Source: a virus (Duplodnaviria; Caudoviricetes). From it: a DNA stretch of 57,408 bases. The stretch spans positions 1 to 57,408 of the IMG/VR virus record IMGVR_UViG_3300048598_000451, one strand, 5' to 3'. Shown piece by piece: positions 1 through 57,408 of this stretch. The position numbers were made by a program, and so were the translations under genes. Numbering within the stretch: position 1 is the stretch's first letter; each line of letters starts with the position of its first letter. The notes beneath the pieces were generated by a model, which saw nothing but the letters and a program-made list of their open reading frames with translations, did not search any database and was not told where the DNA came from.

Positions 1-163
1 GAAACAGAAACAGGTGGCCACTCAAGGGGTCCTGCCCGATGACGGCTTTCACGCGTTCGGCCAGCCGGTCGAAACCGCAGCGCATGTCAGCCGCCTCGGC
101 GGCGAGCCAGATGCGCGTGCTTTGTTCACGGTCGAGCGCGCGCAAACTCGGCAGCCCAGTCAA
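1..163 (-). CDS. tnpB: IS66 accessory protein TnpB (5' part, truncated by the window edge)
   Basis: TTG start overlaps the tnpA stop (TTGA). Translation MTGLPSLRALDREQSTRIWLAAEAADMRCGFDRLAERVKAVIGQDPLSGHLFLF carries the IS66 TnpB DMRxGFDxL and GHLFLF motifs. Confidence 0.85.
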   Translation of the reverse strand, partial: MTGLPSLRALDREQSTRIWLAAEAADMRCGFDRLAERVKAVIGQDPLSGHLFLF

Positions 164-489
164 ACGCGAGGCTCCAGCACAGCCAAAAGAGCGCGGAGAT
201 GAGCAGGATCAAAGCCGGGCTCAACCAGTAGGCTTCGGCCGGCGGCCAGCCGAAGCTCAATCGCCGGACCGCGCGTGGCCTCCGGTTGAGGCGCCCTCTC
301 GGAGCTCTTCAACTGGACCTCGACAAAAGGATGAGGCCCCGCCAGGATCAAGCGCTTCCTCCAGGCGAAGAAGTGTGTTGGCGAAAGGCCACGTGCCCTG
401 CAGAATGCGGCCACACTCTGACTGCTCCGCTCTTGCTCCGCGATCAACTCCCGCCACTTTGCCCAAATCTCAGGTCCACGCATGCGCAT
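160..489 (-). CDS. tnpA: IS66 accessory protein TnpA (HTH)
   Basis: WRELIAEQERSSQSVAAFCRARGLSPTHFFAWRKRL HTH and C-terminal IELRL...VEPGFDPAHLRALLAVL, typical of IS66 TnpA. Confidence 0.85.
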   Translation of the reverse strand: MRMRGPEIWAKWRELIAEQERSSQSVAAFCRARGLSPTHFFAWRKRLILAGPHPFVEVQLKSSERAPQPEATRGPAIELRLAAGRSLLVEPGFDPAHLRALLAVLEPRV

Positions 490-522
490 GACTCCACAGT
501 GGGGCAGACGGGCGACGCATTC

Positions 523-547
523 AAGATGGGGTTGGTGGAGCGCTCAC
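523..547 (-). repeat. IS66 left terminal inverted repeat
   Basis: IS66-like terminal sequence upstream of tnpA. The partner repeat is outside the window. Confidence 0.7.
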
Positions 548-670
548 GAGAAGCTCATCCGGACTCTGGTCACCAAGGTGGGCTACGACGGCCGCACCGG
601 CAAGGTGACTATCGGGTTCCGGCACGCCCAAGGTAAAGATCTATGCCACGCAAACACGAACAACCAGTGA
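548..670 (+). pseudogene. C-terminal ~40 codons of a probable large serine recombinase (integrase), cut off by IS66
   Basis: Frame starts exactly at the IS boundary: EKLIRTLVTKVGYDGRTGKVTIGFR, resembling the LLV.RV.YD....V.I.F tail of large serine recombinases. The stop overlaps the next start (GTGA). Confidence 0.6.
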
Positions 671-1080
671 CTACCTGCACGCTGCTGGAGGCGGACATGG
701 ACCTCCAGGTTGAGACCGTCCTGCCCCGTCCCACTCGCGGGGGACGTCAAGTGGCCGCCCCCAGACCTCGCGCCGTACGGGTGGCACCTCGCCTGCCCCG
801 AATCACGCGACTGATGGCGCTTGCGATCAAGTTCCAAGATATGGTCGACCGCGGCGAGGTCCGCGACTACGCCGATCTCGCCCACCTGGGCCACGTCACG
901 CGGGCAAGATTGACACAGATCATGAACCTGCTGCTCCTCGCGCCGGACATCCAGGAGGAGATCATGGGGATGGGGCGGGCGGCCATGGAATCAACCCACG
1001 CCGAAAGACATGTTAGGGCAATCGTCAAGTTGGTTCTGTGGGACGAACAAAGGCGAGCCTGGGTCGCGACGTCCCCCTAA
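667..1080 (+). CDS. Small HTH-like protein of the kind found next to serine recombinases
   Basis: RLMALAIKFQDMVDRGEVRDYADLAHLGHVTRARLTQIMNLLLLAPDIQEEI. The GTG at 667 is coupled to the upstream stop; an alternative ATG lies at 643. Confidence 0.7.
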   Translation: MTTCTLLEADMDLQVETVLPRPTRGGRQVAAPRPRAVRVAPRLPRITRLMALAIKFQDMVDRGEVRDYADLAHLGHVTRARLTQIMNLLLLAPDIQEEIMGMGRAAMESTHAERHVRAIVKLVLWDEQRRAWVATSP

Positions 1081-4000
1081 GCTGGGCAAACGACCTTTTC
1101 CAGAAGTCTGCGGATGTACGTGTCCGGGTCGTCTTTCTGGAACAATACGTTGCACGCGTCGAATTCCTCTTTGGTCATGCCGTCAGACCACCACTTCACC
1201 TGTACGTGAGGCGTGTTCGCCACGATGAACGACGCGAGGGTCACCAGTGGGTCGCCGAAGCGGACCTCCAGTTCCTTGATGGTCTTATGGAACGCGATCT
1301 TAGGGTCACTGCGGCCCTCCAGATTGCGTATGCCCTTGGGGTCTACGAACGTGATGTATTGGCGCTTGCCGACGAGCAGCCAAAGAATGAAGTCTGGGTG
1401 GAAGTTCCCGGCCTCAAAGAAGCCCACGCCGCGCCCGCGGCTGAGATTCCGAAGTAGGTACATCTCGCGCTCCGCGAAGAAGAGCTTGTTGGCATCGTAG
1501 AAACTACGCAGATCCTGGACGAAGTCCTTTTCCCCTTCATTCAGTTCGACTGGGCTGATTTCAATCGCGCTGCTCGTGCAGTGCAAAAGCGGGTAGTAGA
1601 GATGCTGTCCGAACCCGATCGCATGCAGGCTCTGGAAATTCCAATCCTGGATTGTCCTGGCCTCGATCAGGGTCTTGAGTTCGCCTAACTTCTCCGCGAT
1701 GTCCGCCGCCGACTCCTCGATCAAGAGGCGGTATTCGGGAATGAAGTTGGGATCGTCCTCCGCAAGTTCGCGCAGCTCCAGGAACTGCTGTTCGTAGGCG
1801 CTTTTCGCGTTCTTGTAGTACCGGTCGGCGTATTTTTTGAGCAGCGCCGTGGCGATCTCCTGCCACTCGCGGACTTGGTCGAAGCTCCGAAACTCCATCT
1901 CTTCCGGCGGGATATAGAGCGTATACCAGTCGTGGCGGCCGAGCAGTTGCTCGATGCCTTGCTTGGAAAGATTCAGGTTGAACCAAGCACGCTCGGCCTT
2001 GAAACGCTGCAGCTCGAAGTACACTTCGTCCAGATCAAGGAATGGAAGGTGACGATCCGGCCGGAGGTGGTTCTCTTCACGGATCGAGACTTCCTCGGTG
2101 CCAGATCCACGGACACTCGCCATCGCCTGGAGCCGGGGGTACCAATCGAGAACAACCCTCGACTTGAGGAGTTTCTCCGGAGGGGGCCCCAGTTCGGGCT
2201 TTGGACCATTGCGCTTAAAGTCGATTCCCTCCCTCAGTTTCACCGTCTTGAGCTTCCTGCCATTCAGGTTGCGCACGACTGGCAGGATGAACTGGGTCCG
2301 CTGCTCGTTGGCCGGGAGCCCTTCCTCCTCCAGGTATTCTTTGAACTGCTTCATGTAATCGGCGTGCACACCAATGACGTTCAGCGTCTCCAGAATGCCC
2401 ACATGCTCCGGCGCTTTCACGTCGCTGAGCCTGGTGCTCCGCTTCAGACAAAACTCGTATCCCTTCAGGCGAACGCCCCGCCCGAAGAGTTGGATGATTT
2501 GGGAGCCCTCACTCTTGCCGATGTTCATCAAGCCCATCGTGCTGACGCGCCAGCTGCTCCACCCTTCGCTGAATTTCCGGGAACCGATCAGGAGGTTGAC
2601 CGGGCTATCGCCGCCATTGAGGTCCGCAAAGAGCGATTTTGAGAAATCCTTGTCTTGTGTCGGCAGACCCTGCTCCTGGCAGAGCTTCAGGAGCTTTGTT
2701 TCGTCACCGACATTGATCACGCCGAAGTATTCGTTCTCGCCAACTCGGATGCCCAGTTCGCCCTCGGCGCCCTTGAGATTATCGACATGCAGCGCGGCCT
2801 CGCTGTCCGAGTTGAACAGCGTCTGAAGTATCCCGTCATAGTGGGCGGCCGGCGTCGCGTGCTGCTTGATCAGGTAGCCGAAGGCGCCAGCGAAAATCGG
2901 TCGCCCTCTCTCATCGTTCAGGCCTGGGTCGCCGTTGAGCAGCCGATCAATCAAGGCGACGCTCTCCTGACGTTCGCGGACGAACCGGTCGAAGAACAAC
3001 AGCACGTCCAAAACGTCCGAGACGGCGCGCTTATTCTCTGTGCGCACGGCGTTCACGCTTCCGCCGACGAAGATCCACAACGGTTTCTCGATCAGAAATG
3101 GAGCAAAGATCGTCTTTCGGTCAGCATACAGTCGTTGTTGCTGATAAAAGGCCAGTAGGCCAGCCGTCAAGTAAACTCGCCGCTGCTCCTCGTTTTGCTC
3201 CTCGGAAAGGTTTCGAATGTGGTAGTCCTTTCCATAACCGTCTTCGTAGAAGTACTTGTAGGAATAATCAACGAGGATGCACTTGGCGTACTCCTGAGTC
3301 AGGGCCGGCTTGTTTGCAGCCTTCATCGCCTGGCCGAACGTGGCTGAGTACTCGAAAGAAAAACCGCTTTCACTGAGGCGGTTCCGCATCCCCATCCACT
3401 CTTCGCCGCCCGCGCCGCGATGGCCTTCGTCAACGAGAACCAGGTTGTCACCCTCAAAGGCATCAATGGCTACCGTCTTGGCCCCCATCTCCTCCTTGAG
3501 TTTGGTGACCTCGATGATCTCAACGCTGTGGCCGGTAAAGAGTCCCCGACCATCCTTGTCAAAGATCTCCGCCGGCATGCCTGAAGCTTCAAACTCCTGA
3601 AGGTGCTGGCGGCTGAGCCCTTCGTTCGGAGTTAGGAGGATCGTTCGATTGAGTTCGCCTGCGCGCCCGTTCTGCTCCAGATAGTGACGGTACTGGAGGA
3701 TATTGACGTGCATGAGGAGGGTCTTGCCCGAGCCAGTCGCATTCCAGAAGGCGAGTTTACGCAGATCTTCGGGCGCATATTCACCGACACGGTCACCCTG
3801 TGGCTTGTCCTCGTTGAATGCCTCAATCTGAGCGTTCAGGTCCGCGAGTAGCCGATCCGGGTCGCGGAACCAGCGGTCCAGGTAAATCTCGGTAAACAGA
3901 AGTGTCAGGTACTGAAAATACTTGAACCTCAGAAGCCTCTTTTCCTCGGCGTTCCGGCGATCAGTGATCCGCCTCCAATGTCGGACGATGTTCTGGTCGT

Positions 4001-4262
4001 ACGCGAGGAGAAGGTCATGCGGCAACTCCTTCCGCTCAAACAACCGCAATCTGAGCGCCTGGTGGAAGTTGGAGACGTTGTTCTCATCCAGGCCTTCCAG
4101 ATGAGCGCCCTTGAGTTCCGCGGCTAGTTCCTCGAAGCGAGTAACTCCGAAGAGGCCCAGCATCCATTGGTTCAGGACCAGCCGCTGGTGAAACTTCAGC
4201 GGTTTCGCTGCGGCGGCGGCCGCGCGGCGGCGGGTAGACGTGGAGGTTGTCGTTCTGGGCAT
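1077..4262 (-). CDS. res: Type III restriction enzyme Res subunit (SF2 helicase plus PD-(D/E)XK nuclease)
   Basis: Walker A NATGSGKT, Walker B LVDEGH, SAT motif, QLFGRGVRL and C-terminal FHPDFILW...VDPKG. Lies 8 nt downstream of mod. Confidence 0.9.
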   Translation of the reverse strand: MPRTTTSTSTRRRAAAAAAKPLKFHQRLVLNQWMLGLFGVTRFEELAAELKGAHLEGLDENNVSNFHQALRLRLFERKELPHDLLLAYDQNIVRHWRRITDRRNAEEKRLLRFKYFQYLTLLFTEIYLDRWFRDPDRLLADLNAQIEAFNEDKPQGDRVGEYAPEDLRKLAFWNATGSGKTLLMHVNILQYRHYLEQNGRAGELNRTILLTPNEGLSRQHLQEFEASGMPAEIFDKDGRGLFTGHSVEIIEVTKLKEEMGAKTVAIDAFEGDNLVLVDEGHRGAGGEEWMGMRNRLSESGFSFEYSATFGQAMKAANKPALTQEYAKCILVDYSYKYFYEDGYGKDYHIRNLSEEQNEEQRRVYLTAGLLAFYQQQRLYADRKTIFAPFLIEKPLWIFVGGSVNAVRTENKRAVSDVLDVLLFFDRFVRERQESVALIDRLLNGDPGLNDERGRPIFAGAFGYLIKQHATPAAHYDGILQTLFNSDSEAALHVDNLKGAEGELGIRVGENEYFGVINVGDETKLLKLCQEQGLPTQDKDFSKSLFADLNGGDSPVNLLIGSRKFSEGWSSWRVSTMGLMNIGKSEGSQIIQLFGRGVRLKGYEFCLKRSTRLSDVKAPEHVGILETLNVIGVHADYMKQFKEYLEEEGLPANEQRTQFILPVVRNLNGRKLKTVKLREGIDFKRNGPKPELGPPPEKLLKSRVVLDWYPRLQAMASVRGSGTEEVSIREENHLRPDRHLPFLDLDEVYFELQRFKAERAWFNLNLSKQGIEQLLGRHDWYTLYIPPEEMEFRSFDQVREWQEIATALLKKYADRYYKNAKSAYEQQFLELRELAEDDPNFIPEYRLLIEESAADIAEKLGELKTLIEARTIQDWNFQSLHAIGFGQHLYYPLLHCTSSAIEISPVELNEGEKDFVQDLRSFYDANKLFFAEREMYLLRNLSRGRGVGFFEAGNFHPDFILWLLVGKRQYITFVDPKGIRNLEGRSDPKIAFHKTIKELEVRFGDPLVTLASFIVANTPHVQVKWWSDGMTKEEFDACNVLFQKDDPDTYIRRLLEKVVCPA

Positions 4263-4270
4263 GCAGTTCC

Positions 4271-7200
4271 TTAAACGTCCTGCACGTCAAACATCAGGCG
4301 CGCGAACTCTTCCTCGATGAGGCGAACCTTCCACGTGTCTTCGTCCCTCTTGAGGTTCTCCAGGTTGTTATCCCCATTCACGTAGATGAGGTCGAACTCC
4401 ATGTCCTTCGTGTTGTAACCTTGCTTCTGGAAGAACTCATCAAGCTTGGCGTTTGGATTCTCCTCGACGTTGCGCCAGATCACCAGGACTTTGTCGCCGC
4501 CCTGACCGGTGCCATGGAGGACGCGGAAACCGCGAATCGTGTCGATATGCTTCACACGCAGCCCAAGCAGGTAGTTGAACGTTTCTATAAGATCTACGTT
4601 CGTCCGCTTAGTCTCGCCAACCGTGTTGGTGGCGATGCTGAGAGCGTACTTGAATGGGTCTGTGAACGCCCGAACATTTAGGAGTGACTGGCTGCCCTTA
4701 CTTTCCACGTCAAGCATGTAGCGGAGGGTGTAGTCCTCGCGGACGTCACTACTTGCATCCAACAGTGACTGCTGAGGCTGCGAGCGGCTCAAGACCAAGT
4801 TGTTCAATGCGTCTTCATAGGACTCCAGCCGAAGTATCTTGATGATGCGGGGGCTGCGACCAGCTTCTTCCGCGTTCGCAGGCCGTACTGGCTTGCCTTC
4901 ACTCCACTCAGACGCGAAGACCACTTTCTTGATTCGAGGTACGATCACGGTCTCAAAATGCTCTCCCCCCTCAATCAAGATAAACCTTCGCTGACCTCCG
5001 TCTTCTCGGTTCAGGTTAATGACGGCATGACCTGTCGTACCGGAACCAGCAAAATAGTCCAAGATCACAGACTCAGCGTCAGCGTTGGCGGCTCGTAAGC
5101 AGTCGGCGACCAGATTCACTGCTTTTGGAAAGTCGAAGGGCTTGTCCCCGAACAAGCTCTTCAGCTGCAGTGCACCGTAGTTGGCAGAAGCGTAGTCGTT
5201 GTTGTCCCACCATGTGGATGGCGCCGACTCCTCATCGATTCGCGTTTTAAAGTCGATGCTGACATTCCCCTCCGCGTCCCTGCGAGCACGGTATTCTTCC
5301 GGCTCGGAGATGACTCTGTCATATCCCCGATGCCACCGTTTTTCAACCTCGCCGTTCTCGCCCTTGCTGATTGGGAAGACCGCTACTTCATTCGGTTTGA
5401 GGGCTTCTAGTATTTCGTATTCCCCCCGATCGTCGGACCACTCTAGCCTTGGAACGCGAAGTGAGTTGTCGTCGGCCACATAGATCGGATAGTAGAGCTT
5501 CGGACGATCAGATCGCTTGTCGCCCGTCCCAGTTCTAATGAAGCTCATCCACGAATAGCGGCCCTTCTCGTCCTGCTTGGGATATCGAGCCATCCGCTTT
5601 TCGGTCAGTTCCAGGCTTCCGGGTTTCGAACCGGCTGTTGTGCCATAAAACAGCGCGTACTCGTGCGTCGGCGAAAACGTGCCTTTGGCCTTCCGGCTCT
5701 GGGGATTGGATCTGACGACAGCAATGCCTATCTGCTTAGGAAAGATCTGACTGATCACCTGTCGGGCTTCAGAGACCTCCTCGTCGTCAATCGCAACGCA
5801 AAGCACACCAACGTCCGTAAGGAGATGCGATGCTGGGACGAGCCGGTTCTCCATGAGGCTCATCCACGACGAATGTTTGTAGTCGTTCTTGTACAGGATT
5901 GCCGATGCATTCGTGTTGTAGGGTGGATCAATGTACACAACGTCGATCTGGGAGCGATAACTCGCTTGAAGATGGCGAAGGCCTTGAAAGTTCTCGCTGT
6001 GGACGAGCAGGCCGTCGATGTCTTCGGTCAGATTCGCGAATCTTCCGAGAAGACGCGCGGTGAACTCCGGCGAGAAATAACGGGTGTCCAGGACCAACGT
6101 CGGATGCGCGGTTAGAAAGGCGGGTGACAGCGGGGCGCTATAACCGGGCTGGGTCAAGTCAGCCTTGATCTGATCAATTGCATAAAGGGTGACCCACTCC
6201 TCTCGCTGGGCATCATTCGTCGCGATCTCGGCGTAAAACTCCTCGGGTATCACACCGAGTCTGATGCAATATCGCGTCTCAACCACGAACTTCGTCTTCA
6301 GCCAGAGTTTCTTTTGAAAGTTCTCCAACTGAGCAACAAAGTCGATGATCTTGTGAGCAATACGACGCAGCACCTTGATGCCAGAGAGGTACTGCTCAAC
6401 TCGCGGCACCGAAGCGCTCTCAATGTCGTCGAGATGCATGACCTCGTTTTTAATGAAGAAGTCGAGCTCGCGGCGAAGGAAGGTGCCTGCATCCTTATGG
6501 ATGAAGTAGTCGAAGGTATTTCGGGCAGTGTAATCCTTCAGGTGCTTTACAAGAACTGTGCGGTTTGGATCTGCCTCGGAGGGACTTAGAGCGGCTAACG
6601 CGAACAGCCAAGCAGAAGCTGCGGGGGCTTCGAGAATGGTCTTCGTCGCTTCTGCATTCAGGGCATCTTGCCGACGCTTCTCGGTATCCGGTCGAAGCTC
6701 GAACCGGATCACCAACTCACCATTCTCTTCCGTGATCGCGTCTTCGCCGGCTAGGATGAACCGCCGGTCATTTCCATTGGTGGACTTGTTATTGTCCTTG
6801 TCGATGTCGGCGGCTGCCAGCCGAAAGTGGACTCGCCTTCCATCCGCGAGCCTGAACGTGTAGTCGCGCAGGTACTCACTGCTTTTGATGTAGTACTGAT
6901 CGTGGTTTGCCCAGTAGAGCTTGACCTCTTCGCCTTCGTAAGGTATGGCGTAGACGCCTTCCTTGTATCGCCGAAGAGACAGGAAATCCCCCTCGTTGTA
7001 GTACCGGCGGAAGAAGTTGAACAGATCAGAGAAGACCTGGTTCTCGAGGGCGGATACGTCGATGGCGGTCGACAGTTTCTCGCGAAACTCCTTCACCTTC
7101 GGCGACAACTCGGGATCGACGCCCGCGTCCTTCAACTGCTGGATGACCTTGTCGAGCTCAGCTCTGATGTGGGCCGCATCGCTCGACTTGTACTGTAGGA

Positions 7201-7360
7201 ACGCCTCCTTGATTTGCGGGAGGAGATCGTTGTCCAGAAAGCGCTCGATCTCCGAGCGCTTCGAATTCATGATCCGGTAGATGCCGAAGTCGAGATCGGC
7301 GCTGTCAAGCTGGAACAGTTCCCGGAGTAAGGTCTTTAGTTTCGTTTGGCTGTCGGCCAT
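4271..7360 (-). CDS. mod: Type III R-M Mod subunit (beta-class m6A DNA methyltransferase)
   Basis: IDPPYN (motif IV) precedes DYFAGSGTT (motif I). N-terminal [10 protein letters not shown] and [11 protein letters not shown]. Start placed at the ATG of MADSQ. Confidence 0.9.
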
Positions 7361-7380
7361 GTTCACATTCCCAAATGAGG

Positions 7381-10266
7381 CTACTCCACCTTCCAACGGA
7401 TGGTGAAGATTGTCTCGCGCTGCGTCTTCTGCGTCATGCGCGTTTCCAACTTCGTGATCAGCCGGTCGCGCTTGTCCTTGACCTCGTCCTCGAGGTCGAA
7501 AATCCGCTGGCGTTGCCGCCGCTGTTCCTTCTCTGCCTCGCGGATTTCATTTTGAACACGGAGATGCTCCTCCGTCGTGGTCGTGAGGCGGGCCGCGCGG
7601 TTCAATGCCTTGATTCGCGCTTTGGTGTCGGCCAATTCGCGCTCCACGGCGATGATCTGGTCATCCGCCCATTTCTCCAGGCGCTCTCGCTCCTCCTGGA
7701 AGTGCCTGTTGTTCGTTTCAAGAGATCGGCTGATCGTCGCCGCGGTGTGGCGTTCGGCCTCCCGGCTGAGCTGCGGCGGGACGTCGGCGGTGGCCGCGTC
7801 GGGAAAGACAACGGCGTCACAATGGAACAGCTTCTCGCAGGTCTCCTGATCGAGCGGCCGACCGTCATCGGTCAATCCGCTGAACAGGAGGTACTCTTCG
7901 CGATCGAACGAATCAATGGCGAGGCGATTGAGCACAAGGATGCCGGACTTGCCCTTGAGGTTCTCGACGACCCGTATTCGCACGGGATGGCCGGTAATCT
8001 GGAATTTCAGGGTGGCTTCTGGCGTCGCGCAACTCTTTGCGGCGTCGATGGCATGTTCACCGAGAGGGTGCGAGATTCGGTAGAGAAACTCTCCGTCGAC
8101 GTTCTGGTGCGTCTTCGAGATCAGATGGTAGCGGCCCGGTTTCACGTCCGGTCGCGGCGTATGGCGTAACTCGAACGCCAAGGTCGCGTCGTCGAAGGTG
8201 GCAAGGTCGCGAAGGATGAACTTCGACAGTTGCCAGAACATGCGGCCGACCCAATCGAGGCGCTGGCGGGTTTCATCGAGCTGGACGCGGAGGCGGTCGT
8301 GAACATCCTCGTCAAAGTTCTCCAGGAGCTTCCGTCTGGTATCGACGAGACGGCTTTGGATCGCCTCTTCCATTTCGGCCTGCAACTTCAGGAACGCCGC
8401 TTCGATTTGCTCGGGGGTGCGGCAGGTCTGATAGATGGCGAAGACGCGCTTTTCAAAGTCAACGCCGGATTCGAGGGTGCCCAGGATGTCGTCACTGGCG
8501 CCGAAGACGCCGGAAAATAGGTTGAACTTCTCGTTGAGGAGCTGAAAGACGCGCTTGTCGGCTTCATTCCGCTCATTTAGGAAATTGATGACAACGACAT
8601 CATGCTTCTGGCCGTAGCGATGGCAGCGCCCAATCCGCTGCTCGATTCGCTGAGGGTTCCAGGGGAGGTCGTAGTTGATGACGAGCGAGCAGAATTGGAG
8701 GTTGATTCCCTCCGCGGCGGATTCGGTGGCGATGAGAATGTCTGCATGGTCCTGGAAGTGCTCTATCAGGGCCAGACGCTTGTCGGCCAGCTTGGATCCG
8801 CTGAGCCGCCCCAGCGGTGAGTTCACGCGCTCCCATTCCTGGTAGATGCGGTCGACGTCAGGGCCGGTATTCGTACCGTTGAACAGAACGACTCTCCCCG
8901 CGTAGCCGTTGGCTTCCAGAAAGTTGCGCAGGTACTCTTGTGTGCGGCGAGACTCCGTAAAGACAACGGCCTTGCGGAGCGCCCCAATCTTCTCCATCTC
9001 ATCGAACCCGATCTGCAATGCCGTGAGGAGAGCGCGGGTCTTCGCGTCGATTTGTATAGAGCGGGCCCAGTGCACGAAGCGGTCGAGCTCGGCGATTTCG
9101 GAGTCCAGTTTCTTCAGATCGACCGGCGCAGGCGATGGGGGTAGATCGCCGTCCGGACTCTCGCCTCCGTTTGCAGGCTCGTCCAACAGCTCAGAGTTCA
9201 GTTCATCTTCTTCGATCAGCTTCTCTGCCAAACCTTCGCCGTCAGACAAAACCGCATCACTATGGGAGTGCGCCTTGAGGACCAATAGGCGTTGACGGAT
9301 CATTTCGAGGGTGCCTGCCACGGCCTGAGAACTGGAGGACAAGAGCTTGCGCAATATCATCGTCGTCAGTTCTCGCTGGCGATGCGGGATGGAGTAGGTG
9401 TCATCCCTGCGCAGAAAAGCAGAGACTGCTTCGTAGAGTTGCTGTTCGGAATCAGCAGGGGTGAACGGGCGCGTAATCGGCCGGCGCTCCGTGTATTTCA
9501 CGTATTCCAGGACCTGGCTTCGCAGCGTCCGGTAGCAGAAGGAACGAAGACGGTCCTTCAAGCCGTCTAGGTCTCCGTCCTTCGAACAGTATTGCGTTCG
9601 GAAGGCAGCCAGGTCACCGAACAGATGCTCGTCGATCAGGGTCGAGAGGCCGTAGAGTTCGAGCAACGAGTTTTGCAGCGGTGTGGCGGTCAGCAGCAAC
9701 TTTCGGCGGTCCGCGATGGCCGTGCGGATGGCTTGGCCCATCTTGTTGCTCGTGCGGTATGCGCCCCGGAGCTTATGGGCCTCATCGATTACGACGAGGT
9801 CCCACGGTACGAGTTGCACCTCGCCTGCCATGCGGCTGGCGAAGTTCATAGAGACGATAACGACCCCATGTGCGGCAAAGGGCGAAGCGCTCCCGTCACG
9901 GAGTGCATCCCGGTATGATGCCGAATCGAGGATGACGCTGGGCAAGTGGAATTTATCCGAGAGTTCCATGCTCCACTGTTTGCGGAGAGATGCGGGGCAG
10001 ATGACGAGCAACTTCCGGCGACGCTCGGCCCAACACTGGCATAGCACCAGGCCCGCCTCGATGGTCTTGCCGAGGCCGACTTCATCGGCCAGCAGCACGC
10101 CTTTCGAGAGAGGCGACCGGAACGCGAAGAGCGCGGCTTCAATTTGGTATGGGTTCAGATCGACGGCGGCATCGAATAGGGAAACCGACAGCTTCCCCAC
10201 GCCGTCCGTTCCGGACCGGCGGGTCAACTCGTGGCCGAAGTATTTGGCGTGGTAGCTCGTCGACAC
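7381..10266 (-). CDS. SNF2-family (RapA/DrmD-like) helicase with C-terminal coiled coil
   Basis: LADEVGLGKT, IDEAH, LTATP, EGINLQ and NPQRIEQRIGRCHRYGQ. GAGG SD before a GTG start. Confidence 0.9.
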   Translation of the reverse strand: MSTSYHAKYFGHELTRRSGTDGVGKLSVSLFDAAVDLNPYQIEAALFAFRSPLSKGVLLADEVGLGKTIEAGLVLCQCWAERRRKLLVICPASLRKQWSMELSDKFHLPSVILDSASYRDALRDGSASPFAAHGVVIVSMNFASRMAGEVQLVPWDLVVIDEAHKLRGAYRTSNKMGQAIRTAIADRRKLLLTATPLQNSLLELYGLSTLIDEHLFGDLAAFRTQYCSKDGDLDGLKDRLRSFCYRTLRSQVLEYVKYTERRPITRPFTPADSEQQLYEAVSAFLRRDDTYSIPHRQRELTTMILRKLLSSSSQAVAGTLEMIRQRLLVLKAHSHSDAVLSDGEGLAEKLIEEDELNSELLDEPANGGESPDGDLPPSPAPVDLKKLDSEIAELDRFVHWARSIQIDAKTRALLTALQIGFDEMEKIGALRKAVVFTESRRTQEYLRNFLEANGYAGRVVLFNGTNTGPDVDRIYQEWERVNSPLGRLSGSKLADKRLALIEHFQDHADILIATESAAEGINLQFCSLVINYDLPWNPQRIEQRIGRCHRYGQKHDVVVINFLNERNEADKRVFQLLNEKFNLFSGVFGASDDILGTLESGVDFEKRVFAIYQTCRTPEQIEAAFLKLQAEMEEAIQSRLVDTRRKLLENFDEDVHDRLRVQLDETRQRLDWVGRMFWQLSKFILRDLATFDDATLAFELRHTPRPDVKPGRYHLISKTHQNVDGEFLYRISHPLGEHAIDAAKSCATPEATLKFQITGHPVRIRVVENLKGKSGILVLNRLAIDSFDREEYLLFSGLTDDGRPLDQETCEKLFHCDAVVFPDAATADVPPQLSREAERHTAATISRSLETNNRHFQEERERLEKWADDQIIAVERELADTKARIKALNRAARLTTTTEEHLRVQNEIREAEKEQRRQRQRIFDLEDEVKDKRDRLITKLETRMTQKTQRETIFTIRWKVE

Positions 10267-10448
10267 CTATCCTCTTCAGGCCGGCGCGGCCATCGCGACC
10301 GTCCGATCTCCTTTCCCGTAATGACCATTGTCGATCATTGTGGCCAACACCGTCTTCTTGCTCGTTAGGCAGGGATCGTGCACAACTGATCTATAGCCGA
10401 GCCCCCGTTCGCCCGGGTGCCTAGTCCGCCGAGCCATATCCGGAATGC

Positions 10449-11792
10449 TCACACCCACCTGGGAGCAGCCTTCACGGTGGCGTGGGTGAATGGCGGGTCG
10501 AATTTATCCACGTATCTGAAGCCTGGCTTGTCGGGATCAGCAGCGCCAAAACTAACTGCACGGCGCGCGACGTCCGCCTCGGTCTTGAAGTCGAAACGCG
10601 GCTCGTACCGATTGATTGCTTTGACAGCCTCACAGGTCTTCGAGTCGAACCTCCGCGCGCGCAGCGCATTGCGCGCAGCCTCAACGAGTTTGTCTTTCAA
10701 TCCGGGCACCAGGCCTGAACCGCCAGTCACGACAATATTGAGGGGCTTGGCCACGGGTAACCAGCGGTCGTCCGGAATGCCGTGGACATATGTCTCTACG
10801 TGATCGCAGATTTGCTTCATCCATGCGCTTACGAACGGCAGGTTGCACCAGGAACTGCCAGAGACCTTCTGTGCCTCAGCTTCCCTGTATCCCATCAGTC
10901 GATTCTGCGCCCGGTAGTGCTTCAGGAGGTCTTCAGTCAGCTGGTTTCCTGCAATCGGAAAAGCGGGTGCAGGCCGAACATGATAAAAGGTAGGCCTACC
11001 AGTTTCCACGTTGGTTGTTCGGAGCATATAGCCAACATCGGTCGATCCGGCACCCACATCGACAACCAGAAGTTTCCCAAGCCCACCGATTCCTCTTTGT
11101 CTGGGCAGTTGCATAATGCGCAAATACGGTATGCCTGCCGCGCCTGATTCAACGATGAACCGCCATGTCGGACCGTCGTTCGACAAACAGAACCCAGTCC
11201 GATTGGCGCTTTCCAGGGTGACGCTCGAGAGCTTTGTGCCCGCTACTGCCTCTCTTGCCGCGTGAACCGTGCGTTTCCACTTGTCGATTGCGTAGGCCTT
11301 CCCTGGATGAGGTAGTGCACTCTCCGCACATTGTGCGACGATCGCCACGGCGACCTGGGTCGCCTCGCAAAAGTTCTGGGCGGCAACGGCGGCCTTCTTG
11401 CCATCTTCTGCTAGCCAGTTCGGGAAGGAGAATCCTAACTCGGCCTCCTCAAAGGAAACGCCCGAGACTTTTGCATGCAGTAAGCGTTTGGCTTCGGCGA
11501 CAAGGCAGGCAAGGGCGAACGCGACCGCCTCTCCCAAGGAAGTGCCCGTGTCCAATCTGTTCTCGCTGCTCCAAAACGGAGCCGCCAAGCTGTTCTTGAT
11601 CAAGTCTCCCTTCAGGCCTCGGATGATCTCGTCCTCTTTGCTGTGGTCACCGATACCAAAGGCGATTCTGCCATCGGCCGAGAGGATGTCGGAACTGAAA
11701 AGCGGTGCGTCGATGTACCGCTGCGTTGAGCTTATACAGAGCTTCGAGGAGTGAGTTCCCCAATCGATGCCAATGAACGCGTTATTAGACAT
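10449..11792 (-). CDS. Hsp70/actin-fold ATPase (nucleotide-binding domain only)
   Basis: Phosphate-1 IGIDWGTHSS, connect-1 ESGAAG, phosphate-2 VVDVGAGSTD, adenosine VVTGGSGLVPGL and connect-2 AVSFGAA. At 447 aa it ends just after connect-2, so there is no DnaK substrate-binding domain. Confidence 0.8.
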   Translation of the reverse strand: MSNNAFIGIDWGTHSSKLCISSTQRYIDAPLFSSDILSADGRIAFGIGDHSKEDEIIRGLKGDLIKNSLAAPFWSSENRLDTGTSLGEAVAFALACLVAEAKRLLHAKVSGVSFEEAELGFSFPNWLAEDGKKAAVAAQNFCEATQVAVAIVAQCAESALPHPGKAYAIDKWKRTVHAAREAVAGTKLSSVTLESANRTGFCLSNDGPTWRFIVESGAAGIPYLRIMQLPRQRGIGGLGKLLVVDVGAGSTDVGYMLRTTNVETGRPTFYHVRPAPAFPIAGNQLTEDLLKHYRAQNRLMGYREAEAQKVSGSSWCNLPFVSAWMKQICDHVETYVHGIPDDRWLPVAKPLNIVVTGGSGLVPGLKDKLVEAARNALRARRFDSKTCEAVKAINRYEPRFDFKTEADVARRAVSFGAADPDKPGFRYVDKFDPPFTHATVKAAPRWV

Positions 11793-13041
11793 TCGAGTTC
11801 TCCGTTGCTGCGCGAACTACTGCCTTAAATATGACCGACGATTTATTCGTGGTGACTCTTTGAACGCCTGGACGAACAACCCGAACCACGTCAGAGACGC
11901 CGGCTCCGTGTTCAAACTCGTGAATGGCTGGATGATATTGGGCGGTCTGGTCAGCCTCACCGATCAACTTGAGGCCGAAGAGGCGGCTCAGCGTGGTGGT
12001 CACCTCCTCGGCCAGCTCCCCACCCGGGGCCAGGCGCGCCGCCACATCCCAAGCTTTCATCATCAATCGGGCTAACTCCGTCGTTTCGACATCCTCGTGC
12101 AATCCAGGAGCGAATTCAAGAGCGGTGTCTTCGCCGACAGTCGATTCCGCATACTGGGAAAGCAGTTGCACACACGCTCGATCCAAGGAATCGGGTTTCG
12201 CGAGGTGCTTGGTCACGACTTCTCCAAATTCCCGTTGTTTTGCCGGAAAGTTGGCCATGGCGCGGAGGAGCGCTTGCACGTCGCTGAGACGAATCGAAAC
12301 AAGAGCACGATCTAACTCCGTTGATAATGCGATCCAAAGAGCGTCGGCCGCACCAAGTTTTTCCTCAGGCGGCATGGACAAGGCGTCCGGATCGAAGGAG
12401 TGCCGGTTCACAGCTCTGGTGAGCAAATCTGATCCCAAGGTCAACGAGCCGACCGTAGGATAGAGCTTGATCAATTCAAAAGAGCTCTGGACCAGATCCG
12501 TCAGCATCTGCTTTGGAGGCGCTGACTTGCCCATGCTCCATGTGGCCGCTTCCGCACGATGGTCCAGGAGACTAGCAGCGACTGAGAGGAACGCGCCGGC
12601 TGTCGCTTCCGTTGGGACCGCGCGCGGTATGCCGGTCTGCCAGAGCTTCGCAAATGAAAGAAGGCCTCTCGCCCACCTCCTGACATTCGGGCGCCCCTGC
12701 GTCTGCATGAGCGACCGGGCTGCGGTCAGCACGGCGAGGGCGTCAATAGACCGTTCCGGGACCGCAAGCAGACGCGCGAATTTCCAGCAGTCATCTAACT
12801 GAAGTGCGCTGCTAATGTGCTGCGATGTCAGAAGTTCGACGGGCGGCCTTGTGCCAACGGCTAAACAGAGGCGAAGCTGCACCAGAGGTTCTAGCATCGT
12901 CATCGAAGTAAGGAGGGCAGCTCGCTCCTCTTTCTTCTTCACGGGCCTGATTGGCGAACGTGGTGTACCCAACCTCGATTTCACCTCTATCGGTTCCATA
13001 ACTGTCTTTGAAAGCACCGAGTCTAACATTTCATCGGCCAC
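11785..13041 (-). CDS. Helical protein with a C-terminal GrpE-like beta domain
   Basis: C-terminus GLKLIGEADQTAQYHPAIHEF...VVRVVRPGVQR...VIFKAVVR matches the GrpE F/YDPxxHE...V..V...GY....RPA.V pattern. AGGAGG SD before GTG 13041. Overlaps the Hsp70-like gene by 8 nt. Confidence 0.6.
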   Translation of the reverse strand: MADEMLDSVLSKTVMEPIEVKSRLGTPRSPIRPVKKKEERAALLTSMTMLEPLVQLRLCLAVGTRPPVELLTSQHISSALQLDDCWKFARLLAVPERSIDALAVLTAARSLMQTQGRPNVRRWARGLLSFAKLWQTGIPRAVPTEATAGAFLSVAASLLDHRAEAATWSMGKSAPPKQMLTDLVQSSFELIKLYPTVGSLTLGSDLLTRAVNRHSFDPDALSMPPEEKLGAADALWIALSTELDRALVSIRLSDVQALLRAMANFPAKQREFGEVVTKHLAKPDSLDRACVQLLSQYAESTVGEDTALEFAPGLHEDVETTELARLMMKAWDVAARLAPGGELAEEVTTTLSRLFGLKLIGEADQTAQYHPAIHEFEHGAGVSDVVRVVRPGVQRVTTNKSSVIFKAVVRAATENSNV

Positions 13042-13082
13042 GTGAGCCTCCTGTTCCAGGTTCTTGCGCACCAGACACGCGT

Positions 13083-13874
13083 CTACAAATCTTCCAACCG
13101 CAGTGCGTCATACGCGTCCTCCAACCAGCCTGGGGTTGCCTCGTCCAAGGCCGCCCAATAGGCGTCGCCACACAGCAGTTGGTACGTCTCAAGGATGCGT
13201 TCGAGTCTCAGCGTTGAGACGAGGGGCTCATCGTCCTGGAGAAGGAGGACCAGCCGCTGCATCCGTTCCTGGAGGGGGACGACGATACGAGGGATCTCTT
13301 CCCAAATCTGGTCCTGCATCTCTTCTGCAGGAGACACGAGGCATGGAATCCGCAGCCCTGCGAATCGGTGTAGTACCAGCAGTGGCATCCGTTCCGGCTC
13401 GATCACAATGATTCCCCATTGGAGGGCGAAGCGCCTCGCCTCTTCAGACAGGGGGTATCCGCTAAATAGGAGGCGGTACAACGGGCGCTTTCTAATCGTT
13501 CGATTTGCGGCAGCCAAGAAGTCCAGACCCTTCTGATTGAAGACGAGCATCTCATTCTTGCCCAGTTGTGAGCTGAGGTATTTCATCTCAACGTGAATTA
13601 TGAGGTCCGGCATCGCGATGACGGCGTCACTTTCGTGGGCGAAGCCGGAGGCACTTTGTTGGCCGCAGAGAGTTCTCGATCCAGGAACTTCGGTTAGGCG
13701 CAGCCGCTTCGAATCGCAATAGCGGCAGAAGAGCTTCTCCAGGAACCTGCCGCGTTCCGGCCCTGAAAGCGCAAATGGTTCCCAGCATTGCACGATGGCG
13801 AAGCAGTCAAGCGCGAGATCATACAGGAACCTTGGGAAATGCACCTCGGGACGCCTGAGGAAAAAAGGACTCAT
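13083..13874 (-). CDS. PD-(D/E)XK restriction-endonuclease-fold protein (Mrr_cat-like)
   Basis: RGRFLEKLF helix, SGFAHESDAV...HVEMKY catalytic motif and LSEEARRFALQWGIIVI tail. Confidence 0.6.
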   Translation of the reverse strand: MSPFFLRRPEVHFPRFLYDLALDCFAIVQCWEPFALSGPERGRFLEKLFCRYCDSKRLRLTEVPGSRTLCGQQSASGFAHESDAVIAMPDLIIHVEMKYLSSQLGKNEMLVFNQKGLDFLAAANRTIRKRPLYRLLFSGYPLSEEARRFALQWGIIVIEPERMPLLVLHRFAGLRIPCLVSPAEEMQDQIWEEIPRIVVPLQERMQRLVLLLQDDEPLVSTLRLERILETYQLLCGDAYWAALDEATPGWLEDAYDALRLEDL

Positions 13875-13880
13875 GTTCCC

Positions 13881-15044
13881 TCATTTCTTCACGACCCGAA
13901 CCAGTCCGATGTTGCGGTTTCCCACCCGCAGTGGACGATCATATTGGCCGCGCTGTCTCTGAATCTCAAGAGTGAGGTCGAACTCGTCGGATCCGGTGTA
14001 GTGTTCTTCCATAAGGCGGTCGAACACAGACTCCTGACACCGGTTATCGAAGCAAAACACCGCGCGCAACTGCCAGGCCAGCGCGTAGGTTCCCTTCGTC
14101 AGCCTCTGCATTTTGATGTACGAGTTGTAGAGCTTCGGCAGAAACCCATCCGCGGTTCTGTTAAGGCCGCTGTCATAAAGAAGGGCAGCTACACCCCGCT
14201 CGTCCGACGTGGTTTGAATTGTTGCGGTTCGAAAGACCAGACGGCCGTCATACTCCGGGTGATCGCTGGTACTCTGCCAGAGCTTCCACTCCTGGCCCAG
14301 GGACCACAGGGTGCGGTGCGTCCGGTAGTCAAATGTTAACCCGTCGCCGCGCAGGAGCGCAGGAAGTACGTAGTCATTGATCTTGAGGAGAAATTTCTTG
14401 GCGAACTCCGCCGGCTCTTCGGACATGGCGCTAAGACTGACCTCGTCAAGAAGTGATCGGACCCCCTCGACGATTCCCGATCGTTCGTCCGAGGTGAGTG
14501 GCCGCGCCATCCGGCGGTCTAGGGCCGCGATGACGCCATCGACGTCAAATTGCTTTCTTGATACGTCTTCGACTAGCGCGCTGGCGGTGGCGTATTTCGG
14601 TGAAACGTGGTCTTTGAGTGACGTGACGACGGGCGCGAACAGATGGTTTTTGTTGATCGCTCGCACGAAGGCCCGCAGGTAAGGATGCGTCGCGAACATG
14701 AGTTTGAAGAGGGCGTCATATGCTTCGGCCCGCTGCTCTTTTGGGAGGGTGACGAGTTTCCGTCCAGCATCCGTAATGGCGACCTCCCGATCCCGCAGCT
14801 GCTCGAACGAACGGCGGCTCTTTGGAGCCGGACCGACTTCTAGGAGTCCAAGTCGGCCTAGTTCCTGCGCATTGTAGGCCGCAGTTGACCACAGAAGATC
14901 GCCGCTCACCTTACGTTTCCGCTGTACACAGAAATGCTGCCGGAGCAGCTCAAGAGTGATCGCCGTGTCCTTGGCAGCGACTCGCAGCGTAAAGAACAGA
15001 TCGCTCAGACTGGTACGCGGGATAGAGTCGGTCTCTGCCGGCAT
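13881..15044 (-). CDS. Uncharacterised 387-aa protein with a probable N-terminal winged helix
   Basis: ATG 7 nt after the ATPase stop. ELGRLGLLE...VAITDAGRKLV looks like a wHTH wing. No catalytic motif recognised. Confidence 0.6.
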   Translation of the reverse strand: MPAETDSIPRTSLSDLFFTLRVAAKDTAITLELLRQHFCVQRKRKVSGDLLWSTAAYNAQELGRLGLLEVGPAPKSRRSFEQLRDREVAITDAGRKLVTLPKEQRAEAYDALFKLMFATHPYLRAFVRAINKNHLFAPVVTSLKDHVSPKYATASALVEDVSRKQFDVDGVIAALDRRMARPLTSDERSGIVEGVRSLLDEVSLSAMSEEPAEFAKKFLLKINDYVLPALLRGDGLTFDYRTHRTLWSLGQEWKLWQSTSDHPEYDGRLVFRTATIQTTSDERGVAALLYDSGLNRTADGFLPKLYNSYIKMQRLTKGTYALAWQLRAVFCFDNRCQESVFDRLMEEHYTGSDEFDLTLEIQRQRGQYDRPLRVGNRNIGLVRVVKK

Positions 15045-15051
15045 GGCTGAC

Positions 15052-16371
15052 CTATCGTTCCGGGTTGCTGAAGTCATCGTCTTCATCCGCCGGCGGGACA
15101 CCGGAGACGCTGTCGGCGTCGTCCTCAAGCAATGGGGTAACAAATGCCAAGTCGATCTTGCGCCGCTGGTTGACGATCGCGTTGTCCAGAATTGCCCCAA
15201 GTTTCTCCAGGAATCGCCGCGGGTTGCCATTCGCAGCGAGACGCACGGCCTCGATAATGTCGGCGTCGAACGGGTGTAAGGAGTTGGTGGGCTTGACCCC
15301 CGATGGCCGGTTGTCAGCGAGGTACCTCTCGGCGAGGATCTTGGCTTCTTGTTTTGTCGTCAGGCCCTGAAGGTCCACGATCCGTGTTGCATTGATGAGC
15401 TTCTGCGGGTCCAAGGACGGCAGATGCTCGATGTTGTCCCACCAGCCCTCAATCGCCTGCAATGCGTGTACGTGCATTTGAAAAACGAACGATGCCATGC
15501 CATCGGTTGGCGAGGTCTGGCACATAGATTCGCGAAGAATTTTCAGATCTCTTTCCTGATTCCGGGCGAAGCGAGCGAAATTCTCGATTTGGTCGACGAA
15601 GTACACAACGTAGACCACCCCAGCGATCAGAAGAAACGCATTGAAGATGTGAACGAAGTTGAATCCCTGCGCCGCCTTAATTCGCGGGCCGATTTCATGA
15701 CGGATGAAATGGATCAGAGCCTCCGTGTCATCGTGGCAGAGCTTTTGAATGAACTCTTCGATCTTCGGATGCGTGAGCTGAACATTCAAACCCCGGTACC
15801 TGCGGAGCTCTTTCTGAAGTGCCCGAAGGATCGCTTCACTCTCGTAGCCCTCTTCGGCGTCGATCCGACTTGAGATTCGTTCACGGAGTGCGAGATGCAC
15901 ATTGGCGCTGCTGTTCGAGCTTTCCAAGATGAACGCGACTGCGTCGAGGAGGGCGGCCGGAAAGGACTTGACGTCCTTGGCCTGATCAAAAGTGCAGTAG
16001 CCGGCGAGGAAAGGATTCTCGGCGGCCTCGGCCTGTCCAAAACCGAGCGCCAGTAATTTCCCCAAGCCAAAGTCGGCGTTGATGCGGATGGATTCCTCCG
16101 CCATGAGAACGCTCTTCCCGTACCCTTTGCCTGCTTTGTCCCCGGTATGGGAAGACCATACGGCACCCACGACTTGCTTGTTATTCTCCTTACTCATCGG
16201 AACCAGGAAGAACTTCTGGTAGAACTCTTCGAATTGGTCTCCGTAGATCTCAGGGACGTAGGTCCCCCTTCGATCCACGCTGTAGATCTCGCTGGTTCTA
16301 AACGGGTTCTCAACGAGTTGAAACACGTCGGCCATGAGGTCCTTACCGTCCGTCTTCAATTTGAGTGGCAT
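15052..16371 (-). CDS. P-loop AAA+ ATPase (ORC/CDC6- or ExeA-like architecture)
   Basis: N-terminal ENPF, Walker A AGKGYGKS, Walker B VVYFVDQIE and lid HPF...ANGNPRRFL. Acidic tail. AAGGAG SD. Confidence 0.8.
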   Translation of the reverse strand: MPLKLKTDGKDLMADVFQLVENPFRTSEIYSVDRRGTYVPEIYGDQFEEFYQKFFLVPMSKENNKQVVGAVWSSHTGDKAGKGYGKSVLMAEESIRINADFGLGKLLALGFGQAEAAENPFLAGYCTFDQAKDVKSFPAALLDAVAFILESSNSSANVHLALRERISSRIDAEEGYESEAILRALQKELRRYRGLNVQLTHPKIEEFIQKLCHDDTEALIHFIRHEIGPRIKAAQGFNFVHIFNAFLLIAGVVYVVYFVDQIENFARFARNQERDLKILRESMCQTSPTDGMASFVFQMHVHALQAIEGWWDNIEHLPSLDPQKLINATRIVDLQGLTTKQEAKILAERYLADNRPSGVKPTNSLHPFDADIIEAVRLAANGNPRRFLEKLGAILDNAIVNQRRKIDLAFVTPLLEDDADSVSGVPPADEDDDFSNPER

Positions 16372-16386
16372 CGCTTCTCCTTTCGG

Positions 16387-16443
16387 TGACAGTACATCAC
16401 GAATGATGAATTCTGATTATGATGCATTCGCGTTGTACTGTCA
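16387..16443. repeat. 19-bp imperfect inverted repeat (17/19) with a 19-bp spacer; candidate operator
   Basis: TGACAGTACATCACGAATG (16387-16405) pairs with CATTCGCGTTGTACTGTCA (16425-16443). Confidence 0.85.
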
Positions 16444-16444
16444 A
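16416..16444 (-). promoter_or_regulatory. Near-consensus sigma70 promoter of the five-gene operon
   Basis: Minus strand reads TTGACA (16444-16439), 17-nt spacer, CATAAT (16421-16416), about 45 nt upstream of the ATPase start. Confidence 0.75.
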
Positions 16445-16696
16445 CGGGAAAGTTGTCGTTGCGCGTGCGCAGCTCTTGTGGCAGGAACCGACCGAGCACC
16501 GGCGCTGTCCACAGCTCGATGTCGAGCCGCTCGCCCTACAGGCCGCGGGGCTCGATTGGCTCCATGGGAGAGGTATACGTAAATAGCTTAGATGCAATGG
16601 ACTAGGAGAATTCTTGGTCTCCACATGCTTTCCACAGGCACCGGTCGGCAAGAACTCGATTTGCCCGGTTTTCATTGAGATCCGTTGTTGAATCTT

Positions 16697-16711
16697 GTTC
16701 GTGTTTTGTTC
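16697..16711 (+). promoter_or_regulatory. LexA (SOS) box, GTTC-N7-GTTC type
   Basis: GTTC-gtgtttt-GTTC. It overlaps a putative -35 TTGTTC (16695-16700), 18 nt from an extended -10 TGcTACCCT (16716-16724), upstream of 16807. This motif is the established LexA box of Alphaproteobacteria and Acidobacterium. Confidence 0.7.
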
Positions 16712-16806
16712 GCCATGCTACCCTTTGATGTTGTACTCCAGGTCACGACCTTCCCCCACCGGGCCTGCTGATACAGCCACAACGTCCCTGGGAGGTGGCC
16801 CCCGCG

Positions 16807-17991
16807 ATGGTTCGCTTCAACCCGAAGAGCTTCGCGCAGCCGGATCTGTTGAAGACTATTCAACCCGGCAACCTGATCCGCCTCCTGGAACCCTGCCGTG
16901 GGTTTCTGGAGGATCGCGGCTTGTCTTTGCCGCGTGAGGACAGTCCCGACATTGACTACGAGAAGCTGTCGGGCATCCTGGCGCAACCCGACGAGTTCAT
17001 GGACTCCCATGTTGTCGAGGGGCTGCACGTGATCGGCAACCTCGGAACAGACGGGAACTTCGACCAACTCCTCGACATCTCCCGCCGCAACTTCATCGAG
17101 GTGGACATGGAGGCCACCGCCGCCGACCTGGCGGCCCGGATCTGGATCGAGGCGCCGCAGGCACTGCTGCTGAAAGAGCGTGAGGCGGGATCTCATCGGC
17201 GCCGGAAGTTCGAGAGCTTCCGCGCGCGCGACCCGGAGGCGGTGGTCCCACTCGAGCAACTGCCGATCCAGTTCGACGAACTGGAGGCCGACCTCGAGGG
17301 TTGGTTCATGGCCAAGAAGCGCGGCATCGGCTGCCGCGTGATCCGAATCGACATCGATGGCGAGATCCGCTTTATGGTCCAACACGGGCAACTCTGCAAG
17401 CGGGAGCCCAGCCGTAAGGGCGCGCAGTCCACCTGCACGTTCTTCCGGCCGGAGAAGACGGACTTGGTCATTTACGACGCGGTGAACAACGAGCTGCGGA
17501 TCAGCACGAGCACGATCGGGGAGTTGCGGCTCTACCGGGAGAAGTTCGGCAAGCACGTGTTTGGCGATGCGGAGAAGTTCGTCTACACCCAGAAGTACAC
17601 CCTGGCGCCCTTGAGGACGGATGGGATCGCGTCCCTTCAATGCCGCGACGTCGGCGGGGTGGAGTGGGTCCGCCTCACCGAGCTTGAGTGTCTGTGGCCG
17701 AGTGCATTCGACTACACGGAGAAGCTTAAGGCATGCGACCTGTTCCGGGCGATGGAACTGCGGCAAAGGAAGCTTGATGCGGACGCCGAGTTGCTCCACG
17801 CGCGGTTCGCAGTGAAGCTCGCCGGCGAACCGAGCCCCAGACCGGTGTTGGTCCAGCCGCCGAATATCGCGGAGTATGGCCGCGGCGAGGAGGCCGCCAT
17901 AATCGAGCAATGGCTGCGCGCCCGCGGTTTCGTGATTGTGGGATCGGTGGCAGACGATGAGAACACTCAGTCATTTATGGCGGTCGCTTGA
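16807..17991 (+). CDS. Uncharacterised ~394-aa protein, first gene of the LexA-box unit
   Basis: Long ORF with typical codon usage and GGAGG upstream; alternative GTG at 16795. No motif recognised. Confidence 0.75.
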   Translation: MVRFNPKSFAQPDLLKTIQPGNLIRLLEPCRGFLEDRGLSLPREDSPDIDYEKLSGILAQPDEFMDSHVVEGLHVIGNLGTDGNFDQLLDISRRNFIEVDMEATAADLAARIWIEAPQALLLKEREAGSHRRRKFESFRARDPEAVVPLEQLPIQFDELEADLEGWFMAKKRGIGCRVIRIDIDGEIRFMVQHGQLCKREPSRKGAQSTCTFFRPEKTDLVIYDAVNNELRISTSTIGELRLYREKFGKHVFGDAEKFVYTQKYTLAPLRTDGIASLQCRDVGGVEWVRLTELECLWPSAFDYTEKLKACDLFRAMELRQRKLDADAELLHARFAVKLAGEPSPRPVLVQPPNIAEYGRGEEAAIIEQWLRARGFVIVGSVADDENTQSFMAVA

Positions 17992-18817
17992 GGCGATACC
18001 TGGCCTGCTCGCGATCCCCGCGTTTTGGGAGGCGCACTGCGGGCCCGACATCGACTTAGTTCGGCCGCACCTTCGGGTGACGGACACGGAAGGATCGCTG
18101 TACCCATGTCCGAAGCCGCACGTCGGCTACTGCCCGCGGAAGATCATCGACTACGGCAACGGCGAGTTCGCCGCGATCTGCCGCGACCCATATGAGATCT
18201 GCGAGAGGGTCACCCTGACGCAACGGGACGTCCTCCTTCAACAGCTGGATATCGCCAGCCTCGCTCGCGTGCTCGCCGGGCCGCTTGGGGTTCGATGGCA
18301 GGAGCCCGTACCGAGGGGCGATGGAACGTGGGGCATCGGCGTGTCGGAGCGGCGCGAGAGTCGGTCTCATCCCGTTTTCCTTGTGGTGTTACCTGAGACT
18401 GCGCGATTCGTCGCCGTTGTTCAACGGCTGTTGCTCAACATGGCCGGCCCGTTCGTTTTGGTCGCTCCAACCAAACGCCACCGAACCCTGGAGGTCCAGG
18501 AGATGATGCAGGCGCGCGGTGTCGGCTTCCTGCCGCTCGAAGAGCACCTATTACTCGACGATGCCGGTCGGTTGACGTCTGTCAATCCCCAAGAAACCGG
18601 CGGCGAGGCTCCGGTCACGCCGAAAGAAGACCGCCGGCGCGTGGTGAAGGAATTCTCTGCCCGCAATCACTGCAAGGTGAAGGACATCCAGGATGCCGCC
18701 GGCGTGGATGAGGCCGACTACTACAAGTGGCTGCGCGGCAAGTTGCCGGATCACTACGCTGCGAGCCGAAACATAGAAAAGATCCTGCATCACGGCCTGC
18801 CCAAACGGTCCCGTTAG
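17957..18817 (+). CDS. Putative transcriptional regulator (Cys-rich N-terminal part, C-terminal HTH)
   Basis: CPKPHVGYCP...ICRDPYEIC is a possible metal site. C-terminal KVKDIQDAAGVDEADYYKWLRG is HTH-like. Overlaps the upstream gene. Confidence 0.65.
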   Translation: MRTLSHLWRSLEAIPGLLAIPAFWEAHCGPDIDLVRPHLRVTDTEGSLYPCPKPHVGYCPRKIIDYGNGEFAAICRDPYEICERVTLTQRDVLLQQLDIASLARVLAGPLGVRWQEPVPRGDGTWGIGVSERRESRSHPVFLVVLPETARFVAVVQRLLLNMAGPFVLVAPTKRHRTLEVQEMMQARGVGFLPLEEHLLLDDAGRLTSVNPQETGGEAPVTPKEDRRRVVKEFSARNHCKVKDIQDAAGVDEADYYKWLRGKLPDHYAASRNIEKILHHGLPKRSR

Positions 18818-18818
18818 C

Positions 18819-18869
18819 TTTACCCAGTTTCTCCCCAGTTTCCCAGGATTGATTTACCCAGCCACCCAG
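18819..18869 (+). repeat. Five CCCAG direct repeats upstream of the early operon
   Basis: CCCAG at 18823, 18834, 18842, 18857 and 18865; TTTACCCAG occurs twice. Confidence 0.7.
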
Positions 18870-18921
18870 GCCGGATTATGAGCCTGTACCAACCGCGTAG
18901 ATGGCGGGAGGGACGGGCAAA

Positions 18922-19137
18922 ATGAGCGATCAAAACCTGGAAACACTACTTGACGAAAAGGAACTCTCGCGGCTGTTGCGAGTCTCGATTGGGACGCTCC
19001 GATTCTGGCGCACGATCGAACGCGGCCCACGCTATCGCAAGGTCGGACAGCTTGTGCGCTATGCGCCGTCCGACGTCCACGAGTGGCTGAACCGTCGTCC
19101 CTCCGGCGGCGAGACCGAGGCGGAGGTGGCGCGATGA
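18922..19137 (+). CDS. AlpA/excisionase-like HTH protein
   Basis: LLDEKELSRLLRVSIGTLRFWR...GPRYRKVGQLVRY...VHEWL. Confidence 0.85.
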   Translation: MSDQNLETLLDEKELSRLLRVSIGTLRFWRTIERGPRYRKVGQLVRYAPSDVHEWLNRRPSGGETEAEVAR

Positions 19138-19499
19138 ACCGCGGAAGACCCACCTCGACCAAGGACCTGCTGCCAGCAGAGCGCACGCTGCTCGACGCGA
19201 TTCGTCACATCGGCTTCGGCCAGATTGAGTTCCTGCGAATTCGCGCCGGTCAACCTGTGCTCGACCCGTGGCCGGTGGTTGTGCGCGACCTGAAGTTCGG
19301 CGTCGACCGCCAGGAGCCGCCCGCTACCCGGAGCAACAACTTCGAACTGAAGCGCGAGGCAGCCGAGTTGTTCGAGTACACCCGCGAGGTAGAGGACGGC
19401 GAAATCCGGGTTCTGGTTGTGCGGCATGGCCTGCCGTTCACCATGGAGATCGAACTCCCCGGACGAGCGGCGCGCCAGGCGGGAGGCGAGCATGCATAA
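19134..19499 (+). CDS. Hypothetical phage protein
   Basis: ATGA coupling and GGAGG SD. Internal pseudo-duplication FGQIEFLRIRAGQP / DGEIRVLVVRHGLP. Confidence 0.7.
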   Translation: MNRGRPTSTKDLLPAERTLLDAIRHIGFGQIEFLRIRAGQPVLDPWPVVVRDLKFGVDRQEPPATRSNNFELKREAAELFEYTREVEDGEIRVLVVRHGLPFTMEIELPGRAARQAGGEHA

Positions 19500-20055
19500 C
19501 CTCGCCTTCGAAGAAGCCTTCCCCGCGGTGCACGACGTCGCGCGCCAGAAGGCGTTGGGTGCCGTCGGCCGTTGCGGGCTCACTCACGATGACTGCGACG
19601 ACGTCGCCGGCCAACTGCTCGTCACCTTCTACATCCGATTCGATCGCTTCGATGGGAATCGGGCTTCCGTCCGCACTTTCGCCTCGCGGGTGATGGACAA
19701 AGAACTGACCTCGATCCTTCGCTACCGTCTCGCAGGTCGGCGGCGGCATCTTGGAGATCAGGTTCCTTCCTCTGATCTCGCCGAAGCGGATGTAGCATCG
19801 CTCAACTCCGGATCGGCTCCGCCACTGGCCGACCGCCAGCATTTCTGGTTGGACATTGACCGGGCACTTGCGCCGCTACCGGAAGTCCTGCGCGAAACCG
19901 CCCGTGCGCTGTGCTGGCACACGCCCAGCGAACTGAGCCGCGTGCCAGGCCAGACCCGGACAGTGATCTATCGCAGGATCCGACGGCTTCGAGAGGCCCT
20001 GCTTGCCGCCGGTATCGGACCAGACTACTTCGCGAGCACCGGAGGTGCGCAGTGA
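19492..20055 (+). CDS. ECF/sigma70-like factor
   Basis: Region-2-like DCDDVAGQLL...RFDGNRASVRTFASRV and region-4-like LPEVLRETA...SELSRV...VIYRRIRRLRE. Confidence 0.65.
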   Translation: MHNLAFEEAFPAVHDVARQKALGAVGRCGLTHDDCDDVAGQLLVTFYIRFDRFDGNRASVRTFASRVMDKELTSILRYRLAGRRRHLGDQVPSSDLAEADVASLNSGSAPPLADRQHFWLDIDRALAPLPEVLRETARALCWHTPSELSRVPGQTRTVIYRRIRRLREALLAAGIGPDYFASTGGAQ

Positions 20056-21071
20056 GCACTGTCCCAGTCGTCTCTACCTATTCGATGTGGAGCTTGTTCC
20101 GCAATTGCCGCAAGGCCGTGGACTGGCGATACGAGCAGCACTTGGTTCCCCTCCAGCGCGACCGGAACTTGCACTTTGGCGCCTTGATTCACCAGTGCCT
20201 GGAGGCGTGGCACATGCGCCGCAACCTGTCCGAGGTGCTGGCGCTCGTCGACCGGCTGTGCCCCAACCGCCTGCAGGATGACGATCAGCGCCGGGACTGG
20301 CACCTCGCCACCGCGATGATGACGTCCTACGCGGCGCGGTATGCCACCGACGACTTCGAGATCGTCGTACTGGAGAGGAACTTCGAGGGTCCGATCGTCA
20401 ATCCGGCAACGGGCGCAGCGTCTCGGAGCTTCGTACTCGCCGGCAAGGTGGACGGCATTGTCCGCATCGGGGACGAGCATTTCATCCTGGAGCACAAGAC
20501 GGCCTCGCAGGTCGACGGCGACTACCTGGAGAAGCTCTGGACCGACTTCCAGATCACCATCTATGCCCACTACATCGAGCAGACGATGGGCATCTCCATC
20601 ACCGGCATTCTCTACAACGTGCTGGTGAAAGCCAAGCTCCAGCAGGGCAAGGGCGAAACGGAAGAGGAATACCAGGCCCGGCGCGAGGAGCTGCTCGCCA
20701 AATCGAAGACCGGCAAGACCACAGCGAAGCGAAAACTGCCGGAGTCCAATGAGGAGTTTCAGCAGCGACTTGCTGAGAAGTACGCCGACCCCGCGATGTT
20801 CCACCGCGAGATGCTTTACCTCTCGCGGGACCGCTTCGAAATCCTGCGCAGCGAGTTGTGGGAGCTGACCCAGGCTTACCTCCGCGCACGCCGGCGAGGA
20901 GTCTTCTACCAGAACACTGCGTTCTGCTTCAACTACCAGCGGCCTTGCCCGTATTTCGCGCTCTGCCGCTCCAACGGCAATCCCAACGTGATCGAGAACT
21001 TCTACCAGCGCGTGGAGCCCAACGAGGAACTGCGCGTACTGCCCGGCGATGCGCCGGAACCGGTTTTTTGA
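20052..21071 (+). CDS. PD-(D/E)XK exonuclease (RecB/AddB/Cas4-like, probable Fe-S cysteines)
   Basis: GKVDGIV...ILEHKT, Q...Y motif, N-terminal Cys (RNCRK) and C-terminal CFNYQRPCPYFALC. Confidence 0.8.
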   Translation: MSTVPVVSTYSMWSLFRNCRKAVDWRYEQHLVPLQRDRNLHFGALIHQCLEAWHMRRNLSEVLALVDRLCPNRLQDDDQRRDWHLATAMMTSYAARYATDDFEIVVLERNFEGPIVNPATGAASRSFVLAGKVDGIVRIGDEHFILEHKTASQVDGDYLEKLWTDFQITIYAHYIEQTMGISITGILYNVLVKAKLQQGKGETEEEYQARREELLAKSKTGKTTAKRKLPESNEEFQQRLAEKYADPAMFHREMLYLSRDRFEILRSELWELTQAYLRARRRGVFYQNTAFCFNYQRPCPYFALCRSNGNPNVIENFYQRVEPNEELRVLPGDAPEPVF

Positions 21072-21082
21072 AAAGGAGACCT

Positions 21083-21826
21083 ATGCTGCCAACCGCCAAG
21101 ACGCAACCCAAGCCCGACCTGGCCGACCTCACGGTTCTGGTCTACGGGCAGACGAAGATCGGAAAGTCCACCTTCTGCTCGCAGGCAGACGGCGCGCTGT
21201 TCCTGGCCACCGAGCCGGGTCTGAACGCCCTCGACGTATTCCAGGCTCCCATTCAGTCCTGGGACGAACTGCTGGCCGCCTGCGCCGAGGTGACCGAAGG
21301 GAAGCATCCCTTCCGGACCATCATCATCGACACCATCGACAACGCGTACAAGTTCTGCACGGACTACATCGTCAAGAAGTACAAGATCGAGCACGAATCG
21401 GACCTGGGCTACGGCAAGGGCTACGCGCTCGTCAATAACGAATTCCAGCGGGTGCTGACGAAGCTGGCATTCTTGCCGTACGGCCTGTTCCTCGTATCTC
21501 ACGCCAAGGAGATCGAAGTCGAAACCCGCACGGGCAAGTACACGCGCATCGTACCCACGCTGCCCGACAAGGCCCGGAAAATCGTGCTCGGCATGGTGGA
21601 CCAGGTGCTGTTCTGCGACCTGGAAATGGCCACCGCTGAGGACGGCGCCGAGAGCGTCAAGCGCGTCATCCGCACCAAGCCGAGCCTGTACTACGAGGCG
21701 GGCGATCGCACCGGGCGGCTGCCCGAGACCCTCGACCTGGACTTTCGGAAGTTTTTCGAAGCATTCAACGCGGCGGTCGCGCCGCTGAAGCCGCAGCAGT
21801 CCGCCAAAGCGCCGGCGGCGAAGTAG
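21083..21826 (+). CDS. Sak4-like (AAA_24) ATPase, single-strand annealing
   Basis: YGQTKIGKST Walker A, IIIDTID and GYGKGY. AAGGAG SD. Confidence 0.8.
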   Translation: MLPTAKTQPKPDLADLTVLVYGQTKIGKSTFCSQADGALFLATEPGLNALDVFQAPIQSWDELLAACAEVTEGKHPFRTIIIDTIDNAYKFCTDYIVKKYKIEHESDLGYGKGYALVNNEFQRVLTKLAFLPYGLFLVSHAKEIEVETRTGKYTRIVPTLPDKARKIVLGMVDQVLFCDLEMATAEDGAESVKRVIRTKPSLYYEAGDRTGRLPETLDLDFRKFFEAFNAAVAPLKPQQSAKAPAAK

Positions 21827-21853
21827 GCGCCACCAATAGGAGAGGAAAAGCCC

Positions 21854-22312
21854 ATGAGCAAGCATGCCATTGATCTTTCGCAGTTCGACGACGACTACCA
21901 GAGCGAGCAACCTGAAGAGCGCGGCGATTTCGAGAGCGTGCCGGACGGCAAGTACCAGGTGTCCGTAGAGAAGGTCGAACTGACCGAGGCGCAGAGCACG
22001 GGTAATCCGATGCTGAAGTGGACGCTTCGTGTCATCGCCCCGAAGTTCGTCAACCGGCTGATGTGGCGCAATAGCGTCATCACCCACAACACCCTGAAGT
22101 ACGTGAAGACCGACCTCCACCTCTGCGGGCTCGACCTTGAGAAGTTGTCGGATCTGCCGAAGCAACTCAAAAAACTGCTGGACGTGAAGCTGGAGGTCAC
22201 CAAGAAGACCAAGGGCGACAACGAGAACATCTTTTTCAACCGCCGCATCGAGACCGGGCGCACGGCCGGCAACTTCCGCCAGGAGGCGGGAGACGCGCTT
22301 GTCCCGTTCTAA
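21854..22312 (+). CDS. DUF669-like phage ssDNA-binding protein
   Basis: FESVPDGKYQVSV...GNPMLKWTLRV and a C-terminal ..VPF tail. Follows Sak4. Confidence 0.75.
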   Translation: MSKHAIDLSQFDDDYQSEQPEERGDFESVPDGKYQVSVEKVELTEAQSTGNPMLKWTLRVIAPKFVNRLMWRNSVITHNTLKYVKTDLHLCGLDLEKLSDLPKQLKKLLDVKLEVTKKTKGDNENIFFNRRIETGRTAGNFRQEAGDALVPF

Positions 22313-22748
22313 CCGGGGACCAGCGACGATCGTCATCGACACGCGAGAGCAGGAGCCGTACTCGTTCGATTCCCGGCTAGTGGCTGCCGTGCGGCGGGCG
22401 CTGCCGGCCGGGGATTACTCCGTTGAGGGTCTGGAGGAACGTGTCGCCGTGGAACGGAAGTCTCTCGACGATTTCGTTTCCACCGTGATCCACGCCCGGC
22501 GACGTTTTCGGGAAGAACTCCGGAAGCTCACCGGATACCGGGCGGCCTGCGTGGTGGTCGAGGCCTCCGTCGCGGATGTGCTGCTCCAACGCTATCGCGG
22601 GGAGGCGCATCCAAACGCGGTGGTTGGGAGTGCGCTGTCGATCGTTCTCGACTTCGGCGTGCCGGTGTTCTTCTGCGGCAACCGCCAGGCGGCCTGCCAG
22701 TTCGTCCAGGCATATCTTCTCGCCGCTCATTCGAGGTGGGGTGTATGA
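22299..22748 (+). CDS. ERCC4/XPF-domain nuclease
   Basis: IDTREQ, GDYS and VERKSLDDF motifs. Confidence 0.85.
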   Translation: MSRSNRGPATIVIDTREQEPYSFDSRLVAAVRRALPAGDYSVEGLEERVAVERKSLDDFVSTVIHARRRFREELRKLTGYRAACVVVEASVADVLLQRYRGEAHPNAVVGSALSIVLDFGVPVFFCGNRQAACQFVQAYLLAAHSRWGV

Positions 22749-24922
22749 AAGCGGAACGGAGCAGCGTTCGCGGCGTCGTCGAGACGGTCTTCTATTCGGG
22801 GCCCACGTTTAGCGCGGGTCGTCTTCGGCGCGCCGAAGGCGGCATTGTGAAGTTCGCCGGTAAGGTCTTCGTCCGGGAGAATGACGCCGTTCGGCTGGAA
22901 GGCCACTGGGTGGATCATCCGAAGTACGGTCGCCAGTTCGAGGCCGAGTTCATGGGCCACGACTTGGAAATGGACCCGGACGGCCTCGCCAACTTTCTCG
23001 CCAACCATCCAGACGTCAAGGGCATCGGACCGGCGAAGGCCCGCCTGATTGCTGACGAGTTCGGCCGCAAGTTTGATGCTGCGATTCGCAGCCGACCCGA
23101 GGCAGTGGCCAGGGTCGCCAAGGTGCCCGTGGAGACCGCGCTCGAGTTACAGCGCATCTGGATCGCCAACAGCGATTTCAACGCGGCAATGGCGTATCTC
23201 TCGGCGTTCGGGTTAACCCATCACCAGGTCACCACGCTGGTCGGCAAGTTCGGCAGCCAAGTGGGGCCCATGCTGGAGGCCGACCCATACGTATTGATGC
23301 ACGAGATTGCCGGTTTTGGCTTCAAGAAGATCGACAAGATCGCGCGCAAGATGGGCACACCGAAGGATCTGCCGTCGCGCCTTCGAGCCGGGCTTCACTA
23401 CTGTGTATTGGCGGCGCTGGACGACGGTGATTGCTGGGTCGAATACGAGGATCTGCTCGACCGGGCCAACACCCTCTTAGTCCTGGATACGCTGGACAGC
23501 CGCGACGTGATCGAGGGGCACCTCGAAGCCATGATCGCCGAGGGGCGTCTCGTGTCCCACGCGTTCGAGCGTCTCGTGGTGGCTGATCCCGAGATCCACC
23601 GGATGGAGCACGAGCTCGCGATAGTCCTTAAAGGCGGCAGCGGGGCCAATCCGCATTTCGTCCGTGACACGGAAGGACTGCTCGATGCCGAGGGTCCCGA
23701 ACTGAACCAGGAACAGAGGGCGGCTGTGAAGAACGCCTTCACGTTCTCCATCTCCCTAATGACGGGCGGAGCCGGTAGCGGGAAGACGTACGCCGTCTCC
23801 ACCATCGCCAGCGCCGCAGCGCACCTCGATCTCAATGTTGTTCTCGCGGCTCCGACCGGAAAGGCCGCCAAGCGGCTCGAACAGGTGGTTGGGCACGAAG
23901 CCAGCACCATTCACCGGCTGCTCGGATTCAACGGTCACACGTATTCCCGCGGTCCGGAGAACCCTGTCGAAGCGGACATCCTGGTGGTCGACGAGGTCAG
24001 CATGGTGGACGTGCCACTGGCCTGGCGGCTGTTCCAGGCAGTGGATCTCAAGCGAACTGCCGTTGTCTTGGTCGGGGACCACAACCAGTTACCACCAGTC
24101 GGCCCTGGCAATCTCCTGCGGGATCTCGTGAAGTCACGCGCGGTTCCGACGACGGTCCTCACGCAGATCATCCGCCAGGCGGGCGTGCTGAAGGCGAACT
24201 CGACGGCGATTCTATCCGGCGAGGTTCGGCCCACGTGCGAGTCGAAGAATGGCGCACGACGGCCATGGTACGTGATAGACAAGTTCACCGACGCCGGCGA
24301 CGTGCGGCGCATGCTGATGCTTCTGTTCGAGGAGGTGCTTCAGGAGCGGCTTGGCTACGACCTGGTCAGGGACGTCCAGGTACTCACCCCGACGCACAAG
24401 GGTCCATTGGGAACCGTCGAGTTGAATATCGAACTGCAGCGGTTGCTCCAGGGGAAACTCTTCGGGTTCGAGGTGCCGGACGTGGAACGGGGACACCGGC
24501 CCCGCTTTTACCGGGGCGATAAGGTCATCCAGACGAAGAACGATTACGACCTGGCTGTGATGAACGGCGCGATGGGCGTCGTGCTCGGCGCTGAGCCGAA
24601 TGGCGCACTGACGATCGACTTTGACGGCCGCGCAGTGGAGATCGGGTCTGGCGGCGATGCGCTCGGCAATATCCAACTCGCTTATGCGACCTCGATCCAT
24701 AAGCAACAGGGATCGGAATTCCCCTGTGCAGTGGTGATCGCGCATAAATCGCATTCCTTCATGCACCATCGGAATCTGCTGTACACGGCGGTAACGCGCG
24801 CCAGGGAATCCGTGATCCTGCTGGGTGACCGTTGGGGGATTGAGAACTGCGCCTCCAAGCGGCAAGTGGATCGCCGCAACACGTTTCTCTCTTTCCTGCT
24901 TCCTTCGGAGACCTTGGGGTGA
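22745..24922 (+). CDS. recD2: RecD2-like SF1 helicase
   Basis: HPKYGRQF, KGIGPAKA HhH, GGAGSGKT, APTGKAA, VDEVSM, GDHNQLPPVGPG, HKQQGSEF and YTAVTRA. Confidence 0.9.
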   Translation: MKAERSSVRGVVETVFYSGPTFSAGRLRRAEGGIVKFAGKVFVRENDAVRLEGHWVDHPKYGRQFEAEFMGHDLEMDPDGLANFLANHPDVKGIGPAKARLIADEFGRKFDAAIRSRPEAVARVAKVPVETALELQRIWIANSDFNAAMAYLSAFGLTHHQVTTLVGKFGSQVGPMLEADPYVLMHEIAGFGFKKIDKIARKMGTPKDLPSRLRAGLHYCVLAALDDGDCWVEYEDLLDRANTLLVLDTLDSRDVIEGHLEAMIAEGRLVSHAFERLVVADPEIHRMEHELAIVLKGGSGANPHFVRDTEGLLDAEGPELNQEQRAAVKNAFTFSISLMTGGAGSGKTYAVSTIASAAAHLDLNVVLAAPTGKAAKRLEQVVGHEASTIHRLLGFNGHTYSRGPENPVEADILVVDEVSMVDVPLAWRLFQAVDLKRTAVVLVGDHNQLPPVGPGNLLRDLVKSRAVPTTVLTQIIRQAGVLKANSTAILSGEVRPTCESKNGARRPWYVIDKFTDAGDVRRMLMLLFEEVLQERLGYDLVRDVQVLTPTHKGPLGTVELNIELQRLLQGKLFGFEVPDVERGHRPRFYRGDKVIQTKNDYDLAVMNGAMGVVLGAEPNGALTIDFDGRAVEIGSGGDALGNIQLAYATSIHKQQGSEFPCAVVIAHKSHSFMHHRNLLYTAVTRARESVILLGDRWGIENCASKRQVDRRNTFLSFLLPSETLG

Positions 24923-27900
24923 CAGTTCCACCGGTGGATGTCCACGCGTATTACCGGCAGATCACCGACGTCGATATCGGGGAGATCGCGCGCGAGTTGT
25001 TGGGAGCCCGCATTACCCAGGAGTCGCGGCAGACGCTGTTCTGCGATTGCCCGAACCACCGCAGCCAATCGCACCGTTCGCTTCACGTCTGGCTCGATAA
25101 GCAGGGCTGGTACTGCCACGCATGCGGCGTTGGTGGCGACGTGCTGCAACTGGTCGAATTCGTGCGGCACGGTGCCGTCACGCGGGGGCAGTCGGGGCCC
25201 ATGCCCGAGTCCCACCGGCAGGCGCGGGACTTCCTGGCGGCACGCGTTCGGCTGCCGCCTCTGTCGAAGGCCGTCTCAGGCGGTGCAGAGGAGGCGGAGG
25301 AGGCGCATCGTCTCACGCTTCGTGTTCGGGAAGCCCTGACGGCGCTGGCGGAACTGTACCACCAGCGACTCGCCGGCAATCCGGAAGTCCTGGGTTGGTT
25401 CCGGTCGAAGTATGGGATCGGTGAAGAGACGGCCGCGCGGCTCAGGATCGGCTACGCGGTTAATGCCGGACTAAGCCCGGCGCGCGCCTTGGCGGAGGGA
25501 GCGGGCGCCTTCACGCCGCGCGAGTTGACTGCGACCTCCGCGTTTCGGCCGACGGCCCAGGACGGTGTTGTTCCCTTCTTCGACAACCGGATCGTGTTCC
25601 CGTATTGGAGCCGGGGTCACGTGGTGTTCATGATCGGGCGCCGCACACCTTGGACGCCCGATGTCGATTGGGAGAAATCGAAGTACAAGAAGTTGCCGGT
25701 CCGCAACGACCGTGATCACCGCCACGTTGCGCCGTGCATCCGGAACGACGTTCTCTACAACGAAGACGTCCTGCTGACGCGTCCGGAACGGGTGATCATC
25801 ACCGAGGGAGTCACTGACTGCATTTCGCTCATGGAGCATGGATTCCCGGTGGTGTCGCCGGTGACGGTCCAGATCCGTGAGGCGGACTGGGAACGTCTTC
25901 TGCCAAAGTTGCGCGGCGTCAAGACGGTGTTCGTCTGCCAGGACAATGAAGTCTCCGAAGCCGGGATGCAGGGTGCGCTCAAGACCGCGCGCATTCTTGG
26001 CGACCATGGGATCTCCACGCGAGTGGCGGTCCTGCCGTTGGGCGAAAAGCATCGGGCTGCGCGTGAACGACTCGCCGCCATGCCGAAAGGCGGCGCCGAA
26101 GCCGAGGCGCTCCTGGCCGAGGCCAAGATCGACGTCAACGAGTTCTTCAGTGCCGGCGGAAACGTGGCCGCGTTCGAAGCGATCCTCGCGGCGGCACAGA
26201 CGCCGCTGGAAATGGCCATCTCCAGGTTGTCATCCGAGACGCCGGAAGCAGATCTCGGGAGGTTGTTGGAGCCAATCCTGGCGCAGGTCAACCGTCTCGA
26301 TCCGATCGAGCAGCACCGGTACATTCGCCTCATTCAAAGCCGGTGCGGGAAGGCGCGGATTCCAGTAGCCACCCTACGAAAGCAGCTGAAGGTCGTGGAA
26401 TTGAGTGCGGCCACTCGCCGCAAATACAGGCCAGGGGCACCCGCATCATCGTCGCCCTCGGACAGCGGCGGCGCCGACCTGCCATCCATCCAGGTCAACA
26501 ACCGGCAATTGCGCGACGTCCTCGAAGACACCTGGCGGGCCATCGCTCGCATCAACGGTGACCTGAGCGAGTTCGACAAGTTGCCGTACTTCTTGTTTCA
26601 ACGGCAGGGTGCTCTGGTGCGCCTCGTCGCGAACGGGAACGACGGCGCGCTCGACATCGAAATGGCACAGGACTCCGCGGTGTTTGCCCTGCTGGTGCAC
26701 GCCGCGAATTGGATCAAGCTCACCGAAGAAGCCGTGCTGCATGTCCACCCTCCGCATGATCTCGCGCGGGTGATGATGTCGTTCCCTCAGTCCGATCTCC
26801 CTGCGCTCGAGGCGGTGATTCGGACTCCGGTCTTCGGTCGCACCGGGCAGTTGATCCGGGAGGCCGGGTATCACCGCGATGAACGCGTGTGGCTTCAACC
26901 TCGGGAGGAATTGGACCTGCCCCCAGTGCCCGAGATTCCTGTACCGGAGGATGTCGCGTCGGCGCGGACGCTGCTCTTCGACGAGCTGCTCGGGGACTTT
27001 CCGTTCGTGAACCGCTCCGATGCGGCGCACGCGGTGGCGGCGATGATCCTACCGTTCGTGCGCCGGTTATTCCGCGGTCCGACTCCGATTCACCTGATCG
27101 AAGCCCCCCGCCCGGGCTCGGGCAAAGGACTGCTCGCCAACGTGATCTCCGTGGTCGCACACGGCACCACGTGCGAAACCAAGACGCTGCCGGGCGATGA
27201 AGAAGAAGTCCGGAAACTGCTGACCACCGAACTCATCAAAGGGCGTCCGCTGATTCTGCTCGACAACGCCGATGAGCGGAAACCGATTCACTCCGGAGCA
27301 TTGGCGTCCGTGACCACGGCCGAAATCTGGGGCAACCGGCAACTCGGCAAGCTGGACAGCGTCTGCGTCCCGAACTTGGCGTTGTGGTTGATGACCGCGA
27401 ACAACCCGAAGCTCGCCGGCGAAATGGCGCGTCGCTGCATCCGCGTGCGTATCGACCCGAAGATCGACCGCCCATGGAAGCGCGGCGGCTTCCGGCACCA
27501 GCACCTGCTCGATTGGGCCCGCGAAAACCGCGCTCGACTGGTGCATGCGGTCATCGTCCTGGTGAAGGCTTGGCTCGCGGGGGACCGACCGGAGTACCAC
27601 ATCCGCCTCGGGTCATTCGAGCGATGGTCGAGTGTGGTTGGCGGCATCATCCAGGCGGCGGGCATCCCAGGCTTCCTCGAAAGCCTTGATGAACTCTACG
27701 ACGCGAGCGACAAGGAGGGCCAGGAATGGCGGGCGTTCGCCGATGCCTGGTGGCGCGCGTTTGGTGCAGCCCCGCAAAAGGTCGCCGACCTGAACCAGTT
27801 CTGTGAGCGCGAGGGTCTGATGCTCGACGTTCGCGGTGACCGGTCGGAGCGCTCTCAGCAGGTCCGGTTGGGCAATGCGCTTCACAGCCACCGCGACCAG

Positions 27901-28368
27901 GTGTACGAGCGGTACCGGATTGTGAAGGTCGAGCCGCCCCGTCAGCACCGCGGCACCGCGATGTACGCGCTTGAGGTGCAGGAGGCCAACTCCGCTTTGT
28001 CGGGAACGTCGGGAACTTGTCGGGATCTTGAGGGCGAAGATCCCGACACCTTAAATCCCATCGAATCAATTGGCTGGGAGGAAGTGTCGGGAACGTCGGG
28101 ATCTTTGACCGGAATCTCTATACACGGAATTCAAAATCACGCAAATTCCGGGGGAGAGAGAAATATAGAAAAGACAGAAGAGGGGGGTGCCGAAAACGGC
28201 CCAGAGATCCCGACGTTCCCGACAGCATCCGTAACTTCAACGAACGACAGGACTTCACGTGTCGGGATCTTGGGCGCGGAGATCCCGACAGAGATCCCGA
28301 CAAACTCCGAGATCCCGACAGCGCACCCCCGGCGGATTGACCTGGCCGACTTCGAGGAGGACAGATGA
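24919..28368 (+). CDS. Primase-helicase fusion (Zn finger + TOPRIM + P-loop domain)
   Basis: CPNH...CHAC zinc finger, ITEGVTD and CQDNE TOPRIM motifs, PRPGSGKG Walker A-like and ILLDNAD Walker B-like. Confidence 0.85.
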   Translation: MTVPPVDVHAYYRQITDVDIGEIARELLGARITQESRQTLFCDCPNHRSQSHRSLHVWLDKQGWYCHACGVGGDVLQLVEFVRHGAVTRGQSGPMPESHRQARDFLAARVRLPPLSKAVSGGAEEAEEAHRLTLRVREALTALAELYHQRLAGNPEVLGWFRSKYGIGEETAARLRIGYAVNAGLSPARALAEGAGAFTPRELTATSAFRPTAQDGVVPFFDNRIVFPYWSRGHVVFMIGRRTPWTPDVDWEKSKYKKLPVRNDRDHRHVAPCIRNDVLYNEDVLLTRPERVIITEGVTDCISLMEHGFPVVSPVTVQIREADWERLLPKLRGVKTVFVCQDNEVSEAGMQGALKTARILGDHGISTRVAVLPLGEKHRAARERLAAMPKGGAEAEALLAEAKIDVNEFFSAGGNVAAFEAILAAAQTPLEMAISRLSSETPEADLGRLLEPILAQVNRLDPIEQHRYIRLIQSRCGKARIPVATLRKQLKVVELSAATRRKYRPGAPASSSPSDSGGADLPSIQVNNRQLRDVLEDTWRAIARINGDLSEFDKLPYFLFQRQGALVRLVANGNDGALDIEMAQDSAVFALLVHAANWIKLTEEAVLHVHPPHDLARVMMSFPQSDLPALEAVIRTPVFGRTGQLIREAGYHRDERVWLQPREELDLPPVPEIPVPEDVASARTLLFDELLGDFPFVNRSDAAHAVAAMILPFVRRLFRGPTPIHLIEAPRPGSGKGLLANVISVVAHGTTCETKTLPGDEEEVRKLLTTELIKGRPLILLDNADERKPIHSGALASVTTAEIWGNRQLGKLDSVCVPNLALWLMTANNPKLAGEMARRCIRVRIDPKIDRPWKRGGFRHQHLLDWARENRARLVHAVIVLVKAWLAGDRPEYHIRLGSFERWSSVVGGIIQAAGIPGFLESLDELYDASDKEGQEWRAFADAWWRAFGAAPQKVADLNQFCEREGLMLDVRGDRSERSQQVRLGNALHSHRDQVYERYRIVKVEPPRQHRGTAMYALEVQEANSALSGTSGTCRDLEGEDPDTLNPIESIGWEEVSGTSGSLTGISIHGIQNHANSGGERNIEKTEEGGAENGPEIPTFPTASVTSTNDRTSRVGILGAEIPTEIPTNSEIPTAHPRRIDLADFEEDR
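27999..28319. repeat. Twelve GTCGGGAWC iterons around a purine/A-rich core; putative replication origin
   Basis: Forward copies at 27999, 28008, 28019, 28086, 28095 and 28261. Reverse copies at 28039, 28206, 28215, 28281, 28293 and 28311. Confidence 0.85.
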
Positions 28369-29012
28369 CCATGCTGTTCGTCGCTACCTCGCTCGCCGTG
28401 TGGTCCACGGACGAACCGGAGCGATTCGCCCGCGACTTCCAGATCAACGACACCGTGTACCGGAGGCTCAATCCCGACTACTACGCTTGGTTGCGATCGA
28501 GGATGCTGCTGGCAAAGACGGCCGCCGGCGCAGGCCAGATCAATATCGAAGCCTTTAACGATCTGCGGCAACGCTTCAACGCCATTCACTTCTGGGCTAT
28601 CGAGCACTTCGGCGAGCCAGCACTGCTCGCCGCCGTCCGCAGTCTCGACGTTCGCCAGTACAGCCCGCCTGTCCCGGAGCCCGAGCAACCACGACAAGCC
28701 CTCGCGCCGGCGTGTACGGATCGGAACTCGATTGCCGTCTCGGCTGACTCCGTTGCGCTCGTCGATGAGATCCGCGAGCGCGCGATTGCCCTGGGATGGA
28801 CTCACGAGAGCCTGTACCGCATAGACGGCTCGATGCGTTTCCCACTGGGAAGAGAGTACGGACTGGTGTCCTACCTGAAGCCAGACGACCGCATCGGCGA
28901 GGTGACCACCCATTCGATCGAGATCATCCTGCCCAACAACGTCCGGCAGCGGTTCTACAATCCGAACGTCGACCAGCCATGGATCAAGCGCGTCGGGACC
29001 GAAGAAAAGTGA
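28365..29012 (+). CDS. Hypothetical protein coupled to the primase gene
   Basis: ATGA overlap and GAGGAG SD; 215 aa. Confidence 0.75.
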   Translation: MTMLFVATSLAVWSTDEPERFARDFQINDTVYRRLNPDYYAWLRSRMLLAKTAAGAGQINIEAFNDLRQRFNAIHFWAIEHFGEPALLAAVRSLDVRQYSPPVPEPEQPRQALAPACTDRNSIAVSADSVALVDEIRERAIALGWTHESLYRIDGSMRFPLGREYGLVSYLKPDDRIGEVTTHSIEIILPNNVRQRFYNPNVDQPWIKRVGTEEK

Positions 29013-29182
29013 ATCGGCCTGTGCACAGATTCGAGGCGGATCGCGTATATTACTGGTGAAGGCGCGGTTCGACAGGTAAGCGCAAGGCGCACCCTCCGAA
29101 GGTTCCCTCCCCAACAATCTCCGAGCGCCGGGACTCTCGTGAAACTCCATCCCGCAGGCTTCAAAGCCACCCGTGTCTTCCG

Positions 29183-29503
29183 ATGCCCAAAGGAATTCCC
29201 CTCTACACGTCTGACGGTGAGATCTGCGATTGGATCTCTGAGCAGCGCATGACGCGGCTCGATCGACTTGGGTTGATTCGGGTCGTGCGCCACAAGAAAG
29301 GGCACGTCTCCCGATGCATCCTGCATCGGCGTCCGGGCGAGCCCAAGCCCATGAAGCCCGCCGACTACCTGGGTACGCGATACAGCTATCGCGAACATCT
29401 GGAGAGCGGGAACATCGTCTGGTCCATGAAGCAACTCGGGCGCGGCGAAGAGTTGCGCTCGTTCTTCATGTCGGCGGTCTCGGACTGCCTGGCAAATCCA
29501 TGA
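29183..29503 (+). CDS. Hypothetical protein
   Basis: 106-aa ORF, first after a 170-nt intergenic region that contains TATATT. Confidence 0.6.
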   Translation: MPKGIPLYTSDGEICDWISEQRMTRLDRLGLIRVVRHKKGHVSRCILHRRPGEPKPMKPADYLGTRYSYREHLESGNIVWSMKQLGRGEELRSFFMSAVSDCLANP

Positions 29504-29688
29504 AAGCACGCAAGCGAGGCAAAGGCGGCAGGCATGTTGCCATGGAACGTGGCCTCAGGCCGAGCGGGAGCGGTTGGCCGTTTCGCCGTGAGCTGCGGGA
29601 GTTGGCGTCGCTGTGTTTCAGTGCGCGCCGGCGGCCGGCGCCGTCCGCACCAGCACTCGTGAAGGAGCAGAATCCATGCGAGGCATGA
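29500..29688 (+). CDS. Small basic hypothetical protein
   Basis: ATGA coupling to the previous stop; it fills the gap to the next gene. Confidence 0.4.
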   Translation: MKARKRGKGGRHVAMERGLRPSGSGWPFRRELRELASLCFSARRRPAPSAPALVKEQNPCEA

Positions 29689-29951
29689 TCATGCCCGAGC
29701 GATTGGCCGAGCGCGTCTGCCGGGCACTCGATGTCCCGGCGAAGGACAACGCCGAGAGCATCACCGAGATGCTGCGGACCGCGTTGACCGAGACTCGTGA
29801 CCGCTCCATCGCTGCTGCGAAGACCGTCTGCCTCGAGATCGCCGAAGACGAAGCGGAGCGCTCGCGCGGCGTCGGGGCGACTGCGGCGCAGCAAACAGCG
29901 CTCACGATTGCGGCTCGCGTCCGCAAGCGGCACGTGGAGGTCAAGTCATAG
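29676..29951 (+). CDS. Hypothetical helical protein
   Basis: AAGGAG SD before ATG 29676. Confidence 0.6.
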   Translation: MRGMIMPERLAERVCRALDVPAKDNAESITEMLRTALTETRDRSIAAAKTVCLEIAEDEAERSRGVGATAAQQTALTIAARVRKRHVEVKS

Positions 29952-29958
29952 CAAACAT

Positions 29959-30060
29959 GGGTCCTTCCTGGGGCCGGACGGCCGCGGGTAGACGGATGGC
30001 ACGATTTGGCCAGTGATACGCGAAAAATACCAGTCAACGGCGGTCAACGGAAGGCAACAC
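29959..30060 (+). other. Putative cos/packaging region
   Basis: GGGTCCT (the lambda cosQ sequence) at 29959-29965. GTCAACGG, GTCAACGG and GGCAACAC follow at 10-bp period (30033, 30043, 30053), just before the small terminase gene. Confidence 0.5.
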
Positions 30061-30082
30061 GGTGAAATCTTCTGCCGGCCTG

Positions 30083-30589
30083 ATGAGCCAGGCCGATTAC
30101 GCGCGGCACCGCAACGTAAACCGCTCGCACATCAACCGGTTAGCCAAACGCGGAATCCTGGTGATGCGCGGCAAGTTGGTGGACGTCGCCGCCAGCGACG
30201 CCGTGCTGGACGACAAGCCAGTTGACCAGGTGTTGCCGGAGCAGCACGCTGCGGCTCAGACGCCGCGCGTGGCGTCCGATCTTGCTGGCGGTGCGCCGCA
30301 GCCTGGCAACTTCGCCCAGGCGCGAACCGCGGAGATGGTCTTTCGCGCGCGACTGCGGAAGCTGGAGTTCGAGACCAAGAGCGGGAAGTTCCTGCCCTCC
30401 GACGAGGTCAAGGTCAAGTGGTACACGGTGGCGCGGCAGATCCGAGACAAGTTGCTGGCGCTGCCGGCGAAGTTGGCTCCGCAGTTGGCGGCGTTGAGTG
30501 ACGCACGCGAGGTTCGCGACCTGCTTGATGCCGAGATCGTAGCGATCTTGAAGGCGCTCCAGGAGGAGATCCGTTATCAGCGCTCTTGA
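30083..30589 (+). CDS. terS: Terminase small subunit (Nu1-like)
   Basis: N-terminal HTH MSQADYARHRNVNRSHINRLAKRG and a C-terminal helical region. Precedes terL; alternative GTG at 30062. Confidence 0.8.
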   Translation: MSQADYARHRNVNRSHINRLAKRGILVMRGKLVDVAASDAVLDDKPVDQVLPEQHAAAQTPRVASDLAGGAPQPGNFAQARTAEMVFRARLRKLEFETKSGKFLPSDEVKVKWYTVARQIRDKLLALPAKLAPQLAALSDAREVRDLLDAEIVAILKALQEEIRYQRS

Positions 30590-30605
30590 GGAATGCGTCG
30601 ACCAG

Positions 30606-32426
30606 GTGATCGCCGCGTTCGAACCTCCGCCGCGCCTTACGGTCTCCGGGTGGGCCGATCGGAACCGGCGGCTGTCGCCAGAGGCGTCGGCAGAGGCCGG
30701 CGAGTGGCGGACCGACCGGGCACCCTATCAGAAGGCGCTCCTCGACGCGCTGACTCCAAACAGCCCGTACGAACGGGTCGTGTTCATGTCGTCGAGCCAG
30801 GTTGGGAAGACCGAGTGCCTCAACTCGTTCGTCGGCTACGTGATCGATCAGGATCCGGGGCCCGTGCTGGTAGTGCAGCCGCGCGTTGAAGACGGTGAGT
30901 CGTGGAGCAAGGACCGGCTAGCCCCGATGTTGCGCGATACGCCGTGCCTGCGTGGCAAGGTGGCGGACGTCCGAACCAGGGATTCGAACAACCGAATCCT
31001 GCATAAGCGGTTTCAGGGCGGCAGCATCACCATCGCCGGCGCGAACAGTCCGGCCGGATTGGCGATGCGGCCGATCCGGTACGTGCTGCTCGATGAGGTG
31101 GACCGCTACCCGCCTTCGGCCGGAACCGAGGGCGATCCGATCAGCCTGGCGGTTAAGCGTTCGACGACCTGGTGGAACCGGAAGATTCTGCTGGTCTCAA
31201 CGCCGACCATCAAGGGCGTCAGCCGGATCGAGTCTTGGTGGCTGCGAAGTAACCAGTCGAACTACTGGGTCCCGTGCCCGGAGTGCCAGGGCTTCCAGGT
31301 ACTGGTTTGGCCGAACCTGATCTGGCCGAAGGATCATCCGGAAGAGGCGCGGTACCGATGTGCGCACTGCGAGCGGCTCCTTGAATCCTTTCGGAAGCCC
31401 TGGATGCTGGCGCATGGCGAGTGGCGGTCAGCGAATCCGAAGTCGAAGATCGCTGGCTTCTGGATCAACCAGTTGTACTCGCCGTGGAAGGAATGGCCGG
31501 AGACCGCGATCGAGGGAGTTGAGGCGCGGCACGGTGGCCCGGAGACATGGCGCGCGTTCGTCAACACCGCACTCGGCGAACTGTGGGATGACGAGGCTGA
31601 GACGAGCGTTGATATTGCGACGCTCCTTGCGCGTCGCGAGGATTACGGCCCGAGGCTGCCCGCAGGAGTCTGCTTGCTCACCGCCGGCGTCGACCTGCAG
31701 GTGGATCGCGCCGAAGTGGAGTTGGTCGGCTGGGGCAAGGGTGAAGAATCGTGGTCGATTGAGTACCGCGTGTTTCCGGGAGACCCGAGCGCGCCGGAGT
31801 TGTGGCGGGCCCTCGACGAGTATCTGGGCCGGCAGTGGCTGCATGAGTACGGCATCTCGCTGCCGATCGCTGCGGCTGGGATTGATTCGGGGTTCCACAC
31901 TCAGCAGGTTTACGACTTCTGTCGCGTCCGGTATCACCGGCGGATCTTCGCGCTGAAGGGTAAGGCCGGTCATCTTCCGGTATGGCCGAAGAAGCCGACG
32001 CGGAACACGATCAATCGCACGCCGATGTGGATAGTCGGCGTCGACAGCGCCAAGAGCGTCATCTACGGACGGCTCAAGATCGAGCAGCCATCGCCGGGGT
32101 TCTGTCACTTCCCGGCGGAACGCACGCGGGAGTGGTTCGAGCAACTGCTGTCGGAGACGCTGGTCACTTCCTACTCGCGCGGTGTTCCCGTGCGAGAGTG
32201 GCGGCCGAAGAAAGGCGTGCGGACGGAGGTGCTGGATGCGCGGGTGTACTCCTACGCCGCACTTTGCGGTTTGGTTTCCATGGGCTTGCGGGTGGACATG
32301 GAGGCAGAGCGAGTTGCTGCCCTGCGACCGACAGGCGAGGCCGGCGTCCGTGAGACCGGCGGCCGTGAATCCGGCCGAACAGTTCTAAGAAGCCGATGGC
32401 TCGATTCCGGGCGCCCGGCATTGTGA
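30606..32426 (+). CDS. terL: Terminase large subunit, lambda GpA family
   Basis: SSQVGKTE Walker A, LLDEVDRY Walker B, STPT, CPEC/CAHC, GVDLQ, IDSG and EVLDARVY. The true start may be about 30 nt upstream. Confidence 0.92.
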   Translation: MIAAFEPPPRLTVSGWADRNRRLSPEASAEAGEWRTDRAPYQKALLDALTPNSPYERVVFMSSSQVGKTECLNSFVGYVIDQDPGPVLVVQPRVEDGESWSKDRLAPMLRDTPCLRGKVADVRTRDSNNRILHKRFQGGSITIAGANSPAGLAMRPIRYVLLDEVDRYPPSAGTEGDPISLAVKRSTTWWNRKILLVSTPTIKGVSRIESWWLRSNQSNYWVPCPECQGFQVLVWPNLIWPKDHPEEARYRCAHCERLLESFRKPWMLAHGEWRSANPKSKIAGFWINQLYSPWKEWPETAIEGVEARHGGPETWRAFVNTALGELWDDEAETSVDIATLLARREDYGPRLPAGVCLLTAGVDLQVDRAEVELVGWGKGEESWSIEYRVFPGDPSAPELWRALDEYLGRQWLHEYGISLPIAAAGIDSGFHTQQVYDFCRVRYHRRIFALKGKAGHLPVWPKKPTRNTINRTPMWIVGVDSAKSVIYGRLKIEQPSPGFCHFPAERTREWFEQLLSETLVTSYSRGVPVREWRPKKGVRTEVLDARVYSYAALCGLVSMGLRVDMEAERVAALRPTGEAGVRETGGRESGRTVLRSRWLDSGRPAL

Positions 32427-32439
32427 TTGGAGGTTCTTC

Positions 32440-32799
32440 GTGGCGGATTCAGCATCGTTGCAGGCACGGTCGTTTGGCAAGGTTGCAGTGCCAACGCCCG
32501 GTACGCCTGTGAGGCTTACGGCGGACCAGACGCTTCGCGTGAGCCGTTTACGCTTCGCTCCCGCCATTGGTGAGGTCGGGCGGGTTTTCGTGGGCGTCGC
32601 CGGCATGAACAAAGGCAACGGCACTGGCGTGATCAAGGAGTTCTGGCCGACCGGTGCGGGCGGCGGTGTTTCCGATGAGTTTGTGATTGACTCGCCCAAC
32701 GGCGAGTTGCGGCCTGCGGATTACTACATTGACGCCAACACGGCGGGCGAGGGTTTAATCGTTGCCTACTGGATCTGGGTCCCGTCGTTCAACAGTTGA
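32440..32799 (+). CDS. Hypothetical beta-rich phage protein
   Basis: GGAGG SD before GTG; 119 aa. Confidence 0.7.
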   Translation: MADSASLQARSFGKVAVPTPGTPVRLTADQTLRVSRLRFAPAIGEVGRVFVGVAGMNKGNGTGVIKEFWPTGAGGGVSDEFVIDSPNGELRPADYYIDANTAGEGLIVAYWIWVPSFNS

Positions 32800-32815
32800 T
32801 CCCGTGGCTCCCTCG

Positions 32816-34321
32816 ATGGTGAATCGGATCGAGTTGTGGCCGGTCGATCGGCTGGTGCCATACGAGCGAAATGCGCGGAAGCATTCGGCGAGCCAGGTGG
32901 CGCAGATCGCGGCGAGCATCGTGGAGTTCGGTTTCAACGCGCCCATCCTGGTGGACTCGAATGCCGGCATCATCGCCGGGCACGGGCGACTGATGGCCGC
33001 GCGCAAGCTGGGCTTGGCACAGGTTCCGGTGATTGTTCTGGACCATCTGAGCGAGACCCAGAAACGGGCCTACATTATCGCGGACAACAAGCTCACGGAG
33101 TTGGGCGGGTGGGACGCCGAGGCGCTCAGCGTCGAGCTGAAGGACCTGCAGGAAGCCGAGTTCGATCTCGACCTGCTGGGTTTCAGCGATCGCGAGATCG
33201 AGGCTCTGGTTGGTGGAGCCACGCTCGAACCGACAGTCGGTGATGACGACGAAGACGAAGTACCTGAGGCGCCGGCGGAGCCGGTCACGCGGCCCGGTGA
33301 CGTTTGGGTGATCGGGAGGCACAGGCTGCTCTGCGGGGACTGCCGGGATGCCGCAACAGTGGCGAGGCTGCTGGATGCAACGAAGGCGCACATGGTGATT
33401 ACATCGCCGCCGTATGCGACGCAGAGGGAATACGATCCGGCGAGCGGCTTCAAGCCCGTCGCACCGGAAGAGTACATCGAGTGGTACCGGGCGGTGGCTG
33501 ACAACATCCAGACCATCCTGGCGGCCGACGGATCCTACTTCCTGAACATCAAAGAGCACGCCGCCGATGGTGAACGCCACCTCTACGTAAAGGATCTGGT
33601 CATTGCGCATAAGCGGAAATGGGGCTGGCGTTTCGTCGATGAGTTCTGCTGGCGTAAGACCGACAACGGCGTGCCTGGCGGCTGGGGCAATCGCTTCAAG
33701 AACGCCTGGGAGCCGGTGTTTCATTTCTGCCGGCAACCGGAGATCAAGTTCCGACCCAAGGCAGTCGGCCATGTTTCCGAGGACTGCTTCGATTACTCGC
33801 CGAACAATCCGAAGTCGACATCCGGCAGCGGGCTGCTCGGCACGGGCGCGCGCGGGTCCGCGGCGGCGCAGTCTGGTGCGGACGACGAGGACGGCAGGTT
33901 TACCGGGATTGCCCGGCCCAGCAACGTAGTCGAGGTGAAGTCTGAGAGTGGGCAAGGCTCGCACTCGGCTCCCTTCCCTCGGGCGTTGGTCGAGTTCTTC
34001 CTGAAGGCGTTCTCCGATTCAGACGACATCGTCTTCGACCCGTTCCTGGGGAGCGGCACGACAATGGCCGCTGCGCATTCTCTCGGCCGTGTCGGTTTCG
34101 GGATCGAGATCAGCCCCGCGTATTGCGACGTCATCCTGCGTCGGATGGCGAACCTCGCCGGCGAGGAGGCCGTCCTCGTCGAAACGGGCCAGAGCATTTC
34201 AGATGTCGCGGCCGCGCGCAGCGTGCCGCAAGAGCAAGTCGATAACCCAAGGCTTCGTGATTCACGCCGGATTCAGCATCATGGTCCGGCGCCTTGCTAC
34301 GGGAGCCGTCAGGCTTCCTAA
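32816..34321 (+). CDS. ParB-N-fused DNA methyltransferase, SPPY type (likely m4C)
   Basis: PYERNARKHS...IIAGHGRL ParB-like domain, ITSPPY and DPFLGSGTT. Alternative GTG at 32804. Confidence 0.85.
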   Translation: MVNRIELWPVDRLVPYERNARKHSASQVAQIAASIVEFGFNAPILVDSNAGIIAGHGRLMAARKLGLAQVPVIVLDHLSETQKRAYIIADNKLTELGGWDAEALSVELKDLQEAEFDLDLLGFSDREIEALVGGATLEPTVGDDDEDEVPEAPAEPVTRPGDVWVIGRHRLLCGDCRDAATVARLLDATKAHMVITSPPYATQREYDPASGFKPVAPEEYIEWYRAVADNIQTILAADGSYFLNIKEHAADGERHLYVKDLVIAHKRKWGWRFVDEFCWRKTDNGVPGGWGNRFKNAWEPVFHFCRQPEIKFRPKAVGHVSEDCFDYSPNNPKSTSGSGLLGTGARGSAAAQSGADDEDGRFTGIARPSNVVEVKSESGQGSHSAPFPRALVEFFLKAFSDSDDIVFDPFLGSGTTMAAAHSLGRVGFGIEISPAYCDVILRRMANLAGEEAVLVETGQSISDVAAARSVPQEQVDNPRLRDSRRIQHHGPAPCYGSRQAS

Positions 34322-34367
34322 CCAAACTGCAGTTCATTCCATTCGATCGAACAAGGAGAAAACCAGC

Positions 34368-34922
34368 ATGCCCGAAGTAGCCACGCCCAACCAGGCCGAA
34401 CGCGAGTTCGAGACCGGGACGGACGAAGCTTTCAAGAACGCCAACGCCACCGGCAGCGCCACGCACAACGAGAATCAGCGCGTGACGTATGCCAACATCA
34501 AGCGCACCTACGACGTCTACCAGGACCTGGACATCCAGGCCGCACGGCAGGCGATGATCGAGCAGACGCGGCTGAACCAGATCGCCTCCCAGGCGCTGCA
34601 GAACGCCGTCGAGACCGCCAACATCGTCGGCAAGCGCAACCTCGAACTCAACAACCTGGCGCACGATTCCTTCTGGAATCCCGTCGCCAGCGGTGCCGGA
34701 ATGAACCTCACTGCCGGTGCCGTTCCCGCCAACCGCGCCACGGACGTGAGCGCCGCCGGCGTGGGCGTCGACGCGCAGGCCGTGGCCGCCGCCGTCGCCA
34801 AACAGGTCGACGCGACCATCACGCCGGTGCTCGCCACTCTGCAGCAGATCGTCCAGGCCCTGACCACCGCGACCACGGCGATCGCCAACACCGTCAACCA
34901 GGCGCAGCCCAAGAGCGCCTGA
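34368..34922 (+). CDS. Ala/Gln/Thr/Asn-rich hypothetical protein
   Basis: Strong AAGGAG SD, strongly GC3-biased codons and its own terminator. Confidence 0.8.
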   Translation: MPEVATPNQAEREFETGTDEAFKNANATGSATHNENQRVTYANIKRTYDVYQDLDIQAARQAMIEQTRLNQIASQALQNAVETANIVGKRNLELNNLAHDSFWNPVASGAGMNLTAGAVPANRATDVSAAGVGVDAQAVAAAVAKQVDATITPVLATLQQIVQALTTATTAIANTVNQAQPKSA

Positions 34923-34938
34923 GCCACTCCTCCGACCT

Positions 34939-34969
34939 GGGGCGGTTCCGTCGAGCCGCCCCGATTTTT
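34939..34969 (+). terminator. Rho-independent terminator
   Basis: GGGGCGGTTC-cgtc-GAGCCGCCCC hairpin followed by GATTTTT. Confidence 0.75.
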
Positions 34970-34987
34970 CACTGGAGCCGAAACCCG

Positions 34988-35266
34988 ATGAATATACTCC
35001 TCCTCATCCTGAAGATCTTCCCTCTGGTCCTGGCGGCGGTTCAGGCCGTCGAGCAAGCAATTCCGCTGCCCGGCCAGGGAAACAAGAAGCTGGAACTCGT
35101 GCTCGAGGTGCTCAAGTCGGCCTACGACGGGAGCACGGACCTGGCGAAGCAGTTCAGTTGGGACAAACTGGTCGCTGTGGTTGTGCCGATGATTGCCAAG
35201 ATCGTCGATCTGCACAACACGCTGGGCCTCTTCCCGAAGTCGACTCCTTCCGCGAGCAAAGCATGA
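34988..35266 (+). CDS. Small membrane protein, holin-like
   Basis: Hydrophobic N-terminus, then AVQAVEQ...GQGNKKLELV; GGAG SD. Confidence 0.55.
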   Translation: MNILLLILKIFPLVLAAVQAVEQAIPLPGQGNKKLELVLEVLKSAYDGSTDLAKQFSWDKLVAVVVPMIAKIVDLHNTLGLFPKSTPSASKA

Positions 35267-36519
35267 CCGAACTGCAGGTGGTGCGCTGGCCGGTCGAAAG
35301 GCTGATCCCCTACGCCCGGAATGCACGCACGCATAGTGACGAACAGGTCGCCCAGATCGCGGCGTCGATCGCCGAGTTCGGGTGGACCAACCCCATCGTT
35401 GCCGGGTCTGACGGGATCGTCATCGCCGGCCACGCCCGCCTGCAGGCGGCTCGCAAACTGGGCATGACCGAAGTTCCGGTCATCGTCCTCGATCATCTGA
35501 ACGAAACGCAACGGCGCGCGCTTGTTTTGGCCGATAACCGCCTGGCTCTGAACGCCGGTTGGGACGAAGAGATGCTCCGCGTCGAACTCACCGCGCTCGA
35601 GGAGGAGGGTTTCAACCTCGACGTGGTCGGATTCACGGACGCCGAGTTGGAGGATCTGCTTCGCGACGCGGATACGGTGACGCCCGGCGGAACCGATGAA
35701 GATGCCGTGCCGGAGGCGCCGGAATCCGCCGTCACCGCTCCCGGAGATGTTTGGCTGTTGGGCGACCACCGACTGCTATGCGGTGACTCCGTCCAGCTAG
35801 ATGTCGTGGAGAAGGTGCTGGCCGGCGGCCTGGCCGATATGGTCTTCACGGATCCTCCGTACAACGTGAACTACGGCGCGACGATGAAGGACAAACTGCG
35901 CGGCAAGAAACGGAAGATCGCCAACGACAATCTCGGCGATGGCTTCGAGCAGTTCCTTCGCGATGTCTGCGCCAACCTGCTGGCATTGACCAAGGGCGCG
36001 ATCTACGTCTGCATGTCTTCGTCCGAACTCCACACCCTCCATCGGGCTTTCACCGAGAGCGGCGGGCACTGGTCCACTTTCGTCATTTGGGCCAAGAACA
36101 CTTTCACGATGGGACGTTCGGATTATCAACGCCAGTACGAGCCGATTCTCTATGGCTGGAAGGTAGGCACCGATCATTTCTGGTGCGGCGCCCGTGACCA
36201 AGGCGACGTCTGGCTCGTGAAAAAGCCAGTCGCGAACGATCTTCATCCGACCATGAAGCCGGTCGAACTGGTCGAGCGTGCTGTCCGGAACAGCAGCAAA
36301 AGCCGGGACACGGTGCTAGATCCGTTCGGCGGTTCCGGCTCGACGCTGATCGCCTGCGAGCGGTCCGGTCGCCAGGCCCGCCTGATCGAGCTGGAGCCGA
36401 AGTACTGCGACGTAATCGTCAGGCGCTTCCAGGAGTACGCCGGCAAAGTGGCAACCCTCGAAGCTGATGGCCGCCCGTTTGCGGACGTCGCCGCGGAGCG
36501 ATTGGGAGTCGCCGCATGA
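35263..36519 (+). CDS. ParB-N-fused DNA methyltransferase, DPPY type (likely m6A)
   Basis: PYARNARTHS ParB-like domain, FTDPPYN, HPTMKPVEL and DPFGGSGST. Confidence 0.9.
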   Translation: MTELQVVRWPVERLIPYARNARTHSDEQVAQIAASIAEFGWTNPIVAGSDGIVIAGHARLQAARKLGMTEVPVIVLDHLNETQRRALVLADNRLALNAGWDEEMLRVELTALEEEGFNLDVVGFTDAELEDLLRDADTVTPGGTDEDAVPEAPESAVTAPGDVWLLGDHRLLCGDSVQLDVVEKVLAGGLADMVFTDPPYNVNYGATMKDKLRGKKRKIANDNLGDGFEQFLRDVCANLLALTKGAIYVCMSSSELHTLHRAFTESGGHWSTFVIWAKNTFTMGRSDYQRQYEPILYGWKVGTDHFWCGARDQGDVWLVKKPVANDLHPTMKPVELVERAVRNSSKSRDTVLDPFGGSGSTLIACERSGRQARLIELEPKYCDVIVRRFQEYAGKVATLEADGRPFADVAAERLGVAA

Positions 36520-36647
36520 ATAGAACGGTGCCACCGGGAGCTGGCCCAAATCGAAGCCGAGCTCCGCGCAGGACATCCCGACATCCAAGGCCTCTGTCTC
36601 GCTCTGTCGGACTGGTCCGCCGAGTTGCGCATCCTTAAGAATTTGCC

Positions 36648-36911
36648 ATGGAAAACCACGTTCTACTTCAAGTCCTGATCGCGGCCATCGGGCTGGTGTC
36701 CGGCCTGATCGGGGCGTACGTCAGCCTCCAGAATCGCGCCCTGCTTGCCGAGGTGCGCCGGGAACTGGCGGAGTTGGAGAACCGGATCATCACCCGGATC
36801 AACGGCACCTATGTGCGCGCTGGCGAGTGTCATCTCCGCGAGGAGAACATGCACGCACGACTTGAGGCTCTGGTGGAAGAGATCCGGAACAGAAACGCCG
36901 CCGGATTGTGA
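36648..36911 (+). CDS. Single-TM coiled-coil small protein (lysis accessory-like)
   Basis: N-terminal TM VLIAAIGLVSGLIGAYV followed by an amphipathic helix. Confidence 0.6.
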   Translation: MENHVLLQVLIAAIGLVSGLIGAYVSLQNRALLAEVRRELAELENRIITRINGTYVRAGECHLREENMHARLEALVEEIRNRNAAGL

Positions 36912-36921
36912 GCCCGGCGGC
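36888..36921 (-). terminator. Terminator for the antisense three-gene cassette
   Basis: GCCGCCGG/CCGGCGGC 8-bp stem (36897-36904 with 36914-36921), followed on the minus strand by GTTTCTGTT. Confidence 0.55.
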
Positions 36922-36940
36922 ATTGGGAGGCGGGGCTTGC

Positions 36941-37501
36941 TTACTGGGCGACCCGGTAGGCCCGGTCGCCGCTCTCGGATTTGAAGGACTCGACGCTGAT
37001 GCCCATCTTCTTGGAGAGGCTGCCGGAGATGAAACCGCGGACGCTGTGCGCCTGCCAGCCAGTGGCGGACATGATGTCGGCGAGAGTCGCGCCAGCCGGG
37101 CGATTGAGCATGTCGAGGACGATGGCCTTCTTGCTGCCCTCGCGCGCCCCTTTGGGCCCCGTGGCGTCGTCCTTCGGCTTGGCCTCCTTGGTCGCCTTGG
37201 CCTTCTTCGGCGCGACGGGGGCGGCCTGTGGCGCCGGGGTGGGCGTCAGGGCTTGGACCGCCTTCCAGATGCGGGCGACTGCCGTCTTGCGGTCGGTGAA
37301 CTTTTTGACCGGCTTGAGGTCGCCAAACGGCGGCGCGCCGGCCAAGCTGTTCCAGACCTCGACCAGGCGGTCGGTGGGCCAGGTGGCGGCGAGCTTGGCA
37401 AGCTCCTTCTCCCTGGCGAATCGGGCCTGCTCCTCAGGGATGGCGTCCCCGGCAGCGTAGGCGGTGATGGTGTTGTCGGTGTCGATGGCAAACGTCGTCA
37501 T
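36941..37501 (-). CDS. DUF3489-domain (wHTH) protein
   Basis: REGSKKAIVLDMLNRPAGATLADIMSATGWQAHSVRGFISG signature; AAGGA SD. Confidence 0.85.
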   Translation of the reverse strand: MTTFAIDTDNTITAYAAGDAIPEEQARFAREKELAKLAATWPTDRLVEVWNSLAGAPPFGDLKPVKKFTDRKTAVARIWKAVQALTPTPAPQAAPVAPKKAKATKEAKPKDDATGPKGAREGSKKAIVLDMLNRPAGATLADIMSATGWQAHSVRGFISGSLSKKMGISVESFKSESGDRAYRVAQ

Positions 37502-37515
37502 GGTGGTGTTCCTTT

Positions 37516-37743
37516 CTATCGGTTCATGCCGGCGAGCTTGTCGTCGGCGGCTAGGTGCAAGTTCTTGAGATAGCCGCTGGCCAGGCGTGCCCAGCCAAAC
37601 GGCGTCGAGATTTCGTGGCGCGCGGCGATGCGGCTCAACTTGATCCGGTGCGTGCCGTTGTCGAACTCCTTCTTGAGGTGGCCCCAGCGGTCGAGCGTCC
37701 AGCCGTTCCGCGTGGCCCAGGCGATCAGTTCGTCGCGGGTCAT
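37516..37743 (-). CDS. Small hypothetical protein
   Basis: 75 aa, in an operon with its neighbours (2-nt and 14-nt gaps); GGAG SD. Confidence 0.7.
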   Translation of the reverse strand: MTRDELIAWATRNGWTLDRWGHLKKEFDNGTHRIKLSRIAARHEISTPFGWARLASGYLKNLHLAADDKLAGMNR

Positions 37744-37745
37744 GT

Positions 37746-37991
37746 TCAGTACTCCAGCCCCTTGGCGTCGACCCCGCTGCGGTCTCCCAGGTCGGCCAGC
37801 ACGTAGGCGAGCTGCTCAGTGATCCGGCCGAGGTCGCCGGCGTAGCCCCAATCGGCGGGCTCTGCAGCCTGGCGCTTCTGGTGGTCGGCCAGGCGGCTGG
37901 CGATGCGTTTCAGCAGGTCCTGGGCTTCTGCGTGCCGTTCGGCGTAGCAGCCTGCGGCGGTCTGCTTGGTGGTCTTGGTGGTGCGTTGCAT
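37746..37991 (-). CDS. Small helical hypothetical protein
   Basis: ADWGYAGDLGRITEQL; start at 37991 or 38000; no SD. Confidence 0.7.
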   Translation of the reverse strand: MQRTTKTTKQTAAGCYAERHAEAQDLLKRIASRLADHQKRQAAEPADWGYAGDLGRITEQLAYVLADLGDRSGVDAKGLEY

Positions 37992-38076
37992 CGAACACAT
38001 GAATCGCTTCGGTGGGCCGGAATAGCAAGGGAATCTTCCAGAGAATCTTCGAGGCGATTGTCAGGCGAAGAAGCCG

Positions 38077-38280
38077 ATGTACACGGACCAGCAATTGCAG
38101 GCGTTGCGCGACGCTCTGGCCAACGGGGTGCGCCGCGTCCGGTTTGGCGATCGCGAGATCGAATACCGGACTGTCGAGGAGTTGAAGGAAGCCATCGCCG
38201 CTGCTGAAGCGGATGTGACGAAGAACAGCGGGACACCGGTGATCCGGCAGATCCGCGTACAGACGCAGAAGGGCCTTTGA
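38077..38280 (+). CDS. gpW-like head-tail joining protein
   Basis: GVRRVRFGDREIEYRTVEEL, directly before the portal gene. Confidence 0.8.
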   Translation: MYTDQQLQALRDALANGVRRVRFGDREIEYRTVEELKEAIAAAEADVTKNSGTPVIRQIRVQTQKGL

Positions 38281-39737
38281 CCACAGTGGGGTTCTGGAAT
38301 CGACTCCGGGCGGTGTTGCCCAAGTTCCGTTCTGCTTCGGATTACGAAGCTGCCGCGGCAACTCGGCGCACCACCGGCTGGGCGCCCTCTACGGGCGACA
38401 TCAACACGCTCGTGTTCCAGAGCGTCGACACGCTGCGATCGCGTTCGCGGGACATGGTGCGCCGGAACCCCTGGGCCACAAACGCACTCGACGCGTTCAT
38501 CGGGAACTGCATCGGCACCGGGATCAAGCCGCAGTCGCAGCATCCGGACGCCGACGTCAAGGAACAGATCCAGGCGCTGTGGCTGAAGTGGACCGACGAG
38601 GCCGATGCCTCCGGCCTCACGGATTTCTATGGTCTGCAGGCGCTCGCCTGCAGGTCGGTGATGGAGGCCGGCGAGTGCCTGGTGCGGCTGCGGCCGCGAC
38701 TGCCGAAGGACGGGTTGTCGGTCCCGCTGCAGCTCCAAGTTCTCGAAGCCGAACATCTGCCGACGAACGAGACGCGGAAGCTGGAGAACGGCAACTACGT
38801 TCGCGCGGGGATTGAGTTCAACGGGATCGGCAAGAGAGTCGCCTATCGGATCTATCGAGAACATCCCGGTGACGCGCTGAACCCGATGGCCTCCACCGAG
38901 ATTGTGCGCGTGACTGCTGACTCCGTGCTTCATCTATTCCGCCCCCTCCGTCCGGGGCAACTGCGTGGGCAGCCGTGGCTGACCCAGGTTCTCATCAAGC
39001 TCTACGAGCTCGACCAATACGATGACGCCGAGTTGGTTCGGAAGAAGACGGCGGCGATGTTCGCGGGCTTCGTCACAAAGAATGCCCCTCAGGATTCGTT
39101 GCTCGGTGAAGCGAATCCAGACGCGACCGGCGCCGCACTGGCGGGTCTGGAGCCGGGGACACTTCAGGTGTTGCTGCCTGGCGAGGACGTGAAGTTCTCC
39201 TCGCCCGCCGATGTGGGAGCGACGTATGAAACCTTCATGCGCGTGCAGCTCCGCTCGATCGCTGCGGGTATGGGGATCACCTACGAGCAGCTGACCGGTG
39301 ATCTCACTGGCGTCAACTACTCCTCGATCCGGGCTGGCTTGCTGGAGTTCCGCCGGCGTTGCGAGCAGTTCCAGCACCAGGTGATTGTCTTCCAGATGTG
39401 CCGCCCGATCTGGAGGGCTTGGATCGACGCTGCGGTGTTGAGCGGCGCGCTGCCGAAGCCGCAGGATCTCGCGCTCTATTACGACGTGAAGTGGATTCCG
39501 CCAGGCTTTGCCTGGGTCGATCCGCTGAAGGACATCAAGGCCCAGATCATGGCGGTGCGGGCTGGCTTCAAGAGCCGCGCCGAGGTTGTCTCCGAACAGG
39601 GTTACGACGTCGAAGGCATCGACAGTGAGATTGCGGCCGACAACGCTCGCGCCGATTCGCTCGGCAACAAGTATGACTCCGATCCGCGAAAGGAACCGAA
39701 TGCACCCGCTACCTCATCTGGCGACGCGAATCTTTGA
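38277..39737 (+). CDS. Portal protein, lambda family
   Basis: LRSRSRDMVRRN, RPGQLRGQP, NYSSIRAGLLEF and WVDPLKD. Confidence 0.92.
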   Translation: MTTVGFWNRLRAVLPKFRSASDYEAAAATRRTTGWAPSTGDINTLVFQSVDTLRSRSRDMVRRNPWATNALDAFIGNCIGTGIKPQSQHPDADVKEQIQALWLKWTDEADASGLTDFYGLQALACRSVMEAGECLVRLRPRLPKDGLSVPLQLQVLEAEHLPTNETRKLENGNYVRAGIEFNGIGKRVAYRIYREHPGDALNPMASTEIVRVTADSVLHLFRPLRPGQLRGQPWLTQVLIKLYELDQYDDAELVRKKTAAMFAGFVTKNAPQDSLLGEANPDATGAALAGLEPGTLQVLLPGEDVKFSSPADVGATYETFMRVQLRSIAAGMGITYEQLTGDLTGVNYSSIRAGLLEFRRRCEQFQHQVIVFQMCRPIWRAWIDAAVLSGALPKPQDLALYYDVKWIPPGFAWVDPLKDIKAQIMAVRAGFKSRAEVVSEQGYDVEGIDSEIAADNARADSLGNKYDSDPRKEPNAPATSSGDANL

Positions 39738-40908
39738 CACGCCGCTCCTGATCGCGCCGCAGAAGCTCGAGGTGATCCTGGCGGCGCTCGCCCCGCGTCT
39801 GGGGATCGAGGCTCCACCTGTCTCCGCGGCCGTTTCGGTCGAGAGAGCTTCCCGCAAGCCCTATGAGGTGACGCCGGACGGCATCGCCATCATTCCGGTC
39901 GAAGGGACACTGGTGCACAAGACGCGCGGCATTGACGCACTCTCGGGGCTGCGTTCCTACGTGGATATCCAGCAGGAGATTGAGGATGCGGCGACGGATC
40001 CCACGATCAAAGGCATCCTGCTCGAAATCGATTCGCCTGGCGGCGAGGTGGCGGGCGCCTTCGATGTGGCCGACACCGTTTACTCGGCGCGCGCCACTAA
40101 ACCACTGATCGCCGTTGCTAACAACGACGCGTTCAGCGCCGCCTATCTGCTCGCCTCTGCCGCACAGCGCATCTACGTGAGCCGGACCTCAGGGGTCGGC
40201 AGCGTTGGAGTCATCGTCAGCCATCTCGACCTGAGCGGCAACGACGAGAAGATGGGCTACCGCTACACCATCGTCAGCGCCGGCGCCCGCAAGGCCGACT
40301 TCAATCCACACGCACCACTCAGTGAAGAGGCCAAGAGCGTCTTGGAGGGCGAAATCGCGCGCACCTACGGATTGCTGGTGAATACAGTTGCCCGCAATCG
40401 AGGCCTGCCGGAGGCTGCCGTACGTGGCACCGAGGCCGGGCTCTTCTTCGGCAGCGACGCAGTCAACGTGAAGTTTGCCGATCGCCTCGGCACGCGCCAG
40501 GATGCTCTGGCGGATCTGCGCGCCGTGATCGCACCAGCAGGAGTCTCAATTCAAACCCAAGGGAGAACCAGTATGCACGAAGAACCGCTCGCGGCGGAGC
40601 CCCAGGCCTCTGCCGTCGATCTTGACGCCATCCGCGCGGAGGCACGAAGGCAGGGCTACGCCGATGCGCGGGAAATCGTAGAACTCTGCGCGCTCGCGGG
40701 CATGCCCGCCCGGGCGGCCGCACTTCTGGCGAGGGATGTCAGCCCCGCCGAGGCTCGGCAGCACCTGATGGAAGCGCGCGCCGCGGAGGACGCAACCGAG
40801 GTCCGCTCTCACGTCATGCCCGACACCGGCACCAGCGTAAAGACGAATCCCGACAACAATCCGGTCATGAAGGCCGTCGAACGCCTCGCCGGGAAAGGAG
40901 TCAACTAA
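39700..40908 (+). CDS. S49 head-maturation protease with C-terminal scaffold (lambda C-like)
   Basis: IDSPGGEV, AFSAAYLLAS and GVGSVGV. Confidence 0.9.
   Translation: MHPLPHLATRIFDTPLLIAPQKLEVILAALAPRLGIEAPPVSAAVSVERASRKPYEVTPDGIAIIPVEGTLVHKTRGIDALSGLRSYVDIQQEIEDAATDPTIKGILLEIDSPGGEVAGAFDVADTVYSARATKPLIAVANNDAFSAAYLLASAAQRIYVSRTSGVGSVGVIVSHLDLSGNDEKMGYRYTIVSAGARKADFNPHAPLSEEAKSVLEGEIARTYGLLVNTVARNRGLPEAAVRGTEAGLFFGSDAVNVKFADRLGTRQDALADLRAVIAPAGVSIQTQGRTSMHEEPLAAEPQASAVDLDAIRAEARRQGYADAREIVELCALAGMPARAAALLARDVSPAEARQHLMEARAAEDATEVRSHVMPDTGTSVKTNPDNNPVMKAVERLAGKGVN
40573..40908 (+). CDS. Nested in-frame scaffold protein (lambda Nu3-like)
   Basis: Internal AAGGGAG SD before an in-frame ATG at the protease/scaffold boundary. 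Confidence 0.55.
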   Translation: MHEEPLAAEPQASAVDLDAIRAEARRQGYADAREIVELCALAGMPARAAALLARDVSPAEARQHLMEARAAEDATEVRSHVMPDTGTSVKTNPDNNPVMKAVERLAGKGVN

Positions 40909-40909
40909 C

Positions 40910-41284
40910 ATGCCCGTTCAATCTGAACAGAACTATCTCGGCGACTGGCTGAAGTACGAAGACGAGAGCCTCTACAGCCGCGATGAAGTGGTGGTCGTCT
41001 CCGGCCAGAACCTGGCCACCGGCACGGTGGTCGGCATCATCACGGCGAGCGGCAAGGTGACGCAACTCGCGCCGGCCGCCAGCGACGGTTCGCAGAACGC
41101 CGCCGGCGTGCTACTGCTGCCGGTGGATGCGTCCTCGGCCGACAAGGGCGGCGTGATCATCGCACGCCACGCGATCTGCTCGGACAAGAAGCTCGTCTGG
41201 CCGGGTGGCATCACCACACCCCAGAAGACCACGGCCATCGGCCAACTGAAGACCCTGGGCATTCTCGTCCGGGAAGGAGCCTAA
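40910..41284 (+). CDS. Head decoration protein (gpD-like)
   Basis: YSRDEVVV...GTVVG...DGSQNAAGVL, between the protease and major capsid genes. Confidence 0.85.
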   Translation: MPVQSEQNYLGDWLKYEDESLYSRDEVVVVSGQNLATGTVVGIITASGKVTQLAPAASDGSQNAAGVLLLPVDASSADKGGVIIARHAICSDKKLVWPGGITTPQKTTAIGQLKTLGILVREGA

Positions 41285-41287
41285 CCC

Positions 41288-42295
41288 ATGATGCTGAACC
41301 CCTTTTCGACTGACGCCTTCAACATGACGGCGCTCACCGCTGCTATCAACAAGATCCCGAACACCTACGGGCGCCTGGAGCAGTTGAACCTGATGACGCC
41401 GCAGGGCGTGCGGACGCGCACCATCATCATCGAGGAGATGAGCGGGGTGCTGAACCTGCTGCCCACGCAGCCCGTGGGTGCGCCCGGTACCGTCGGCACC
41501 ACCGGCAAGCGGAAGGTGCGCTCGTTCGTGATCCCGCACATCCCGCACGATGATGCTGTGCTGCCCGAGGAAGTCCAAGGCATCCGGGCGTTCGGCTCGG
41601 AGACGGAGACCGACGCCCTGGCGAACCTGCTGGCGCTGAAGCTGCAGAACATGCGGAACAAGCACGCCATCACGCTCGAGTACCTGCGCATGGGAGCGCT
41701 CAAGGGCGTGATCCTCGACGCGGACGGCTCGACGCTCTACGACCTGTACAGCGAGTTCGGCATCACGGCCAAGACCGTGGCGTTCGCGCTGGGCACGGCC
41801 GGAACCGAAGTGCTGCTGAAGGTGCTTGAAGTGAAGCGCCACATCGAGGACAACCTCAAGGGCGAGTTCATGACGGGCATCCTGTGCCTGTGCTCGCAGG
41901 GCTTCTACGACGCCTTCACCACGCACGCGAAGGTGAAAGAGGCCTTCCAGTACTACCAGCGCAACCAGCAACTCGGCAATGACTACCGCACCGGCTTCAC
42001 CTTCGGCGGCGTGACCTTCGAGGAGTATCGTGGGCAGGCGACCGATGCTTCCGGAAACGTGCGGAAGTTCATCGCGGACGACGAGGCGCACTTCTTCCCG
42101 CTGGGCACGGCCAACACCTTCCGGACGTTCTTCGCGCCGGCGGACTTCAACGAGACGGCGAACACCCTGGGCCTGCCGCTGTATGCCAAGCAGGAACCGC
42201 GGAAGTTCGGGCGCGGCACTGACCTGCACACGCAGCAGAACCCGTTGCCCATCTGCCTGCGGCCGGAAGTGCTCGTGAAGGGCACGAAGACCTAA
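41288..42295 (+). CDS. Major capsid protein (lambda E family)
   Basis: LTAAINKIP, TLEYLRMGALKG, FGGVTFEEY and NPLPICLRP. Confidence 0.92.
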   Translation: MMLNPFSTDAFNMTALTAAINKIPNTYGRLEQLNLMTPQGVRTRTIIIEEMSGVLNLLPTQPVGAPGTVGTTGKRKVRSFVIPHIPHDDAVLPEEVQGIRAFGSETETDALANLLALKLQNMRNKHAITLEYLRMGALKGVILDADGSTLYDLYSEFGITAKTVAFALGTAGTEVLLKVLEVKRHIEDNLKGEFMTGILCLCSQGFYDAFTTHAKVKEAFQYYQRNQQLGNDYRTGFTFGGVTFEEYRGQATDASGNVRKFIADDEAHFFPLGTANTFRTFFAPADFNETANTLGLPLYAKQEPRKFGRGTDLHTQQNPLPICLRPEVLVKGTKT

Positions 42296-42297
42296 CC

Positions 42298-42603
42298 ATG
42301 AGCAGTTGGGAGTCGGCGGTAAGTGGACTGAATGCGGCCGTCGTGAATGCGTTCGGCCGCGAGGTCCTCTACCTGCCCGAGGCTGGTGGGCAGGCCACGG
42401 TCCGCGCGGTGTTTCAGACCGCGCGGGAGACGGAGGATGCCTCACCTGGCGTGTACGCGGTGCTCTTCGTCCGACTAGCGGATTTAGCGGCGGTGCCAGT
42501 CCGCGGCGACGAGGTCGAGATCGGCGGTACCCGGTACAAGGTGTTCGACATCGAAGCGGACGCCGAGGGTGCCGCCGTGTTGAGACTGCGACAGGTGAAC
42601 TGA
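42298..42603 (+). CDS. Head-tail joining protein (FII-like)
   Basis: Position and PVRGDEVEIGGTRYKV. Confidence 0.7.
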   Translation: MSSWESAVSGLNAAVVNAFGREVLYLPEAGGQATVRAVFQTARETEDASPGVYAVLFVRLADLAAVPVRGDEVEIGGTRYKVFDIEADAEGAAVLRLRQVN

Positions 42604-43058
42604 TGCCCAGCGTCCGGGTCTACCAGAAGAAGCAACTGCGGCTCGATCTGCTCAATTTCCGCCAGCGGCAGATGTATGAGCTGGGCGGCACGGGCGTTAC
42701 GGCGGTGAAGGCACGATTGGGCACTGCGCAGGGTCCCGGCGACAGTGCTGCCAAGCCACTCACCAAACGCTACGCGATCTTCAAGACGCGGAAGGGTAAG
42801 GGTAACCGCCGCAACCTCACCTTTACCGGCGACCTGCTGCGCAACTTCCAGGTGCGCACGGTCAGCGAGAACCGGGCCAAGGCGAGCGTCTCAACACGCA
42901 AGGACCGGATCAAGGCCTGGGCCAACCAGAAGCGGGAGGAGTGGATGGTGTTCTCGCCGAAAAACAAGGCCGTCGTCGTCGAGGCGGCGCGCAAGATGTT
43001 GGACGCGATGAAGCCTCGCCTGCTGGTGGAGAAAGTCCTCGGAGGCAAGCAGCGATGA
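42603..43058 (+). CDS. Basic neck/tail-completion protein
   Basis: TGATG coupling; KPLTKRY...NLTFTGDLL; position. Confidence 0.65.
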   Translation: MPSVRVYQKKQLRLDLLNFRQRQMYELGGTGVTAVKARLGTAQGPGDSAAKPLTKRYAIFKTRKGKGNRRNLTFTGDLLRNFQVRTVSENRAKASVSTRKDRIKAWANQKREEWMVFSPKNKAVVVEAARKMLDAMKPRLLVEKVLGGKQR

Positions 43059-43528
43059 TCAACCCGGCGGATCTTGTGGATGGCCTGGTCGCGCTCCTGC
43101 GGGATATCCCGGAACTGGTTGGCGAGATGGGCGGCGATGAGCAGCGCATCTATGCCTACCACGATCAGTTCCCGAAGCGCGCGAGCCTCGCGAACGCCAT
43201 CCACATGGCGCCGTCACCATCGATCATGGCCACATGGCAAGGCACCACGCCGGGCACATTTGGAGGCGTCGATGTCTGGAAGCACCAGGTGACCTTGTAC
43301 CTGCGCACGCGGGAGACCTTCGACGGCGATCCGCCGACCGCCTACTACCGGCTGTTCAGGCTGATTACCAAGGGAGTACCGGCCTCAGTTGGGGTGCCGA
43401 TGGTGAACGCCACCGTGCATCCGTCTTGTTACCCGATGGATCTGCCGCTCATCCAGCGGCAGACCGATGCCGAGGGCCTCGATTACTTCGAGGTTCCGCT
43501 CACGTTCACGGAGATGGGAGATGAGTGA
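43055..43528 (+). CDS. Probable tail terminator protein
   Basis: ATGA coupling; size and position before the tail tube gene. Confidence 0.6.
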   Translation: MINPADLVDGLVALLRDIPELVGEMGGDEQRIYAYHDQFPKRASLANAIHMAPSPSIMATWQGTTPGTFGGVDVWKHQVTLYLRTRETFDGDPPTAYYRLFRLITKGVPASVGVPMVNATVHPSCYPMDLPLIQRQTDAEGLDYFEVPLTFTEMGDE

Positions 43529-43697
43529 AACCGTCTGGATGTTGCCCCCGCACGGGCAAGGCGAGCCGCGCGAGGTGGAAGCCACGCCAGCCCAGCTAGT
43601 GCCGCTCATGATTACGGGGTGGAGCCAGTGCCCGCCACCGGAGAAGGAGAACCATGTCGACGACGAGACTCCAAGAAATTCAGATCTGCTTCGGTAA
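43521..43697 (+). CDS. Small hypothetical virion-region protein
   Basis: GGAG SD; overlaps both neighbours. Confidence 0.5.
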   Translation: MSETVWMLPPHGQGEPREVEATPAQLVPLMITGWSQCPPPEKENHVDDETPRNSDLLR

Positions 43698-44697
43698 GGG
43701 CAAGCAGACCGACATCGCGACGGCTCAAACTGCTGCCAACATGTGGCAGTTGCGGAAGCTCAACGCCGCGCTGGCCAACCCGAAGCTCAACACTGAGAAC
43801 GACGCCGAGGAGTACGGCAAGGGTCACGAGTTTCCGACCCAGACCTTCAAGACGTCCTGGGACGTGAGTGGGACGTTGGAGAAGTACCTCAGCGCCGAGA
43901 TCGCGGCTTGGGCCATGGCGTTCGGGCTGGGGAAGGTGGTGAAGTCCGGCACAACGCCGAATTTCACGTACACCTGCACGCCGCTATTCCCGGCGAACGG
44001 CGATGCCGCTGAGCTGCCGTACTTCTCTTTCGTCGAGCAGATTCGCCCCGGCGCGGGCGTCGTGCTGGACCGGATGGCCGTCGGCTGCGCGGTCGAATCG
44101 TGGCAACTTACCGTCGGTTCCGGTCCGGGTCGCGCCAACTCGAAGATCAACGTCGAGTTTGTCGGCTCCGGCAAGGTCACTGACTCCGCCACGGGCATTA
44201 CGATGCCGGCAGCGACCGCTGAGAAGCTGCTGCCTTCGGCCTCCCTGACCCTTACCATCAACGGCGTCGACTACGTCACCAACAAGAACATCGTCTCGCT
44301 CGAGACGGGATGGAAGAACAATCTCCGGATGGACGCGGGCTTCTTCCCCGGCTCCGGGTTCCAGTCCGTCGGCGATGGGTCTTCCGGCGCGATCCGCGGC
44401 CGCCTCGAGTTCGGCAACCGCCAGGGCAACCTCAAGTTCGTCGCCCGGTTTGAGAACGGTTCGACGGAGTACACGAAGCTGAAGGCCCAGACCACGGGCA
44501 CGGCGGTCATCAACCTCTCGTTCGACACGAACAACTCCCTGCAGATCACTTGGCAGAAGATCGCCTACGCCACCACGGAGCTCGCTGAAACGGACGGCAT
44601 CCTCACGGTGGCCGTCGACTGCACGCCGCTCTACGACTCGACCAACGGCATCATCACCGCCGTGGCCAAGTGCAACGTGGATCAGATCTGCCAGTAA
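43654..44697 (+). CDS. Major tail (tube) protein
   Basis: AAGGAG SD; 347 aa, Thr/Gly-rich and beta-rich, upstream of the chaperone and tape measure genes. Confidence 0.75.
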   Translation: MSTTRLQEIQICFGKGKQTDIATAQTAANMWQLRKLNAALANPKLNTENDAEEYGKGHEFPTQTFKTSWDVSGTLEKYLSAEIAAWAMAFGLGKVVKSGTTPNFTYTCTPLFPANGDAAELPYFSFVEQIRPGAGVVLDRMAVGCAVESWQLTVGSGPGRANSKINVEFVGSGKVTDSATGITMPAATAEKLLPSASLTLTINGVDYVTNKNIVSLETGWKNNLRMDAGFFPGSGFQSVGDGSSGAIRGRLEFGNRQGNLKFVARFENGSTEYTKLKAQTTGTAVINLSFDTNNSLQITWQKIAYATTELAETDGILTVAVDCTPLYDSTNGIITAVAKCNVDQICQ

Positions 44698-44708
44698 GGA
44701 ACGACTTC

Positions 44709-45326
44709 ATGGAAACGACAACTCCTGTTTTCGACGCGACCCGCCCGGTCGCCATCAACCTGCGCACGCCGGAAGGTCTGAAGACCATCAGGGTCCGCTT
44801 CCCGAGCGATGCTGAGTGGACGGAACGCCAGCGACGCCGGAAGGTGATCATCAAGCAACTCGGCCGTGGAGTGTCCGAGACGACCGTCGCCAACGCGGAA
44901 GACGGCGAGGCCGCGCTACTGGCCAAAATCCGCGAGGGCGAAGAGCCGGCGGTGGATGCTTTCGAAGCCAGCCGGATCATCGACCAGTTGAGCCAGGCCG
45001 AGGTTGATGACGTGGTCCAGGCCGGCGATACGTTCCGTGTCTCGACCCGGGTGCTGGGCGGCGTCACCGGCCACATCCTCAAGATGCCCTCGGCGAAGGA
45101 CGTCTTCGAATACCGGCGCAGCTTCGCCCGGATCCTCGACCTCCCCTTCAACCGCCAGGAACTCACCATCAACCTGGCCGCCGCTGGCACTCTATATAAG
45201 AAGTTGTCTCAGGGCGCGGAAGGCTACGCCGGCGAGGTGCCCGTCATCCACCAGGCCGTCGCGGTGAAGGCGGCGATCGACGCGCTCGAGGCGGGCTTCC
45301 AGGAAGACCGGGACCCAAACTTCTGA
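44709..45326 (+). CDS. Tail assembly chaperone (gpG-like)
   Basis: Between tube and tape measure genes; ends in the slippery site C CCA AAC. Confidence 0.75.
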   Translation: METTTPVFDATRPVAINLRTPEGLKTIRVRFPSDAEWTERQRRRKVIIKQLGRGVSETTVANAEDGEAALLAKIREGEEPAVDAFEASRIIDQLSQAEVDDVVQAGDTFRVSTRVLGGVTGHILKMPSAKDVFEYRRSFARILDLPFNRQELTINLAAAGTLYKKLSQGAEGYAGEVPVIHQAVAVKAAIDALEAGFQEDRDPNF

Positions 45327-45652
45327 CCGGGGAGTGGCCGGAACAGCCCTCCCTCCGGTACCTGGTCCACTGGGCCCTCCGGCGCGATGAAATCTGCGAT
45401 CCGGGGTTGTGCCCGGATGCGCCGGACGGCGGCCGCTGTGATCACTGCCCGCTGGACCGTCTGGATGCAGCCCAGTCCTCCGAAACCGGCCTGCTCGTCC
45501 GCCGAGCCATCGACCTCCGCACAGCCCTGAAGCTGGGTGTGCGGATTGGACTCGACGAGATCCGGGCCGATGAGTTCCTCGCCATGCTCGTCCTCGAAGA
45601 AGAACGTGACCGTTTGGACCGCGAACAGTTAAACAACCGTGGCCGACAATAA
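45314..45652 (+). CDS. gpT-like -1 frameshift extension of the tail chaperone
   Basis: The -1 frame is open from the CCCAAAC heptamer: LLTGEWPEQPSLRYLVHWALRRDEICDPGLCPDAPDGGRCDHC..., ending at 45652. Confidence 0.7.
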   Translation, partial: PKLLTGEWPEQPSLRYLVHWALRRDEICDPGLCPDAPDGGRCDHCPLDRLDAAQSSETGLLVRRAIDLRTALKLGVRIGLDEIRADEFLAMLVLEEERDRLDREQLNNRGRQ

Positions 45653-48600
45653 GCTCGAACTCGTCGTCGAAGTCGATGTCAACAAGGCCAATGCGTCCAT
45701 CAAGACGGTCAACTCGAGCCTGTCGAGCATCGAGCAGACCGCAGCGAAAGCTGCGCATGGCGCCTCGTCCAGCATTGACGGCATGACCGCCGCCATGGTG
45801 AAGGGTGCCACCGCAGGCAGTCTCCTCGCCGATGCCATCAAGAGCGCTGTTGCCTGGGCCAAGGAGTTCACGGTGGGCTCCGTCATGATGGCTGCCGAGA
45901 ACGCCAAGGCAGAAGCTTCCCTGAAAGCGCTGGCAACCGCGCACGGAGTCGGTGCGGCGGCGGCCACGAGGCAGGTGGCGGCGATTGAAGAGATCGGTTT
46001 CGAGTATACCGAGGCGGCCCATGCCGTGCAGCGCCTCATCGTTGCCGACATGGACCTGGCCAAGGCCGAAGGTCTTGCCAAACTCGCTAAGAATGCAGCG
46101 GCGGTGCAGAACGTGTCTGCCGGCGAAGCGATGGATGCGATTGTCCTCTCCATCGAGTCGGGCGCTTCCCGCGGGCTCCGCACGCTGGGGCTCTTCGTCG
46201 ATTTCCAGAAAGAAGTCCTGATCCAGGAGCTCAAGCTGGGCCGCGCGTTGACCGATGCCGAGGAGAAACAGGTTCGGTACAACGCGGTGATGCGAGAGGG
46301 GGCGAAGATTCAGGGCGCCCACGCCGCCGCTTCTCAGACTGTGGAGGGGCAACTCGGAGCACTGCGCCGCGAGTTCAACAACCTACGGGAGGACATCGGA
46401 GCCAAGTTCCAGGATGATCTCCGGGCGCTGATTGGAAACCTGCGGGGCCTGGTCGGTTGGTTGAGAGAGAACACCGACCTCCTCACCAAGTTTGGTGAGA
46501 CGGCGCTGTGGGTCGCCGGAGTGCTCGCGGCGTATGGTCTCGCCACCAAGATCATGGAGCTGGCCAAGGCAATCGCCGCTCTCAACCTAGCCAGTTTGAA
46601 CCCGTATGCGCTGCTCGCCGGTGGCGTTTTTGCGGCGGGCGCCATCGTCTACTCTGAGTGGAAGAACACCCAGGAACAACTCAAGGCCCGCTACGACGAG
46701 ATGGAGCGGCAAGCCCTCCGCGACGACCTCTTCAAGGGCAAGGTCAAAGTGGATGACCTGCGCAAGAAGGGAATGACGGATGACCAGATCCGAGAGTTGA
46801 TCTCCGGCAAGAAGCTGTTGCCCGGGGAGACCTTCGAGTTCGGTGGCCCGAAGATTACCGTCAAGACCACGAACGAGCCGGACCTCGAAACCCTGAAGCG
46901 TGCGCAGGAGATCCGGAAAAGACAGGCGCAGGCGGAGCGGGATTCCCTGGAAGCAGCGCTCGCGGCTGAGGCTCATGGTGTCACGGGGCCGGCGAAGATC
47001 CTGCTCGAAATGCGAAAGGAGATCTCGAAGTTCACCACCTTCGTCGATGACCGGGGCGCCACGCATTCAATGCGTCTCACCGCCAAAACGCGCGAGAACC
47101 TTGAGCGAGAACTGCGCGCCAAGGTTCGGCAGATGCAGAAGGAAGAGATGGCCGACTACCTTAAGGAACAGCAGGAGGCGTACCAGCAGCGCCTGGCCTG
47201 GGAGTCGGACCTCTATCAGAAGCGCCTGGCCAACAACGAGGATATCGCGCGGCGAAACCTCGATCACCTCGCCGACGTGCACAGGTTCGAAGAGCAGCGC
47301 GCGGGCTACGGGCGCGATGCCCAGTTGCGGGCTGTCGAAGCGTTGGACGCGCAGACGCTCCGGCAAAAGCTCTGGGTCGAGCAGCGCAAGATGGAGATCG
47401 AGGTTGCATACCTCCAGCGAGTCAACGACATCAAGCTGCGGCTGTTCGACCTCGACACCTCGCGGATGCTGATCGAGGAAGAAGCCAACCTGAAGCGGCT
47501 CGGCTACAAGGCGGACGAGATCCGCGCGCGCATCGCCGAGGTCACCCAGCAGCGGCAGGACCTCCGCGGACAGCAACAGGAAGCCACCGACGCCGCCATT
47601 CAGGCAGCGCGGGAAAGTGCCGCCATCCGTCAGGGCCAGCTCATCCGCGATGAGAATCGACGGATCTTCGATTCCTTCAAGCGCCAGGCCGAGGGCGTCT
47701 TCGATGCGCTTCTCGCGAAGTCGCAGTCCATCTGGTCCGCGATCGGCAACTCACTGAAGACCGCCCTGCTGACGGCCATCAAGGACGTGGTGTCCTCGCG
47801 TGTTGCGGCGATGTTGATGCAGTTGTTCACCGGGCAGAAGGTCACATTCCAGCAGGGCGGAATGGGCGGCGGCGGGATGCTCGGCAAACTCGGCGGCATC
47901 CTTGGTGTCGGGGCCGTGCCTGTTTTCGCAGGCGGCGCGCCGGGCGCAACGCCGCCGTTTGTGCCGTCCGGGGGCGGGGTGCCGTCGATCATTCCCTCAG
48001 TGTTCGGGTCCCCCACTGGTGCCACACCTCCCTTCGTTCCCTCCACGGGTGGCGCGGCTGGAACGGGCGGCATCTTCTCGAAAGCAGGATGGGCGGGATT
48101 CCTCCCCGGGTTGAAGTCGTTCTTTGGGATCGGCGGCAGCGTCCAGTTGGCGCCCGGCGTCGCCACCACCTGGGAAGCGGCCACGCTGGGCCAGAAGCTC
48201 TCCTCCATCGGCAAGTCGAATGCCGCCCTGATGGCGGGCGCGATGCTGGCCTTCGACGGCCTTCGCCGTGGCGGTTTCACAGGCATGGCCGAGACCACCG
48301 CAGGCGGCGCGATGATCGGCTTCAAGTTCGGCGGGCCGCTCGGCGCGGCCATCGGCGCGGCCGCGGGACTGGTTGCCGGCATCGTGCGCCTCTTCGTGAA
48401 GGGTGCCGAGGAGAAGGCGAAGGCCAAGATCAAGGCGCTGTACGGCGTCGACATCGCCGACAAAGGCGTTCTGAAGCAGATCGTCGACACGGCGAAATCG
48501 GCCTTCGGCGGCAACCTCGATCTGGCTATCCGGTCGCCTCAGGTCCGCGACTTGATTCAGTTGTACGCGATGACCACCGGCCAGAAGCCCACGGGCATGC

Positions 48601-48926
48601 CCGGCACTGTGACGCCGCTGTCGCTCGTGGAGACCGCCGGTTCGCTGTTCCAGTCGCCGTCGTACAACAATGGCAGCCCACTGCCGGGACTGAGCGGCCT
48701 GCCTTCGCTCGACAAGATCGGCGGCGGGACGCCATCGGCCGCAGGGCCTACGGTCATCAACATCACCGTGCCGGGGGCCAAGGAGTTCTTCGAGAAGGAG
48801 ACCGTGCGAGTGGTGGTGGAGAATCCGCGCGCGGTCCAGTCCGCGGCGATGACGGCGACCAAGGCCAATGCGGGGAGGCGTGAGATGACGGGGCTGCAAC
48901 TCAGTCCGGGATTGATCGTGTCATGA
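45639..48926 (+). CDS. Tape measure protein
   Basis: 1095 aa, Ala-rich with coiled coils and Gly-rich hydrophobic segments. Confidence 0.88.
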   Translation: MADNKLELVVEVDVNKANASIKTVNSSLSSIEQTAAKAAHGASSSIDGMTAAMVKGATAGSLLADAIKSAVAWAKEFTVGSVMMAAENAKAEASLKALATAHGVGAAAATRQVAAIEEIGFEYTEAAHAVQRLIVADMDLAKAEGLAKLAKNAAAVQNVSAGEAMDAIVLSIESGASRGLRTLGLFVDFQKEVLIQELKLGRALTDAEEKQVRYNAVMREGAKIQGAHAAASQTVEGQLGALRREFNNLREDIGAKFQDDLRALIGNLRGLVGWLRENTDLLTKFGETALWVAGVLAAYGLATKIMELAKAIAALNLASLNPYALLAGGVFAAGAIVYSEWKNTQEQLKARYDEMERQALRDDLFKGKVKVDDLRKKGMTDDQIRELISGKKLLPGETFEFGGPKITVKTTNEPDLETLKRAQEIRKRQAQAERDSLEAALAAEAHGVTGPAKILLEMRKEISKFTTFVDDRGATHSMRLTAKTRENLERELRAKVRQMQKEEMADYLKEQQEAYQQRLAWESDLYQKRLANNEDIARRNLDHLADVHRFEEQRAGYGRDAQLRAVEALDAQTLRQKLWVEQRKMEIEVAYLQRVNDIKLRLFDLDTSRMLIEEEANLKRLGYKADEIRARIAEVTQQRQDLRGQQQEATDAAIQAARESAAIRQGQLIRDENRRIFDSFKRQAEGVFDALLAKSQSIWSAIGNSLKTALLTAIKDVVSSRVAAMLMQLFTGQKVTFQQGGMGGGGMLGKLGGILGVGAVPVFAGGAPGATPPFVPSGGGVPSIIPSVFGSPTGATPPFVPSTGGAAGTGGIFSKAGWAGFLPGLKSFFGIGGSVQLAPGVATTWEAATLGQKLSSIGKSNAALMAGAMLAFDGLRRGGFTGMAETTAGGAMIGFKFGGPLGAAIGAAAGLVAGIVRLFVKGAEEKAKAKIKALYGVDIADKGVLKQIVDTAKSAFGGNLDLAIRSPQVRDLIQLYAMTTGQKPTGMPGTVTPLSLVETAGSLFQSPSYNNGSPLPGLSGLPSLDKIGGGTPSAAGPTVINITVPGAKEFFEKETVRVVVENPRAVQSAAMTATKANAGRREMTGLQLSPGLIVS

Positions 48927-49393
48927 CCCGCCAGGAACTGCTTGCCAAACTTGTACGGGCGATCGCCGAGAATGAAGGCTTCTTTGTCACGGAAGCCCAA
49001 GCCAAGGCGCGCAAGATCCGCTTCCCCACCCGCGCTCAGATCAACGCGAACCCGGGCAACCTCCGCGCCTGGCGGGATGCGAAGGGGCATCCCTACCCGA
49101 CGAGCGGCGGCTATGTGGATTTCGTCGGTTGGGCCTCGTATCAGTTTCCCGGCATGTCGCGCGAGGAGATGAGCCACCGCGCACTTGAGGAAGGATGGCG
49201 CATCCTGCGCGTGCTCGCCGGCCAGTACATCGACGGGCGTTACACCGGCGGCAAGCCGCCGACGGTGGAGGAGATGTTTCACACCTACGCGCCGTCGTCC
49301 GATGGGAACGATTCGGTAGGTTACGCGCGCTTCGTAGCCGGAAGGCTTGGTGTGCGGCCGGACCAGCGGTTGATTGATCTGGTGACCGCCTGA
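48923..49393 (+). CDS. Lysozyme-like protein (NPGN family); endolysin or virion hydrolase
   Basis: AIAENEG, NANPGNLR and YAPSSDGNDSVGYARFVAGRLGV. Confidence 0.6.
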   Translation: MTRQELLAKLVRAIAENEGFFVTEAQAKARKIRFPTRAQINANPGNLRAWRDAKGHPYPTSGGYVDFVGWASYQFPGMSREEMSHRALEEGWRILRVLAGQYIDGRYTGGKPPTVEEMFHTYAPSSDGNDSVGYARFVAGRLGVRPDQRLIDLVTA

Positions 49394-49794
49394 TGCCCGG
49401 CTCCGTTCAGAACGCTGCGCCGTTGACGGTGATGCCGGCGAGCCTCTCGCGCTCATTCGCCCACGAGCGGGCATATCCAGTCGTCGACAGCGAGTACCGG
49501 AACGGTGAGTCACAGCGGTCGGCCCAGGCCACGAATAGCCGCAAACGCTGGCGCCTGGCGAAGCGGCTCACGCCGATCCAACTGGCGACGCTCCGGGATT
49601 TCTACGACGCCCGCAAGGGCCCGACCGAGCCGTTCTACTTTTACGACCCGTATGAGACGAGCCCGAAATTCTCGTCGGACCCAACCGGCCAGGCCGTTGC
49701 GGGCCGCTACACCGTGCGCTTCGCCGGCGATTGGAGCCAGTCGGTCGACCTCGGCCGAGCAGACGTGAACATCGAGTTGATTGAGTTGGCCTGA
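49393..49794 (+). CDS. Distal tail protein (DUF2460/gpM-like)
   Basis: GESQRS...LRDFYDARKGPTEPFYFYDP...VRF. Confidence 0.75.
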   Translation: MPGSVQNAAPLTVMPASLSRSFAHERAYPVVDSEYRNGESQRSAQATNSRKRWRLAKRLTPIQLATLRDFYDARKGPTEPFYFYDPYETSPKFSSDPTGQAVAGRYTVRFAGDWSQSVDLGRADVNIELIELA

Positions 49795-49811
49795 AACCCG
49801 GGGAGACCACG

Positions 49812-50195
49812 ATGGCGTTTTCCGCTTATCTCGACCAGAAGATTCTCGAAAAGGCGTTCCTCGGGCAGGACTTCCAGGTCGGCGAGCACTGGTGCAGCCT
49901 GCACACCGCCGACACGGGCAAGACCGGGCAGAGCGAGGCCTCAGGGGGCCCCTACGTGCGGCTGTCTCTCATGCAGTTCACGGCCGTCGACAGCGACGGT
50001 GCCGCAAAGCGGGTCCGGAATGTGCCGCCGTTGTTCTTCCAGGTTCCCGCCGGGACGTACACCCACCTCGGCATGTGGGACGCAGCCAGTGGTGGCAACT
50101 TTCTCGGCGGCGGCCCGCTGTCGTCACCAGCCACTGTCAACGACGGCGATTTCGTCATCGTCCGCGAGAATGACCTGTCCATCCTCCAGGATTAG
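49812..50195 (+). CDS. Minor tail protein
   Basis: SLHTAD...EASGGPYVR...THLGMWDAASGGNFL; GGAG SD. Confidence 0.65.
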   Translation: MAFSAYLDQKILEKAFLGQDFQVGEHWCSLHTADTGKTGQSEASGGPYVRLSLMQFTAVDSDGAAKRVRNVPPLFFQVPAGTYTHLGMWDAASGGNFLGGGPLSSPATVNDGDFVIVRENDLSILQD

Positions 50196-50203
50196 GAGCC
50201 CAC

Positions 50204-50680
50204 GTGTCCACGATCCGCACCCAGTTCGGTCCTGTGACCAACTTCGGCATCACGCTGAACGGCCTCGCGAGTTCCTTGGCACGCAGCTCTGCGAAGGTCG
50301 ACAACCAGAACAGCCGCTACATTGACGCGATCTGCCAGTTCAAGATCAAACCGTCGTCGGGATCGGTTGGCGACCGCTATTCCGTGTACTTCTTCGCCTG
50401 GGGCGCAGCCGATGACGCCTCGCCCATCTTCCCGGCTGGCGTGACCGGCGTCGATGAATCCGTGTCGGTGACGCTCGAAACACTCTCCATTCGCCAGATC
50501 GGCTCGCTGTACGTGCCGGGCGCGGGCACCCTGATCAGCCCGCCGTTTTCCGTCGCGCCCGCGTTCGGCAACGTGCTTCCGCCGGTCTGGGGCGTGCTGG
50601 TCATCAACCGTTGCGGGATGGCGCTCGATGTGTCCGACAATCTCGGCGTCTGGCGCGGCGTGGAGTTCGAGGTGGCCTGA
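50204..50680 (+). CDS. Hypothetical tail-region protein
   Basis: AGGAG SD before GTG; beta-rich. Confidence 0.65.
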   Translation: MSTIRTQFGPVTNFGITLNGLASSLARSSAKVDNQNSRYIDAICQFKIKPSSGSVGDRYSVYFFAWGAADDASPIFPAGVTGVDESVSVTLETLSIRQIGSLYVPGAGTLISPPFSVAPAFGNVLPPVWGVLVINRCGMALDVSDNLGVWRGVEFEVA

Positions 50681-51771
50681 TGCGTCACCTCCTGCTCAGT
50701 GCCGAGCCTCAGTCCTGCTTCCCCAGTGACCGCTATGAAGCGATTCCCGATTTCGCGTCGCCGCTCGCCGCCGGCCTGCACTCGCTGTGGCTGCCGAGCG
50801 GCCTTGAGCCTCGAAGCTCTGTGAACCCGTTTCACCTGAACGGCAAACGCGACCTCACTGGCGGCGAGTTCTCGGTTGGGTACTTCCGCCGCCGCCTCCA
50901 GACGGGCGCCGCGCTCTCCGGCCTGACGATTGCGCCAGGTTCCGGCGGCAACATCGCCACGCCGTTCGGCCACGCGTTCGCCTACAGCAACGAGCAGGCG
51001 GGCTTGTCAGTCGGGGGACTCGGCTACTGCCCCGTCTACAGCGGTGATGGGACCGGCAAGGTCCTCTCGATGTGCGTGTGGTTCCGGATCAATCGCGTCA
51101 ACGGCTCCGGGTACCCCACGATGATCGGCAACAGCTACTCGACCACCTGGTGGCTGGGCATCCGCACTTCGACCGGTACGTACAAGGCCATCTTTCGGAA
51201 CACCTCGGCCCCGTACGGAGGGTTCGAGTGGGGTTCCTACGGTGCGGATCTTCGGAAGGTCACCTGCGCGGCGTTCACGCTGCCTTTTGACGCCAATAAG
51301 ACGGCGAGCGTGTACCACAACGGTGTTTTGGCCGTGCAGGGCACGATGCCGAACGCCAGCGCGGTTGCGGGCAATGTTGACGTCTACGCCCTGTCGTCGG
51401 CGACGCCGGGCATGTTCGTTGAAATCTTCGGATTCGCCTCGTGGACGCGGGCGCTGTATCCGGAGGAAGCCCGCGACCTCGCATCCGGGCCATGGGTGTT
51501 GCTCGCCAAGCGGCATCGCTTCTGGTACGCGCCGCTCATGGCCTACCGTGCGGCGGAGATCGCCGGCGACTCCACTGTCGCGGCAGTGGACTTCCGCGGC
51601 ACGCCGAGGAGCGCGGTGATCGCGGGAACGGCTCGAATGGTCGCGTACCGCAGGCCGCCGGCGGCTCCGGAGCGCACTCTATCTATCAGACCGGAGAGCC
51701 GGTCCGTTTCTCCGGCGAGAGAATCGCGATCCTTTTCGGTGCCGCATGAGAGCCGGGGCATGGAAGCATGA
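50680..51771 (+). CDS. Tail protein with a probable LamG/concanavalin-like domain
   Basis: LSMCVWFR...SVYHNGV...WTRALYPEE resembles a LamG-like beta sandwich; TGATG coupling. Confidence 0.55.
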   Translation: MRHLLLSAEPQSCFPSDRYEAIPDFASPLAAGLHSLWLPSGLEPRSSVNPFHLNGKRDLTGGEFSVGYFRRRLQTGAALSGLTIAPGSGGNIATPFGHAFAYSNEQAGLSVGGLGYCPVYSGDGTGKVLSMCVWFRINRVNGSGYPTMIGNSYSTTWWLGIRTSTGTYKAIFRNTSAPYGGFEWGSYGADLRKVTCAAFTLPFDANKTASVYHNGVLAVQGTMPNASAVAGNVDVYALSSATPGMFVEIFGFASWTRALYPEEARDLASGPWVLLAKRHRFWYAPLMAYRAAEIAGDSTVAAVDFRGTPRSAVIAGTARMVAYRRPPAAPERTLSIRPESRSVSPARESRSFSVPHESRGMEA

Positions 51772-52031
51772 CCTTCACGAAGGATCCTAACGCGGTCCTC
51801 GACTACAGCATTGACTGGACTCGGTGGCTCGCCGGGGACCAAATCGCTGCGAGCGAGTGGATCGTTCCGTCAGAGTTCACCAAGATGGCCGACTCAAAGA
51901 CGTCCACATCTGCCACGGTCTGGCTCTCCGGCGGCACGGCGGGCCAGTCGTACATCGTCACCAACCGCATCACGACGGCGGCGGGGCGGACCGAGGACCG
52001 CTCATTCACGATCCGGGTCGAGGAGCGTTGA
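51768..52031 (+). CDS. Small fibre/tail adaptor protein
   Basis: KDPNAVLDYSIDW...VWLSGGTAGQSYIVTNRITT. Confidence 0.7.
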   Translation: MTFTKDPNAVLDYSIDWTRWLAGDQIAASEWIVPSEFTKMADSKTSTSATVWLSGGTAGQSYIVTNRITTAAGRTEDRSFTIRVEER

Positions 52032-52034
52032 GAG

Positions 52035-55000
52035 ATGCCCGACTACATCGGCAACATCGTCGTGCCGGAGATCGTCCCGAGCGGCGTGTTCCCGCTTGTC
52101 CCGGATTTCCCGCACGGGCACTCCCGCGCGCGCGAGATCGCGATCCATCAGTTCGGTTCGGGCAACGCCAAGATCGAACAGCGCTTTCTTCTCGGCACGG
52201 GCGCGCGGCGCTTCACCATCCGAAGGAACTGGCTGCGCGACGCCGATCGCATTGCCCTGCGGAACTTCTGGGAATCGAAGTACGGACCCTACGGCGCCTT
52301 CACCTACAACGCGCCGAACGATGACGGCGGCGGCACCACAGCCCACATCTGCCACTTCGCCAACGAGCCGCTGTCCTGGGAGATGGTCGCCGACTGGGCC
52401 TGCTCTCTCGGCGTCACGCTGATCGAAATCCCCACCACCTCGCCTTCCTACTCGATCACCCAGACCGTCAATCGCTTCCCGCCGTCCTCGCTCCAGACTG
52501 CGCTTCTCTCCCAGTTCCAGGAGATCATCCCCCTCGTCCGCATTCAGCCGCTCCAGTCGGGCTACCCGAGGATCTACATCTCCGACCGGCGTTGTACCGT
52601 CGGCGGCCAACTCTACCAGGCGCGGCTGCTGGAGTTCGACGGGATCTCGCAGTCCATCGGCAATGAGTCGGACGAGGCGCAGTTCACCTTCGGCAACGCT
52701 GACCGCGTGATGCGGGACCTGGCCAACGACGTGGATCTATTCCGGGCTGCGCTGGAGTTCTCACTCTTCCACGTCGTCACTGGCACGAAGCTCGACCTCT
52801 GGAAGGGCGACATCGTCAACTGGTCCTGCGACGCTGGGCCCGAGTTTAAGGTCACCGCCGCCGATGGCCTCTACGAACTGAACCTGCCGTACCCGACGCG
52901 TAAGATCTCCCGCACCTGCTGGAAACCGTTCGACTCGCAGGCTTGCCCGTACTCCAGCGCCGGCACGCTCGACTTGGTCCACTTCCCGAGTGCTGACGCC
53001 TCGAAGTGCGACAAGGGCTACGAGACCGGGAACGGCTGCCTCGCGCACGGCATGAAGCGCTACTACGGCGGCATCCTCGCCGAGCCGCAAGGCGTGCGCA
53101 TCAAGGATAATTCCACCGGCGTCTGGGGCTTCGGCCGCTCCACCATCACGAGCGTGTCGCTGGTCGCGGATTCGATCTACGACCAGATCGTGCCTGAGAT
53201 TTACACCGACAGCGAGATGCCCGTGAACTGCAAGGTCGCCGCCGGACGCGACGAGAGCGATTTTTACGAGGGCCTGGGCATTGTCGGCGAAGGTCCGCTT
53301 GGTGCATTCACGTCGGCGCACTACGAGGACCTCGACAACGACGGCACCACCGAGACGTTCGTCGGCAGCACGCTTGATGGCCAGGCGCACCACGGCTACC
53401 CCAACAACAACTACGGTCTGCGCCAGTGCCTCGGGGCCGATCCTGCCGCACCAACGGACTTCTTCTCCCTTGATCAATCCGGCAACACCACCGGCGGCGA
53501 TTGGCGCAAGGTCTACTCCGGCAACTCCACATATAAGGACAACTTTGCCGCCGGGACGGCATTCATCGTGATCCGGCGCAGCGACGCCAAGGGCCTGCAG
53601 CTGTCGAAGCCCGGCGATCACGCGATGGTCGCCAACGTCCAGTCCGGCATGAGCGGCTGGGTGTGGACCTCGCCCGGCGTGCGCGTCTACAGTCCGCCGC
53701 TCACCAATCCGGTCTGGGTCGCGATCAACATGCTGCTCCGGGCGCGCGGCCTGCGTTTGGGTTCTAACGCCACCACACAGCAACTGGACCTGGCCGAAGC
53801 GCTGTTCGACGTGCAGGCGGCCATCGACGCCGCGGCAATCTCCAATGACCAGGTCACCAAACTGGTCGGCACCGGCAGTGAGACGCAGTTCAAGTTCCGC
53901 GGCGTGCTCCAGGAGGAGAAGCCCCTCCGCGACTGGCTCCAGGAAGTTCTCATGAACTGCCTGGGCTACTACACCTTCGCCTTCGGCAAGCTCAAGATCG
54001 GCGTCCGGGAGAACTCCTCTGCAGTCGAAGCATTCACGCAGGGCAACATCCTCTTCAACTTCCTGCAACTGGCTCCGTTGAAGCCGTCCTTCAACCACCT
54101 CACGGCCAACTTTGCCGACGAGGACTACCAGTTCGTGAACAACTCCGTCAGCCTGTACGACATCGATCACGCCACATTGATCGGTGGCGGCGCCGGCCCG
54201 CTGTTCCTGAAGTCGAACGTGAACCTCTCGGGGACGGCGTCCAAGTCCCAGGCGGCGCGCATCGTGAGCGTTCGCATGCGCGAGGAACTCGGCGGCACGT
54301 CGCCGGCGGAGTGGAAGGCCGCGCGCCAACTGTCGTTCCGGACCACTGTGCTCGCGCTCAACACCGAGCCGGGCATGGTGTGCTCGATGACGCATCCGGA
54401 CATGCCAAACGGCTCGGGCGAGTTCCGGGTGACTTCCTGGCGGCTCAACAAGGACTATTCGATCGACATCCAGGGCCGCACCACAACGGACTCCATGTAC
54501 GACCTCGTCGCCGGGCCGAAGCCTGCCGACGTGGTTGCTGCCCCAGTGCCAGAAGAGGTCCTCATCGACACCGGCGTGCCGGGAATCGTCCACGGAACGC
54601 CGAAGCTCCTGGATTACGGCTCGTTCGCGGTCGATGATCTCGCGGTCGAGCCCGACGCGGCGGGCAACCTGAACATCACGGGCGCAACCGAGATCGCCAT
54701 GGGCCTCTACTACGTGGATGAGTTGGCCACGGACCTGTGGGCTAGTCTCGACGCCGCCGTCGACAAAGATACCGATCCCGTGATCGTTTCCTGCACCGTG
54801 AATCCGGACACTGCGCGCACCTTCCGCGTCGGCGATTACATCGTCTTCAACGACGAAGCGGCCGACGTCGTGCATGCCAGTCGCCGGTCCTACGAGTGCG
54901 CACAGATCATCGGCCCGGGCGACACCGGCGACGTGGTCCCATCCGGTTCCTTCCAGATCCAGCGGCGGCCTGCCGGAGACGCGCGCGAAGACTGGGCTTC

Positions 55001-55892
55001 GTTCGAGACGCTGCGGTGCGCCCATCTGAAGGGTGTCCGGTTCTACCGGCTCGACATGAAGATGTTCACCATGGCCGTCAAGAAGGGCTTCTTCCGGACG
55101 CCGGGTCTGCCCGCACGCATCGAAGCGAAGCTCCCGTCGGCCTGCATCGTGGCCGCGGTCGTCGGAGTGGCGAACCACTTTGGCTACGGCCCATCCACCG
55201 TCTTCCCGCTCTCCCATCACAACGAGCCGTTCATGCCGGGCGAGCGCACCTGCTCGGGCGGCGCCTACACGTTCCAGATTCCGGGTGCCCTCGCGGCACA
55301 GGACGAGGTGGCGATTCCGATGAAGGTCCACGATCCGGCCTCGCTCCGGTGCGTGTTCGCCTACGTACAGCAGCCAACTACGGACGGGCAGTCCGCCTAC
55401 GTCGTGAAGATCAGCCGCGACGGCGGCGCGACCTGGGAAGTGCTGGAGAAGATGGGCATCGCGCAGAAGCTGCCGGGCGGCTACAAGACCACCTACGACT
55501 ACCTGGTCGACGCCGGCTATGGTCCGCCGGAGACGCGCCGCCTGCCGTATGCCGACTACGGTCTGTTCAGCCTCAACGCCATCACCGGAAGCGGCTCGGC
55601 GCAGACCATCGCGACTGCGTCCTACGACGCCTCAACCACGGGGCTCGAGGTGGGACGCTTCGTGTTCTTGGAATTCGGGGCGGCGAACGAGGAGTGCGTG
55701 GAAGTCCTGGCGGTCGATCCGGAGGCGCAGACGTTCGATGCCGTGGTGACGAAGGACCACCCGGCCTGCTCGATCCGCCCCTGCATCTGGCCGACACCGA
55801 TTCTGCACGAAGGCAACGACCTCACGTTCGACATCAAGGCAGTGGCGTCGCCGAATCCGGGGTCCGACCTCACCGTGGTGATCCAAACGTAA
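52035..55892 (+). CDS. Large tail-tip/hub fusion protein
   Basis: 1285 aa. N-terminal DUF2460-like repeat, gpL-like Cys cluster (RTCWK...ACPY...KCDK...GC) and gpJ-like LTNPVW / PLRDWLQEVL / EPGMV segments. Confidence 0.75.
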   Translation: MPDYIGNIVVPEIVPSGVFPLVPDFPHGHSRAREIAIHQFGSGNAKIEQRFLLGTGARRFTIRRNWLRDADRIALRNFWESKYGPYGAFTYNAPNDDGGGTTAHICHFANEPLSWEMVADWACSLGVTLIEIPTTSPSYSITQTVNRFPPSSLQTALLSQFQEIIPLVRIQPLQSGYPRIYISDRRCTVGGQLYQARLLEFDGISQSIGNESDEAQFTFGNADRVMRDLANDVDLFRAALEFSLFHVVTGTKLDLWKGDIVNWSCDAGPEFKVTAADGLYELNLPYPTRKISRTCWKPFDSQACPYSSAGTLDLVHFPSADASKCDKGYETGNGCLAHGMKRYYGGILAEPQGVRIKDNSTGVWGFGRSTITSVSLVADSIYDQIVPEIYTDSEMPVNCKVAAGRDESDFYEGLGIVGEGPLGAFTSAHYEDLDNDGTTETFVGSTLDGQAHHGYPNNNYGLRQCLGADPAAPTDFFSLDQSGNTTGGDWRKVYSGNSTYKDNFAAGTAFIVIRRSDAKGLQLSKPGDHAMVANVQSGMSGWVWTSPGVRVYSPPLTNPVWVAINMLLRARGLRLGSNATTQQLDLAEALFDVQAAIDAAAISNDQVTKLVGTGSETQFKFRGVLQEEKPLRDWLQEVLMNCLGYYTFAFGKLKIGVRENSSAVEAFTQGNILFNFLQLAPLKPSFNHLTANFADEDYQFVNNSVSLYDIDHATLIGGGAGPLFLKSNVNLSGTASKSQAARIVSVRMREELGGTSPAEWKAARQLSFRTTVLALNTEPGMVCSMTHPDMPNGSGEFRVTSWRLNKDYSIDIQGRTTTDSMYDLVAGPKPADVVAAPVPEEVLIDTGVPGIVHGTPKLLDYGSFAVDDLAVEPDAAGNLNITGATEIAMGLYYVDELATDLWASLDAAVDKDTDPVIVSCTVNPDTARTFRVGDYIVFNDEAADVVHASRRSYECAQIIGPGDTGDVVPSGSFQIQRRPAGDAREDWASFETLRCAHLKGVRFYRLDMKMFTMAVKKGFFRTPGLPARIEAKLPSACIVAAVVGVANHFGYGPSTVFPLSHHNEPFMPGERTCSGGAYTFQIPGALAAQDEVAIPMKVHDPASLRCVFAYVQQPTTDGQSAYVVKISRDGGATWEVLEKMGIAQKLPGGYKTTYDYLVDAGYGPPETRRLPYADYGLFSLNAITGSGSAQTIATASYDASTTGLEVGRFVFLEFGAANEECVEVLAVDPEAQTFDAVVTKDHPACSIRPCIWPTPILHEGNDLTFDIKAVASPNPGSDLTVVIQT

Positions 55893-57408
55893 ATGCCCTC
55901 CGAAGCGCTCCACATGTTCGATCCCCGCAGGACCGTCCAACTGCAGGGATTCTCCGGCCGGGCCGCCACCACCACAATCCACGACGCTACCGAGACGGGC
56001 TTCCAGATCTCCGGTATCTTCCAGGCGGCCGAGGACTTCGCCAACGTCCAACTCCTCAGCGCCTATGACTACTACAACCACCTGCGCCTGAAGCCGCTTC
56101 CGGTAACGGACCTGTCCGGCGTCACCCTGCAGTTCGACATGCAGGTGCTGCCTGTGAACGGCGAGGAGGGCAACGTCCGGCCGGACTGCGTGAAGTACCC
56201 GTCGGTGGGGTGGGACAAGCTGACCATCACCGCCGGTAACGGCGACATCTACGAAGTCCCGTTGATGGCACACTGCTCGGTGCTCTCCGGCGGCTTCACG
56301 CCGGGCTCGTTCCATATCGCCATCGAGGACAAGAACGCCGAGGACCTGGATGCGCTCGTCGGCGGGCCGACGCCAGCGCTCGCGGACGCGGCCTACGTCT
56401 ACTTCATGGGCACGCGCTGGTCGTGCACCTCGGCCGAAGCGATCGCGTTCTGCAACCTCGAAACCCGCCTGCTGAACAACATCGGCGCCGTCGACGCGCC
56501 TTCGTGCGAGCAGTCCATCTGGTGGCAGGATGACCCCAACTTCTGGCACTACCTGCTGGTCAACGGCGGCGGCGCGGGAATCCGGGAGTCCGGCGCGACC
56601 GATGCCGCCGACATCGCGTCGCGTCTGGCGTCGATGGTCGGAATCTCCAGCTACCTCGTCGATTGCATCGCCTCGGGCAACGTCATCACGGTGAGCCTTG
56701 AGGCCGGCGTGAATGGTCCAGTCCGGGTTTCGACCAACAGCGGGTCAGCTCCAGCGACGCTCACGCGCTTCGTGCCGGGCGTCTACACGGCACAGGTTTC
56801 GTCTTCAGCCGAGATCCGCGCTGGCGACTACGTCGCCGTCGACATCGGCACGGCACACGACGAAGTCGTGAAGGTTCTCTCAGCCGGGGGAGGCAGTTTC
56901 ACGGCGTACTTCACCAAGCCGCATTACGGGAAGATCTACAACATCACCTGCCGTGTGCTGCCTCGCGCGCGCCATTTCGGCCGCACGCTCCGAGACCGCA
57001 TCGTGGACCACCCCCTACCTGACTATGGCGAACAGCCCGCAAGCCTCGCTGTCGCCGGCTTCGGGACGACCAACACGTCGGCGAACATCAACCTGGGGCT
57101 CACCGGGCAGATGGGCCAATGGGGGCGCGAGGCCAACGGAATCCCGGTGCGCCAGTCCGTGGATCCGGAGAACGCGGTCGTGGTTCTTGCGGATGGTGTG
57201 ACGTCCTCGGCCAGCATGGTCCAGGGTGCGCGCAACGACCGGACGTACCGTTTCCAGTTCCCGTTCGGCTCCTTGGCGGGATACAAAAACGGCGACCGGC
57301 AGTCGGTCGTGGCGGTGCCAGCAACGGACATCGTGAAAGTGCACCTGACCTTCGCGCCACGCTTTGAGGACGTGGAGTTTGGTCTGGCCAATGGCGGGCT
57401 GCTAGCGG
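55893..57408 (+). CDS. Large tail/fibre protein, 5' part (truncated by the window edge)
   Basis: ATG directly after the previous TAA (MPSEALHMFDPRRTVQLQGFSGRAA...). The frame appears open to the window end. Confidence 0.75.
   Translation, partial: MPSEALHMFDPRRTVQLQGFSGRAATTTIHDATETGFQISGIFQAAEDFANVQLLSAYDYYNHLRLKPLPVTDLSGVTLQFDMQVLPVNGEEGNVRPDCVKYPSVGWDKLTITAGNGDIYEVPLMAHCSVLSGGFTPGSFHIAIEDKNAEDLDALVGGPTPALADAAYVYFMGTRWSCTSAEAIAFCNLETRLLNNIGAVDAPSCEQSIWWQDDPNFWHYLLVNGGGAGIRESGATDAADIASRLASMVGISSYLVDCIASGNVITVSLEAGVNGPVRVSTNSGSAPATLTRFVPGVYTAQVSSSAEIRAGDYVAVDIGTAHDEVVKVLSAGGGSFTAYFTKPHYGKIYNITCRVLPRARHFGRTLRDRIVDHPLPDYGEQPASLAVAGFGTTNTSANINLGLTGQMGQWGREANGIPVRQSVDPENAVVVLADGVTSSASMVQGARNDRTYRFQFPFGSLAGYKNGDRQSVVAVPATDIVKVHLTFAPRFEDVEFGLANGGLLA

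Follow-up and report, generated by a model that had tools for sequence, protein, structure and literature searches.

A tightly spaced five-gene operon on a (pro)phage contig, probably a composite of an ATPase–nuclease cassette and a divergent relative of the candidate pair PDC-M61

The five co-oriented genes A to E of the window (the whole 57,408-nt stretch of DNA analyzed here) are probably a composite: two independently moving cassettes, A-B-C and D-E, joined under one promoter in a low-GC defense island on a (pro)phage contig. The initial annotation had proposed a single co-occurring system; that proposal is rejected because D-E and A-B-C are distributed separately, and the five genes do not co-occur as a set. 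The operon, the site upstream of it, and the three genes that follow are arranged as below.

16416–16444, minus strand: promoter-like site TTGACA-17-CATAAT (11/12 consensus matches), 45 nt 5′ of the A start
15052–16371, minus strand: A, AAA+ ATPase of the ORC/Cdc6-TnsC clade (439-aa ORF)
13881–15044, minus strand: B, partner of A, without detectable family (387 aa)
13083–13874, minus strand: C, probable Mrr-like PD-(D/E)xK nuclease (263 aa)
11785–13071, minus strand: D, HEAT/ARM-like solenoid with a C-terminal GrpE-like domain (428 aa)
10449–11792, minus strand: E, stand-alone ASKHA ATPase, divergent Hsp70-NBD-like (447 aa)
7381–10266, minus strand: F (context), SNF2 helicase, DrmD-like (Pfam and PADLOC)
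4271–7396, minus strand: G (context), long Type III-like Mod, a DNA methyltransferase (Pfam and PADLOC)
1077–4262, minus strand: H (context), long Type III-like Res, the restriction subunit (Pfam and PADLOC)

D and E are found as a close pair at about 100 further loci. Of the 68 loci where E is full-length and preceded by a gene on the same strand, 65 have a D-family gene directly 5′ of E, and in at least seven loci the pair is bordered on either side by genes of the opposite strand. Homologs of A, B, C, Mod, and Res are found in none of 102 related D-E loci, and A was not found in the five D-E-carrying genomes where it was looked for. Conversely, the Azospirillum plasmid NZ_CP032346.1 carries A, B, and C side by side (51%, 39%, and 46% identity), with a UvrD-like helicase after them and with D and E absent. 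The context of A-B-C is known from this one sequenced plasmid and from contig-length fingerprints, an indirect measure of co-location: 31 longest-contig values are common to the homolog lists for A (120 rows) and B (81 rows), and neither of these shares any with the list for E (119 rows). Homologs of A and B also carry adjacent NCBI locus tags (VGN95_02410 and VGN95_02415). A tight operon, then, need not equal a single system.

The five genes at 10449–16371 are confirmed as minus-strand ORFs. The spacing given initially holds for A-B (7 nt), B-C (6 nt), and the 8-nt overlap of D and E; the C-D gap of “about 41 nt” is not exactly reproduced. That gap is 11 nt with the GTG at 13071 as the D start, 53 nt with the ATG at 13029, and 83 nt with the one at 12999, the start that the D alignment supports. 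In place of the strong promoter claimed for the operon, a strong promoter-like site is recovered upstream of A. A scan of 10.5 kb gives three sites with 2.6 expected; the count is at chance, so only the quality and the position of the site upstream of A are notable. The tight spacing (7, 6, 11–83, and −8 nt), together with a single promoter-like site, is compatible with functional coupling in this lineage, and cross-talk between the two cassettes may occur.

Downstream from the operon, the SNF2 helicase and then the Type III-like Mod/Res pair are found as claimed. The DNA had also been described as more AT-rich than the phage genes, and the GC content is indeed 0.54–0.60 over 1001–17000 vs. 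0.60–0.67 over 17001–57000. The location “between a recombinase and a prophage” is half sustained: phage genes are present at about 20–57 kb, but 16795–17991 has no Pfam or PHROG match. The entire window is an IMG/VR virus record, and the setting of the operon is a defense-type island, low in GC, on a (pro)phage contig. Family searches with A to E reached no Pfam, NCBIfam, or PHROG family with any of the five proteins, in agreement with their initial description as unassigned.

A has the AAA+ fold, as first annotated, with a Walker A motif (GKGYGKS) and a Walker B-like motif (YFVDQIE), and belongs to the ORC/Cdc6-TnsC clade. Its homologs form at least 161 clusters and those of B 81 clusters. 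A differs from the ORC/Cdc6, TnsC, and MuB-type AAA+ ATPases in being without any sequence-family match and in having a partner, B, without known fold. The wHTH first annotated for B is not confirmed by sequence searches, in which B gave neither a Pfam family nor a PDB match. The assignment of C as a PD-(D/E)XK nuclease is probably correct. There is no Pfam match to C; its Atlas model (pLDDT 0.59) aligns with Mrr_cat clusters at TM 0.40–0.51, and the motif D90...E96-x-K98 is kept in one homolog (Azospirillum, 46% identity). A-B-C would act as an NTP-driven nuclease module, in which A and B may recognize or load onto foreign DNA and C would cut that DNA. The working analogy is with AAA+-plus-nuclease restriction modules such as McrBC. 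A-B-C is unnamed in Pfam, NCBIfam, PHROGs, and PADLOC v2, and resembles a new ATPase–nuclease module.

E, described initially as an Hsp70-fold ATPase, does fall in the actin/Hsp70 (ASKHA) superfamily. The phosphate-1, phosphate-2, and adenosine motifs are invariant, and the connect and phosphate-2 motifs line up with those of DnaK. The family is very rare (131 representatives among 1.84 billion proteins) and forms a separate small clade. The ASKHA motifs cover residues 8–360 of 447 and the strong family members are all of 469 aa or less; judged by this protein length and motif span, the substrate-binding domain is absent. PF00012 (HSP70) matches none of 25 E-family members at E-values up to 1, nor E itself at E-values up to 0.01, and direct hhalign comparison with five DnaK NBDs gives a probability of 20% (E-value 1.1e-3). 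On profile comparisons, the tie between E and the Hsp70 nucleotide-binding domains runs only through an intermediate family, A10 (528–618 aa): the E family aligns with A10 at 99.4% (hhalign, E-value 6.5e-22), and A10 with Hsp70 NBDs in the PDB at 1.4e-11.

D consists of a HEAT-like solenoid and a C-terminal domain that is weakly but specifically GrpE-like, so that the GrpE domain first attributed to D retains support of that kind. In the model, the C-terminus has helices at 328–346 and 351–365, then seven strands at 367–421; in whole-model structure searches the matches are filled by the solenoid. With hhalign, the D C-terminus aligns with GrpE at P-values of 3.2e-4 to 4.9e-4 (probability 32%–39%), vs. 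0.18–0.71 for five controls, and the two are collinear over 84–105 columns with a (F/Y)DPxxHE...RPxxV motif. PF01025 (GrpE) gives no match to D at E-values up to 0.01, and the same model finds GrpE in 5/5 host genomes. No DNA-binding domain was recognized in D, and no effector domain in D-E. The C-terminal domain of D may bind E and control its nucleotide state, and the solenoid would bind a partner or a trigger.

PDC-M61 is a two-gene candidate system (M61A and M61B) of PADLOC-DB v2, and D-E appears, from profile searches, as a compact, divergent sister of that pair within a common superfamily. The initial annotation, to which no named system of this composition was known, has to be amended for D-E, a distant relative of PDC-M61A/B. 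The direct matches are weak: D hits the PDC-M61A model PDLC04730 at 0.0025 over its C-terminal 66 residues only, and E hits the PDC-M61B model PDLC04731 at 4.8e-4, where genuine M61A and M61B proteins match their own models at 2e-38 to 4e-10 and 1e-83 to 4e-90, respectively. In the reverse direction, the D-family profile matches two of three genuine M61A proteins (1.5e-13 and 2e-9), the D C-terminal profile all three, and the E-family profile genuine M61B proteins at 1.4e-10 to 3.3e-6. The three profiles (D, D C-terminal, E) match genuine PDC-M61A/B pairs on 3/3 viral contigs (L129–L131), with the same gene order and tight junctions (−14, +12, and −20 nt); D-E is likewise an adjacent co-oriented pair, A-type before B-type (8-nt overlap). 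Besides the partner-then-ATPase order, the tight or overlapping junctions, the homologous ATPase, and carriage on viral contigs, D and M61A have in common a C-terminal domain with the motif G..G..V.YDP..HE...RP.V. The proteins differ in length, with D (428 aa) shorter than M61A (470–487 aa) and E (447 aa) shorter than M61B (538–593 aa).

In this way D-E connects a very rare ATPase family to PDC-M61, and PDC-M61 gains a possible mechanism, in which an Hsp70-NBD-like ATPase would work with a GrpE-like partner, both carried on phages. [quoted passage not shown]

GrpE is the nucleotide-exchange factor of Hsp70 (DnaK). D-E resembles DnaK-GrpE in pairing the gene of an ASKHA ATPase with that of a protein that ends in two helices and a small β domain. 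There are differences: E has no substrate-binding domain and no PF00012 match, and D has no PF01025 match and, by alignment, no long N-terminal GrpE helix region, with a HEAT-like solenoid instead. The host DnaK and GrpE are present separately in the 5/5 host genomes checked. Another comparison is with CnuD of the Type III CoCoNuT systems, which has an Hsp70-like NBD/SBD and HEAT-like repeats (PMC11090510). As in D-E, HEAT-like helical repeats accompany an Hsp70-like ATPase in a restriction/defense setting. However, according to PMC11090510, CnuD retains the substrate-binding domain, has degenerate Walker A-like motifs (those of E are invariant), and is tied to McrBC-type GTPases (McrB and McrC are absent here), and no GrpE-like component is described for it, the term GrpE not occurring in that text.

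Elsewhere, D-E adjoins HmaABC, a Type IIG R-M with an HKD-SNF2 helicase, a DrmD-like SNF2 helicase, a PDC-M55C/HEC-05-like ATPase, or a REase-ARP nuclease. In two loci (L089 and L096), it is directly 3′ of HmaA-HmaB-HmaC. These neighbors would fit a defense role for D-E, although its neighbors as a whole are mixed (see below). A wide reading, tentative and on balance unlikely, would make the PDC-M61 superfamily, including the compact D-E, a chaperone-derived immune switch: a GrpE-like domain tethered to a HEAT-repeat sensor would gate the nucleotide state of an Hsp70 NBD devoid of SBD, and different lineages would plug the switch into different effectors, here A-B-C, elsewhere Hma, Type IIG, or SNF2 systems. 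If D-E is immune, a chaperone core controlled by nucleotide exchange has been reused as a switch; if the whole reading is true, Hsp70/GrpE would become a third piece of housekeeping machinery taken over by bacterial immunity.

F matches Pfam SNF2-rel_dom and Helicase_C, and PADLOC DrmD at 1e-192, with a secondary DrmA match (PDLC02572, E-value 2.7e-46); G matches PADLOC MTase_III (1e-230) and Pfam N6_N4_Mtase, and H PADLOC REase_III (9e-242) and Pfam ResIII. Membership in DISARM is not supported: F scores 643.8 bits against NF038318 (NCBIfam DrmD_b), below the cut-off of 950, and no gene in 1–17 kb of the window, the eight genes included, is best matched by DrmA, DrmB, or DrmC. DISARM-like and Hma genes are neighbors of the operon genes and not A to E themselves. 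It is quite unlikely that all eight genes, A to H, make up a single large system, with A-B-C and/or D-E accessory to the SNF2 and Type III-like R-M unit. They do lie on one strand in one low-GC island, between E and F no second promoter or terminator of convincing quality turned up, D-E is beside SNF2 helicases in this window and in L025, L085, L089/L096, and the L017 group, and a helicase follows A-B-C in Azospirillum. But the SNF2 or methylase neighbors of D-E are not of one family (DrmD-like, HmaABC, HKD-SNF2 with Type IIG), and at most D-E loci there are no such neighbors; Mod and Res are missing from the 102 loci, and the E-F gap is 182 nt vs. 6–16 nt for the junctions within each unit.

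That D-E is not immune, but serves mobile elements as an actin-like cytomotive or maintenance module for which D is the adaptor, is very unlikely. The direct, weak Pfam matches of the E family would fit such a module (Actin in 16/25 members, MreB in 10, FtsA in seven, and also PilM and Alp7A_C), as would an hhalign probability of 92% with a two-sequence MreB alignment, better than with the DnaK NBDs. So would the integrases, ParA-like, ArdC, and SSB genes present, with ImuB/DnaE2 and some housekeeping genes, among 118 nearest neighbors at 45 D-E loci (raw counts). Against it, E homologs are found in none of 72,556 plasmid and 50,697 phage records, D has no recognized DNA-binding domain, and E is homologous over its full length to the Hsp70-like PDC-M61B family. 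The gene order is also opposite: the partner comes first in D-E, and the ATPase gene precedes the partner gene in parM-parR.

The composite reading leaves two uncharacterized cassettes delimited, with boundaries, relatives, and testable residues. An independent contig of 9,926 bases (run X1) also carries the operon unbroken, with 145 differences in 6,233 bases, and run X2, which comes from a different study, has contigs that tile it. The least probable reading is the original one, A to E as an obligate defense system whose Hsp70/GrpE-like pair senses infection or licenses an AAA+-gated nuclease: the promoter-like site, the spacing, the A-to-E order preserved in X1 and X2, and another restriction-fold nuclease (REase-ARP) 219 nt 5′ of D-E in L002 speak for it, but X1 and X2 are near-identical strains (96%–99%) and not independent lineages, and the 102 D-E loci, the Azospirillum plasmid, and the contig fingerprints all separate A-B-C from D-E. 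In the X1 and X2 assemblies, the 172–199 nt directly 5′ of the −35 hexamer are swapped for other sequence.

The five co-oriented genes of the initial annotation are largely borne out: five minus-strand ORFs occupy 10449–16371, with tight junctions, a promoter-like site, and a low-GC setting. In the order of transcription, the features are:

16444–16416, minus strand, promoter-like site TTGACA-17-CATAAT (11/12 consensus matches)
15052–16371, minus strand, gene A, AAA+ ATPase, 439 aa
13881–15044, minus strand, gene B, 387 aa
13083–13874, minus strand, gene C, probable Mrr-like nuclease, 263 aa
11785–13071, minus strand, gene D, solenoid with a putative GrpE-like domain, 428 aa
10449–11792, minus strand, gene E, ASKHA ATPase, 447 aa

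A and B are separated by 7 nt and B and C by 6 nt, and D and E overlap by 8 nt. The C–D junction measures 11 nt if D starts at the GTG at 13071; homologues of D mostly begin near residue 25 of the window protein, so that 53 or 83 nt is also possible. Over the 10.5 kb scanned, promoter-like sites occur at the level of chance (3 found vs. 2.6 expected), as do terminator-like sites (12 vs. 10.1). The window is an entire virus record (57,408 bases, completeness estimated at 69%); its GC content is 0.54–0.60 across 1001–17000 and 0.60–0.67 in the remainder. Phage replication, terminase, portal, and ParB-methylase genes (PHROGs) occur at ∼20 to 40 kb; among them are two paralogous fusions of a ParB-like nuclease and a DNA methyltransferase at 32762–34321 and 35158–36519 on the plus strand (phrog_498, E-values 1e-113 and 4.5e-162). 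There are no tRNA genes in the window, and the recombinase placed beside the operon by the initial annotation was not found in Pfam and PHROG searches. At the left end of the window, a 109-aa ORF (160–489, minus strand) resembles, by eye, an IS-family transposase helper.

Downstream from E, on the same strand, come an SNF2 helicase and then long Type III-like Mod and Res genes. This trio (1077–10266, minus strand; Mod and Res unusually long with 1041 and 1061 aa), with a 16-nt overlap and an 8-nt gap at its junctions, may be a separate system of its own. The helicase is DrmD_b-like, yet under the NCBIfam cut-off.

In an independent sequencing run (X1), one contig of 9,926 bases spans 10213–16445 and 16618–19000 with 145 differences over 6,233 bases; in a run from another study (X2), overlapping contigs tile 9891–16447. 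The operon, present in these near-identical strains, is therefore not an assembly artefact. No RNA dataset is on record as carrying the locus; a further run, X3, may be of RNA origin. At 16445–16647 of the window, the 172–199 nt directly 5′ of the −35 hexamer are swapped in the X1 and X2 contigs for 178–209 unrelated letters, and the upstream boundary of the operon therefore falls at a variable junction. An ORF of 92 aa (16397–16675, minus strand) is located there.

The proposal of a single five-gene system is not supported; the operon is a composite of two cassettes, A-B-C and D-E. An alignment of 25 homologues of E led to 102 loci, 22 in genomes and 80 in metagenomes. In BLASTP of eight window proteins (A–E, helicase, Mod, and Res) against every ORF in this set, E is found in 100 loci, D in 35, and the SNF2 helicase in six; A, B, C, Mod, and Res are found in none. 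A profile of the D proteins confirmed by BLAST identifies a homologue of D immediately upstream of E in 65 of 68 loci (those with a full-length E and a same-strand upstream gene). In the three exceptions, the upstream gene is one of 372 aa at a distance of 318 nt or a small ORF (146 aa in one locus, 113 aa in another); one of these two small ORFs runs off a contig end. Co-oriented neighbors within 120 nt occur upstream in 21 of 46 and downstream in 11 of 47 non-redundant loci, and in at least seven loci both flanking genes are on the opposite strand, so that D-E is a self-contained unit. A was not found in five genomes carrying D-E. We did not observe homologues of E in plasmid or phage collections, nor did the E-family alignment match the viral contig collection. 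On one Terriglobia contig, the D-E locus is present twice, ∼130 kb apart, with D broken up into two ORFs and E shortened to 295 aa, suggestive of a copy that arose by duplication and is decaying.

Conversely, in a tblastn search of 72,556 plasmids, both A and C were found only on the Azospirillum brasilense plasmid NZ_CP032346.1, where A, B, and C are contiguous (50.6%, 38.6%, and 45.9% identity) and where D, E, the SNF2 helicase, Mod, and Res have no match better than an E-value of 0.3. A UvrD-like helicase gene follows at 15429–18206 of that locus (L128, plus strand; 925 aa, with UvrD_C_2 and UvrD-helicase domains, a weak AAA_16 match, and weak PADLOC matches to NERD+UvrD and GajB) and may be a fourth component of the Azospirillum cassette. 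An IS66 transposase (L128, 8361–9968, minus strand) lies ∼2 kb upstream of A-B-C. As an indirect fingerprint, at least 31 longest-contig values are common to the A matches listed (120 of 161) and the 81 of B, and one pair of A and B homologues bears adjacent NCBI locus tags; among the 119 E matches listed, no such value is in common with A or B. A has no match in the viral contig collection, by single protein or by alignment. Searches for A among 401 Acidobacteriota genomes and among 251 from the family of G003 also came back empty, which means little, since neither set had a positive-control genome.

The view that no named system has this composition has to be qualified for D-E. PADLOC gave weak but mutually consistent matches of the C terminus of D to PDC-M61A (E-value 0.0025) and of E to PDC-M61B (4.8e-4), the two genes of a PADLOC candidate system. 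On three viral contigs, genuine M61B proteins (1e-83 to 4e-90) are relatives of an intermediate ATPase family (A10, below) and are directly preceded by genuine M61A (2e-38, 3.5e-35, and 4e-10). The pairs are located as follows:

L129, 4284–7377, PDC-M61A/B
L130, 4570–7776, PDC-M61A/B
L131, 4560–7605, PDC-M61A/B

The profile of the D C terminus matches all three M61A proteins (2.7e-10, 7.8e-10, and 4.7e-5), with a common C-terminal YDPxxH motif, and the E profile matches all three M61B proteins. D-E is therefore homologous to PDC-M61, as a compact, divergent sister. The candidate PDC-M61 is therefore also phage- or prophage-borne, two of the three IMG/VR records being estimated as 100% complete. 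Within the literature searched, PDC-M61 appears in one preprint only, where it is negatively associated, statistically, with the number of prophages in Pseudomonas aeruginosa. The same searches returned no defense system described as pairing an ATPase of the Hsp70-like or actin-like kind with a GrpE-like protein. In CoCoNuT, CnuD is described as Hsp70-like with HEAT-like repeats and without a GrpE-like part (PMC11090510).

The ASKHA motifs of E are invariant (phosphate-1 GIDWGTHSSK, connect ESGAAG, phosphate-2 VVDVGAGSTD, adenosine TGGSG). Direct comparisons lean toward placing E nearer actin-like proteins: members of the family match weakly Pfam Actin (16/25), MreB (10/25), and FtsA (7/25), none of the 25 matches HSP70, and the hhalign probability is 92% with two MreB sequences vs. 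20% with five DnaK NBDs. An exhaustive profile search of 1.84 billion proteins returned 131 representatives (E-value ≤1e-3), without fused forms; the weakest matches are the proteins of 528–618 aa of A10. A10 aligns with the E family over 382 columns (99.4%, E-value 6.5e-22) and with Hsp70 NBDs in the PDB at 1.4e-11, the 60 best rows being all Hsp70. Through this transitive link, the description that fits E best is that of a divergent, Hsp70-NBD-like ATPase lacking a substrate-binding domain. A housekeeping chaperone role for E and D is rejected, since the family of E is very small and patchily distributed and host genomes have their own DnaK and GrpE. A10 has no match in 301 Acidobacteriota genomes, and P0412 none in the plasmid search.

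Compared by hhalign with six GrpE domains from D-E-carrying genomes, the C-terminal domain of D appears GrpE-like, a weak but specific resemblance (P 3.2e-4, probability 39%; with three PDC-M61A C termini added, P 4.9e-4, 32%). Five controls (reversed GrpE, DnaK NBD, MreB, and the A and B families) give P 0.18–0.71. The common core is G-x2-(F/Y)-D-P-x2-H-E, and a relaxed alignment is collinear across both helices and the R-P-x2-V strand. Fold searches with the whole model of D return exclusively helical repeats, which says nothing on the C-terminal domain. The predicted complex of E with residues 320–428 of D scores 0.35 (best of three controls, 0.00), with at least 61% contact agreement between runs and partner pLDDT of at least 70. 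The pass mark is met by 58/80 solved complexes and 2/110 mismatched pairs; scores ≤0.60 comprise just seven of the 80 solved complexes, yet both mismatched pairs, and the E/D score is not counted as evidence. The repurposed Hsp70/GrpE pair of the initial annotation thus survives in a weaker form, tied to the existing candidate PDC-M61.

None of the five proteins reaches a Pfam, NCBIfam, or PHROG family, and PDB sequence searches with A, B, D, and E returned no significant match. A is an ORC/Cdc6-type AAA+ ATPase. B, a wHTH candidate in the initial annotation, has 81 homologue clusters and neither a family nor a PDB match; its nearest named Atlas cluster, DpdG, scores 0.80, under the level of a lead. 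C is probably, although not proven to be, an Mrr-like nuclease: its Atlas model (pLDDT 0.59) gives TM 0.40–0.51 to Mrr_cat clusters, and D90, E96, and K98 are retained in the Azospirillum homologue. A-B-C is a putative ATPase–nuclease trio without a name in Pfam, NCBIfam, PHROGs, or PADLOC v2. A and B would recognize DNA and drive or license the Mrr-like nuclease C. In D-E, the GrpE-like domain of D would bind E and set its nucleotide state, with the solenoid binding a trigger or partner; D-E, having no recognizable effector, may have a host or phage protein as its target or may serve as input to an adjoining system. The single promoter and tight junctions would allow cooperation between the cassettes in this lineage, and the separate distributions of the cassettes show that it is not a requirement.

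The neighborhood of D-E is mixed. Among 118 genes (the two nearest of at least 150 aa per side in 45 non-redundant loci), raw counts without background control are, for defense families, mad2 4, Hma, SNF2, methylases, and AIPR 2 each, and REase-ARP 1, and, for mobile-element genes, integrase 3, impB/ImuB-type 3, and ParA-like, ArdC, and SSB 2 each; housekeeping genes are singletons. Reading REase-ARP as “actin-related protein” is rejected: REases are described in ARG/rhodanese-phosphatase systems (PMC9503650, section 3.8), from which the Pfam name would come. PADLOC was also run on hand-chosen neighbors in L096, L085, L025, and L017. Upstream of D-E, L085 has a Type IIG enzyme together with an HKD-SNF2 helicase; in L017, the genes near D-E include one for a Type IIG enzyme and one resembling MzaA. 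In L025, with an E 68% identical to that of the window, D-E has a PDC-M55C/HEC-05-like ATPase on its upstream side and, on its downstream side, a DrmD-like SNF2 helicase. In L096 (2–11266), HmaA-HmaB-HmaC are directly upstream of co-oriented D-E. L089 (2–9658) has the same cluster order (SNF2, c80, c7, D-E), its Hma genes being assigned by that order, with proteins outside the PADLOC scan. HmaABC with D-E is possibly a five-gene Hma variant. The spacing between the Hma genes and D-E is 81 nt in L089 and 55 nt in L096.
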